The notes beneath the pieces were generated by a model. That model did no database searches, was not told where the DNA came from, and worked only from the letters and a program-made list of their open reading frames with translations. The translations under genes and the position numbers were made by a program. A DNA stretch of 63,995 nucleotides, filler included, from Circinaria calcarea (lineage: Eukaryota): assembly GCA_051942165.1 (NCBI GenBank). It is 3 parts of 3 records of this genome, joined end to end, with 100 filler letters (N's around TTAATTAATTAA, not from the genome) between each part and the next. Parts side by side here need not be neighbours in the genome. Positions count along the whole stretch, not along the records: positions 1 to 21,410 come from JAVECS010000144.1; 2 more parts are not named here. One strand, given 5' to 3'. Of the stretch, positions 1 to 63,995 are shown one piece after another. Each line of letters opens with the position of its first letter. Position 1 is the first letter of the stretch.

Positions 1-790
1 TCTCTCTACCGCTGTAGGTAGAGAAAGAATAGATGATATTCTTGAAAGAGGGGTCTTTTTGCCAGGATTGGCACAATGGGTATCCATGCGGTAACTGAAT
101 ACCCTTCCGGTTGTGGGATTGACAACCCCCCCCCCCCCCAACAAAAATCACTTTTCTCAATAGCTTGCAAGCGCATCAAAGCCATACATGCAAACATAGA
201 GAGTTATTAAAGAACCTGCAGCAATAGTAGAGTACATTGCGTTTGTAGCCTTTGAAGCCGCTCAAAAAATAAAAAAAAACTCGGAACGTAGTTCAATCGT
301 TTGGTCCGGGAGATAGATTAGGGTAGGGATAGATCAAGACCTTTGCTAAACAGTACAGAGAGAGCACGGCCTACCGTTAGTAAGGCGGGGATACATGGAA
401 ATCACGTTTTTCTCATGCCGATATGTCCTAGATAACGCTGCAAGGCGATGATGATACCGTTAGGAACCCCATCGAGTTTTGAGGAGGTACCTATAGATAG
501 ATGCTGAACGGTTGCTAGCTGGAGTTCTGGTCTTTTACATTTCCTAGAGGAGAAGAAGAAGAAGAAGAAGCAAGGGACGCTTTTTTTTCTGATACATGAA
601 TTATTCAAAGTATAGGATGACAAAATCGCTAAAAAGTAGCGCAAGCAAGGTGCCGTAAAAACGAGGCTTGCAGTGGCAAGATGGCGAGATCCCACTCAGC
701 AGCCCACTCGAACCGCAAATCCTTAGAATCTCGCCCAAGACTTTAAAATGCAGCAAAGCCACCCACATACTCGACAGAGACATACAGTAC

Positions 791-3700
791 CTAAGACAAC
801 AACTCTTTAATATCCTCGATCCTCTGCATCTTCCTCTCCTCCTCACTCATCATCCCCAACGAACTGGCAATAAACTTCTTCCTCTCCTGAATCTTTAGCA
901 TCCTCCCCTCGATACTCTCCGATACCACAAACCTCACCACCTTGACCTCCCCTTCCTGGCCCATCCGATGCACCCGATCAATCGCCTGCGCCTCCACAGC
1001 AAAACTCCACCAAGGATCCATCATGAACACGTTCCTTGCCATTGTGAGATTCAGCCCCACACCACCGGCTCGAAGACTAAGGAGGAGCACCATGCCCTTC
1101 TTGGCTCTACCACTGTCAGAGGCAAATTCGCTAAGAACGGCAGCTCGAGCTTTCTGCGACATCGCGCCATCAAAGCGCAAGAATGGGATATCGTCCCTGG
1201 CTAGGGCCGGGGAGATGAGGTCTAAGAAAGAGGTAAATTGACTGAATACGACAGATTTGGTTCCTGGCGCTTCGCGGCGGATCCGTTTGAGATGAGATAC
1301 CAAGGCGGCGATTTTGGCAGACGCGGTGGAATTCAGACGTCGGAGGGTAATGCGAGGCGTGGTGGTTGGGACTCCACCTGGAGGCGTGGCAGAGTAGAGA
1401 TCGTTATATTCGCGCTCTGCAGAAGCGACTTCGTCATCATGGTGGATTATCTCGAATATGTCGCGTTGATTGATGAATTCTCTGCAGTTAAAGCACCGAG
1501 GGAGCTCGTGCTTATCTTTTTGGTAGTCAATGTAATCGAGGAGGCATTTCTTGCAAGCGCTGTGCCAGCAACCTGTAACCGCAGGTTCGATCATAGGCTC
1601 TTCACTGCAGATCGGGCATTCGTTCCCGGCTTCGGATTGGATCTGCTGAAGAACGTGTACACCAAACTTGTTAGCATCTTGCTCGTCTGATTCCGAGGTA
1701 AAGCGATTTATCAGCTCTTGGAGGTCCATGTCATCGGCCAAGCCATTCGCAACATCTGCGGCTGCAGCGGCTTCTTCCTCCTCTGCTGCTATTGTTTTAT
1801 TTCGGGTGAGAATTGGATGGCAGCATGATTGCCGGAGCCGAAGAATCTGGGCGAAGATTGTAGTGTAGGACTTGAGTAAAGTCCCGGCTTCCATGGTTGC
1901 GGCAAAAGTTCGTTTTGCTCGATTGTAAATATAATCATATACCTCTCTTTCAGCCTTTGAAAGCTCAATCTCTTCAATCTCAATGATACGGGGCGGTAAT
2001 GGTACTAGAGCTTCGCCATCGGGTGTTTTCATATCTTTGGTCCGACGGAGGACAAGTGGCTCAAGAACGGTCTGAACAACGTCAAGAGCACGAAGAAAGT
2101 CCTTCGATTCGAAAGGTACGGTTATGAAGGTCTTCCAGAAGGAAAAGTTGGACCACGGCTCTACACGTAGGAAACGCACTAAGCTGAATAGGTCTTCGAG
2201 ACGGTTGACAATCGGCGTACCGGTCAAGACCCACCGGTGCTGGGCATGGAGTTCATAGCAGGCTTTCGCTGTCTTCGATTGACGGTTTTTGATGAAATGC
2301 GCTTCATCTAGGATGACGCGGAAGAAGTCCAAGGAGAAAAGTCCACCATGAGAGCCTCGATCACCACCTCGTGCTGCCACTTGATTGAACTCCGAAAGAA
2401 CAATGCCGTAGCTAGTGATGATTAAATTAGGGGCTGTAGCAGCACTGGCTTCGCCACAAAGCGTTTGTAGATTTGCAGCCTTTTCACTACCATAGTAGAC
2501 TAGAGTCTTGAGAGTCCCAGGCTTTGAAGCTTTCGCAGCCTCACTCTCCCACTGCGCTAGCAGTGACATGGGAGCTACGACCAAAGTCGTACAAGGTGCT
2601 GCCTCAACCGACGATGAGTTTTTAGGTAATCTTGGAAGACTGTTGACGGAAGTAGGTCCAGAATCAGAAGCATTCATCGATATCTGAGACCGATGTGAAT
2701 GCATCAGACTTAGCATCTCGATTGTTTTCCCGAGTCCCATTTCTGAGGATATTAGTTGATTATACAGAAGAATAGCGAGGTCACACTCACCATCTGCAAG
2801 GATACCTCCCAAACAGTGCTGCTCTTGAATAGGAAAATCCAACGAAAGTTCGCCAGAGTAGGGATTGACATAGAAGCTCTCCTGGTTTATAACGGTTGGG
2901 AGTTCTTTATCCTCGACATCCTTGACCGGCCATCTATATTCTTCCCACAACGGGTGCATCGATAGTTCCGTACCTTTAGCATTCTCGTCCTTCTCTTTAC
3001 CCATCATCCAATAAAGTGCCTGTTTCTGGTATTTCCGCAGATCCATTACAAAAGTGTCTGCGGGCTCTCGAGTGGGAGTGTTGAAATCAAACGACTGGGC
3101 TTTCTTGTACAGTGTATCCAGCTGATCTTGCTCCAGTTCTCTGCCTTCTTCAGCTTCTCCATCTACAGGGGGTGTAGAGCTACCACTCTCTGAGCTTCGA
3201 GGCTTCGTCTTTTCAACCTCATTGTCATGCTGCTCTGCAACCTCCGCAGCCTGCAGTAGCCCCTGTCGCTTATGCCTTGCAGTTGTCTCGTTAATGGTAC
3301 AGGGGTGTAGGTTGATCTCATCGAAAAGCTTCACCAGAGCAACCTGCCGTAATCTGAGATCCTTTTCTTCCGAAGTCTCCTTTTCTTCAAAGATGCCAGT
3401 TGTACGGTTATTATCCGCCGGTTTTACGAAATTCCCACTTTCAAAAGCCTTTCTAAGTAAAGAGCATCGTAGCTGTAGGTATATCGTGTCATTGATCCGG
3501 ATCCTGTCGGGAGCATACACACAGATACCCTCGAAATAGCACATCTTCTGGTCAATCAATGTTGATACCCAGTTTGCTGTTTCTTTGGGCAATCTGCCTA
3601 CTTCTTCTCCTTTAGTGTTGGTGAAGCGTACAATGATATCTGCGCGTTGCTTCGAGGCATTCATTTTCTGTACTTGAACAATCTTGCCTCCTCTTCCTAC

Positions 3701-4351
3701 TTTCGTCTGAGGCTTGCTCTTTGTTCGTTCTATACTGACCGCTTCACCATGCCTTACAAGATCTGTTCCGCTCCGCGTTGCCCAAGCGCCGACTCCAAAA
3801 GCGCCTACGTAGCGATGGCGAGGCATTGCATCCTGAGGTTTAATCGCGGCTGGTATCGGAGATGATTTCTCCTCCGCAAGTCTCGGTTCACCAAAAGCGT
3901 TGCTAGTTTTTCCTTTCCCAATTGGAACTGTAGCGGTGACAGAACTGCCAGCTGTTGTAGGAGTTGCGGCTTTTTTCCACGACCCATCCAGGTATATATT
4001 GATGGCCCGCTCCATATCATCTCCGGCTACCTTTCGTAGCCTATCTATTGTTCCCGGTGAAACTGTACAACCAACGAAGCTTTCAAAAAGAGCGCTGTCG
4101 AATCCTGCGTCAACTTCGCTGACCGGTCTGCCATCGTTTTGAAGGGTACTGATGTCGGTCTGACTAGACGGGAAATGGGCTCCATCTGTAGAAGTCTCTC
4201 TTGTGCTTGTGCTCGGCGAGGTCTCCGGTAGTGCATTAAGTTCGTCTGGTAAAGCAGGCTCGCGATAGAGAGTACGATCTTCTAGAGGAGGATCCTCTAC
4301 AAAGAAGCGCCGCTTCTTTGCAGGCCTCTGCTCAACATCTACAGTGCTCAT
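791..4351 (-). CDS. RAD5: DNA repair helicase / ubiquitin ligase Rad5 (HIRAN, SNF2 helicase, RING)
   Basis: HIRAN-like region (IVRFTNTKGEEVGRLP), GGILAD-EMGLGKT motif I after removing a 48-nt intron, ILDEAH, RING (CPIC...CWHSACKKC...CFNC), and helicase C motifs (LLSLRAGGVGLNL, QAIDRVHRMGQ). Likely start MSTVDVEQ at 4351. Confidence 0.96.
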   Translation of the reverse strand: MSTVDVEQRPAKKRRFFVEDPPLEDRTLYREPALPDELNALPETSPSTSTRETSTDGAHFPSSQTDISTLQNDGRPVSEVDAGFDSALFESFVGCTVSPGTIDRLRKVAGDDMERAINIYLDGSWKKAATPTTAGSSVTATVPIGKGKTSNAFGEPRLAEEKSSPIPAAIKPQDAMPRHRYVGAFGVGAWATRSGTDLVRHGEAVSIERTKSKPQTKVGRGGKIVQVQKMNASKQRADIIVRFTNTKGEEVGRLPKETANWVSTLIDQKMCYFEGICVYAPDRIRINDTIYLQLRCSLLRKAFESGNFVKPADNNRTTGIFEEKETSEEKDLRLRQVALVKLFDEINLHPCTINETTARHKRQGLLQAAEVAEQHDNEVEKTKPRSSESGSSTPPVDGEAEEGRELEQDQLDTLYKKAQSFDFNTPTREPADTFVMDLRKYQKQALYWMMGKEKDENAKGTELSMHPLWEEYRWPVKDVEDKELPTVINQESFYVNPYSGELSLDFPIQEQHCLGGILADGECDLAILLYNQLISSEMGLGKTIEMLSLMHSHRSQISMNASDSGPTSVNSLPRLPKNSSSVEAAPCTTLVVAPMSLLAQWESEAAKASKPGTLKTLVYYGSEKAANLQTLCGEASAATAPNLIITSYGIVLSEFNQVAARGGDRGSHGGLFSLDFFRVILDEAHFIKNRQSKTAKACYELHAQHRWVLTGTPIVNRLEDLFSLVRFLRVEPWSNFSFWKTFITVPFESKDFLRALDVVQTVLEPLVLRRTKDMKTPDGEALVPLPPRIIEIEEIELSKAEREVYDYIYNRAKRTFAATMEAGTLLKSYTTIFAQILRLRQSCCHPILTRNKTIAAEEEEAAAAADVANGLADDMDLQELINRFTSESDEQDANKFGVHVLQQIQSEAGNECPICSEEPMIEPAVTGCWHSACKKCLLDYIDYQKDKHELPRCFNCREFINQRDIFEIIHHDDEVASAEREYNDLYSATPPGGVPTTTPRITLRRLNSTASAKIAALVSHLKRIRREAPGTKSVVFSQFTSFLDLISPALARDDIPFLRFDGAMSQKARAAVLSEFASDSGRAKKGMVLLLSLRAGGVGLNLTMARNVFMMDPWWSFAVEAQAIDRVHRMGQEGEVKVVRFVVSESIEGRMLKIQERKKFIASSLGMMSEEERKMQRIEDIKELLS

Positions 4352-5209
4352 ATCTTGTTGACGTTTTACCAGGTAATCTTGCTTCGTGAACATCAAGGGA
4401 TCTTCGTTTGACGCGAATCTACCGCGCGCAGCACGTGCCCGAAGCTATTAACATCGAAAACTGCTTAGTTCCGGGCACGGTTGCAAGTTTCTCCAGTAGT
4501 CTTCCTACCTTAAACGCTGGCCAAGGCGTGAGGCCTACGAGGGGTAAATGTGTTTATGTTTTTCTTGCTTCATTTACATCACCTGTATCAATGGCATATC
4601 GGTCTCGGTTCACTCGTCCTGTCCTTCGTAGCTCACTGTCTACGAGTTACAACCATACGTCAATGATTCGTGTATTGTATTCAATGTCAAAACTTTTCCC
4701 GATTCTCTACAGTCCCTTGACAGCTCGAGTGGACTCTAGTATATAGAGATCACGGCTTGACGCTACCCTACCCCGAAGGCCCTAATGAGGTACCCTCACC
4801 GACCGCAGTGATCTGAGTTTGGCAGTCCAACCCACCCTGGAGGGTGTGGTGGGGTCTTGTATCGGTAACAATGCTCTTCCGCTCTTGCATCGGCCCCATT
4901 GCTCCGGTGCAGAGGTTGGAGTTGGGATAGCTAGACTGCATAGTTGCCTTGCGTGGATATCCGAACTAAGAGGAACGGGGGGGGGATGGCAATTTAGGAT
5001 GTGGTGTTTGAACAGGATGGGTAAATTTGGTAGGTGAGGATTGTGATCAAAGAAGTAGCCAAATTGCCGATGTCACTGAAGAGCAGTTGAATAACATTGT
5101 TTATATATGTTGTATACAACTCCCCTAGGTCCCGGAGCGTATGATCAATAGTCACGACGAATACGATGGCTATAGGATTCGAATCTATGACCCTATGCAT
5201 GTCCTACCT

Positions 5210-6616
5210 TCAAAAAAACTGCGAGCCCTCATTCTTCTCCATCGCAGCTGTATCCCGCTCTCCACCAGTCGGATAGCATGATCCAACCATTGATACTGGC
5301 ATCTGCTTGCCGCCTTTAACATGGTTGCTCGTCACCCCCAAGTCGTGGCTAATATAGATGGTATCCAAAGGGACGATGCGTTCCCCGGAATCTAATGAGC
5401 GGACTTCCTGGTGCTGGTGCGTACGTTTGAAGAAGCTTCCGCTACGTCCGGATGAAAGCGATGACTTGCTTGTCCGTAATCGGAAGGTGCTAAGAAGGCG
5501 ACTGCGTATTGAGCTCAGGAAGCTGTCGCTGTGCTGGACATGGCCGGACTGCTCGGCCTTTACGAACAGCTGGCGGAAAGAAGCCAGGCAAGATACGATG
5601 AGGGCTATCCAATTGAGGACTTTGGGTCAGTGCAGGTCCAATCCTAATTGATTGCAAAGGCCTTGCTTGCACTTACCAACCGTCATCTCCAGATTCGTCC
5701 AGAAATATAACCACGTAATATCCGCCTGTTTGCTATACTTGTTGACAACCACTACCCGCACAATTGCAAAAACCATGACAACTACCGTAAGCGAGAAAAT
5801 GCCAATGAGGCCAAGCTTCTGCTTCAATGGAATCCGGACGTTCCATAGAATAAGAACTGGCACGGATATAACTGCAGCAAGGTCAGACACTTAAACACCT
5901 TGGTGAAAGATCAACTCACTAGAGCAATCCGTGATCAGATCGATAGCCAACAGATAGTGAAAGGTATTTGTCTGGTAACTGACAGCACTTGGAGTGCTGC
6001 ATTGGGCTGTGGTGAATTAGCATCGAGACATGTGTGCAGGAGCCACCGACTTACTCATTATATACTGCAGATCCCCGATTAAACAAGAATACTGGATTGT
6101 CCCTATGCAGGTGATGTAGGTTGTGATGACGAGCCCGGTAACGCACCACCACCATATCTTCTGACCTCTAACCTTCTGGCCTAACCTTCGAAAGAAGATG
6201 AGAAAAGACAGCTTGACTGCCCAAAGACACGAGTAGAACATGACGAGAACAGCGAGCTGGCCGCGCTGCGAGTTCAGAAACGCTGATAGGACGGCAGACG
6301 TTGGCAAGACTGTGCCGTTGACGAGGGCGAATTGATAGTACATGCCGACATGTTGCGTTTGCCAAATGACTGCAGTCACGAAAAAGAAGACCCATGCAAG
6401 AACGACCAGAAAGTCGTCCCAGTAGAGTCTGCGGAAAGCTTTGACACGAACGAAGAGACGGAATAGTACAAAGCAAAGCGAAATGGCGGTTCCACACCAC
6501 AGAAATCCCTGGCATTGCAATGAGCTATCAAAATAGACAGTAGAGCTGAGTTGGATACGTACTGTAAAAATGGGCTCGGAAACCTTCGCGTTGTGCGGCA
6601 CCAATTCAGGAGACAT
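5210..6616 (-). CDS. PTH11-like (fungal rhodopsin-domain) integral membrane protein, about 5 exons
   Basis: Hydrophobic helices with family motifs RLFVRVKAFRRLYWDDFLVVLAW, LWAVKLSFLIFFRRL, LWNVRIPLKQKLGL, WTNLEMTV-ALIVSCLASFRQLF. GT-AG introns read manually; TGA ends at 5210. Confidence 0.85.
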
Positions 6617-7634
6617 CTTTCAATAAAGGCTGTACGGGGCTGGGTCAACGGTGCCTTTTCCCGGTAGAAGAGGTTGGTTGTGCCTTTGGAGCTCGAGGAG
6701 ACGAGAGATTGGGGTAAGAAAGAGCTGGCCATCGAGGATAAGTTATTAAAGCCCGGGATAGCAGGCTCCAAAATCTCTAAGCGCATTCGGTATAGGACTT
6801 CTCCAAGCATAGTTTGTGTTTCTGGTTATCTTTCAAGTATATTTCAAAGCACTGCCATGATATCAAAATCCCCAGTGCATTTATTGGCGGCGGCGGCGTG
6901 GTAAGTCCCTCCTGGTACCAGACATAGATCCCCGGCACGCAGTGTGTATAGGCTAGAGGGTGCGGTACGGAGTAGTGCTGACAGCTTCATGCAGTTGATG
7001 GTGTGGAAGGTAGCGGCGGTGTTGGTCAATGATCTTCAGATACAGCCACCACCAAAATGGCTGCCGCCTTTTAAGCTTGAACCTTATTCTCAATGTGTGC
7101 AGTCTCTGCATAATGACTCACTAACGTTGAAGGTGCGCGCTTCGTCCAAATCGAGGATGATTTGAAACGACTAGCTCCTCCAGTGGGAAACCGTATTAAG
7201 GCTGAGACCCGAGGGCTGAGATGTTGGATCTAGCACTAGAGCTAGGTGCATGCGGCTCAGCTAAAGCCCCTGCTAGTGACAGCGCTCAATGGTGAGACAA
7301 AGATAGAGTTCGATCTGACTGCATTAGCGCTTCGTTGGTTCAAGTCAATTTGGTACGAGCTTGGCGGTACTCCGTACTGAGACCGTCAAGGTTGTCGGTT
7401 GCTGATCGGTAGGCATTGCCAACATGACATGGTTCTGGACCGAGACCAATTAGGCAATATCCCACTCTCTGGATGGGATAGTTCAATGTAGATGGATAAG
7501 GCCATCTCGAGCCTTAGAGCTCGATGCCGTCCACTCGTCCTTTCGTTGACTTTGTATCAAACCCACCTCTCATATCAAAAACTAGAACTCTCTTTCAAGG
7601 AGCTCACATACTCTCAAAGCTCGAGGTCGCAGCT

Positions 7635-9599
7635 ATGGGATCAGACTCCTCTTCCCGCTATCTTACATCTTGGCGACTCGGTATAGTCATCTTCTCTCTA
7701 TTCTTGGGGGCATTTCTTACTGCACTGGATACCAACATCATTGGCGTTGCGGTCCCGGAAATCACCTCGGAATTTCGCTCCTTACAAGACGTGTCCTGGT
7801 ATGGCGCCGCCTACCTGCTCACAATTACGGCTTTTCAACCAGCTTTTGGAACCATATACAAGTTTTTTAGCATTGAGACAACATACCGAACATGTGTTGT
7901 TATATTCGAAGGTAAGACTCGGTGTCTGGTCTTTCAATTTCACCCGCTGAAAGTCTATGCATCAAGTTGGATCGCTCTTATCCGCCGCGGCGGTAAACTC
8001 GTACATGTTCATTGTTGGGCGAGCTGTTGCAGGTACGGGTGCTGCCGGCATACTACAAGGCGCGCTCAGTGTTATCGGCCACACCGTTGAACTTGAGAAG
8101 AGGCCAATGTATATGGGTATTGTTATCAGTGTCTTTGTCATTTCAGTCTGTATTGGTCCAGTTCTAGGTGGTGTTTTCACCACCCGCTCCAGCTGGAGAT
8201 GGGCTTTTTATATAAATCTTCCACTCGGTGCCGTGACCTTGGTCTTGCTCTTTTTGTTCCTCAAGATCAAAGGCTCCGAAAACAAGCATCGAAGATTACC
8301 TCTAAAACAAAAGCTTGAGCACATGGATCCACTAGGCTGTCTCATCTTTATCAGCACCATTACTTGTGTCCTCATTGCGTTGCAGTGGGGCGGTCAATCC
8401 AAGCCATGGAATTCGTCAACGATTATCGGTCTCCTGGTTGGCTTTGGGCTTTTGTCCTGTCTTTTTGTATACGTACAATGGAGACGGGGAGATAAAGCCA
8501 TGATACCGCTTCGTGTTCTTCGACAACGCTCAATCTACACTTCGGCAGGTGTACTTTTCTTCCTAGGCGCCTCGACTTACATCGTAAGTATAAGTTGGGG
8601 GAGTGTACAAGTGGAGCTGGAGGCTAATGCATATTACAGCATACCTTTTACCTACCGTTCTATTTTCAAGCAGTTCAGGGAGTCGATGCGATCACGAGTG
8701 GAATACGCTTCATCGCATTGATGCTCCCACAGATGGTCGCTTTGATCGGTGCTGGAGCTATAGTCTCCAAATGGGGACACTATGTATTTGAGAATAATCC
8801 TTACTCAGTGGTCTGGCCAGTAGAACTGACTATGAATAACAGGTGCCACTTATGATAGTTGGCGAGATTGTTTGTATCGTTGGGACGGCCTTGCTTACTA
8901 GATTAGAGCTGGGAACCTCCACGGCTATCTGGGCGACGTTTCTCGTGGTGACGGGTATCGGGATGGGAATTGCAATGCAGCTACCATATACGGCTATTCA
9001 AGTTGCTATACCGTAGGTTTCACGACCGGGCATTTTGAAGTAAACTTCTGACATCGATCTTAGCGAGACTGATGTCCCCACCGCAAACGGTAAGATTACG
9101 ATATCTTCTTTCATATCATCACTAATCTCTATTAGCCATTGCGGTCTTCAGCTGGCAACTTGGAGGGTACGATACAGCGACTCCTTTTGCTATAGACCGC
9201 CGCTAACTGGAAGTTAGTGCCATCGCCATCGCCGCTGGACAAACGATTACTATCAGTACCATAGTCAAGGAGGTTCCCAAGCAACTCCCAGCGATGTCCG
9301 TGGTTACCGTTCTTGCCGCCGGTGCAGCTAACTTATCGGAGTTTGCCACCTCTGCTGCTGCATTGAACACCCTACGGTTGATCTGGAACACTGCGGTTAA
9401 TAGAACCCTGCTTCTCTCGCTGGCTACTGTATGCGCGGCAATTCCATTCACTCTCGGAATGGAGTGGTTGAACGCCAAAGCAATCGCCAAGTCTCGAAAG
9501 GAGTTGGAGGAGAATCTGCAATCGGAGAAGATAGATGCTGACACAGAGCCTATATCGGAGAATGGAAAAGAGACTTCTACAGTCAAGGTGACGGTTTGA
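7635..9599 (+). CDS. MFS drug/toxin efflux transporter (DHA2/14-TM, AflT/GliA-like), multi-exon
   Basis: ALDTNIIGVAVPEITSEF, WYGAAYLLT, GRAVAGTGAAG, GPVLGGVFT..SWRWAFYINLP, ALQWGG..PWNS. Many short GT-AG introns. Confidence 0.92.
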
Positions 9600-10838
9600 G
9601 ACATCTGTAAATTTATATACATAACTCTTGGAGAACATTAAATGATATTTTACTGCAATGACTCCGTTTGCTTAAACCGCCCAACTCACTTTTCGATACT
9701 GTACAATCGCAAGTATTGGCCGACCGGTTAGCTGGTGATCCAACGAACTGCCCGAACTGTTGTTAGGCATGTCCTCGCCCAACCGATTGCAAACTCCAAA
9801 GAGGACCCCTGTCATTCAACGCAATGGGCGGGGGACTCCGTAATCAGCCACATATACTTAGCTCCTGGATTGCCAGGGGCCTTGAGAGGCAGAGTGATGA
9901 TAGTTCTAGCCAAATACATCATAGGACGCTAGCGGTTCAAGCTGGTTCCTCGGCTTAGGGCTGTGTTTGAGCCCGTTGTTGAAGCTTCGGAGCGTGGACA
10001 TGGATAAGGGCTCTATTCTATTCAACTAATGACCCTGATTCCTGATTTCCGACACAAAAACGGTCCATGTAATAAAATACCACCGTCCGTTGGTGTATTC
10101 TAGCCCCGAGCTGTCTGTACCCTGCACGCTGGCTTCAGGGCCTTATAAGCTATGCCCCCCATCTCTTGGTCCGTGCTAGCTTGAACGTGACCAACCTCAA
10201 TCTTGTATCCAAGCAACGCACGGTTCATTCCGCCAGAGAAACGGTCTAAGGAATAGGTAGCGAGTGTCGTGCCTCGAGGCTGAAACGAATTGACTACCTA
10301 GTAGCCGGGTGGAAAGGGAAAAGGAAGTACTCGGAATTACCGGCGTAAAATAGATTTGGTATTTGAATGCTTTATGGAATGAAATACTGAGTCCGCATAT
10401 ACTATCTTCTCAGTTCCAGCCCTAGGTGACCGATTCAACCCAGTCTGTCGCACAATCTGACGAGTCCTGGGATTGGAATCTGCAAATAGACTTCCGCCCC
10501 CACCAGCAGCGGCTTAACGTCCAGATTGTTTTAGAGCCGCATGTTATAGAAGCTAAAAAACGCAGGGGCGCATACGCCACTGTACTTGAAAGAACCGAAT
10601 CCAAGGTACCTTGAGTGATTCCCACTTGTCATGCCTGTCTCGCGGCGCGTACCAATCCTCTTCATGCATAGAATTAAACAGTTGGGGCTGAGCCGGAACG
10701 ACGGTATTGGACGGGGGGGGGAGGAGACTATCGCTGCTCGACCTTCATCGCCATATTTCCATGTTATGCGCTTCCTTTTCTGTCCCAGCTCTCCTTGAAT
10801 TTGCTAACTCAAGTCTTCACTGACCTGATTGCTGCATA

Positions 10839-12698
10839 ATGATCTTACAACTCCTACTCGGGCTTCCGGTCGCATGGCTCGTTTACAGCCTGGGCTGTTT
10901 GTTTACGAATGTGCGACGCGCTCGTGCTATCGGTCTTCCTGTGAAGCTGCTTCCCGTCAGTCCCATGAATATTCTCTGGGTCGTCTCCGAGCCACTCGCC
11001 TTTGGGATCATCGATAGACTCCCTTTCAGTCTCGGTAGTCTCAGTCGGTATGGCCGCAGGGCGTGGCACTTTAAGGAGAAAGCTCAATCCCACGTCGAGC
11101 TTGGGGACGCGTTCGCCATTGCATCGCCTGGGGAAATCTTCATTTACATTTCCGACCCGGACGCAATTGCTGACGTGTTTGTGCGTCGCGCCGACTTTGC
11201 TCGACCGCTCGAGATATACCGTGAGTCTGCCCGCTCGATTCACAAAGGATATTTTATTTAACTTACACCGCGGTCAATAGAGATGCTTGCAGTTTTTGGA
11301 TCCAACGTGTCCACGGTACGTGTCTCGCGCCTCCTAGTTTGGGTTTGACTGATGCCGTAAATAGGTTGGCTGGACAGACTGGCAGCGGCAAAGGAAAATC
11401 GTTGCGGCATCTTTTAACGAGAATACGAACAAACTTGTCTGGACCGAGTCCCTGGCTCAAGCGAGAGATATGCTGCACTCATGGACTCGGTGTGGCCAGT
11501 CAGGAGCGCAAGGCACAGCTCAAGATACCCGAACACTCTCCTTGGACGTCTTGGCTGCTACCGGCTTCCGCAAATCCTACAAGTTCCACTCCTTCTCTGA
11601 GCCCAGCAGCGATGCGAACGCGGCTCGAAGCTACCGACAGTCCTTAAAGACGGTTATGGATAATTCTATATTCATGATGGTGGCGCCGCCCAAGCTGTTA
11701 TCCTTGCCCGTGGTCCCAAAGAAATGGGCACGCATCGGCCAGGCGACGAGCGAATTTAGAGAATACATGATGGACATGCTCAACGAGGAGAGGCGCCTCC
11801 TGGGTCAAGGAAAGCCCGGGACGGGGAGCTTGATGACGTCGCTCGTAAGAGCATCAGAAGACCATCAGAAAGTGGGCTCGGACGGTCCGAAAGCGCTGAC
11901 AGTCAGCGAGATTTTGGGCAACATCTTCGTCATCAATTTTGCAGGGCATGATACAACAGCAAATACCTTGGCGTACGCTATAGTCCTACTGGCGGCGTAC
12001 CCCGAGGTACAAGCTTGGGTTGGGGAAGAGCTTGAGACTTTACTTGGCGATCAGAGCAGCGAGACTTGGAACTACGAATTTCTGTTCCCGCAAATGAAGA
12101 GATGTCAGGCAGTTTTGGTAAGCCTAACACCAAAGCAAGAGCTATAGGTTCATGGGGCTAATGAAACTTGTAGCTTGAGACAATTCGGCTGTACCCGCCG
12201 ATTATGGCCCTACCAAAGACTACTCATAATCATCCGCAATCCCTGAAAATCAACGGCAAGACGATTTTGATCCCTCCTGGCACCTATGTCGTACCGAGTC
12301 TACTTGCAGTTCACACACATCCAAAGCACTGGCAGCCGGAGCCTCTCGCTTGGAAGCCTTCGCGATGGATAACGTCAACATCGTCGAGCATGTCCAACGC
12401 CAGCACAGCTGAGAAACTCGAGCGGGAGGAACTCTACGTGCCACCCAAAGGCACGTACTTTCCATGGTCTGACGGCCCACAGTTTTGCCCTGGCAAAAAG
12501 TTCGCGCAAGTCGAATTTGTTGCCGTTCTGGCCGCCCTATTCAGAGCGCATCGCGTACGCCCATTGTTGCAAGAAGGAGAAGATGTGGAAAGTGGGCGGA
12601 AGCGGACCTTGGCCGTTTGTGAGGATAGCGAGCATGTATTGCTCCTACGCATGCGGGATGGGGATAGCATCAGACTAGTCTGGGAGCAGGCTCGCTGA
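10839..12698 (+). CDS. Cytochrome P450 monooxygenase (4 exons)
   Basis: N-terminal TM anchor, I-helix FAGHDTT, ExxR (LETIRLYPP after splicing), heme motif FPWSDGPQFCPGKKFA. Confidence 0.95.
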
Positions 12699-13662
12699 GG
12701 CCGGCTGTGATGTCGTTTAAGGGAATAATCATTTCAATACGTCATTGATGAACATTGCCTAAGATAGAGTAGTCTATGAAACACCAGTGTACTTGGTGAA
12801 AAAATGCATTTCCCCAAGCTCAATCTCCGTGCCAAAGCATGCATCCCTGACAGCCACCAACCTCGTATATCTACAATCCTATGACCACTGTCTGCTTCTT
12901 CGACGTGGCGATGATTCTACCTGCAAGCTTATGGCTCAGTTGGAACGAAACGACACGCTAGTGTAAGGCTGGGGGATTGCGGCGCTCTGCTTTTGTGTCG
13001 GGCTTGTACCTTGTAGAGAGCTCTCGTGGGCAACGATGCCAAGATATAGGCTGAGCTATATAAGGGCTAGCAAGGAGGTTACGCGGCTGGTAAAGTAACA
13101 AATGGGTCATTTTCTGTACAGCTATTATAGTGCTGACCAGACATCATTAGCTGCGCTGTATCGGGGATCCTTGAAAGCTTCCACATCCCTAGCAAGCTCT
13201 GGGGTCTTGCTGTGCCTGAATCATCTCTATCCGGCTTCCGGCTTGATACGGACGTTCTGGACAGTCGGAGTTGTCAGGTTCAGTAGCCAAGTTTCAAGTT
13301 TGAGAGGCTGAGTAGGCGCCAAGTATCAGGGTCACTGGGCACCCTCTAGGCCCATGTTTTCCTCGATGTCTTCCGACTTGCAAGCTGCGGCTCAGAACTA
13401 GACGATACAGTGAGATTAGTCGATACACGAGGCAAGGGATGGCAAACTTCAGTTTCCCGGATATGCCAGGTCTGGGAACACTGCGGCGAGCTGGCAAAGC
13501 CCCAACCAAGAATGTCCTATTCTAACTGGAGACTGTCAAAGCTTAGCTTGAAAGTTCAGAAGTCCTTTAAAGGTACGCATAACATGGCGAAATGGCTGCT
13601 TGTCCAGTGCGAGCTTCCTTTCCCCCCAAGAAAATCAAACTGTCTCAAAGGAATAGCAAACA

Positions 13663-14941
13663 ATGTCGGGTACTACAGATTCTGAAGCCAAGCAGGCGTA
13701 CGTCTTAAAGCGTGACTATATAGGAAGCTCCCGGTATGAACCTCCTTCCCTGGGGCTTCCCTAACTTACGCTTCTGAGAACTGACCACGCTCAAGCCTGA
13801 ATCTACAATACTACCTCTGGAAAGATGCGCTACAATTCAATCTCCACCCAGATATCCCTCCGCCTGCTGCAGGCGCTCGCATAGCAGACGTCGCTACTGG
13901 GACGAGGTATGAACCCCCGGCCTGCTCAACCTTAGCATATTCGCTGATACTCCACAGTATATGGCTTGTGGACATGGCCCGCACACTGCCAGCTACAGTG
14001 CAGTGCGATGGCCTTGATATCAGCCTAGACCAGTGTCCTTCAGCGCCGTGGTTGCCCGCCAATGTCAAACTGCAAAAGTGGGATATGTTCTCGGATCCTC
14101 CAGCGGAGCTCGTCGGACAATTTGATATAGTCCACGTCAGGCTGATCATGCTGGTCATCAAGGACAACAATCCGCTGCCCATTATTCACAATTTGTGGAA
14201 ACTACTCAGTAAGCCGCCAATCAGCGATTCGTGTTTTAGATAGTGTCCCTAATGACGAACAAAAAGAACCGGGCGGATACCTGCAATGGGACGAGGTAGA
14301 TGCTGCCGCAGTTTACATTGAGAAGACAGACCCTTCCGTGCAATCTACCGCAATTGAAACCCTTTTTCGTACATTTGCCATTCCCAAAGGAGTACGAGGC
14401 TCAGACGAGTAGGTTCTCCTGTTTACCCAGGAGAGCATAATCAGTGCTGACCTCGAATGTCAGCTGGAAAACGGATCTTTCAAGCACACTCGATCGGCAC
14501 GGGTTTCAGAATAGCAAGGAATTTCGTTACCGGGACCCTCCGACCATGGCAAGATACTGGCATGACCTGTACTGAAACCCCCACCCCCGACCCGTGTCGT
14601 TGGTAAACTCAGTTGTCTAACCCGGTGGAAATAGGTACATGGTCGCCTGGGAAGAATTCATCTCAAGGGTCCTCGGCCATTCAGGCGACACGCACAAGTT
14701 GATGGATCAGGCGATGGAGGAAGCACGAGGTGGTGCGGCGGTCATGATGCCCAAGGTGGTCTGGGTGGCACGGAAGGAGGGATCTTCGAGCGCGGTGCAA
14801 GCTGATTCTGATGTTCAACCGGAGGACAATGCTTGGTTGCAAAAGGGCCGGGCGGCCTCGTCGGCGAGGAAAGGATTACTGCCTCAGATGAAGGGGATGT
14901 TCACGTGGAGGCGGTCCCGGTTGGCTACGACGCGTGCTTGA
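13663..14941 (+). CDS. Class I SAM-dependent methyltransferase (LaeA-like / GliN-SirN-like type)
   Basis: Spliced reading MSGTTDSEAKQAYVLKRDYIGSSR-LNLQYYLWK...RIADVATGT-SIWL...DGLDIS...FDIVHVRLI...LLKPGGYLQWDE; about 5 GT-AG introns. Confidence 0.88.
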
Positions 14942-16442
14942 GTCCAGTTGTATGCGAGCAGGCATTCTGGTGTACCTTGTTGCATCTTTCTGGGGGGTTG
15001 GGGGGTGTTTGGTAGATGTGTTACTTGAGACCTTTAGCATAGTATTAATTTCACGTTGCACATAATCAATTCTTCCTCGCCGTGGCAATAAATGGCTCCC
15101 CAGGAGCGTTCACGTTTTTAGGGGGTGATGGGCTGAGTGGGAAGGGACCAGTCTGGCTTCCTTTTTTGGGGGGGCATGAAATGTGGATAAAAAAGTCTTT
15201 AGTTCCGCTGTCCACTATTCACCTACAGATCCTAAGGACTTTATGTATTTAAGGATGAAGGGCTTGTTCTCATGGCCAAAGTCTTTGTACATGGACCGGA
15301 TATAAGATTGTACTTGGTTATTTTCCCGCATGCCTATGGTGTAAATCTTTCTCCATGGACCAAAAAAAAAACAGTATTTGCCCATTACAATAATTAGCCA
15401 TAAAAAAAACACGCTCGGTCTCATATAGTCACATAAGTTGGTGGGCGCTGCTTCGCCCAGATACCCGCCTAGCATTTTCCCAGCGTTAGCATCCCCAATG
15501 CCCTCGGAGTCGCCCTTTTCTTTCCACAATCAAACTTACAATCGCTAAGATGCAGGCACCTAGGGCTTCCCGTTAGAGGTTTTCCCTTTGGAACCGTGGA
15601 GGAGAAAGGTACTTGCAGTCATTCCAGCCGAGCGAGAAAACCGAAAGGCCGGTGGCGCATAACCGGTTTCCGATCACTACGAGTAGGAGGCCCATGACCA
15701 GGAAGTCGATCAGAAGAGCGGAGCTGGATTGTGCGGTCTTTGGAAGAGCATCGGGAGATGTGGTGTGGATACCAACGAGAGAGGGATCGGTCGAGAATTG
15801 GGAGAAGTGCATGGTCTTGTGTTATGAGGGAACAGTTAGAGAGGAGGAGAAAAATGCTCTGATAGTTCGTCTGTTGTTCAGTGAAGAAGGTTTTGGTTCG
15901 AGGATAGGAGAGCAGTGAATAGGAAGAAGCGCGTAGAAAAGCAGAAGAGCAGCAGTCCAGACCCCTCACATTGCCTTTCCGTAGGCTTTCCTTGAGGTCC
16001 CAGATCTTCCTCCTCGCTTTGATCACGTCCTGTTGCCATTTTTGGGTACAACCAACAGGACTTACCGGAGAGGTATCGTCAGCCGGTGAAGCACTGCCAC
16101 CCGTAAGTCTAGGGGACTCGTGTGCGCCGCAATCCGTTGTTGATGGATGTTTCAAACGAGTTCACATGCTGCTGCCGAGAGCAGAAGTATGGGTCGGTCT
16201 CAGGTGGAGGGCAGGCCCGATGGAAGTACGTAGGCAGTGCATCGCCTGGTCCACAAGATTCTACATTGAACACCTTCCTTTGCCGAGCGGCGCAGGTTGA
16301 GTTGGCTTGGCAAGATTAGTTTCAGCTAGTGTTGAACGCTTAACGTACGTACCTAAAATAAGTAAAGGGCTGACAATCAGCCCAGTAATCTATACACGGC
16401 AGGCTCATCCATAATAGGCAGCATCTTTCCGCCTTGAGGCGG

Positions 16443-16512
16443 CATGCGGGTGACAAAATAGTTGGTTCGCGAAAAATATTCGGGGGGTGCCAACTATTTT
16501 GTCACCCACGTG
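16443..16512. mobile_element. 70-bp MITE-like element, 23-bp TIRs, 5-bp TSD GGCGG
   Basis: Perfect 18-bp inverted repeat GGGTGACAAAATAGTTGG (16448-16465 / 16490-16507), extending to CATGC.../...ACGTG termini. GGCGG directly flanks both sides (16438-16442, 16513-16517). Confidence 0.8.
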
Positions 16513-17642
16513 GGCGGGTATTAAAGTATTTAGACTAATGCAGGAGGGGTGTTGGCGCTTCTGCGGGTGGTTACACAAAGATAAAGTTATATTACATGTA
16601 GGTGAGATGCCATACCTTAGTGTGGTAATGGCATGCAAGCTAGTACTTGACGCTAGACAGAGCCCGGCGGCAACTCTATCTCAGCTTACCAAACTGCATA
16701 GTTAGCCGTCTTATAAGATGGCACGCAGCTATCCCTGTTCAATAATAGCTTAACGGCGCAGCGGCGCTCAAACCTACCGGTAACAGCGCTACCAAGCCGT
16801 GGGAGAGCTTTGACGTAGGGCTCTACTCCTCGGCGATATCCAAGAGACAAAATAGGACAATGTCCTGCCCCAGTTGTCTGCTTGACCCTTAAATAGTCAG
16901 TTATCCACAAGTCTCACAGCTGCGGCAAAGCCATTGCTCCCAATGCCTTGCATCGTTCAATCTCCACTTCCAATATCCCTTGAGCTATTGCTCTGGCGGA
17001 GAGAACCAGCCCCTGGTCCATACCGGCCTAGATTGACCAGTTCCAACCTTGTGATCGGCATCAGCTTCAGGGATATCTTGATCTTGATATCGCCCTCGGC
17101 ATTGTTGGTCTTCCGTATTCCTAGAGGGTTCCAACATCCGAGGAGCATCAGCGGATGAAGCTGGTGACGCTCGTATAGTGTCAATCTGTAATCCTGCCCA
17201 TGCAGAACTTCTCTGAAGATGCTAGTCTTTGGCTATGACTCTAGAACGATGGTCTACGGCTCGAGATTGCCAAATCGCCCCTGGGTGCTCTACCCTATCC
17301 TGGAAGAGATAGTGGCACTATGCTTACCGTCTTGCGGCTGGGTATGGGATGATGATCATAGTTAGGCCTCGCTGTGCAGAGGCTCAGCGAAGACCAATCG
17401 TCGGGACTAACGCCATGGGATATTGTTTCGAAAAACCACTTAGAATTTCGTCCTTTTTTGTTCTGCCCGTTGCATTTCCCGAGTCACAAACGTCGATGGT
17501 CTTCTGGAGATAAGTCTGTCCTGGAAACTCAAGCCCTTCGAGCTCATTTTCTAGCTTCCATTCTTCGGGGTTCAGTTACTACTTCGTATACACTACGGAA
17601 ACCATTGCTGCCTTTTGCATACAATTCATATAAGCAGGAGGC

Positions 17643-19751
17643 ATGTTCCGAGCCCTACTAGATCATTTCCTTGATTCCTGGGTTATAGGACAATGGCAAA
17701 TAGGTGTAATAGTTCTGGTTGGGATCACATTGTGGAGAATGGGGAACACCATACGTATCTATTGCTACCGCCCAGTATGTGTTCTACACCTTATCGGCAG
17801 ATCATGCCCTCCATGGCTGACAGTTTCAAGCGGAATCTACAGATCTCAGGTCGACCTTTGCTTGTTGGGAAATGGTTTAGCAGTCTTCAATTCATCATGA
17901 ATGCACCTCAGATGATCGAGAAGGCGTATGCAAAGGTATTTGCGGATAATTTTACAACGGCTCTTTCTTCTAATCGGATTGTCCAGGCTGACGGCGCATC
18001 ATTTGCTATACCGGCTCTAAACGAATATCAAGTACTAGTATCCTCTGCACAACACATCAAGGAGATCGATGTATGCTCGCCGGACACGCTGTCATTTCAT
18101 CAGGCGATGGAAGACGTTAGTGGAGCTTGCCCGCCATGAGAAATAATAGTTCTTGCTGACCTTTGCACAGAGACTCCGATTTAGGTTCACATGTTACGGA
18201 CTTGAAACAGGTAGTAAAAGTATAGATCCTCACGATACAATTCCTGGCCGGACCCTGAAATTCCTGCTTCGAACCCATCTAAATCAATTGCGGCCCAGGA
18301 TTCAAACTAGTATTGAGCAAGGATTCGCTGAGAAACTCGAACCACAATCACCTATTGGGGGTAATAACTATTTCCCGCCAAATCCGAGCTATCTGCTGAC
18401 CTTGATCCTAGGGTGGAAATCTGTATCTGTGTTTTCGTTGGCCGAAGCGATAACTGTGAAAATCAACAATCAGGTGCTGGTCGGTGAAGAGCTTGGTAAG
18501 TTATTAAATAGTGCAAAGCAAGCTCGTTCTTACTCTAACTTGACTGCAGCAAACAACAAAGACTTTTGCAGAGTGGCGGTACGGTACTCTCATGATACTG
18601 TCATAGCCATGGAGATTTGTCGTCATATACCAGAATTCTTGGTTCCGTAGGTCACTTCTATCACCAGCCAATTGCTTTACCTTCATGCGATTCCTCTCCT
18701 CACTGTCTGTAGATTGGTAGCTGGTGCCATTATGACTTGGAGCGGAGCGGTTAAGAAACTCGCTTCCTTTTTAACCCCTGTCGTTGAAAAATATCTTCAT
18801 CAAGATGTCGAAAACTATCAAGATCAACCAGTTAGTACCCGCCTATTACAAATCAACTTATCTGCTCTGACTCTCTTGCCCCAGTTGGATTGCATATCTT
18901 GGGTTATAGACTCGTCTCACACTCCAAAGCAGCGCACAACGAAAAGAATAGTACAGCAAATTCTCGGTCTGATGTTTGCCTCTACCCATCAAATGCCAAT
19001 GGTAAACACCCTGAGCAGTCTCCACTTTAGCCGTTTCTAACCATCCTTCTAGGCCCTTTCATATGCTATTTATAATTTATGTGAATACCCTGAATACATT
19101 AAACCTCTTCGCAGGGAGATAGAGACAATGTTCCAAGGGCCTGAGAAAAACTACTATAAGCACATGCCGCTACTAGAAAGCTTTCTACGGGAGTCTGCTC
19201 GTCTAAGCCCACTTGACGCATGTGAGTGTCCTTTACTATATATCGATCAGAGCATGGTCTGACTGACTATCATAGTATCTGTTCAACGTAAGGCCCTAAA
19301 GGCCTTTCGGTTTTCCGATGGCTCTTATGTTCCTAAAGGAAACTTGGTTGCCGTAGCTCAACAATGTCTTATGAAAGATCCAAAGTATTATCATAATCCG
19401 ATGGAGTTCAATGGTTTCCGATTCGTCAACCCGAAGGGTGAGGGGGGTGCCGAAGCCATAACTAAGTTTACGGATGTCGGACCGTCTTTCCCGTTCTGGG
19501 GAGCTTCGAAGAAGACCTGGTAAGTTCTATAAAAAATCAAACAATTCTTTCAAGATAGTCTGACCGCGGTATTGTACATTTGCAGTTCCGGAAGGTGGTA
19601 TGCTTCCGCGGCATTAAAGCAGACCATAGTACACTTGTTGACAAAGTACGAGTTTCGGTTAGCTGACAGGGATGCTCCGAGAATTTTTACGTGGACAACG
19701 GCAGTCGTTCCGCGGTATACTACCAAGTTATTATTACGGGAACGCAAGTAA
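17643..19751 (+). CDS. Cytochrome P450 monooxygenase (ent-kaurene-oxidase-like / PaxP-GliF-like group), highly intronic
   Basis: TM anchor, I-helix LMFASTHQMP, ESFLRESARLSP, FNGFRF, heme motif FPFWGASKKTC/SGRWYAS split by an intron; TAA at 19749-19751. Confidence 0.9.
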
Positions 19752-20617
19752 TATATGCTCACCGCCCTCTATAATGATCTCGAGTAGAGACCACGAAACT
19801 CAAAATCTGGGCCAGGCGACGCTGGATCAGAGAAGCCTGGATGGGAGAAAGCATTCAATCCAGCCGGCTATGACAGAAATAGTCTTGAGGAGTTGGCTGT
19901 CTTGCCTTGCCAGCCTGCATCATCTATATAGTACAGACAACTCGAGCTGGACCACACCAGGATGGTATTTTATTGCACGCACAGTTTTGTCCAAAACAGG
20001 GTAAGCGGGTTCAGGGTCCGTAGTTTTTATATTACCGGCCCTGTGCATTCTAGCCGGCAGAGTCTGTACTTTGTATATGCTATGGATAGTACAACGTCGC
20101 AGTTCGGGACTATCAAGTAGATTATGTTGAGCAAGTCCCGAGCACTTTATCTAGATAACGTATTATTCGCTCGCCTTCTTTACTGGTTTCGGCAAGAAGC
20201 GGGGACGATAGCCCGTACGGCTTAGTGGCGGATGATCGACGGGGCGGAGGAGCTAGTCAGGTCCCAGGTGTGACACGCACTAAAGAAACTTCAAGCCGAA
20301 TTAGCTACCTTCCGTTTGAAGTAAATGTGGGGTTCCGCTATTGTTATCGTATATCCTAAAGGCTGCCACTGTGCTTTGCTCTCCGAACTCTTAAGCTCAT
20401 CAATCAAGATTGTGATGTTCGTAGGTAGTGAGCTTGCGATTGATTAAGGCAGAAATCACTCTTCTCCCTCTCAATATTTTCTGCTATTCAAATCTGATAT
20501 TATCAAAGGACGCCAAAACTGTCGCTGCTGTTCCCATTCAACGTCAGGCTGTGTCAAGTCAAGCAAGGGTCTAGGTACTGACAAAGAACTCGTTCTCCGG
20601 CCGGTATTGCCGAGAAG

Positions 20618-21410
20618 ATGTTACTCTATCTGATAGTATCGTTTTTGGCAATGGCTCACGGAGCTAAAATTAAATGTCTCATGTATCTTACAGGGCACGT
20701 GATCTTAAGAACCGGTTGTCGGTCCTCTGCTAATGAACATCTAGACAGCATGATGTTGTTCCTGAACAATCTCTTATATCACAAATAACACATGTTGCTC
20801 TTGCCTTTATGCGTCCTGGGACGTTCAATCAGCCTGAGCAATCATCCTGGCCTCTGTTCACTACGGTAGAGAAAGCACGCTCGCAATTTGCTCCTGGAAC
20901 GGTAATCATGGTAGCAATTGGAGGCTGGGGTGACACAGAAGGCTTCTCCCTAGCTGCAGCGACCGAGAGTAGCCGGAAGCTATTCGCTCAGAATATCAAA
21001 AATATGGTGGAGGCTACCGGAGCAGATGGTGAGCTAATAGTCCGTTATTACTGTCGTTTAGATTGCTGATAATCCCCAGGCGTTGATATCGATTGGGAAT
21101 ACCCAGGGTAAGCAATGGTTATGCTAGATATTCACAAGACTGAAAGTCGTGTTTCGACTGATGTTGTGATAGTGGGAATGGCGAGGACTATAAAACAACC
21201 CCAAACTCGGAGAAAGCTTGGGAAATTGAGGCCTACCCAAAGCTTTTATCCGACATCCGCTCGGCCTTGGGTCCCAATAAGCTCATTTCCGCTGCTGTAC
21301 CTGGCCTTACCAGAGATATGCTCGCTTTTACCAAGACTACCGTCCCAGAAATAAGTACATCTCTAGACTTCTTCAACGTTATGACATACGATATGATGAA
21401 CAGGAGAGAC
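20618..21410 (+). CDS. GH18 chitinase, secreted, 3' end lost in the assembly gap
   Basis: Signal peptide MLLYLIVSFLAMAHG, VMVAIGGWG-like motif, catalytic DGVDIDWEYPG after splicing, FFNVMTYD. Confidence 0.93.
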
Positions 21411-21510
21411 NNNNNNNNNNNNNNNNNNNNNNNNNNNNNNNNNNNNNNNNNNNNTTAATTAATTAANNNNNNNNNNNNNNNNNNNNNNNNNNNNNNNNNN
21501 NNNNNNNNNN
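21411..21510. other. Artificial contig-join linker (44 N + TTAATTAATTAA + 44 N)
   Basis: Six-frame stop-codon spacer inside an N run; same structure as the linker at 42880. Confidence 0.97.
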
Positions 21511-22187
21511 GGACAGTGAGGTTCGCAACCCTGAATCTTCCTCTCCGGCCCGAAGCCGACATCCGGGCGCCAGTCATGGAGATTGAAGATTTTGACATAT
21601 TCTCCTGCGATGCCTTCGTAGCTGAAGCCTCTGGGGTATTCAAAGTCTCCCGGATAACCTTCTCCCGGTTTTCCGGGGCCATCATACCAGCCGTGCCAGC
21701 GAAACTCAGGATGGCGAATAACAGTCCTGTTTATCTTATCTTTTGCAAGATGGTCTCTGTGTGTAATGATCAACCACACGTTTGCAACCCCGCGCCGGTT
21801 GGGATCTTCGTGGGATGGTTCGTCTCGATATGGCCAACGGGGTATTTGTCTGTCGTCAACGTTGTTAATGGAAAAAGGGTGATCCAAGCCCTCTTTATTC
21901 TTCATAAGGTCTCGGAGTTGATGCAAGCGTGTGGAAACAAGGGTTACGTCATAGCCTTCTTTCATAAGCTTTTCAAGGGCCGTGGTGTCTTTGAAAATAT
22001 GTCGATCAAAACGCATGAACCTCGTCTTCTCTGCATCAGTCATAATATAGCCTATGCTGGCTAAGAAGACCAGGAGTTCAGCTGGGGTCAGCATAGACAT
22101 CAGAGTCCTCTTAAAGTCTGGAATGGTGAGCCATGCGTTCATGAAGCGGCTTTGGTGCTGCTGGGATTCATCGGTAGGTTCCATCAT
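21511..22187 (-). CDS. Hypothetical protein, intronless over the visible part, C-terminus lost in the gap
   Basis: Open frame of about 225 codons from MMEPTDESQQ with protein-like composition. No family recognised. Confidence 0.55.
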
Positions 22188-23219
22188 GTGTTGAATCTGC
22201 GGTGTATTGATTATTCTGGTAGGAATGGTAGAATGACTGTTATTTAGCGAACTGAAAACACGAGATTCTCGAGTCTTAGGTTCATGAAGAGCTCGGCAGG
22301 CTTGTAAATGGTCTTTTATTGAACCAGTAGTCTCTGTTTTCGGACATACTGAAGCTGGAATAAAGAAAGATTGAAGCCCAAATAAAGAGAAAGTATAGCC
22401 GGGAACAAAGACGCATATATCCAAACCCGGATGAAAATGGACTGAAGCGTCAAGAATCGCTTTTGAAAGGATTTTTTCTTACGGCCATGCTGTATAAGCC
22501 ATACTAGTATGGCGTTCTTGAAGGGACGCGCTTTTCCCGTAGAACTTAGAATCCGCAGTGATTATCAATAGAATCTTATCAATAGAATCTTATCAAGCTT
22601 CATCCTATACGATAGCCAAAGTCTTCAGAGGACTTCCAATTGACCTTCAATAAGGCATCATTGATAAAGGTAGGTTCATGGCAAGTAATTGATCCCACCG
22701 TATAGGTAACATCAGTACGACACTAAAGTTCAGGGGACGGATGATAAGCAGCAACGCTGAACAAAGAGTATTGCGGATCTCGAAGCTGTACAGGATGAAG
22801 ACAGACCGTGATGGAATAATCAGGCAGAATTTTTCCGAGATGTCGTTTGCAAGAGGCGCAGTACCCGGGAGCTTGCCCGAGACTCTGGTCGTTGATTAGC
22901 CGTACATTTACTCATCGAGTGGAAGCATAAGGAACAATGAGCACCATTGCTGCAAGAATGATGACAACAAGATTCCAATTAGGTGGTGTATACGGAACGA
23001 GGTTTTTGACAGGGGTGGGAGTAAACTGTTCGACCTCTAGAGCATCCAGTCCATCAATCTCCGAAACCAGTTGCCAAGACCATGTTTCCTGTCCGCAGCA
23101 CTTTCCCAGGAATTGCATAACGTACGTGAGCTAAACAGTGTGCTCAACAGATCAAAGTACTTGCAATCAATCCATGACGCTCATGTTGTCTCAGAATCTC
23201 AGACTGCTTTTGCTTCGCT

Positions 23220-24000
23220 GCCGCGTATTTTCCGGAATGTCCATATATAGTTAGTTGATGCTAAAAATGGCGTGCGCGCGAAGCGCAGTCTGAGGGTTTC
23301 ATCCAGCCTTTTTGGTGAGGAGAGCGAAATTTTGATATGAGAAGTCGTTTTTTGAGAATTAATCAATAACAGCACGGCGTAATAGAATTCTGAAAAGTGC
23401 ATATTAAGCAGCTGAATAAAAGCTAGAACTTGTCAGAACGAATTATTTTTAAAAATATTTTGTTGATTTTATACTATGGAATAAGCACGTTGAAATGGCT
23501 ACGAAATCGCCGAAAAAACGACGAAGTCCTATTCAAATTCGCATTACACACGACTAACCCATGAGAAACTCACCTTTTCCAACAGCCTTGTTACGTAGGG
23601 GATTCATCCCATCAGCATAACGTGTGTATTCAGTAGTAAAGTGATGAGATGCAGCCAGAATGGTTGCACGAAGCTAAATACATGGCCCATAGGGCTGGGC
23701 TGGGCCGACATGCCTCCGTGTGTAGGGAAACCCAGGGCTGATCCGCAACAAGCCTACTACTCATGTTCAACGCCATTAATAAAAAATATAAAGAAGCCAT
23801 TTTTTAGAGCATATACTATACTAAAATCTGCTAGAGCGAATTCTTTTAATAATGCGCAAGGGATTTGGTATACAAATGAGCGCAAAAAACGTGAATTTTC
23901 CTGTACTAAAAGTTCGCGATACCCCCCATACATGAAACTCTCAGACTTCTTTCAAAAAAGGGTTATATAATATCGGATCGGAATAACATTTTTCACCCGG
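23220..24000. mobile_element. Degenerate AT-rich long-inverted-repeat (foldback/MULE-like) transposon relic
   Basis: AGTCTGAGGGTTTCAT (~23287) matches the reverse complement of ATGAAACTCTCAGACT (~23932) at 15/16. Inverted similarity continues inward (GCGAA.TTTT...CGTTTTTTG). Confidence 0.5.
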
Positions 24001-24472
24001 AGCTAGTACGAAAGAAGTCTGAGGCCTCCGGAGCTTGCGGAGGTGGCACTGAGGCAAACGCCCATGGATGAGAGAACGACCTTACGTAATTAGTCGGAGG
24101 AAGCGAGCAATGATACCCGAAGAGGTCCGAGGGCGCTAATCCGTCGCGAGGCTCTTCGGATGCCGGTAGATTCGAGTGTCATCGCTGACTAAGATTTTAT
24201 CAGTCATCATATTACAATAGCAAAGAGGAGAGGGAAGATACCGTACGCAGCCTACTGAGATGCTATAAGCTCCTAGCAAACTGGAATCTGCCGTCTTATC
24301 GACCGAACTAATCGAGTAGTGCATCCCACCGCCTCCCCACTTTTCCCGCCTGAAGAATTGCTTCTTCCCAGGTCACGGGACAAGCTTCGGTCAACGGTAC
24401 GAGTACAAGTAATCCCCCCGGTGATAGTGCGAAAACGACAGAAGATTGGTCATCGCGCCCCGTGTGCACAGA

Positions 24473-25546
24473 ATGCAGCAGGCTCTGGCGCCAGCACCGC
24501 ACGTCCTGCAGGCTTCAGCTCAAGTAAGCAAAACCGTCCTTTCAGCCCCACCATCCCATCCCATCGCACGCCAAGGGCTGATGTCTCCAACCAGGAAAAT
24601 GCCTCCGAACAAGGTGAGTAATCCGTTAAAGAGACAGGCCAAAGGTGCGTTCGGTCGTGGGAATTGAGTTGTGCTGACCCATCACTTTCGGACCCTTCAG
24701 CGTTGCGGGAGCATCTGCTGGCCCAAGTACGCGTTCCTGCCCCTCCGCCGTCGCAGAGAACGCACGCTTTTGAGGGCGGGAGAGCGAGCAGTCCGGCCAG
24801 TCCTCAGTACGCCCACAACGTTGATCCGGCCATTGGCGGCGGCAGCATGATGAGCCACAGTGCAGGTGAGAGTGGCGGTGACGAGAATGGGAGCGATGGC
24901 AAGAAAGGGAGCAAGAGAGAGTTATCAACCTCGAAGCGCGCAGCCCAGAATCGGGCGGCTCAGGTGCGTCGTTCTTCCGTTACCGTTTGATCGCATCGTA
25001 GAGATAGAGATTTTAAGTCGCACAAAGCATTCCGAAGGGGTTTCTACGCGATCGGGGTGACAAAGCCATGCCAGCTTACTAACTTATGACTACTCACAGC
25101 GGGCCTTCAGACAACGCAAAGAAGGGCACATCAAGAAACTTGAAGAGCAAGTTCGAGACTACAGCCTGCTGAGCGAAAACTACAAAGCGCTGCAAGCGGA
25201 GAACTACCAGCTGAGAGACTACATCATCAACCTCCAATCCCGCCTCATCGAGTCCCAGGGTGACTATCCTCAGCCGCCAAGCAACATTGACCTCCCGCAT
25301 CCACGATCCAGCGAACCCATGGGCCATCATCATGTCCCGGCGCCTACGGCTTCGATGACCCCGTCGGCGATAAGTCAGCTGCAGGCTTCGGCGGCCCAGG
25401 CAGTCGCCGACCTTAGGACGCCAGGGTCGCAACGAGCTGGAGGCAATGACTACGGCCCGGGTGTTGATGTAAAAATACAGAATCCTACCGACCCTCAGTT
25501 GGTTGCCCCGAGTGCGGGTCCGGATGGACTTTATACCCCTTCCTAG
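24473..25546 (+). CDS. kapC: bZIP transcription factor, KapC-like
   Basis: N-terminus MQQALAPAPH..QASAQ, basic region KRELSTSKRAAQNRAAQ-RAFRQRKEGHIKKLEEQV, zipper LQAENYQLRDYIINLQSRLIE. Confidence 0.85.
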
Positions 25547-26030
25547 ATGATGCATATTGTTGGCGTTAGGCATGTTGGGAGTTTTCAGATACTGATCGTG
25601 ACGGTTTCACTGTAACTCCGGACGAGGACTCGCAACCTGCCCACATCCAATTCCGCGGAGAGACTCACGACTGGACAGGTGAACTCGATGTTAATGATTC
25701 CAGATTCACCATGCTTCTTTCAGCAGATCAAAGCGGGCGTTGGGACTGAAGACGTGTTTTGCAGGGGCTGCTGGAAAGTCTTCATGTGACAATGACCTTC
25801 CCACATTGTTCCGACTATCTAGCTCACTATTCCAGTATATAGAAGTAATTTAGGAGCGTCGCGAGACAGGATTTCTGAGTTCCGAACTGCCATTCCTGCA
25901 TGACTGTTAGCAGCACAGCTCTGTATAGCAAGACTACGTATACAACCACAGAGCAACTAACACAAACTAAACTTATACATCTGGGAAGAATTCGTGCGGA
26001 CTTCAATATAGAGACTGTTGACGGCTGACT

Positions 26031-28507
26031 CTACGACAATCCGAGAGAGTTGCCGAGATTGTGCTCCTAGAAGAAGCCGTTAGCAAAATACCAAATGACT
26101 ACTCAACCCTGAGGGTCTTTCTACCTTAAGATATTCGGCGCCTTTTTCAAGATATTCTTCCCTTGTCACAGAGCTATCTCGAAAACCGGGTTCTCTCGAC
26201 CACTGAGCAGCACCTCTCCACGCATCCAGGACGGGGTTGTTGGCTTGGCGAACCGTCATCGCCGACTCGATGGGTAATACTGCACGCAGGTTACTAGTCA
26301 ACCGTTGCTGAAAGCCGCGGAATAAAGTGTTTCCTCCGGTAAGGAAGACGTCCTTGAGAAGAGTATTGCGATCTTGGACTGATGCCAATCTCTGATTGAT
26401 GATATCTGCGGCAATTTCTATGAGACCCGCCTGATCTAATCCAGCGATTGCAGGCTGGAAGACGACCTCGGGAACTCTGATACGTTCAACGTTCAAGTGA
26501 ATTTGATGTGCTTCTTTCTGACTTTCCGGGTCAAAAGGTCGAGGTCCCCTAAGAAATGCATGTACCAAGCTCTTTGTCCAGTCCGATTGTGCCTCGAGAG
26601 TATTATTTTCCGTGAAACTTGGATCATATTCGAGCAGCTGGGCCTCGATGTTTTTTAGTCCTGCATTAAAGTCCTCTTCTTCGTCTTCCTCGCTTTGTTC
26701 GCCAGTCTGTACAGTTCGATACACGCCCCAGTCATCATCATTAGCCCCAAAGTTATCGTCATCACCACCCCGCCGCCGCTTCCGTCCGGGCTGATCAGAG
26801 GCAAGATTTGCCAAGGTTTTCATTCGCTGTTGACTGGCAATCGATTTCCGATTTCCCAAGTCTGCTTTCAATCGTTCCCTTTCCTTAATTCTCTGGAGTA
26901 AGGCCTAAGCGAAGTTAGCATCCATTAAAAATTCGTTCCGCCATAGGGCCAATACAAGTCTTGCTACTCTCCGCTCCTCAAGCCACCCATCAAGATCATT
27001 CTCTCGTCGTTCAAGGTCTAATCTCTCTTCTTCCGCAAGGCGAGCTCTCTCTTTCTCCTTTTCAACCTTTGCTCGAGCGCGGGCATCAACATTCGACTTC
27101 ATTAAACGCTGATGCCTCTTCTGCTTCAGACCCGCTTCATCAAGATCTTCGTCGGGAATATCTAGTAGCGGGAAGGTAGCTTCTTCTTCAACTTCCGGAT
27201 TGTCTAGAATTCCAATATCTTTGTTCCTTGCCTTCCGAATCGACTGTTCCAGTTCGCTTATCGTCTTATCGAGCTGAGCTTCGTCTCTAAATTCGTCATC
27301 ATCTAATAAACGCTTTATTTCCTTTTTCGTCTGTGTCGCGAGCCGATTTTTAAGATCTTTAAAATATTCCAGCTCCTGTTCCTTACGCACGAGCTTGTCC
27401 AATCTCATCTTCGCAGCCTGCTCTTGCAACCTTCGTCCGCTTTCCTTCTTTCTTTCGGCGATCCTAGCCAGCTCCTCCTCGCTCTTCTCTATTGCGACGT
27501 GCTCTGTAAATGGATATTGGATAAGGTGGTCCCTGTCCTCAAGGCCGGTCCAGTCCAGGAAGCTTCGCATCTCGCCATCAAAGTCTTGCGATACATAGCA
27601 GTGTTCGCGAACCATATCTTCCGCCTGTGTTTCGGTCAACTTACCTGGAAAGGTAGGGTACTTTAGCTTGAGAAGCTTAAGTAAATAGTCCGCGTTCTGG
27701 TAACCTCCCCAGTTCAGCCTAGAGATGCTGGATAGGATGGGTCTAGAATCGAGTACTGGGATCAAATGTGTAGAGGAATGCGATGAGGATACAATCAACC
27801 CGTTCCTACCCTTGTTGAACTTGTAGGACAGCAATGCATCGATTCCGTAGGCAACAGAGGGCACAGAGTAGCATTCGAAGAGAAGCTCGGTCATCACTAA
27901 AGCTATTTTAGTATCAATCTCTTCTGAATGTTGAGGCACTTACTCTTTCTCGAGTAGCCGAGATTCGCTATTGCTTCGGTCATGACAATTGATCTGTCAA
28001 TTCCACCGTCGGCTGCATCAAGCCCTAGGTTGAGAAACGTGTAATCTAATACGCCTTCCATCACATCCCAGTTGGCGACCACACTGGTTCCCGGCTCAAA
28101 GGCATTCCTGATCTGCCCTCGTGTAGTCGCGTCTGCGTAAGCATCGTAGCCAACATACATGCATGTCCTGTTGAGTTTTCGATCTCGGTATCGAGCAACA
28201 TTAGCGGGAAATGACAATCGTGGGGCTTTGTCCCACGACCAGCCAGCTCGAAGCAGCTTTGAGCCTAAGCATAGATCAGTATAGCGACGTACGTAGAAAG
28301 GGATTGAATCTTAATCATACCATTGTCAATCACAATGGCTGTGGAGCTGGAACTTTGCTGATAACCTTCTGAAGGGGCGGCTTGATATCCCCTAAACGGA
28401 GGTTCTATGGCTTGCCAGACACGCGGAGGGGGCTTGGGACTGCTCCGCGCAGGTGTTTGAGTATATGAGTTTGTAGGTTCGAACACTCGGACCGAGTTGA
28501 TGGTCAT
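26031..28507 (-). CDS. ARP5: Actin-related protein 5 (INO80 complex)
   Basis: AIVIDNG, YVGYDAYADATTRG, ELLFECYSVPSVAYGID, charged insert, HLNVERIRVPEVVFQP, DVFLTGGNTLF, C-terminal EYLK-EHNLGN. Confidence 0.95.
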
Positions 28508-29270
28508 TTTGAAAGTTCACGACGGCCAGTTGCTCTTCGGAATCATCCCGCAGTGTCAGGGTACCCGGTTGAGCGATGAGAATCCCAGAAAGGAATGGTA
28601 ACGCCTGTTCATTATCTAGAGTATGTCTTCGGAATCAAATATCTGTGAAGCTCGAGATCATTGTCGAGCCTAACAAGCGTGGAGCTATTTCAATCCCTCG
28701 ATTACTTCATCGTCAGCGTCATTTAGGACATTTGCTGTATACCGTGCTAGCAACGATTCACTGCCGGGTAAGTTTAAACATAAACCTTCCGTACTTGTTC
28801 TACGTTTAACCTATAGGCTTATACTGGTATTGGAAAGGCTCAATCTAGGACTCGTTCTCTTGGGGAGGGCCGCAGTGCGTCAGGTGAATGATAAAGCGGC
28901 ATGGGAGAACTGAACGATGGTTTGGAGGAGGATGAGTGGATTAAGAACGGCGAGTGTATCCACACCCTCAAGTATTGGGAAGAAGATGATGGACGATAGT
29001 TGAGACGTGCATAAAGAAACCTCGAGGCGGTGATATCGGAAAGGAAATTCCTCTGACTCCGAAATTGTGAGCTAGTATACATGTAGACTAGTGAGATAGA
29101 TGTAGCGAGGTTTCTCCAACCTCCAATCGCGTTGTCAGTAAATAGGAAACTGAATCAGTACAATCTTCAAGCTGGATTAGACAATAGGGTTAGATTCGGT
29201 ACGGTGATTCTCTTTCAGTCCAGCGCCACATCGGTTTAGGGAGACATCTTCGAAAACCGCCAATTCCTCA

Positions 29271-30371
29271 ATGCCTTCCCGATCACGGTCTCGCGGCCGC
29301 ACGCGCACCCGTTCTCCTTCAGTAGCACGATCGCCAACACCATTAAGATCACGCTCACCCCGTCGTTCGGTTTCGCCTCGTTCGCGCTCACGCTCGAGGA
29401 CCCCCAGTAGGACACCTTCGGACCGTCGACATTATGCCCGGCGCAATGAGCGAGGGAGGAGCCCAAGCAGAAGTCCCTCAAGGAGTCGGAGCGAAGGAAG
29501 GGGAGCACGGAGATACCGAGAACGAAGTTACTCACGCGCTTCTCCTGGTAGAGAACCTCTGGTGCCAAAAAGCTCAAAGGTACGTCCTCTGATCAGAGAG
29601 TCATGCGAGGTACTCATGCTCCGTAGATTGTAGTCGAAAAGCTCACCAAAAATGTCAACGAGAACCATCTCCGCGAGATCTTCGGCACTTACGGGCCTAT
29701 AAAAGACATTGATCTCCCCATAAACCGTCAATGTAAGTAGCCCTGCCTTTTCCACCCCTGAACACACGCAAGAAAACTAACATCCACCCAAAGTCATGAC
29801 CAACCGTGGCACAGCCTACATCCTCTTCGACTCCACCGCCGACGCCGAATCCGCCATCGCCCACATGCACGAAGCCCAAGTCGACGGCGCCGTAATACAC
29901 GTCTCAATCGTCCTCCCGCGCCGCAAATTCTCCCGCTCCCCGCCTCCAGCCCGAAGAGGCGCACCTCCATTCGAAACTCGCGGTCCTCCTCCGCAGTCCA
30001 GCTACCGGGGACCCCTTCCACCCAGTTACGGTCCTGGCGGAGGAGGTGGGGGGAGATACCGCTCGCCACCTCCACTGCGCCGTGGTTCTCCGCCGAGACG
30101 ATATGGAGGGCGACCGGCGGGGAGAGACCAAGATACGTATCGCCCACGTTCAAGAACGAGATCGCGATCGCCAAGGTCGAGATCGAGGTCTTACTCGTCG
30201 AGATCTAGGAGTCGAACGCCGCCGAGGAGGGCAAGGGGTGGAAGGAGGGATAGCCCGCCACCGCCGCCGAGAGGTGGGAGGAGAAGGAGAAGTCCGAGCT
30301 ACAGTAGTTATAGCAGCTACAGCGGAAGAAGCCGGAGCCGCAGTAGGGGAGGTTATGGAAGGAGGAGGTGA
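29271..30371 (+). CDS. RNPS1: RS-rich RRM splicing/EJC factor, RNPS1-like
   Basis: RS-rich N- and C-termini around one RRM (IVVEKLTKNVNENHLREIFGTYG...NRGTAYILF...MHEAQVDGAVIHVSIV); 2 introns. Confidence 0.85.
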
Positions 30372-30811
30372 GGTTGATGCCGGGAAAAAGTCAGACCCTG
30401 GATACTTTTTGTCAAGAGCCGTTGCGGTGATGTACGGAACGAAAAGGGGTTACTTTGTCGCATACTTGATACCAACCGTCAGCGCCTCTAGAGGGTAACT
30501 TTGCTACCTAATCTAGCGTTACATACTCGAATTCATCACAATGTCTTGTTCGGTTTGCTGTAAAGTCTCCTTATGTGGGAATTTAATTCCTCGCCTCGGA
30601 ACATTGAAAGCCGCAGCAAGTCATCATTGAAGATTCTCAATCGCACTACAGCGTCCTCGCTCTTGAATCTTACTATGAATTGCCACATTTGATTAGGAAG
30701 ACCCACAAGATCTACTTCCAATCCTCCCCCCTATCCCTCTCCCTCTCCCTCTCCAATCAAGCACCAACAAAAGATGCCAGACTCCTACCCATCGCCCAAC
30801 AACAGAGTACG

Positions 30812-33800
30812 CTAAAAGAACGGACACCACCCGATATACATGCTGGCCAACCTCATCGGATCCGTCGCCTGCCGGACCAACTCATCCACATAGCCCTCCA
30901 CACTCAACGGCACGCTCTCCATCGGCAGCAATCCCCTCACCTTAATCCTCACCCGCTCCAGCACCCCCTCGGGCGTATCCGGCACCGCACTCTCGCGGCT
31001 CCGCTTCTTCTTGCCGAGAAAGTCCGTTGTGGGGTCGTACAGGAACGTCTCGAGGATCGTCATCAGCGTGTCCTCGTTGGCGCGCAGAATGTCGAGGGTC
31101 AACTCGCACGACTTACGAAAGGGCCCTTCGGCGCCGTAGGCGCCAAAGGCGTCGACCATGTTGTGCGTGAGGCGAAAGGGCACCACCTCGGGCTTCTCAA
31201 ACGTGGCGCCTTTGTCGAAGAGGCAGTTGAAGTCGACGTGGAAAGTGCCGCCATTGCCTTCCTCGAAGAGGATGTTCTCGCCATGGCGGTCGCCGAGACC
31301 AAGGACGTGCCCGACCATGGACATGACGGCGCAGGAACGAGTATATTTGAGGCGCGCAGTGAACCAGGCGCTGGGCTCGGGGAACATTTCGACGAACCAC
31401 TCGTGGAAAACCGGGGGAAATTGGGAGAGGACTTTGGTAGTGAAGATAGGTATCTTGGCGACGTCGGAGCAGGCTTCGTCAAGGAGCGTCCGGAGCTCCG
31501 CGTAGTTGATGACTATATTTTTCTGCCTATAAGTCCGCAGGAGGATATCGCGCAAGGTCTTGAGGTTGTCCACCCATTCGATCAAGCCGCACTCTTCGTT
31601 CAACGGTGTGACCGCGTAGGTCTTGATGTAGAGTCTACGTTTGCTGGACTCGGCATCTCGTTTGAGCGACCGATTGATCATAGCGTTGAATTCCATCAGG
31701 CGTTGATCTTTGCGAAGGTCGTCTTTGGGCTTGCATAGGAGGCCATAGACACGGCCATCGGAACCCCTGACACTGATCTTGCGTGGGCGCTGTAGAGAAG
31801 AAAGGACCAGTACATCATCCAGAAACGTCGAGATCGTAATGGTATCCTTCGAGAACGCTTTATGTATCTTCATGTTAACATTGTCTGTCACGGTGGGTAG
31901 GCTTGCTGTCAGCGTTGACTCCAGCGGTATTACGAGACGGCAAGGCGCCGCCTTATGGTTGAATCCAAGATCGCGGCTGATGCTGACAACAGACGGTTTG
32001 CCAGGTATATCCCCTTCGCAAACACGTAGTAACTGATCCGATAGTTTCTGGCACTGTGTCATCAAAGTGCGCACCTCTGTTCCCGCTGTCTCCGTCTTCA
32101 TTTTTTTCGCATGCTCCACAACTTTAGTCGTGCAGTACAAGCCCCGGTGCATTCTATCCTGCGCCGATGACTTCACCATCGCTAGCAAGGTCCAAAGAGC
32201 CTGCTGCGGATGCGTCAAGACCACCTTCACTATGATGTCGGTTAGGCTTGCGTATATGGTCTGGTTGGTGTGGCAGATCCTTGCCACGATTTGGGCAAAA
32301 GCGGTGTAAAAAACGAAGGCTGGAAGGCGATCTATATACTTCTTCATTTGGGAGTTCACAGCTCCAAACAATTTGCGCTTCTGAGCTATCACATGAGCCC
32401 GGAAATTTTCCTCATTGCCGTACCTTGGGTCTAGCGGTTTGTCGACATCAGTGCCCAGCTCCAGCCAAAGAGTCAAGATCCTTGGCAGAGTTTGATATAT
32501 ATTTTTTGCACCGAATGCTAACGATCTCAGGTAATTTTCAATAACCAATTTGGCTGTCTCTCCTGTTATGAAAGTTTGAGCTTGCTTAGCTGGGGTCTTC
32601 CCTTTCTCGGATTCTAGGAGCTTGTGGTAATGCTTGCCGAGATGGTAGTGTCCCTTTTCCCATCGGCTGTGAAACTCGACTGCTTTCTTATACCGCTGAA
32701 TGATTAGGTCTGACTGTGTTTGACCAGCTCTATCAATCCACTTTGCCAGAAGTAAGTGAGCCCGCGCTGTTAGTAGGTTCTGCTGTTGTTGCCGATTCTG
32801 ATCGGTAGTTACTGTATTCCCATTGGCGGAGAGATAGTCATGTGCCCGAAAAGCGTTTGCAGCGATAGCACCCTCTAAGCTCTGGATCGCCTTACGATGA
32901 CTACCTTCCCTCCACAAGAGACGGGAATGCTCGATCGTCGCCGACTGATCGCCTAACTGCGATGCATGGAGCACAGCATTAAATGCCTGATGTGAGAAAT
33001 CTCCCTTTCGTGCTAGTTTTGCGCTAATAAGCCAAGCTGATGACAAGTCGAGTGGCGAGAACTCAAGCCTGCGAGGAGTATTAGCTGGCATCGCTGTAAT
33101 TTGAGCAGTACGAATACCTGGACAGATTGATAGCTGCTCTTCTGAGACCAAGGAGGTATTGCTTGTCAGAAGAGAAAACCCCAAGAACGTCCAAGCGTTG
33201 ACTCAAGGTCGTCCGCATGGCTGACCTATTAAATCCGCAATTGTCTTTCACACCGCTGATGAATTCAACTTCAGTCAGGATATGGAACTTAAGCATGGCG
33301 TCATGGCAGGCTTGAAGTGACGTGGTTGTCCCAGTGGACATGCTTCGTGCAACAGCATGTCGAAGTTGATCGATAGTGTGAGTAAAACGGTCATATTTTT
33401 TTTGGTGTAGTGCTACAAGTGCCGATCCAATACCGACGTTGAAATTTCCATTGGTATCAGCTGAGATCTTGGACACCCAGTGTGTGAGCTTATCCCATTT
33501 CCCCGTCATCCAAGATGCTTCTGTGGCAAAAGGGATTGATTGCACAATACTAGCTTGCGAAGGTTCGAACCCTTCAATCTGGTTCAAGAGAACATCTGCG
33601 AACAAATTAGCTGACGTATTGCCGCTGCAGATTTGAATGATCCGGACCATGCTGCCCTGATTCTTTAAGACTTGTCAGTAAGCTCAGTTGGACATCAAGG
33701 TCATGAGGCCGATCAGTCAAAAGTAATTCATACCAACTCTGGACAGCGGTCCATCGCCCTGCTTTACGATGCTCAAGGACCTGCTGGTCTATATTGAGTA

Positions 33801-36800
33801 CTTGCAGATGAGCCGAGATACCCTCAATTCCATCGGGCTCGTCGATCTGGGTATAAATCTCCTGTAGTCTTTCGTACAGTGATTCGAGCCCTGTTTCATG
33901 CCCTTTACCATCCTCTTTATATTGTCGGATGTACTGCTCCCAGTGAAAGAGTGCGCGAGCGTATGACTTGCATTCAACCGCGCGACGTGATATGATTTCC
34001 GCAGGTATTTTTGATAGAACAGTTCCTACACTTGCAATCTGAGCTACACCCGTCTCATGTTCCACTTGGGATTGTGCTTTTGTCGGCCGGTTGGCAGTCG
34101 ACTTAGCCATGTCCTTTCTCTTCTCTTGCATCCACTTAGATAGATAGTCGAGAATCCGAAAGACGCTCTACATGCTTTTAGCTAAGTAACACGACAAGCA
34201 GCATTATAGCAACTTACCTGACTGCACTGTATCATATTTTCTCGCGTTCTCTGGTTAGATTCTGACAGTGGCTGAGAAAGGACCGTGAGGAGTTCATTCG
34301 TAATTTCGAGTATCTGACCCTCTGTGCCTCCGACAATGACATTTAGTACGGCATAAGGTAGAAGGAAGCTGGAAATAGAAATATCCTGGTCTCGAATGAT
34401 CCGTCTGCAGATAGTGAAAATCGTTGACGCATTTTCGCCGCACCCTTTACGTAGTAAATCGAAGGTAAAGGTACGAAGCCAAGTCGAATGCGCCTTATCA
34501 ATCCTGTAAATCGGGTAGGTTTGATCAGGTTGTGCGACCCCCTCCTTGATTAGGTATTTAGATGTCAGGAAGGGGGTTAAGATGTTCCTAACAGACTCGG
34601 GGAGCGCAACCCATCTTCGGTAATTAGTGCTTGTTTGGATATCGTGAGATCTGAGTACGACAGATGTATCAAGGTTGCAGAACTTAAGAAGCTCTTGCAT
34701 AGCATATGATAGAAATCCCTGTAGTCTAGTATCGGTGGCAGAAAGAAAAGCTTTGACTAGAGTTTCTTGAAGTAGAAACACCACGAAATCTTTAGTCTCT
34801 TCTGCTTTGCTGAAGTTTGACAGTACCAATATCTCTTTGCTCTCCCTCGTCGCCTCAATCCTTGTCGGGTCTAAACTTCCAATGAGACCTAGACATTTGG
34901 CACAGAGAACTGCTATGACCGAGCTCGATTCGCCGAAACGAATACAGGCATCAAGCACAGAACGGGTCAGTTTCGAAACCACTGGATCTGGTTGTTCGCT
35001 TGTTGCTGCAGTGTGGATAAAATCTTGATGGCCGAGCAAATAACTCTCAAGCTCGACCAAAGCTCTGGTAACTACTGTCACATTTTCATTTTGACAGCGC
35101 TGACTAAAGGCTTGGTATTGATGGTTTGTATCCATTTGAGCTCTCAGCTTTCCCAGCTCGTCCTCGAACTTCGCCATAAGCGGTATTGCGGCTAGGGAAG
35201 GGATGGTATTTACCATATCCCGTATTAGAGTGGCATGAGATTTGAGTAACTGGCTGATAGTTTCGTAAGCTCGTTGTTGTATTGTTGGATCAAAGGATTC
35301 CCAGTACTGAGCGATGATAGCAAAAGTTGGATCTACCAATGGCTCAATATCTTCCTCGCCAAGCGTACAGAGTAAGAACATCCATGCGTCAAAAGCGTCA
35401 TTGCAGAGTTCCTCGCTTTCAATAGCAGATCGCAAAGATGCGCATATCTATGGTGTAGGTCAACTCCGACAGACGAGATCAAGCAGCCTGAGGTTTGACT
35501 TACCTGGGGAAGGCCGTTGCAAATATGACTTTTAGCTACCCTGATCATCTCCCGAATGGCTCCAAGACATCTTCTCTTCTCCCCTACTGGCTGTAGACCT
35601 TTAGTATCGTTCATAGTCTCCGAGAGTAAGGCTAAAATCCCGAGCACAAAAGTCTCGAAGAAGGATCCCATCATGTCATTCTTCCTTGTCGAACCCCTTG
35701 AAGATCCTGACCTCCGGTGAGTAAGGCTTGCAAGGAAAGAAATAGCATGGTAAGCCTGTTCTTATTAGCCGAGTTAGTGGCCGACGATTGTGACCGTTGA
35801 TACCCACTCGAGTCTTCTTCTCTTCGTCCTCCTCGCCTGCAATCTTAAGCAGTTCGCACGCAATTGGGATCGGTAGGGAATTGATGGCCTTCTCAAGGTC
35901 AAAGTCCTTGAAGTCTGGTGACATCTCAAGGAGCGAGGCCATCACCGTATGTTCCACATCTGTGGACGACTGAAGCAAGAGGTATACTAAGATAGCGGCC
36001 ATGTTTTCCGGTTCCGTACATAATGACCAGATTGATTGATCAGAACCCCTGGCATCTGCAATTCGTTGCAAAACCGATCGTTTTTTGGCGGATATTAGAT
36101 AAGGTACGGTGTATGTCTGTGTCAGAATTAAGAAGTCGGGGACCTTGATATTAAGTAAATCACAGATCCGTTGCGTTATTTGAGGGCGCGTATGTAGATC
36201 CTTGATAACGGTGGTTGCAATCGTGCGCCAGTATGGATCTAAAAGCCGTATTGCCAAGAAGGAAGAATGGTCGGATAGACGAAGGAGCTACTCAATATAA
36301 GCCACTAGCTACGCCTTAGACCTGAATCAACTTTACCTCGTCATATGCCAGACCACTGATCAGCGCATTCGGATGTCCTAGATGCTCTACCAACTGCAAG
36401 AGCACAAGGTTGCTTTCATACTCTTTGGAAACACTGCATAGATGGTGGTCAATGGTGGTTGTAAAGGTCCTAGACGCAATGCATACCCAGCAATCTGACC
36501 CCAAGCAAGAACACACGTCTCCTGTAAGCTCACGTCACTTTCCCGGGAAAGAGTTCGTAGAACATCAAGTGCGATGACACGATTTTGACGTAGAAAGCCT
36601 ACACTCACACGATCTTCTAAGAAGACAGTCAGTGTTTGTCTAGCACCATTCATCAGCTCTAATATAGCCTACATAATATTCAGGAGGACTGACCCGGCGG
36701 CGATGCGAAGATCGCGTAGCGAGCTATGTAAAGCTTGGAGACACCATTGCCCAAGGGTTGATCTTCTCAACTCAAGGTAGTCGGAGTTGTTCGTATGAGA

Positions 36801-38840
36801 TAGGATCCTCCTTAAGCTCTTCATCGCAGCGACTCGAGGTTGTGTCGTTCTCTGCACCTGAGGTATGGTGAGTAAATTTGTGATAGTCAGCAACAATTCC
36901 TCACAATCGACTCCCCTTGCTAATCTAGTAGACTTGGCTGACTGGTCCTCATCGCAATGCCAGCATCGGTTGTAAACCATCTGATATCTGAATTGGTCAT
37001 GCGAGTCATTGGTATGTGCAGCAGCAGCAGCACAAGCCACATGTCCTAGTGTCATAAATAGGGAACACTGATCATCCTCTGATAGGTTCAAATAGTATTG
37101 TCTGCTTCAGTCAGACCGGGACTCCTATAAACTCGATTTTGTAGCTTACAACGCTAGCTGATTTAACTCTTCGAGTCCAGACGCCGTTGATACACCCAAC
37201 AAGGTATAAATACGTTGGAGTAAGGTCTGTCCAGCAGTGATACTGGCTTGAGCTCTGTTGATGTCTGATAGACGCAGCCTTTTGCGAGGTCTCGTGGGCT
37301 CAATCACACGGACAACATTATGTACCTCCACCAAAACATACTTTAAACCCTCTTTCAGACATTGATCTTCCAAACAGTCAAGTTCGGCCATCAAACGATC
37401 GGTGGCAGTAGGACCATCAGGATTTGGGTCGAGATACGTTGTAAACCTTAGAATATGCTGCATCATAGTCAATAAGGCAATCTAGCAGCAACAGATTACC
37501 TACCTGAAGGTCTATACCAAACTTTTCAAAATGATCAGGCTTCTCTATGATTTCTTGGGCGAGAGGTTGAAGATGCCCGTAAAATATTGTTAATACCGCT
37601 GATGACTGTAACATCGCTTTGAACAGATCCAAGATAGACCAACATATTGCATGTTCAAGCGGCAACGTGATAAGTTGAGATGAAGATAGTAGGACATTCT
37701 TTACTAATTGATAAAGAAGCGTGGAAGCTTGTAACGACATAACGCCATCAGTCCTGTGAGTGACAATACATGATATACTGTCACGTAGAACCTGCAGGAG
37801 CAGGATACAATTAGGACTTAACGGCTTCTCCCCGTCAGTCTCTTCTAGGCTAATTCGCAGTACCGACCACAATCGCGTCAGAATTTCAACAATCCACGCA
37901 TTTTCGACGCGTCTTTCGTACGCGATAGTATCTTTTAGGTTGGTAGTTGCTTTGGGTAATAGAATGACCACAAGATGCAGGATGGTCGATAAAATGCGCG
38001 AAGAACTTTCAAGGCCGATGTATGAAGCTTTGTGAAGCTCATCCTGCCGTATAGCTTGAGGGTAAACTTCGGATACAGTTTCAAGTGTTGGTACTTTGAA
38101 GCTAGAAGAGGGCTCTCCATTAGTACCGTTGCTCAACCGAACAGGGTATGATTCGAGGTATAGTAGGAGGTCTTGGAGCAACGTTAGTAGATAAATTCTC
38201 GGATTGACAGCGTTGTTACTGTACCTTTAATACAACCTTGAATGTACTTGGATATTGGATGTAATCTAGTCTTCGTGGCTTTTGACCTCGTCTGGGATGA
38301 AAGTGAAAGTCTCAAGATCTTCTCTGCCCCCGTTCGAATCTCATCAGTAGTCTTGTCATTCAGTAGATTAATCATCTGAGGCACAAGCCATAGAAATACC
38401 GGCCCAGTTGGCCGGCTCCGTACATCGTGTTCTTCTGGAACAGAGAATAGGACATCCGGACACCGTCGGATCGTCAGGTCGATCACGGAAAGGCTGTCTA
38501 GAGCCTGGGCTTGATTTTCTTTTTGAACGTTGAAGGGATTATCTTCATGTATGTTATCAAGCCCAGCCCTAGAGATCACATATATCAGACGTTGGTTAAC
38601 TTCTATATTCGTCTCAATCGTCCCAGCCGGAGGATACTCTGCCTGGTCAGCGTCTAGTATCTCTCGAAGGAGCTGCCTCAATATGGTCTGATTGCTAGGG
38701 GTCTTTTGTGCTTTTGTGTTCGTAAGGTTATCAACAATTTGGGCGGCAAAAGTAGAGGCTGGTGGCCGGTCTGCATTGGCCGGTGAGCCCCGTAAGACAG
38801 CATAAGGCGGACCAGACCTGTTGTGCCTTGAAGCCATCAT
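30812..38840 (-). CDS. MEC1: PIKK checkpoint kinase ATR/Mec1/Rad3 (UvsB), multi-exon
   Basis: UME/FAT region (RAVECKSYARALFHWE, IDEPDGIEGI), kinase (SLQRPRKI, KPKDDLRKDQRLMEF, GLGDRHGENIL, HVDFNCLF), FATC end MYIGWCPFF. Confidence 0.97.
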
Positions 38841-39048
38841 ACCCAATGCTAACGGTACAATTCTAGGATATGGCCGACTTGTATTTCTGAGCTGATTTCA
38901 CGTTCTCTCCTTTTCTGTTTCTGTGCGAACAGACGTGCCGAGTAGTCGTCAGTCAGTTTTCAAGGTCGAAGCGCTCAACATCCATGAACGCATTATCTAC
39001 TCCGTCGGATTTGACAGCGTTAGTCAATGGACAGAATCATATTGGAAG

Positions 39049-39839
39049 ATGGGAAACATGAATCAGAGTAGTCATGACTTCTTCATGCGGGAAGCTCTGA
39101 AGATGGTAAGGCTGCTATGGTTTTCTCGTGGTAATTTAAGGTAATTCTAATTGAAAGTGTAACAAAGGCAGAGCATGCTCTTTCTACAGATGAAACTCCA
39201 GTTGGATGTGTATTCGTCTACGAGAATCGTGTCATAGGACGGGGAATTAATGATACAAATAAGTCACTCAATGTAGGTCAGATAAAGCCTTTATATCCTA
39301 TGACGAGCAGAGAATCAATAATAGGTTCTTAGGGTACTAGGCATGCAGAATTCCAAGCGATTGCCGAAATCTTGAGAAATCATCATCCTTCCGTTCTCCG
39401 AGAAACAGATGTATACGTGACCGTGGAGCCCTGTATTATGTGTGCTGCTGCTCTCCGACAGTATCAGATTAGATCTGTATTCTACGGCTGTGATAACGAT
39501 CGTTTTGGTGGCAATGGCGGCGTGCTTTCTATCCATACTGAGTACATATCTCTCCGAGAAATAATAAGGATCCAGTTACTGATAGTAGTTAGTCCCAGTG
39601 TTGATCTACCTTACGTTGCCCAAGGGGGGATTTTCCGAGAAAGCGCCATAATGCTGTTGCGGCGATTCTATGTTCAGGAGAACGAGAAAGGTAAGTCAGC
39701 CAAAGCATGATGATGTATCCAGACGAACTATCAAACTAATGATCAAATAGCTCCAGAACCTAGACCCAAGAAGAACCGCGAGTTGAAATCTGATATCGTT
39801 CTGATCTCTAAAAAGGACTTGGACTCAACACTACTTTGA
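39049..39839 (+). CDS. TAD2: tRNA-specific adenosine-34 deaminase catalytic subunit
   Basis: FMREAL, ETPVGCVFV, GTRHAEF, YVTVEPCIMCA, YGCDNDRFGG, LLRRFYVQENEKAP after splicing. Confidence 0.93.
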
Positions 39840-40065
39840 GCGCCTTCGAAACAAGCAGCAGTATCCCCAGGTGGCACAGTGTATATCGTTCATGTTGTTG
39901 TTCTGAACCCAGTAGAAGATCGGGGCTCACAGATTTGGTAATATCAGTATGTAGGATTGTGATGCAAACGATAGCCTTTGAAGAGAGTGTATTATTTAAA
40001 AATATCTCTTTGAGCCTAGACGCCCCAGACGCCGTCGATTTAACAGCTCTTAAAAGCTTTGTATC

Positions 40066-40854
40066 TCATATCATCCCTATTCGCTCAGACTCAAGCTCCC
40101 TTTCAGCTTGTTGGTAGTATTTGGCAGTATCGACACCATGCTGAAAAGTAGTAAGCATAGCGTTCCTTGAATAGTATGACCCCACACGTACCTGCTCATG
40201 GTTCACGAAATTAAACCATGGCAACACATGATACCATACACCTGCGTACCTCGAGTTTCTCGACGCTACGCCTTGCATGTAAGAGGAAAGTGTCGTCTTG
40301 CCATACAGAGGTTCTCCCTTCTTGACTTTATCCACCATTTCTCGCATATCCATTTCTATTTCACGCTTATTTTCCCTAAAGCCATAAAAACGATCTAGCC
40401 GTTGAGGTACGCCGGATCAGTATGCCGCCGACGGTAAATAAGTAGAGTAAGCATTGTAACTTACTTGTAGAGCGCTCGCAGAGCATTAGAAAGCCGGCAC
40501 CAACACCAAGAACCCCTGACAGCCGCATTATAGGGGCAAATCCACCACGACCAACATGGGATGGAGCAATTTTTTCCCACAGTAACATTAAACCGGGCCC
40601 CAGAGCACCAAGGCCAGCACCGGCAGCATAGTCCGAAGGCCGAGCATACTTTAGAACTCTCTTGATGTGTCTGTAGGTAGCTTAGCTGCAACAATCTTCC
40701 TATAGAATAGTGGGAAATATACGGGTCGCTATCAATGAGCTGGGAGAAGGGATTAGCATTCGATTTCAAGAAAATAAGTTGTGTTGATACTGACTGGATA
40801 CGGGGTATTTAAGGTCTTTGCAGGCACATAGGCCCGCTGTAGTTCTGTCATCAT
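40066..40854 (-). CDS. NUXM: NADH:ubiquinone oxidoreductase 20.9/21-kDa accessory subunit (fungal NUXM)
   Basis: TPYP-LIDSDP, YARPSDY, RFYGFRENKRE..MDMREMVDKVKKGEPLYG, RNSRY, PWFNFVNH-QHGVDTAKYYQQAERELE. Confidence 0.9.
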
Positions 40855-41069
40855 CAATGCACATGGGTAATGGGCAATGGAAGATACCTTGATGCGCCTG
40901 AGCAAGTCGATAAAGTTACAGGGCAGGGGGCGACCCCAGAATCAGATATAGCGACGTAGGCTAGGCCTCTTTAGGACCGTATGTATACATCACCGCGTCT
41001 TCCCGTGTTTAACGTGAAATTGAGTAACGCGCGGCACCTATTCATAATTATTGAGACCCCTCAAGAACC

Positions 41070-42072
41070 ATGGCTGGCATTGAAAGCAGTATTGCTATTC
41101 CAAGGGACGACCTTGATGACCTCTACAACTATGACATTGATAACACCGACGATGTCTTCCGCGAGTTCGAGGCGAATATGGAAGCCCCAGTCCAGTCCAA
41201 GCCTGGGAACGCGCCTAAACCAGGTGCGGACCTAGGGATTGACAGTGAGGTTCAGGTTGTGAAGAAACGAAAGCCAATCGCCAAGCTAGATGAGAACAGG
41301 TACTCTATCATCCAGTGCTCTGGCTACAAAGATTAAGATGCCAATGACCCCACAATAGACTACTTTCGCAAGCTGGCATACCTAAACTAAGACGAATAAC
41401 GAAAGAGCGCCTAAAGTTTAAGGGTAAAGGACACGAGGTAGTGGGGCCCTAAACAACATCAGTTAAGTTTACTAACAAAGCTATTAGTATTCCGATGTAG
41501 CTCGCCTCCTCAACCTCTACCAGTTATGGCTTGACGATTTGTATCCAAGAGCAAAGTTTGCCGATGGTTTAGCTATTATCGAGAAGCTTGGCCATACAAA
41601 GCGCATGCAAATAATGAGACGAGAGTGGATCAACGAGGGAAAGCCCCGAGATATATTTCAGGAAGAGAAGCTGAACACGATAGGGGGCGTAGAAGGGGCG
41701 GACCAAGTCCCTGACCAGAACTCACCCCCTTCCATCCCAATACAAATTCAGAAGGATTCAGGGGGCTCCTTAGCTACTGACGATCGCGGCCAATCCTCGG
41801 TGACTGCAGATTTACGAGAACGGACGCGGAACGTCTCAAATGATCTTATACTTCGCCAGGAAAGCCTCTTCCTGTCCGATAACGACAATTCCCAGCTGTC
41901 AGACGACGACGATCTAGATGCACTCCTCGCTGAGGATTTGCAGAAGGAGGCGAGTGCAAAATCAGTGGATGCTAAGGAGAATCCTCAGAGCTTGCCGCAC
42001 TCACTTTCCCAAGTGGAAGAAAACTTTGATGATGACTTGGAAGCCATGGCCGGCATGGATGACATGTGGTGA
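41070..42072 (+). CDS. CSM3: Replication fork protection complex subunit Csm3/Swi3 (Tipin)
   Basis: LGIDSEVQVVKKRKPIAKLDENRLLSQAGIPKLR, FKGKGHE-YSD..RLLNLYQLWLDDLYPRAKFADGLAIIEKLGH. Confidence 0.94.
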
Positions 42073-42517
42073 TGGATCTTTGAATATTGCTACTTGGTTT
42101 TCTTGGCATTAGCGTTGGCGTTACGGGATATAGGGTAATGTTAAATTGGCATACAGCATTGATGCATGTTCAACGCAGCGCCAGGAAGTCTGTAATAAAG
42201 CAGGGGGAAACAGAAGTGACGACGATATCCGATGGTGAGGACATCCTGAAAATGGTGGTTCAGATTCTTCACTTCACGGCTTAGAGTTGCCTTTGAATAT
42301 CCCTTGCAGACAAACATTCAAGAGTTATTCCAGGGGAGACATTGAAGCATATAAGTAATCTCTCGAACGTCCAACCTTTTAGTTATTTAATATCATATGT
42401 AAAATAGGGCCCTTGCACCTCAGCATGCTTAAGGTAGTACTGGTAGGTACAAAAGGCCTTCTGATCACTGTTATGGACTTTTTGTAGTCCCCCTGCCGAT
42501 GGAGGTGTTTTTACCAG

Positions 42518-42691
42518 CAGGCGCTTGACAAAAAAATTGCAACCCCAACAGTGATTACTCGCTAAATTTTCACCTCTAGATTTGTGGAACCCCTCCAATG
42601 TTGGTGGTGCCATACCCGAATCCTAGGCTGAAAGGGTCAGTAACTACAGCTGGGGGTAATTCAGGGTTGCAATTTTTTTGTCAAGCGCGTG
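42518..42691. mobile_element. 174-bp MITE, 28-bp TIRs (1 mismatch), 5-bp TSD ACCAG
   Basis: Perfect 25-bp inverted repeat GCGCTTGACAAAAAAATTGCAACCC (42521-42545 / 42664-42688), termini CAG.../...GTG. ACCAG at 42513-42517 and 42692-42696. Confidence 0.85.
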
Positions 42692-42879
42692 ACCAGCCGA
42701 CGCCGCATGGACATTCTATTCAGCACATCCAACCCTAGAAGTTCGTGTGAACACTACAGATTTGCTTAACAAAAACTGGATATATTCAAGCAATTTCCTT
42801 TTTTTCTAAAGACTATTCGACAATCGTGGCAGTAGAATTCAAATGAGATTGCGATGCATGGAATGTCATAACGCCTACT

Positions 42880-42979
42880 NNNNNNNNNNNNNNNNNNNNN
42901 NNNNNNNNNNNNNNNNNNNNNNNTTAATTAATTAANNNNNNNNNNNNNNNNNNNNNNNNNNNNNNNNNNNNNNNNNNNN
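42880..42979. other. Artificial contig-join linker (44 N + TTAATTAATTAA + 44 N)
   Basis: Same structure as 21411-21510. Confidence 0.97.
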
Positions 42980-43017
42980 TGCATTTAATATGAAATGACT
43001 GGATAGGTGGCCCCATA

Positions 43018-46000
43018 TTAGGCGCGTGCTGAATTGAAACCAGCAATAACACGGATCATTTGTGACTCTGGCGCATCGCCATCAGACCATGCCACTTCCT
43101 CGAATCCGACGTCTTTCATATTCCTTTCCCAAAGACTTTCACTAGCCACAACATGCGACCGGCCATCGTTAAAGAGCCACCATCCTTCAAATAGACCCAC
43201 GGCGATATCCATCCAGAACATGTTCTGCGTGACTTCTACCAGAGTCAGGACACCATCTTCGCGAAGCATCTTACGAAGGTTCGACAATGAGTGCTTGAGA
43301 TTCGTTGTGGCGTGAACGCAGTTGGTGGAGATCACCACGTGGAACTCGTCCAGGTACTCATCCGGCGGGGACTTCTCGACATCAAGCACGCTGAACTCCA
43401 TGCCTTCAATGCCTTTGAACCGTCTCTTGGCGGCGGCCACCAGGGACGCCGACAAGTCAGTAAAGATATATTCAAAAGGGATTCCATGACGCCTGAGATG
43501 GTTTACGATGTACTTTGTTGTGCCTCCAGTACCTGCTCCAACCTCGATGATGCGAAACTTTCCATTCCCGTCGGCATTGGACAAGGCCTTGGTCAGGAAC
43601 TCTCCAAGCAACAGTATGCAAGATCGAAGCAGCGGCCAGTTCTCGTACATGTCATCCAGGTTTTGCTTATTGGTTTTGTCGCCGAAGAGTAGATGTATTG
43701 CATCCTTCTCGCCGGTAAGACATGCAGCAAGCTGCGATCCGGGGACTTGGGTTACCTTGTGCACATTGGCATGCTGAGGGTGTGCATCAAGTATCTCCCG
43801 AAAAATGACATCAGCTGGCGTGGTATCGACTGGCACGTTTGTTCGGAAACATTGATCCCCAGTGAACGATACCAGATGAGCATCCTCGAGAATGCGGTGG
43901 AGTTGGCGTACAAGTTGCTTGTGCCTAGGCAGGTACTGGATTTCAGGGATTGGCTCACCTGATCGGAGTGATTTTATATCGCACCCAAGAGCTGTAAATC
44001 CTTCCACGACGTATGCCAAAACAAGCCGAGCCTGCGTCGGGTAGACCTCGGTCCAAAAGTTGGCAGCCTGGATTTCTACGCCAATCCGGTCATGTTCATA
44101 CCGTATCTCTTCAAACGCTTTATGAGCTAAAGTGAGGGACGGCCGATCCAATGAGGTCTTCGCTGTCTCTCGGGTGTTGGCAGCGATTGATTCATTAGCG
44201 GGAGAAACATCCCCGTCGTCAGCGATGGTCTCAACTTTGTTGTCGTTAGGGTCGGCAGCGTTACCCAACATTGAATCAATGTGAGTGCAGATTGCTCGAA
44301 TGTTTGGAAGGAACAAGAAATCCGTCAGGTCGATATTGAGACCAAAAGCTGCCCGGATCTCGTTTAGCACCTCGGTGACCATCAGAGAGTCGATGCCGAG
44401 TTCTTCCAGGGTTGATTCGTCTCTTAACTCTTCTGCAGGTATGTCGGTAACTTTATGCAACAGCTCAATCAGATCACTGCGTTTGCTGGCAGGTTTCTTC
44501 GCTTGACTCTTTGAATTCTTCTCGCTGCTTTTGCTTGTGGGGGGCTCAAGGACAACTGGTGCTTGTCTTTCCTCATTCATGCTCACAGGAGCTCCTGTGA
44601 TAGGTCCATTGACACCTTTCAATATCCTGGCCACGACTGACTGAGGTGCTCTAGAGAAGCTGTAGTCAAATATTGTTATTACCAGCTTCTTGCTCTCAGC
44701 CTCGAAGACATATATATCGCATACTGTGCGTCGGTCATTATCTTCCGTCAGATTTGCATAGACAATCCACTCTTTCGCTTCGGGGTTGAAGCTGCCGCCA
44801 ATCTCGAATCGTCCGATCTGCAAGACAACATGGATGTCTTTGGCACTTGGATGTGTAAAATAATTTACCAATAAGCCGGCAAATTGCAGGAAGCTGTCGA
44901 TCATCGGGGTCTCACAAAGTCGCTGGCCAAGAGGAGCGTTCGGAGTCACGGATTTGACGACCCTACCGGCAGCCTCGTTACGCAAAGCAGCGATCCTTCG
45001 AACTCCATGGAATTCATCACCGAGACTGACAAGCTGGCTGATTGCTCGATAAATGTGACTTCCTTGCATGTTTTCAGCTTCAGCATTATTCATAATTTCT
45101 TCGCAGCGGCGAAACCCAATCAGGGATTCAAAACGCTTGAAATTTTGAACCATTTGTAGATTGTCCCGCTTCTGAAGGTAAATGTTTCCAGTTACGTGCT
45201 CTACAGGCTCGCTTTTACTCCGTCCTGACTTTTCCTCTACTTGGCTGGATAAGACGAAAGACCAAGACGATTGTGCCGCTTCATTACGGGTCAGGTGAAG
45301 GAATATGTCTTTGCTACTGTCGAGCCCGACCGGGTATTTCAATTGTATAGATTCGACACAAGGGACGTGGGACATGTCTTCTGAATCCGAGTGAAGAGAC
45401 ATTGCAGCTCGAGTAACTAGCTCAAAGTAAAGTGACACTGGAGCGAGAGCTTGGCCGCCGTGAAGGTGAGCTTGCAGTAAGGATTGATATCTATCGCTTT
45501 GCGGGTCTATGCGGAACTTTGCCTCGTTGTTGCTGCTATCATTGAATTTAACAAACGACAAAAATTCATGCTTGGTCGTTTCCTGAACAGGGTCAGTGGA
45601 GGTTGCGATCTCATTTCGCTCAGAAAACGGCAGCCAGTGCCGAGATTTTTCAAATTGGTACGGCGGCAGGGTCAGGAATTGGTATTGTTGTTTTTGCGAT
45701 CGATGGAAGAGCCAATATTGGGCTCTATAACCTGTCTTCCATAGGTTGCTAGTAACCTCAGAAAGTGAGCTCGTTGCGTTTGATGTGGTAAGTTGGGGAG
45801 ATAGGAAAAGATGCCCTTGATCAGGACGTGTCCCAAGAGTGCCTCGCACGAGTTGCATAACAGATGAACCATGGCCCGCCTCGAGCCATGTACACGCGGA
45901 AAACCGTTTCGCAAGCCTATTCACCGCTTGGTCGAAGAAGACTGGGCGTCTCATATGCTCTGCAGCGAGCCTGAAATCCGGCTCTGCGTAACTCGAGACA

Positions 46001-49000
46001 TCAGTGCATGTCTCCAAATAGATCGCTGGCAGTCTCCAGTCGAGCTCTTCTGCCAAAGCTGTGAGATGAGGCAGCACAGGGTCTGTGAATTTGGAATGAA
46101 ATCCGTGGGTAACTCGTAACATCTTCATGCGAACCGAATCGCGGAGAGACGGATTACTTATAACATGTTTTTCCAATCCCTCAATGGACTGAGCAGAACC
46201 AACCAAAATATATCGACCTGAGCCGTTGAAGCAGGCTACTTCCACGTCGTCATCACTACCTTTCGCTTTCAACGAATCAAGAATCAGAGAGATATTTTGC
46301 TCATTTGTCTGCAACGCGAGCATAGATCCTCTTTTAGGACCCCAGTGCTTGAGCATAAGGGAAGCTCTTCCGGCAACAAGCTTGAGTGCGTGCTCGAGTG
46401 ACAGACAGCCTGAGATACAGAGCGCAGTTAGCTGCCCAAAGCTGTGACCAACAACCGCACTGATCTCTAGTCCGCAATCCATCCAGGTCTTTGCGCAGGA
46501 ATACTGGACCGCGAAAAGCGCCGAATGGAGGGTTATCAGATTTGAGACGGGCGTGGTTTGAAAGACGGCTGGGTATAAACTGTCGTAGCCAAGTGCATCC
46601 AGAACTTCATCGCAGTGATCGAGATGGTGGCGAAATAATAGAGAAGATCGATACAGCCCCTCGGAAATCCCAATAATGTCGCTCTCTTGGCCTCCAAATA
46701 CAAGCACGACCGGCATCAGCTTACGATGGATTTCGCCCTGTAACGTATTCGATCCTGAGGCCACACCGTCAAGTTTATCTTCGAGGTCGGCTAGATCAGT
46801 AACTATTGTCGCAGCCACGTGCGGCAGTAAGTGGTTTCCTCTATCTGCCAGATTGAACGCCAAGTCCGACAGCAAACGGTCCGAGGCGTGCCTAGATCTT
46901 AGATCCTTTATGTAGCTGAGAAGTTTTCCACAGTACATCGAGAGACTGTTTGTTGATGCCGCCGAGGCGAACAGTGGATACTTTAGCACATCCCCAGCAG
47001 CTTTTTGATTTGCCTTGACGTTGTCAAAGGTATCGTCCGGCTTCGGGCGAACAATAATTGCAGCGTTACTCCCAGCAGCTCCGTAGCTGTTGATACAAGC
47101 TAGACGCGAAGAAGAAGCCCACGTTTGTGTGTTGCGGGGAATCTCCATTCTGTCTCCTTCCAACGGTGGTATCTTGGGATTCAAGCGAGAAAAGCTTGCT
47201 TGGGCGGGTATCATGCCATGTTCCATCATTAGTAGGACTTTGATAAGTCCTGCGATGCCAGCAGTAGCTTCGGTGTGCCCGATGTGTCCTTTGACAGAGC
47301 CGAAATATAGAGTCTGCTCACGCGAAGTGCCCCCGAAGGCCTCTCGAATACTCATTACCTCCAAAGGGTCGCCGACGACTGTCCCAGTCCCGTGAGCCTC
47401 GACATAGGATATCGATCTTGGGTCAACACCTGCAAGGTTTGAGACTTTCCTATAGAGGCTGGTCTGCGATCCAGAATGTGGCACAGTGATATGACTGCAG
47501 TTTTCGTTCTGATTGACCGCAGACCCTGCGATGACCCCGAGTATATTGTCTTTCTCTTCAATAGCGGTCGCTAGTGGTTTAAGAACGACAACTGCGACAC
47601 CTTCGCCGCGGCAGTAGCCATCAGCGGCAGCATCAAAGGGTTTACATGCTCCAGTTGGGCTCAGAAAGCCTGCAGCTGCAAGATTCTGATAGTCATACGG
47701 ACTCGTAAAAACATTAGTGCCCCCAGCTATGGCCCGTGAGCACTCGCCAGCTTGTATAGCCTTACAAGCTGTATTAATGGCGACAAGCGATGAAGAACAG
47801 GCTGTATCAATGGACATGGAAGGACCCGTCCATCCAAAATGATGGCTGAGCCTGCCACTAAAGAAGGAACGAGACGTTCCGAGCATGGAATATGCCGTCG
47901 GGGCATGGCATGAAACATTGTCATAATAGTTGTTGCAGACCACGCCAACGTAACACCCATAGTCGGTTGGTGTCGAAACCGGAGAGGCTCCGAAGTACCC
48001 AGACGACGCCATGGCTTCGTAAGCCACCTCAAGCAGGATCCTCTGCTGGGGGTCATAGGAGAGTGCCTCTCGGGACGACTTTTTGAAGAAGCGATGATCA
48101 AAGGCGTCGGCATCGCGTAAGAAATTGCCCCACCATTTCGTGTCGGGGCTTATTGTCTCAGCGATACGAGGGCCATCCATCTTCAGCCTGTCGGACGGCG
48201 CGGGCTCAACCATAGAAGTGCCCGAGAGTAACAGTTGCCAGAACTCATCGACTGAGTCAGCACCAGGGAGCCTGCAAGCCATACCTACAATGGCAACAGA
48301 ATGAGGAGGATACTGAGATTCCCCAGGAGGCAAAATCCCGTCCGTAAAGGCGGATGTACCACTGGCGGGGGTACCATTGACCGCGGTACCATTGACGGAT
48401 GTACCACTGCCAGATATACCATTGACCGCGGTACCATTGACGGACGTACCACTGCCAGATGTACCATTGACCGAAATAGTGGTGGGGAGCCCATGTGTTG
48501 ATGATGCTTCAACAGGCCGCTTTGCCTGGGAAAGGTCGAGGTCGAGCTTAATTAGCGATACAATCTCCAGGCTCGAGTTTTGCAAAAGAGAAGGTGGAAT
48601 ATGATTACCAAACCCTGCAAAAGCGACAGTTCGATTATTGGCCGGGAGTTGACCGACAGAAGCCTTTACGGTTCCATACCAATCAGCTGGTTTCAACAGC
48701 ATACTCTCGAGAGCGATTTTAAGCAGGGACCCTTCCTTGATGATCTGGCCATTGACAGTTGATCGCAAAGGTACTTGGATATCATCCACAGTTGGAAACT
48801 GCAATTCGCTCAGTGAAGCACATAGTTGATTGACCTTTTCAGCAGCGGATGAGAGTGCGGCAGAATGGAAGCGACCTTGCACAGGAACAATCTTAACACG
48901 CAGTCCGCGTAACTGGAAATCCTGAATGATATCTACCAGATCGGGATCTTGTGCGGTAACCGTGACACACGTGTCGTCAGTTATGCTCGAAATATACGCC

Positions 49001-49693
49001 TGTTGCGGAAAGTTTAGTTTTTACCACCTCTGCGTTGATATAAGCCTTACTCACACCTGGATATGCCTGAATAATTGTGGCAATGCCCTCCTTTCTAAGC
49101 TCCCCATTTCGCCAACGAACCGCCACACAAGCGGTTTTGTTTGGTAGCTCGGCAAAGCACCCATCTCGGTCGACATATGCCCCCACACAAACAGCCAGAC
49201 ACAAGCTGACTGCGCCTAACGTGGCGATGTCTTCCTCGGTTTTGGCGCAGGCCACAGCGATTGCCGTGAGAAAGCCAATGCAGAAGCCCTGAGTTCCACC
49301 AGCTTTGAGTCCTTCCAGTACCAGCTGATGTGAATCTTTGCCTCCCAGTCGGTTTTTATAACGAACGTACAGAGCTATCTGAAGAAGAATGGTGACAGGT
49401 AGGGCGTACACGTTTGGTGGAGGCGGGCCGTCAACTGGATAGGAGAACACACCATTTTCAATCCATTGCTGAAGATCACCCAAATACTCCGCTCCAGGTA
49501 CATGTATCAATTTAGGGTCAGACTCAATCAGTTTCTGCCAGAATGTCGGTAGGCCCTTCACTGCTTCACAAAGACCGGCCAATTGAGGAGTCCCAACCAG
49601 AACCTCGCGCAACTCAGCAACGACTTCCGCAGAAGGCAGTTTCGTCTGCGGTCCAAAGACTAGTAATGTCGGGAATGCTGCGGTTGACGCCAT
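43018..49693 (-). CDS. Iterative type I non-reducing polyketide synthase, SAT-KS-AT-PT-ACP-CMeT, no C-terminal TE or R domain
   Basis: SAT GFCIG and GRFH; KS DTACSSS, EAHGTGT, KGHIGHTE; AT GHSFG, HGFHS; PT His/Asp dyad (AHLHGG, IDSFLQ); ACP LGIDSLM; MT IEVGAGTGG. One intron at 49000-49054; stop at 43018 directly after the MT domain. Confidence 0.96.
48352..48475 (-). repeat. Coding tandem repeat (15-bp subunits, 45-bp higher-order unit) in the PKS SAT-KS linker
   Basis: Repeated GTACCATTGAC / GTACCACTGCC units encoding SVNGTSGSGTSVNGTAVNGISGSGTSVNGTAVNGT. Confidence 0.9.
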
Positions 49694-51643
49694 TCCCAAT
49701 CGACCAGATATGATGGCTGGTTTAAGTTGAACAGGGATTCACGTTCCCCTGGCCCTCGGAAGCGGAAGTGTAACGGAGGGCAATTGCTGTACTATAATAT
49801 GCAATGACTAAACATACTAGAGATGGCAGATATTCTTCTGGCTTGAAAGTCTGAGCATACTCATCAAATCCAGATTGCCCCTTTATCATATGGTGTACGT
49901 GATAATCGAGCTTACCAACCTTCACAAGCCAAACCCCCACTCGCTGAAATCCGGTTCCTATTCCCCCCATCCTACATCCTCTTATCTGCATTGTACATCT
50001 TGTTTTCATCTAATCTTCGCAGCACACGTGCAGACCTCTTGCACAGGCATATAAGCCAATGGTATTGAACATCACAGCTACATGGATGTCAACAACAAAA
50101 GCAATAGAGCGGGACAAATCCTTTATGCGGCGTTAGCATACACGTACCGAGGGTTGACTGTTATCATCAGAAGTTTGAAGCGCGCTAATGCAGCGACGGC
50201 CACAGACAAGAGATCGCAATTGAGCGGTGAGCAAGAAATCAAGCGTGTAGCCCGGTAACAGCATCAAGCGGCTCTTGGGATTTCCAAAGTGCTTCTAGAA
50301 TGCAAGTATGACGCAGTAATGAACCCCTTCGCTCCCTGCATATGCCCAAAGCCGCCCGCGAGGGACTATCTGATGGTTCCCATTCATCCGGCCCCTGGGC
50401 CGTGCCACCTTTATAGGTGAGATCGAGCACTAAGTACATACGATGAATTAGGCCCATAAAGCTTAATCTGCATCAAATAATTTGCCCTATAACCTTGTAA
50501 GTAATAATCCATTAAAAATTAAGATTTCTCTTTCTTGTTTTCATATTTTCTCAAATCAATTAAACAACAAGTGACAGCAAGCTCAACAAACGATACCGAT
50601 TGACAAGAATAACACCAACGAATTCGTGTCAGGAACTGCCTATTACCAGGCGAATAACTCCCCTTTGTGGGTAAGGCGTGTGTAGGGGCACATGGCCGGA
50701 TGAATGGATATCATCGGACAAAGCTTGATTGCTGTGTTGATCCCCCCCTTCCTTGCCTTAGTTATTATTGGTGTTGTTTCTGGTTATGCTTAGGCAGGCG
50801 CGGAATGATAGTACTCCCCAAGCTAATAAAAACCCTTGCTTTCACCGTACAAGTATTATAAGGGATCGAAGAAGGAAGAGGGCCCTCCCTGTCGAAATCG
50901 TGAAGAAACCCCCATATGCATGCTATCTATACCTGCAGTACGGCAACGACTCTCGGCTACTACCGTTCCTACCCATCTGAGACCATTGCGGTATTTTTGG
51001 CCATGACGGTATCGCAGGATTGATCAGCAAAGCATCATGGTATCTCTTATCAATGCTGTCGGGGCTTGAAGTTGCGGGTTCTGAACGTAACGTGGGACGG
51101 AAATAAGCCTTTGAGGGTCCTTGGTAGTGCTGACCCAATGCAGATGAGCGAATCCTTCAAATCCTTCTGTTGCCATCGGTCCGCACCCGATTTACAAGTT
51201 ACAGCTATATAACCACGATTATTAAGCGGGTTTAGGGGTGAAGAATTCTTAATGACTGTTACTGTCTAATAATAAGCGCTCCTTATAGTTTAGATACTAA
51301 GCTACCTATAGTGCAGTAAACGCGTGATTAATTCCTAGCTTACATGCTGGTTGATCCTGGGACTTCTATCCTGGAGGAAACGGCGAAGAAATCAAATGAG
51401 GATGGCATAACTGCGTAACAGCTGCATGAACGGATTCTGTCCTCTAGTAGTACCGGGTTTCTCTTGATCCCCTTTCTTTATCTTATTCCTTCCCTACTCT
51501 GTCCCTACTCTGCGGACTTTAAGTGTCAAAGGACCTAACAATTCCTCTCAGCTTTCCTACCACCATCACCTTCGTCACAAAAGAACTATCTCTCAACCCA
51601 TAAACTTTGAACCATCTTTGATTTGCTGTCTTCTTCCTTCATC

Positions 51644-52462
51644 ATGACTATCGAAAGTACCCGAGAAGCAGATGATGTGACCCTGCACCTCCCACGCATA
51701 CTCTGCCTTCACGGCGGCGGCGTCAACGCGAAAGTCTTCAAGGCGCAGTGTCGAGTTGTGATATCACAACTCCGAGGCAAATTCAGGTTATGCTTCGTGG
51801 ACGGGCCTTTCCTCTGCGGACCCGGTCCCGGCGTGATTCCCGTGTACAAGGACCACGGTCCCTTCCGCCGCTGGCAGCGCTGGCTGCCGGAGCACCCGGA
51901 GGTCGACGCGGAAACCGTGGTCGAGGAGATCGATATCTGCCTCAGGAAGACAATGGAGGAGGATGATCAGAGGGGCGCCACGGGAGAGTGGGTGGCGCTG
52001 CTCGGATTCAGCCAAGGCGCGAAAATTTGCGCAAGTCTGCTGTTTCGGCAGCAGGTGCGTGCCGAGAAGCTGGGCAAGGAAAGAGCCGGGTCGAAGTACC
52101 GCTTTGCAGTGTTGATAGCCGGGCGAGGGCCCTTGGTCTCGCTAGACCCCCAGCTTGTCTTGAGCCCGGCATTGGCCGATGCGTCGCAGATCACCCTGGG
52201 CTTCTCGAATTTTCCTGACCGGAGGAATCTGGAGAAGCAGGATCACGTCCTGCGTCTGCCGACCATCCATGTCCATGGCAAGCGGGATCATGGCCTGGAC
52301 CTGCACAGGCAACTGCTGGAGCAGTATTGCGAGAAAGGGAGCACGAAGCTGGTCGAGTGGGATGGCGATCATAGGGTGCCGTTTAAGAGGGAGGATGTTG
52401 TATCTGTCGTGGATCAGATAGTTGACGTTGCGAGTGCGACGGGCGTATTGAAGGAACGGTGA
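51644..52462 (+). CDS. FSH1/DUF341 serine hydrolase (CitA/CtnB/AfoC-type PKS accessory esterase)
   Basis: LHLPRILCLHGGGVNA..F..QCR, nucleophile GFSQGA, LPTIHVHG.RD (Asp), WDGDHRVP (His). Intronless and divergent from the PKS. Confidence 0.93.
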   Translation: MTIESTREADDVTLHLPRILCLHGGGVNAKVFKAQCRVVISQLRGKFRLCFVDGPFLCGPGPGVIPVYKDHGPFRRWQRWLPEHPEVDAETVVEEIDICLRKTMEEDDQRGATGEWVALLGFSQGAKICASLLFRQQVRAEKLGKERAGSKYRFAVLIAGRGPLVSLDPQLVLSPALADASQITLGFSNFPDRRNLEKQDHVLRLPTIHVHGKRDHGLDLHRQLLEQYCEKGSTKLVEWDGDHRVPFKREDVVSVVDQIVDVASATGVLKER

Positions 52463-53521
52463 GTTGCGATAGGGAGGGTGGCTGCTTAGGAACCTAGATG
52501 GGGCTAGGCTGGATTTGGAATACACGCCATGGCGGGAGGATTATAGGATGGACGGTTAGAAGGCTTGATATTATTCGTTGTTTGACCTTCAGTGAAATCT
52601 ATGTCAGCAGACTTTTCTCCATGTTGTCTGTACTCTGTAAGCTACCCGGTAATTCTTGGAGCTTTGAATCCTGCCGTCTGGCCGCAGAGCGCCAGCTCAG
52701 ATCACCACCACACGTCATGAGAGTCGCCCCTTCGGTGTTACCTTTGTAGGTATTCATTTCTGGGAACACCGGCCATGTTGCCCGGTTATTTCTTTATATC
52801 CCTGCCTGCTTAATCAGTGGAGAAAATAACAAGACACTGAATGCCCTCCGTGTCGATTTGCCTGAAATAGCATTGTTAAACATGCACAGTAGGACACCTT
52901 TTTTATGGTATTCCGACACGCCTTGTTAGCACGCACCGTCAGTCAGTCTCTTGCCTCGTTGTTTAATACCTTGGAACCCCTTTCGTTTATTAGCCAGGTA
53001 CTCGCAGTTTATTGAACCCGTCTAAAGAAAATATTCCGCCAACAGTAAGGGCAGGAGACGTGAGAAAATAGGCACCTCTAATCTGAGGTTCCAAGATCTG
53101 CCCAGGGTCAAAAAGTCTGTCGCTCGCGCAGAGTCTGTACCCTTTTGCTTTGTATAGCTTCATACAGACACAGTATAAGTAAAAGCTACAAGCTATAAGC
53201 TATAGGCGAGGGGGGATGGCTAATGTGGATAAAGCAGACGACAATGTTAATTTCCAGGAGGCTGCTATAGAACTAAGAACACGACATGAAAATCGCTTAT
53301 TAAACCCCGTGTCTGAAGGGGAGGGTCGTCGCTTTATGCTCCGGGGGTTTTTTTGGCCGGTAATTTACCGATCCGGGTGTTACCCGAAACCAGAATTTAT
53401 AATTAAGCGTACTTTTCTGCTCTGGACCTATACCTTCTATTGATAGAGGCTACGGCTGGCTTAGGGCGAATACGCCTAGAATTTATTATATACCGGAGGG
53501 AAATTTAATCACCGGACGACC

Positions 53522-53700
53522 CTCCCAGGAAAGCTTGGTGAAAACCCCCTAGAAAGCTTGGTGGCCCCCCCAAGGAAAGCTTGGTGAAAACCCCCTGGAA
53601 AGCTTGGTGACCCCCCTGGAAAGCTTGGTGAGAAAACCCCCGGGAAAGCTTGGTGAACCCCCGGGGAAAGCTTGGTGGCCCCCCAGGAAAGCTTGGTGAG
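53522..53700 (+). repeat. Minisatellite: 8 copies of GAAAGCTTGGTG with variable A/C-rich linkers (period 21-25 bp)
   Basis: Copies at about 53529, 53552, 53575, 53598, 53619, 53644, 53666 and 53687. Confidence 0.92.
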
Positions 53701-54020
53701 ACCACCCCGAAAAACGTGGTGACCGCAAGCTTATTGTCAATATCAAGGTCAATGTGGTTATTATCGGAGTGACTTTATGCGACAACCGTCTACGACAGCC
53801 ATTTCCCACCGGTACCTTTCCGTCATGACGCCCTTCGAGGAGAGGAGGTCGCTGTTATTTGAAAGAGCTCTTGAAGCCACATATTTAAGGGTAGAATATG
53901 ACATCGCGACTTCCGTTATAAAATCAAAAATCATCCTTTTTTCTTCAAAGGTTGAGAAAGAGGGCAGGCCGGCTTCAAATTATTGAAATTCACCGTCTAA
54001 GGTACGGCAGCCCTCTGCGG

Positions 54021-55801
54021 CTACAGCTTTCCTTCGGCCTTCTCTGGCAGCAAGCGCACTACGACGGCGACTCCGAGCGCGAGCAGCAGCAAGACAATCC
54101 ACACAAGATATCCGCCAAATAACTGGGTTCTAACTCCCGTCGCGAAGATACTTGAGAATGTTGCTGGTGCTACCATCCTCACACCGCTGTTGATAGTGAG
54201 AGCGAGAGCATTGATAGTTCCGATCGACGATGCTGACGGTGTAATATCATTCACAGCTAACTGTGCCGCAGCTAGAGGCGCAAACAGCCACGATGAGCAA
54301 AGAACAACGTGATTGGAGAGGACCACTTACTAAAAGCCATGCTTACGCTGCTTCCCAAAACGAGAGCGCTAGGTGCGATGATCCAGAAAGCCGCTTTCCA
54401 ATCATTCCTCAACAAAATATTACATATTGGATTGACGATAAATGTAAACGGCCAGACTATGGAGCAGGCCCGCAAAAGGCCTTTGGTGCCAAGTCTCTTC
54501 TGAAGCGGAGGGAAAGCGAAGAGAAGCCAGAGCGCCTGACACAGGCCCACGGTCCCTAAGAACATGGAAATTTGGAAGGGGGTAAACCCGAAACCTCCCA
54601 GTGCTGGGTTGGTGAACCAGAAGACTGGCGCCACTAAAATGTCGGAGGAATTAGTTTGATTGACAGTGCTATAAAAGGCCAGGAAGAGAGCAACCGGCTA
54701 TGTATGCGAAAGCAAGGAGCATGATGAGACCATAGGTATACAGGACGATTGCTACGCCAGGAGATTTCACAATCTCCCATATTGACAGTGGTGCCTGACT
54801 TGAATCTGCATGATGCCCTTTTCGATCGAGAGTCTGAGATTGCCGTCAGAAATTGGTGGTCACGTCTTGCATAAATGTCACAAACCTCTTTGATAAATAG
54901 TGCGCAGATAATCGCTGCACTTGCACTGATTGCGCCACAAACAAAGGTTGGAAGAGCATAAGGAAACATTTTGAAAAACTCGGAATTTCCAAAAATCATG
55001 CGATATTGCACGGCGGGTTTCGAAAGCCCCCCGCCTAGGTGGTACTTGATCTCAGCGCAATGAATACCTCGAGGAGCAAGACGTACCAATAAAGGGACCA
55101 AGGAAAACGCCTAAATTGCCGGTGAAAGCAAAGAAGCTAAAAGCCCTTGCTTGCGTCTTCGGCGTACTGTTCTCCGTGATCATTGCTCGTGCCGTTCTTT
55201 TGACATCTCCTATAAGCCAGGATAACCGTATATTAATAGGATTACTCACAGTACTGTGCCCGCGAATATTCCCGCTAAACATCGACAGACTATCATCTGC
55301 CATATCGTCCTGCTAAGACCAAATAGCGACGACGCAACGGCTGCTCCGGTCAAAGAGAATACAAGTACCGGCTTTCTACCAAAGCGGTCCGCTGCGTGGG
55401 CCCATAAAACCATCATTAACATTTGGGTCAAAGAAAATACAGATTCCTATAAAAGATCTATTAATACCCTGCATAACCTTAAAGCGAGGCAAACGTCTCA
55501 CTATCAGCCCACTGTAAAAGCCGACGTTTTTTTCCATTACAGTACCTGTCTCTAAAATCATCTGATTAACGAATGGGAAAATTGAAAAGCAGATAATCGG
55601 GTCCATAAGCCGAGCATAACATAACAAGAATATCTGTGCCTGTGGTAATGGCCGCTTATCGTCATCATCTGGGCATATGTCCTGAAGTGTTGCCTCTTCA
55701 TCAACTTGGGCTTTCGGTACAGCTGCGGCCACGGCGAGGAGAGCAGTGGTCTCATCAGGGGTGGAGCGGTCACCAGGATTCTGAGCAGTGGAGGAGACCA
55801 T
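54021..55801 (-). CDS. MFS transporter (DHA1 / ZIFL-YCR023C-like), 6 exons
   Basis: PDETTALL, IFLLCYARL.DPI..FSIFPFVNQMI, VGFYSGLIES, ADRFGRKPVL, TQARAFSFFAF.GNLG.FLGP. GT-AG introns read manually. Confidence 0.92.
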
Positions 55802-56604
55802 TCTTGACTATTGGATAAATGGTCAAGAAGCAATAATATATGGACCCACGAAATCGACTGCTTTGAATTCCAAAACGACCCAGAGTGGGTTGATCCTATC
55901 GGACTATTAATGAATACACTCAAAAAGGCTCTACAGCTGGACACCTCAAGCTTTTTGGGTGCAACAGCAAGAGTGGATTCGGGTGTGCTTGGAGCTCAGT
56001 TCATCAGAATCCAGCAAAAATCTCTAGTCCAGCATTATCGGATCCACCGACGGAGTCCTGCAGAGTTCCTGTCGACTCGGGATTCAAATTCCGAATGGAT
56101 TCTATTCCCTGCGGATCAAAATATGCAGCCAGATGTTGTCTCTGTCGAGCTAACGCAGAGCCCACGAAGGATTTCGACTCGAGAGATGATAAGGACCTGT
56201 AACGGCAGTGATCGACAGGTTTGGTTGTCGGGGCAATGATCAGGGAGCGGATGTTAGGGGGGAGGAAAGCCAAACCAAAATGCTAAAACATGACTGCATC
56301 TTAACTACTTATGGTTATGTTGGCCTCGCGCTTTTACAAGGAAGTCAACATGTAACACCTAGTAGCAGCACTGCAGGATTATATTTACATCAATTATCAA
56401 TGCACCACTGACTTGTCAAAACGAACGTGTTTTTTTTTCAAGCACTTCATGCAATTGTCTAGCCACGCTACTAGGGCAATGCTTGTAAATTCTCAAAGCA
56501 CTGTAGAAGTAGGACATGGCATATGCCAACTAATGAGAGACTGTCTCTTGTGAGCTTTCTATCCCGAGGTTGGCCAAGCAGAACCCGATGCCACCCCTGA
56601 CTCC

Positions 56605-57249
56605 CTAACCCTTCAATGCATCGATCCACTCTAGCGCCGTTGATGGTTCAAGCCGCTTCGAGTAATCGGTTTCGATAAAGGTATTCCGCACGACGCCTTT
56701 TTGGTCCACCAACAAAGTAGCAGGTACGGGGACTTCAAATGAATCGTCACCGTTGCGGGCCTTCAGATCATGACCGAAAGCTTGAAAAACGGGACGTAGG
56801 CTATCCGGCTGAGAGAAGACAATCCCCAGCTGTCTGGCGAACTTATTGCCTACATCGGAGAGGACAGGGAACTTGAGAGCATGCTTTTCCGTGGTGGAGA
56901 GGGACTGATTAGGAAGCTCGGGGGAGATTGCCACCAAGGTGACGCCTTTGGCTTGGAAGTCGTCGTTGTGTTTCTGCATCGCGCCGAGGGCGAGATTGCA
57001 GAACGGACACCACTCGCCGCGGTAAAAGGTGATGAGTAATGGGCCTCGGGCGAGTAGATCAGCGCTGTTCACCTCCTTGCCGACCGCATCGCTCAAGTGG
57101 AATTCGGGAAGGGTATCGCCGACTTTGACGCCGGGATGGAAGGATGCCTTGAAGTCTGCGTTGATACCTACGATCGATTCAACGATCTTCGGAGGTGCGT
57201 TTTTCTGGAAGTTCTGGTAGACGGCGGATAGCTCACCGGCGAGACTCAT
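56605..57249 (-). CDS. AhpC/TSA-family peroxiredoxin-like redoxin (CxxC)
   Basis: KVGDTLPEF.L.DA.GK, FYRGEWCPFCNL, LVAISPE, FPVLSDVGN.FARQLG, VPATLLVDQKG. Intronless. Confidence 0.92.
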   Translation of the reverse strand: MSLAGELSAVYQNFQKNAPPKIVESIVGINADFKASFHPGVKVGDTLPEFHLSDAVGKEVNSADLLARGPLLITFYRGEWCPFCNLALGAMQKHNDDFQAKGVTLVAISPELPNQSLSTTEKHALKFPVLSDVGNKFARQLGIVFSQPDSLRPVFQAFGHDLKARNGDDSFEVPVPATLLVDQKGVVRNTFIETDYSKRLEPSTALEWIDALKG

Positions 57250-57453
57250 GTTGGGAAGAAGATTAGCAGGACTTGAGAAAAGCAGATGATAGAGTCAAAA
57301 TGGTGAGACGGAAGTAAAGGAGAAGCTGGGTGTTATTGTAACTGAAGATGATTTGGAATCGGCTACTTCTCATCACCATATCACATGACCAAGGCAGCCG
57401 GTGGTAACAGACCCTGCAGCTCAATGACTCGCAGCTCAATCTGCAGTTAAACC

Positions 57454-57509
57454 CCTTAAACCCGACTCCTTAAACCCGACTGCTTAAACCCGATTACTTC
57501 AACGCGAAC
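57454..57509 (+). repeat. Short tandem repeat, about 14-bp unit CTTAAACCCGA x3-4
   Basis: ccttaaacccgact-ccttaaacccgact-gcttaaacccgatt-acttcaacgcgaac. Confidence 0.8.
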
Positions 57510-58704
57510 CCCGACCTCCGCTCACCCGGTAGGGTGAAGAGACATTCCATTTCTTTCGAGTCAGCACAGATGTATTCCTGGCACGCACACGGTATGAGAG
57601 GGTCATATCCACGGCCAATTGTGACAATCTGTCACCCTCCCCCACGGACCGACGTTACATCTACAAAATCCAATAATGAGGCACGCCGGCATGGATCCTT
57701 GTTTATGTGACCAGAAAGAGTAGACGGCCACCAGTCGGTGCCGGCAATCCTGTCTCATCCACCATTACTCATGCTAGTCTGAGACATTTCTTGCCGATGC
57801 TGATAAAGTCTCAGAGCAGTATCACTAGACCCAAAGCCAGTATGATCCTGAAGGATATATACCCTGTACCTGCTCAACTCCTAAAATCCAAGGGTATAGG
57901 AGCCTTCCTGATGCATCCATACTCCGTACTGGGGAGAAGGATCGCCTATCGGCCAGCGATTCAAATCACGGTGCTGATGGTAGCAAAATGCCCTGGCCAG
58001 CTGGGATGTTTGGAGTACAGGTAGATCGCCAACACGAAGGATTGGTGAGAAGGCAGATGAGAGTCGAGGCCATTGAAGGAAGTGATGTCGAGCCCGCGCG
58101 CGTGCGCCTTATGCAGACGCGGATCGTCATCGGTCATCGGCTAAGATGAGCCCTTTATGCTAGCGCCGGGCGGCCGGACGGGACGAACGAGAAGCCGAAC
58201 CGGTCGATTGTCAATCTCACAGAGGAAGGACCTCCAATTGTATGGGAAAGATGTCGGGAAACTCATTTAATCGGGGTACATGCCCTCTAGCAGCATTCCG
58301 ACCTCGGGTGGCGGTGAAGAGTTACCAGGATAAGGTAGGCTCAATCTTATTATATAGCTGTTTGGCTAAGTTTCTCATTGATCTGTCTGGCGATGAAGGC
58401 GTTCCATAATCCCTTGGTGACGACATACCTAACTGATCAGGTACATGGCTGTTAAAGTCCCTAGCTGACATCGGCACTATGTCACGTTAAAAAATCACTA
58501 GGGCTTTCTGAAGGCTTTGATAATCGAAACCTGATAGTTGCCACTGTCAGCCCCCTGGCTCCACCTCCTATCAGCGACGTGGAAGGTATGCTCTACTTAA
58601 GAGCTCTTGTCCCTTTGGGAAAGAACAGCTCCAAATCCAAACGAAATCTCCCCACCAGCTTCATTTAGATCCCCTTGAGATAGCATTTTTATTGTTGGCG
58701 CAAG

Positions 58705-59953
58705 ATGCAACTTATTTTCAGTATCTCGGCGCTTACGCTTGCTACGCTGACGGCAAGTGCTATAATCCAAAGGCGGACCTCGAGTATACAACCCCCAAGA
58801 GCTATATATTTCCTGTCAACAGAGCAACCCTCTGCTGAAATATACGCCTTAAATGTGTTATCTGATGGGCGGGTCACTACCGGTTCAAAGACATCTCTTG
58901 GCCCCGGTGGTCCAGATATAGACACAGCTGCTATATCTTTGCTATTACCGCAGGGAGCTGTCCGGATTGTGGAGAATGTAAATTCCGTGTGCTCCCTTAA
59001 AATGGGGGAACAGGGAGCTAATTTTGACACAGTTACTTTTTGCTATCAATGCGGCTTCAAACACCGTGTCCATGTTCGAGATCGATACTTCCAACCCAAC
59101 GAAACTTACGAGGATTGGCAGCCCTGTTCGCACTAATCAATATCCGGTGTCGGTCACTGCTTCTCTAAAGAACAAGCTAGTTTGCGTTGCCAATGCAGGC
59201 ACTCCTACAGGCCTAAGCTGCGCCTCCTTCTCTCCTAGATCAGGTATTAGGAAGATGGATCATCTACGGCCTTATTTCACGCCAAACACTATGCCATCGT
59301 CCGGTACCTTCAATCTCGTTGGTGGCACATTTTTCAGCAACGACGGAAATGCGGTCTTTACCACCATAATGGGCAATGGAACAACATTCAAGGGATTCCT
59401 GTCGGCTTACCCGGTCACCAATGCCGCTGTGTCGTACAAGCAAACTACAAGCACACCCGCTGGATCCGCTATCTTATATGGAGCTACCACTATTCCTAAC
59501 ACATCTGAGATCCTTGCAGCCGATTTCGGCGGAGGCGGTGCAATCATTATGGACGTTAATTCTCAACTCCAAGGGATAACCAAATTCATCACCCATGTTC
59601 CTGGCCAGATAGCAAGTTGCTGGGCCGAGATTAGCTCGGAAACGGGAAGTGGTTATATTACCGATCCTGCCAATAACAGCACGTACGAGATTGATATCCA
59701 AACCGGTGCTCTCCTTTCCAGACTGAGCGGCACCGAAGGAGCCCTTGACTTTAAGCCAGGCGGGGGCTTTTTATACGTTACCAGCGTAGGAAATACAACA
59801 CAGACTCCCAATAATACGATCATTGGGCCCGCGGTTCTGGTTCTGGATATTAGAGGCGGTAAAGGCAGTATCCAAAAATACCAGTCCTTTACGCCGGACG
59901 GGATGACAGCTTTTGCACAAGGGATGGCTATTTTCCCGACGTCTTCATCATAA
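58705..59953 (+). CDS. Secreted beta-propeller protein (lactonase / 3-carboxymuconate cyclase-like)
   Basis: Signal peptide MQLIFSISALTLATLTASA, RAIYFLS, LFAINAASNTVSMFEID..NP.KL, PVSVTAS, ASCWAEIS; one intron at about 58978-59032. Confidence 0.78.
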
Positions 59954-60193
59954 ACGTCAGTCGTAGGGGTCCTCAGTCATAACTGCCTCTCTACTTATTT
60001 CTTGCTGGCCTTAATATGTACTATAAATTCTAGCTTGTTATTAATCTAACATGCATTTTTTGATGGTCAATTAATAGAACCGCACTAATGTAGTAATCGA
60101 ATATGAAACCAGAGAAGAACTTTCCATTATAAATGTAATCCTTATCTGCCAACAATGTTTCTGACCGTCCTTTTATTTGGTCCCCGGAGCGAT

Positions 60194-60306
60194 AAGGCTT
60201 AAGGAGCCCCGTGGAAGGCTTAAAGGAGCCACATGGAAGGCTTAAAAGACCCCGTGGAAGGCTTAAAGGAGCCCCAGGGAAGGCTTAAAGGAGCCACACG
60301 GAAGGC
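60194..60306 (+). repeat. Minisatellite: about 5.3 copies of a 21-22-bp unit GGAAGGCTTAAAGGAGCC(C/A)C
   Basis: Direct tandem copies visible from 60194 to 60306. Confidence 0.9.
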
Positions 60307-60600
60307 CCCTGTGGGATATTTGTGTAACTGTGATGTTACGTTCGACGGCCTCCGAAGTGGGCCCTCTATGCACAGGGTGTCCCCGGGTTAGTACCGTTAC
60401 ACTGGACGACCTCCGCTGTGGCTTTTCTTGAAACCGATTTGCTTATTCTCACCGATATCTCATGGGTGAGAGAGTAAACTAAGTGTTGGAACTTTGGCCC
60501 TTTCGCGCTTTAACGCCATAGATGCTCTATATAGCACAGAGCCTTTGGCCCAACTCTCAGAGAAAAACCAGAAGCAGCAGTTCCAACGGTCTTTCCCATC

Positions 60601-61104
60601 ATGTTCTTCCCCATGCATTGGCTCTTGGCCCTCTCGTTCCCGAGCGCTATCCTTGCCCGGCCTCCCTCCACCGGCCCCATGGGTCGAAGCGCAAATCCAC
60701 CACCGGGTCCATACTGTCCGCCCCAAGCCGCGACCCCCAAGATCCAGCAAGCCATCTTCAACGACTTTGTCCAAAAGCTCTTCGTTGAGAAGAACGCCGT
60801 CGACGCCGTCACCAACTACGTCGCCGATGATCTGATCCAGCACAACCCGAGCCTCGCGGACGGCGCGCCGGCCTTCTTGGCCGGCCTCGTCGGGAGTCCG
60901 TCGTACAATACGTCCACGTTGGCGATTTACCATCAACTGTTCATGGCCGGTGTCGGGAACGTGCATACCCGCGTGACCAGCCCGACGACGACGGAGCTGG
61001 CGGTGTCGGATTACTATCGCATGGATGGCACGTGTATTGTGGAGCATTGGGATGTCATTCAGGCTCTGCCGGTGAACTCTTCCAATCCTCATCCGCTTTT
61101 CTAG
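60601..61104 (+). CDS. Secreted SnoaL/NTF2-like small protein
   Basis: Signal peptide, YCPPQ.AT...QQAIFNDFV, ADDLIQHNPSLADG, DYYRMDGTCIVEHWDVIQ, C-terminal NPHPLF. Confidence 0.85.
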   Translation: MFFPMHWLLALSFPSAILARPPSTGPMGRSANPPPGPYCPPQAATPKIQQAIFNDFVQKLFVEKNAVDAVTNYVADDLIQHNPSLADGAPAFLAGLVGSPSYNTSTLAIYHQLFMAGVGNVHTRVTSPTTTELAVSDYYRMDGTCIVEHWDVIQALPVNSSNPHPLF

Positions 61105-61391
61105 ACGGACGGATAGTTTTTTCAACCGAATCCTTGGTATGAAGCGTTGCTGCGGGTTAATCTATGCCGCGATATTCGGTTCGGGGTTCGGATAGATGTT
61201 GCTGTCAGAATACGACATGTCTTGTACTGAAATTTGTATGGTGGCTGGGGTCATAATTCTGGTGGCTGGTACGCCCGGTATATAGAAGAACCCAACCACC
61301 TCCATAGTCATGAATCAAACCTTTGACAGTTTCCTTGGCCTGAAATTTGCGATTGATAGTATCCAGGCCAGAGGGCTTTCGTTTGGCTGAT

Positions 61392-61816
61392 AAATTAAAC
61401 CGGTCGAGGGAGTTTATAATCAACCAAAGAAAAACGGAAAATTGCAATTTTGACCTCACCCCTGATTTTTTAGTGATCAATCTTCTGTTAATGAATGTGG
61501 CTATTATTAATGTCACTGCCGCAAAGACCAATTATCGTAGAGAGATCGCAGAGGTTACTGCCGCCAGTGGTATTGCGATATACAAGATAACGGCAATACG
61601 ATGTATACGACAGCGATACGGTGTGACAGCGACAGCGACCCATTATAAACCGCGATAATAAATCCATTAACCTCGGGGCTGGATTCTTAGGCTAATAACC
61701 CCCCTGATAATAGTGTGGTCTTCGGGGGGTACCCCCTTGAAATTTGGGGGTTGGGGTCAAAATTGCATATTTCAAAATTTCCGGGGGTATGAAATTCTAT
61801 CTGTCCAATTTAATTT
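61392..61816. mobile_element. Degenerate inverted-repeat (foldback/MITE) relic
   Basis: Perfect 13-bp IR TGCAATTTTGACC (61443-61455 / 61755-61767) within longer imperfect arms beginning AAATTAAA. Confidence 0.5.
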
Positions 61817-62068
61817 ATAATACATTCCATTGTTGACAGCGCCAATTGCTCCCTGTGATTCTGTAATTAAAAATTATTGAAAGTAGGGGGGAAGGTAAGC
61901 ATGTTGCGGTGTCTAACCGGATGCGGTATCATATCGCTTAGGCATCTCTCAGGGCTAGAAATAACCACTGTGGGGCTGCATATTAACCGAGCCATGCGGT
62001 GGTTTTAGAAAAGGACTCCGTTACGGAATTCACAAAGTTCGAATCGATGTGGAAATTTGTAAATCATC

Positions 62069-63485
62069 ATGTCTGGTTCATTAGATGTTGCACGAGACCT
62101 TCAATCCGCCCGCGTTATCAGTTCCATTACCCACACTATTCTGGAATCACCGCCGAGCTGTATAGAGTTTTCTCCGCTCGCACCCGATTTGTTCGTGGTG
62201 GGCACCTATAGCCTTGATACAGACGCATCAAGTGATGGAACTACCATATCCGCTGCCGAGGGAGAGGGCTTTATTACGGCTGTGCAGTCAAGGACCGGAA
62301 GCGTAATCCTTTTCCGTCTGGAAAAAGACAAATTGTATGCTAGTCTAATCCTTCATAACTGGGGGATTAATTTTTAAAGAGCTCGAAAAGTTGGAGCAGG
62401 GCATTCAAGTCTCTAATCTCCGTGCTGCTTACAGACATTCATTACAAACGTGCAACACTTGCTCCGCAGTCCTAGATCTACACTTTTCTCCTCATCAACA
62501 AGACATATTTGCGGTTGCCACAAGTACAGGTGCTATCGAAGTCTATGCCTTGAGTCTTACAGAAAATCCTCGGATTGAATTGTTGCAAACAGCGCAGGCC
62601 TTCCCCACATCGATATTAATACTGTCGCTAGCATGGCATCCTTCTCCGTTATTGACCTCAATCTTGGCTGTATCGTTGGCTGACGGTAGGGTTGCAATTC
62701 TTAATTATGCTTCCCTTCTCAGTCCTGTTCATTACTTCAGAGCGCACTCATTAGAAGCCTGGACCGTTGCGTGGCCATCTGATATTAAGTTACATGGTTC
62801 AACATTATATTCTGGCGGAGATGATTCAAGGCTGTCCACGGTGCCGACTGATATGCCTGCTCTTGTGCTTGAAGCTATGCGACACAATTCTCGGGCTAGT
62901 GTTTTAAATGCAAGCACAAGCGTTGTTGCAGAAAGGACCGAAACAGAAGACGAGGATAATATCAAGTTATCATCAGACACATCCATGGAAGCCTTGAGCT
63001 ATGATTCCAAAATCCATGGGGCCGGTGTTACTGCGATTTTGCCAGTTCAACATCTTAGTGAAGCATATTCTGAGATCGTTTTGACTGGTAGCTATGACGA
63101 ATACATAAGAGTCCTAGTGCCCAGACCGAACCAGAAATGGAAAGTTGCGGCAGAGCAACGCCTTGGTGGGGGAGTATGGAGACTGAAGTTACTAGGTAGA
63201 GAATCCGATGATTCTTATGCGAATGTGCAGACGCAGTTCAAAGTCCTAGCCAGCTGCATGCATGCAGGTTCGAGGATCCTGGAAGTCTGTTGGCACTCAG
63301 ACAGGCAATGGACTATTGGAGTTCTGGCGAGGTTCGAGGAACACGAGAGTATGAATTATGCAAGTGATGCCACCAGGCTAACTGACATTTCTCATAACCA
63401 CGGCCAAACCACCACTGTTGTATCCACCAGTTTTTATGACAAGAGACTGTGCGTCTGGACCTTTCCAGGCACCCGCAGCTCATAG
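62069..63485 (+). CDS. DPH7: Diphthine methyl ester hydrolase (WD40), diphthamide biosynthesis
   Basis: PPSCIEFSP...FVVGTYSL, AVLDLHF, HSLEAWTVAW, LYSGGDDS, HGAGVTAILP, LTGSYDEYIR, LGGGVWRLK, LASCMHAG, EHESMNYASD, STSFYDKRLCVW. Confidence 0.93.
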
Positions 63486-63539
63486 GTGGATGCTATGCAC
63501 GTCATGTAAGGAATTGCCATTCCCACAAATTGAGTATGC

Positions 63540-63995
63540 TTAGTTTCTCGCGGCTTGACGGGAATCTTGTTCTCCAGTCTCGATGGCGGCTCTCAGATCA
63601 GCCTTTCGATTCTCTTTCCAGTTTTTGTGTAGAGTGTCGATCTTGCCACCGAGCAAAGACGTCGTTGCTGGTTCCAGCAGAATGACGCCTCTGGCTACCA
63701 CCACATTCTTCAAACTAATCTTACTGCCAATGCTCATACTAAGCGACATCCCTGCAACGTTCCTTAATTCGATGCCATATGCTCTGGCGCCTCTGCTATC
63801 TTGCAATAGCAGCTTGTGAGGTCCTCCACTCATGTTAGATACCTGACTTGGATCATCTCCGTCTTCGGTAGGGACAACACGAACGATCTCTCTTCCCTTG
63901 GTACCTTCCCCTCGTTCTAGGGCCTCGATCGCTTCAATCTGTTGCCAGCGACTTTTGCTCATGTCTTCCACATTCAGAACCTGGGCGACCATTGG
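63540..63995 (-). CDS. RMI1: RecQ-mediated genome instability protein 1 (OB-fold), 5' part outside the window
   Basis: VAQVLNVEDMSKSRWQQIEAIE..ERGE.TKGREIVR, GPHKLLLQD..G...YGIEL, MSIGSKI.L....VARGVILLEP.....LGGKI. Confidence 0.88.
   Translation of the reverse strand, partial: PMVAQVLNVEDMSKSRWQQIEAIEALERGEGTKGREIVRVVPTEDGDDPSQVSNMSGGPHKLLLQDSRGARAYGIELRNVAGMSLSMSIGSKISLKNVVVARGVILLEPATTSLLGGKIDTLHKNWKENRKADLRAAIETGEQDSRQAARN

Follow-up and report, generated by a model that had tools for sequence, protein, structure and literature searches.

Two small elements in a stretch of Circinaria calcarea DNA (63,995 nucleotides, filler included; this whole stretch is hereafter the window), designated E1 and E2, and a third from another fungus, E3, represent three independent insertions, each seen once, of a single TIR type. 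On a tentative reading, for which the case stands close to even, they are MITEs of an apparently undescribed Pezizomycotina lineage of the CMCT clade that makes 5-bp TSDs and falls outside Transib proper. Their ends probably point to the CMCT clade as a whole, with the branch not fixed. E1 itself is a real element, an unremarkable intergenic MITE that is probably dead. That two distant ascomycete classes carry the same TIR type together with 5-bp GC-rich TSDs suggests a transposase lineage of wide distribution, and no named fungal group in the literature examined shows this pairing of ends and TSD.

Anatomy and setting of E1 and E2

E1 measures 70 bp (window 16443-16512) and lies between exact copies of GGCGG, with arms (16443-16465 and 16490-16512) that are complementary at 21 of 23 positions. 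A sequence-only reading of the window had described a 70-bp element with 23-bp TIRs and exact GGCGG flanks, and its coordinates and letters both hold. E2, the related element at 42.5 kb, measures 174 bp (42518-42691), with arms complementary at 27/28 positions and an ACCAG duplication. The parts of both elements are as follows.

16438..16442, no strand: left TSD of E1, GGCGG
16443..16465, plus strand: left 23-bp TIR of E1, starting CATGCG (C>T at a CpG relative to the consensus CACGCG)
16466..16489, no strand: non-coding interior of E1, 24 bp, similar to the interiors of E2 and E3 only up to 7-mers, save for three bases that extend the right-TIR match to E3
16490..16512, minus strand: right 23-bp TIR of E1, reading CACGTG... 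inward; with three interior bases it forms the 23/26 match to E3
16513..16517, no strand: right TSD of E1, GGCGG, an exact copy of the left TSD
42513..42517, no strand: left TSD of E2, ACCAG
42518..42545, plus strand: left 28-bp TIR of E2, starting CAGGCG
42546..42663, no strand: interior of E2, 118 bp, unrelated to E1
42664..42691, minus strand: right 28-bp TIR of E2, reading CACGCG... inward
42692..42696, no strand: right TSD of E2, ACCAG

E1 has the features of a MITE, being shorter than 500 bp, non-coding, and equipped with TIRs and an exact 5-bp TSD; 5 bp is also the longest flanking duplication for both E1 and E2 when lengths from 10 down to 3 bp are tested. The TIR consensus search proposed in the sequence-only reading, run within the window with up to three mismatches, returns exactly four matches—the four ends of E1 and E2—against a chance mean of 0.01. 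A looser 16-bp TIR pattern gives nine window matches against 4.8 expected, the five extras carrying three mismatches each. The hairpin fold of E1 has a z of -7.9.

Inverted repeats of at least 17/20 within 500 bp that also have a 5-bp duplication number two in the real window, E1 and E2, and none occurs in any of 12 dinucleotide shuffles. This result, and the occurrence of the same TIR and 5-bp TSD at three unrelated loci, argue against E1 being no transposon but a hairpin that arose by chance or locally, through replication slippage or as a regulatory palindrome or RNA hairpin, an account that is highly improbable. In its favour are the single full copy of E1 in the window and a weak Rfam match to the miRNA precursor MIR774 (score 21.9 bits, gathering score 80, E 0.48), of a kind expected of any hairpin. 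LTR ends read opposite to CA..TG, and a solo LTR reading of E1, whose ends are CA..TG, was rejected on this basis. As a single copy, the 70-bp E1 may have moved as such or may derive from a longer insertion by internal deletion. It is probably immobile today, because both its ends are mutated within the first five bases.

The TIRs of E1 and E2 have 16–17 of 23 bases in common without gaps, in agreement with the gap-free alignment reported earlier, while their interiors have no common word longer than 7-8-mers. The earlier assignment of E1 to the same family as the 42.5-kb element is thus not supported: since the TIRs alone are related and the interiors lack similarity, E1 and E2 represent distinct MITE types that have their TIR type in common, a TIR group rather than one family.

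All three intact elements, one of them from another fungal class, have the 5-bp GC-rich TSD that had been proposed (GGCGG, ACCAG, and GCGCC), with G or C at 13 of the 15 bases (binomial p 0.001-0.004; n=3 sites). All six ends start with CA and four are literally CAC, the left ends of E1 and E2 being CAT and CAG, respectively. The proposed CAC...GTG termini are thus a consensus across E1, E2, and E3, not literal at every end, with one literal CAC end in each window element. An A-run is invariant at TIR positions 13-16 across the ends of all three.

Both arm mismatches of E1 are C>T changes at CpG relative to CACGCG, the state seen at the right end of E2 and at both ends of E3; by chance, both would land in CpG columns with a probability of about 0.024 (n=2). 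E2 differs at the same CpG by a transversion, and the two mismatches of E3 lie off CpG. The flanks have a CpG o/e of 0.67-0.76, compared with 0.89 for the window, and there is no evident RIP signature (TpA/ApT 0.78-0.91). Methylation-driven decay of the E1 ends, as suggested in the sequence-only reading, is plausible and consistent with both E1 mismatches, resting on these two bases, with those of E2 and E3 off the pattern.

Gene matches in the window (Pfam) are those of fungal DNA and comprise Rad5, MFS, P450s, an ATR kinase, Swi3, and a polyketide synthase (PKS). E1 is intergenic, about 1.2 kb ahead of a plus-strand ORF run (17675-19750), one member of which matches P450; E2 lies between Swi3 and a spacer at 42880-42979 that adjoins the 3′ end of the PKS. 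Both elements lie within or beside likely secondary-metabolite regions. The PKS (SAT, KS, AT, ACP, and methyltransferase domains) adjoins an FSH1 hydrolase in the region 43018-52462, and a separate MFS/P450/P450 group occupies 7518-19750. Two identical 100-bp spacers (21411-21510 and 42880-42979), consisting of N runs around TTAATTAATTAA, are joins, and therefore gene order across both is less certain.

Other repeats were seen in the window. An intergenic 26-nt inverted repeat at 61437-61773 (85% complementary, arms 285 nt apart) has a 4-bp match within the palindromic arm only and no convincing TSD, and is possibly another decayed small element. A 25-nt inverted repeat at 50369-50718 (84% complementary, 300 nt apart) lies between the PKS and the FSH1 hydrolase ORF, and scans gave no TSD for it. 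Minisatellites with 22-23-bp units occur at 53519-53722 and 60194-60306 (nine and five copies, respectively); they are about 61% alike, in the same orientation, and 6.5 kb apart.

The same termini in a second fungus

A metagenome scan with the TIR patterns returned 12 loci, of which two (L006 and L010) are the E3 locus and ten are unpaired. E3 (L006:9040-9280) is 241 bp long, with perfect CACGCG...CGCGTG ends, arms complementary at 24/26 positions, and a GCGCC TSD, 5 being the sole duplication length among 2-10 bp. The right end of E1 matches E3 at 23/26 positions, as against 18-19/26 for E2 of its own genome.

L010 represents the same locus as L006 (99.6% over 5686 bp). In L010:10001-16368, E3 breaks off after about 211 bp into reverse-transcriptase-coding sequence, E3 being intact in L006; the break is an apparent LINE insertion, and the pair of contigs an apparent nested insertion polymorphism. 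The reconstructed target site of E3 (L006:9030-9290) forms a short palindrome around the TSD (TGTTG-CGCC-CAACA), a single case, the sites of E1 and E2 being without palindrome. In L006:511-4284, ORFs of 591 and 170 aa show a by-eye likeness to parts of tyrosine-recombinase retroelements, neither having a Pfam match at E 0.1.

A NACHT-domain ORF adjoining E3 in L010 has its nearest named proteins in Trichophaea and Wilcoxina (64-73% over most of the query), which suggests a Pyronemataceae-like fungus (Pezizomycetes) as the host of E3. For the window, the nearest named homologues of Rad5 are from Xylographa and Lambiella (86-87%), and we infer a lichen-type Lecanoromycete. With a Lecanoromycetes-like window and a Pyronemataceae-like E3 host, the TIR/TSD signature spans two ascomycete classes. 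With three copies, horizontal transfer may alternatively account for one TIR type in both classes.

The same patterns matched 52 loci in a prokaryote genome scan and 5, 12, 3, and 66 stretches in scans of viral contigs. When 77 ends in 76 loci were checked for pairing, only the two ends in L006 had a partner with at most two mismatches, the next best having six; a check of five loci paired none (0/5), and none of 67 ends (0/67) had a partner together with a 5-bp TSD. The unpaired prokaryotic, viral, and metagenome matches were treated as chance and used as negative controls. Since the prokaryotic and viral matches to these patterns were never paired with a 5-bp TSD, E3 is not a search artefact. 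A plasmid blastn gave no match.

Candidate transposases and a proposed mechanism

CMCT lineages have CA..TG ends in common and TSDs of 2-5 bp, according to the available parts of PMC12730594, and E1, E2, and E3 conform in both respects, with CA at all six ends and a TSD of 5 bp. In the same material, the TSDs are TA for ESTA, 3 bp for fungal EnSpm, and 2-3 bp for Plavaka; hence no fungal CMCT lineage named there has a 5-bp TSD, which counts against the CMCT-lineage reading. The TA of ESTA is not the TSD of E1, E2, or E3 (GGCGG, ACCAG, and GCGCC, respectively). EnSpm/CACTA, Mirage, Chapaev, and Plavaka differ in their TSDs of 2-4 bp, the value here being 5 bp in 3/3.

In sequence, however, the ends of E1, E2, and E3 appear to resemble those of ESTA more closely than the Transib heptamer, on a by-eye, post hoc, and uncomputed comparison. 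By eye, 11 of the 22 ESTA 5′ ends in the part of the PMC12730594 supplement available start CAC-N-RCGGG, against CAC-GCGGG in E1 and E3; ESTA-14_PGr has the same GCGGGTG followed by an A-run, and ESTA-1_AB agrees with the right TIR of E2 at 15/20 positions ungapped. Exact 12-mers of the E1, E2, and E3 TIRs are absent from that supplement, of which about 400 letters per sequence were available. The ESTA transposase is RAG1-like by HHpred, and the ESTA families in the material available come from rusts and Agaricus, with no ascomycetes among them (PMC12730594). For most families, the likeness depends on a single-base gap close to the end, and it relies on the low-complexity A-run.

Among the matches listed from the openly accessible literature, there was no Pezizomycotina description of this TIR or of a CAC-ended family with 5-bp TSDs; Repbase, Dfam, or fungal TE-library supplements may contain one.

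In cut-and-paste transposition, a transposase supplied in trans excises the element and makes staggered joins, and gap filling duplicates the target. For E1, E2, and E3, a DDE transposase encoded elsewhere would act in trans and bind both TIRs. It would belong to the CMCT clade (EnSpm/ESTA/Plavaka/Transib, with a RAG1 fold) and to a filamentous-ascomycete lineage, and would be non-Transib in the strict sense. The terminal CAC is a putative cleavage signal and the conserved TGACAAAA tract a putative transposase binding site; such roles would explain why the TIR, but not the interior, is conserved across classes. Joining of the excised element to GC-rich target DNA would be staggered by 5 nt, and host repair would fill the resulting gaps to leave the 5-bp TSD.

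RAG and Transib cut by a nick-hairpin route. That the partner of these MITEs is a true Transib/RAG1-like transposase, long resident in filamentous ascomycetes, cutting by this route and making a 5-bp stagger in GC-rich DNA, is an alternative, albeit an unlikely one. The Transib signature consists of CAC...GTG ends, a 5-bp TSD, and GC-rich targets, together with a CACAATG heptamer, a 12- or 23-bp spacer, and an A-rich nonamer (PMC1131882, in the part available); its first three traits are present in 3/3 elements, and by analogy their TSD and termini would work like those of a Transib-type MITE. Twenty fungal Transib-like proteins are reported in the accessible text of PMC9435367, including one from the ascomycete Erysiphe pulchra, and Transib TIRs may be symmetric and variable (PMC9435367; preprint 10.64898/2026.08.26.747230, each in part). 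Against this, only 2-4 of the 7 heptamer positions match and the A-tract begins at position 13, with no 12/23-bp spacer. A fungal genome survey scored Transib as absent (PMC5751038, available portion), and the TIRs of a Transib-like copy in Austropuccinia could not be identified, as stated in the accessible part of PMC9435367.

The sequence-only reading had proposed a non-autonomous family with Transib-like ends, perhaps mobilised by a Transib/RAG-like or other 5-bp-TSD transposase. The idea survives in part, E1 being a MITE whose ends and 5-bp GC-rich TSD match the Transib signature; a specifically Transib/RSS-like TIR is not supported, given the heptamer, the A-tract, and the spacer layout. 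The transposase for E1, E2, and E3 was not found among the window ORFs scanned with Pfam, and with the RSS-like TIR failing as well, the elements are not classed as Transib. Pfam scans of 37, 18, and 12 ORFs, a subset from the window and some of the loci, yielded no transposase family. A RAG1/Plavaka seed protein sought in prokaryote genomes gave 0/5, 0/401, and 0/300, the controls being equally silent, which leaves these counts uninformative.

Available parts of preprint 10.64898/2026.08.26.747230 describe TSDs of 2, 3, and 5 bp (2 to 5) within one Transib lineage and an RSS-like TIR layout that is variable in some Transib lineages, and hold that TSD and TIR should not outrank transposase homology. 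Should the Transib account apply, a Transib/RAG1-type lineage would persist in at least Lecanoromycetes and Pezizomycetes, its MITEs being footprints with a compact TIR that lacks an RSS-like spacer; this, too, is doubtful.

A partner from another DDE superfamily whose TSD length has shifted, be it hAT5-like, P-like, Kyakuja-like, or unnamed, is rather improbable. The accessible parts of PMC12730594 give a TSD of 5 bp for hAT5 and of 7 bp for fungal hAT7 and Kyakuja, so that TSD length is variable within a superfamily. The ends of Kyakuja are CA..TG, and hAT7 consensus sequences start with CA. hAT elements are, moreover, ubiquitous in fungi (PMC5751038, in part). Nevertheless, hAT5 falls within animal hAT lineages (PMC12730594), hAT targets are AT-rich (PMC1131882) as against 13/15 G+C in the TSDs here, and hAT7 ends, which start CAA or CAG, are by eye unlike the TIRs of E1, E2, and E3, as far as the available portions of these sources go.

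The TIR consensus can serve directly as a probe with which to find the autonomous element in assembled genomes. A Transib/RAG1-like partner would extend the family of the RAG ancestor to tractable fungi; an ESTA/EnSpm-like one would mean that the CMCT clade had evolved a 5-bp stagger on at least two occasions and that this stagger is not diagnostic of Transib.

Comparison with known systems

Small non-coding TIR elements are familiar from ascomycetes, as in Epichloe EFT-m (PMC3227409), the TIR/MITE elements of Umbilicaria (PMC8773270), and PdMLE1, many of which likewise have no known parent in the parts of these sources available. The TSDs of EFT-m are AT, TA, or 3, 8, or 9 bp, and the accessible text makes no mention of '5 bp' or '5-bp' (PMC3227409); the Umbilicaria text available states no TSDs (PMC8773270). 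hAT5 has the 5-bp TSD in common with E1, E2, and E3 but is placed among animal hAT lineages, the comparison covering TSD length (PMC12730594, in part).

Transib, as described by Kapitonov and Jurka in 2005 (PMC1131882, available part), is like E1, E2, and E3 in its CAC...GTG consensus ends, 5-bp TSD, GC-rich targets, and non-autonomous derivatives. The present elements differ from it in having no CACAATG and no 12/23 spacer with nonamer, in their short 23-28-bp symmetric TIRs, and in their ascomycete hosts. ESTA and fungal EnSpm have in common with them the CAC starts and fungal hosts, and by eye their initial 10-20 bases are alike (RCGGGTG and then an A-run). The ESTA and EnSpm families in the available material are, however, from Basidiomycota, with TSDs of TA and 3 bp, respectively (Kojima 2025, PMC12730594), whereas those described here combine a 5-bp GC-rich TSD with Pezizomycotina hosts.
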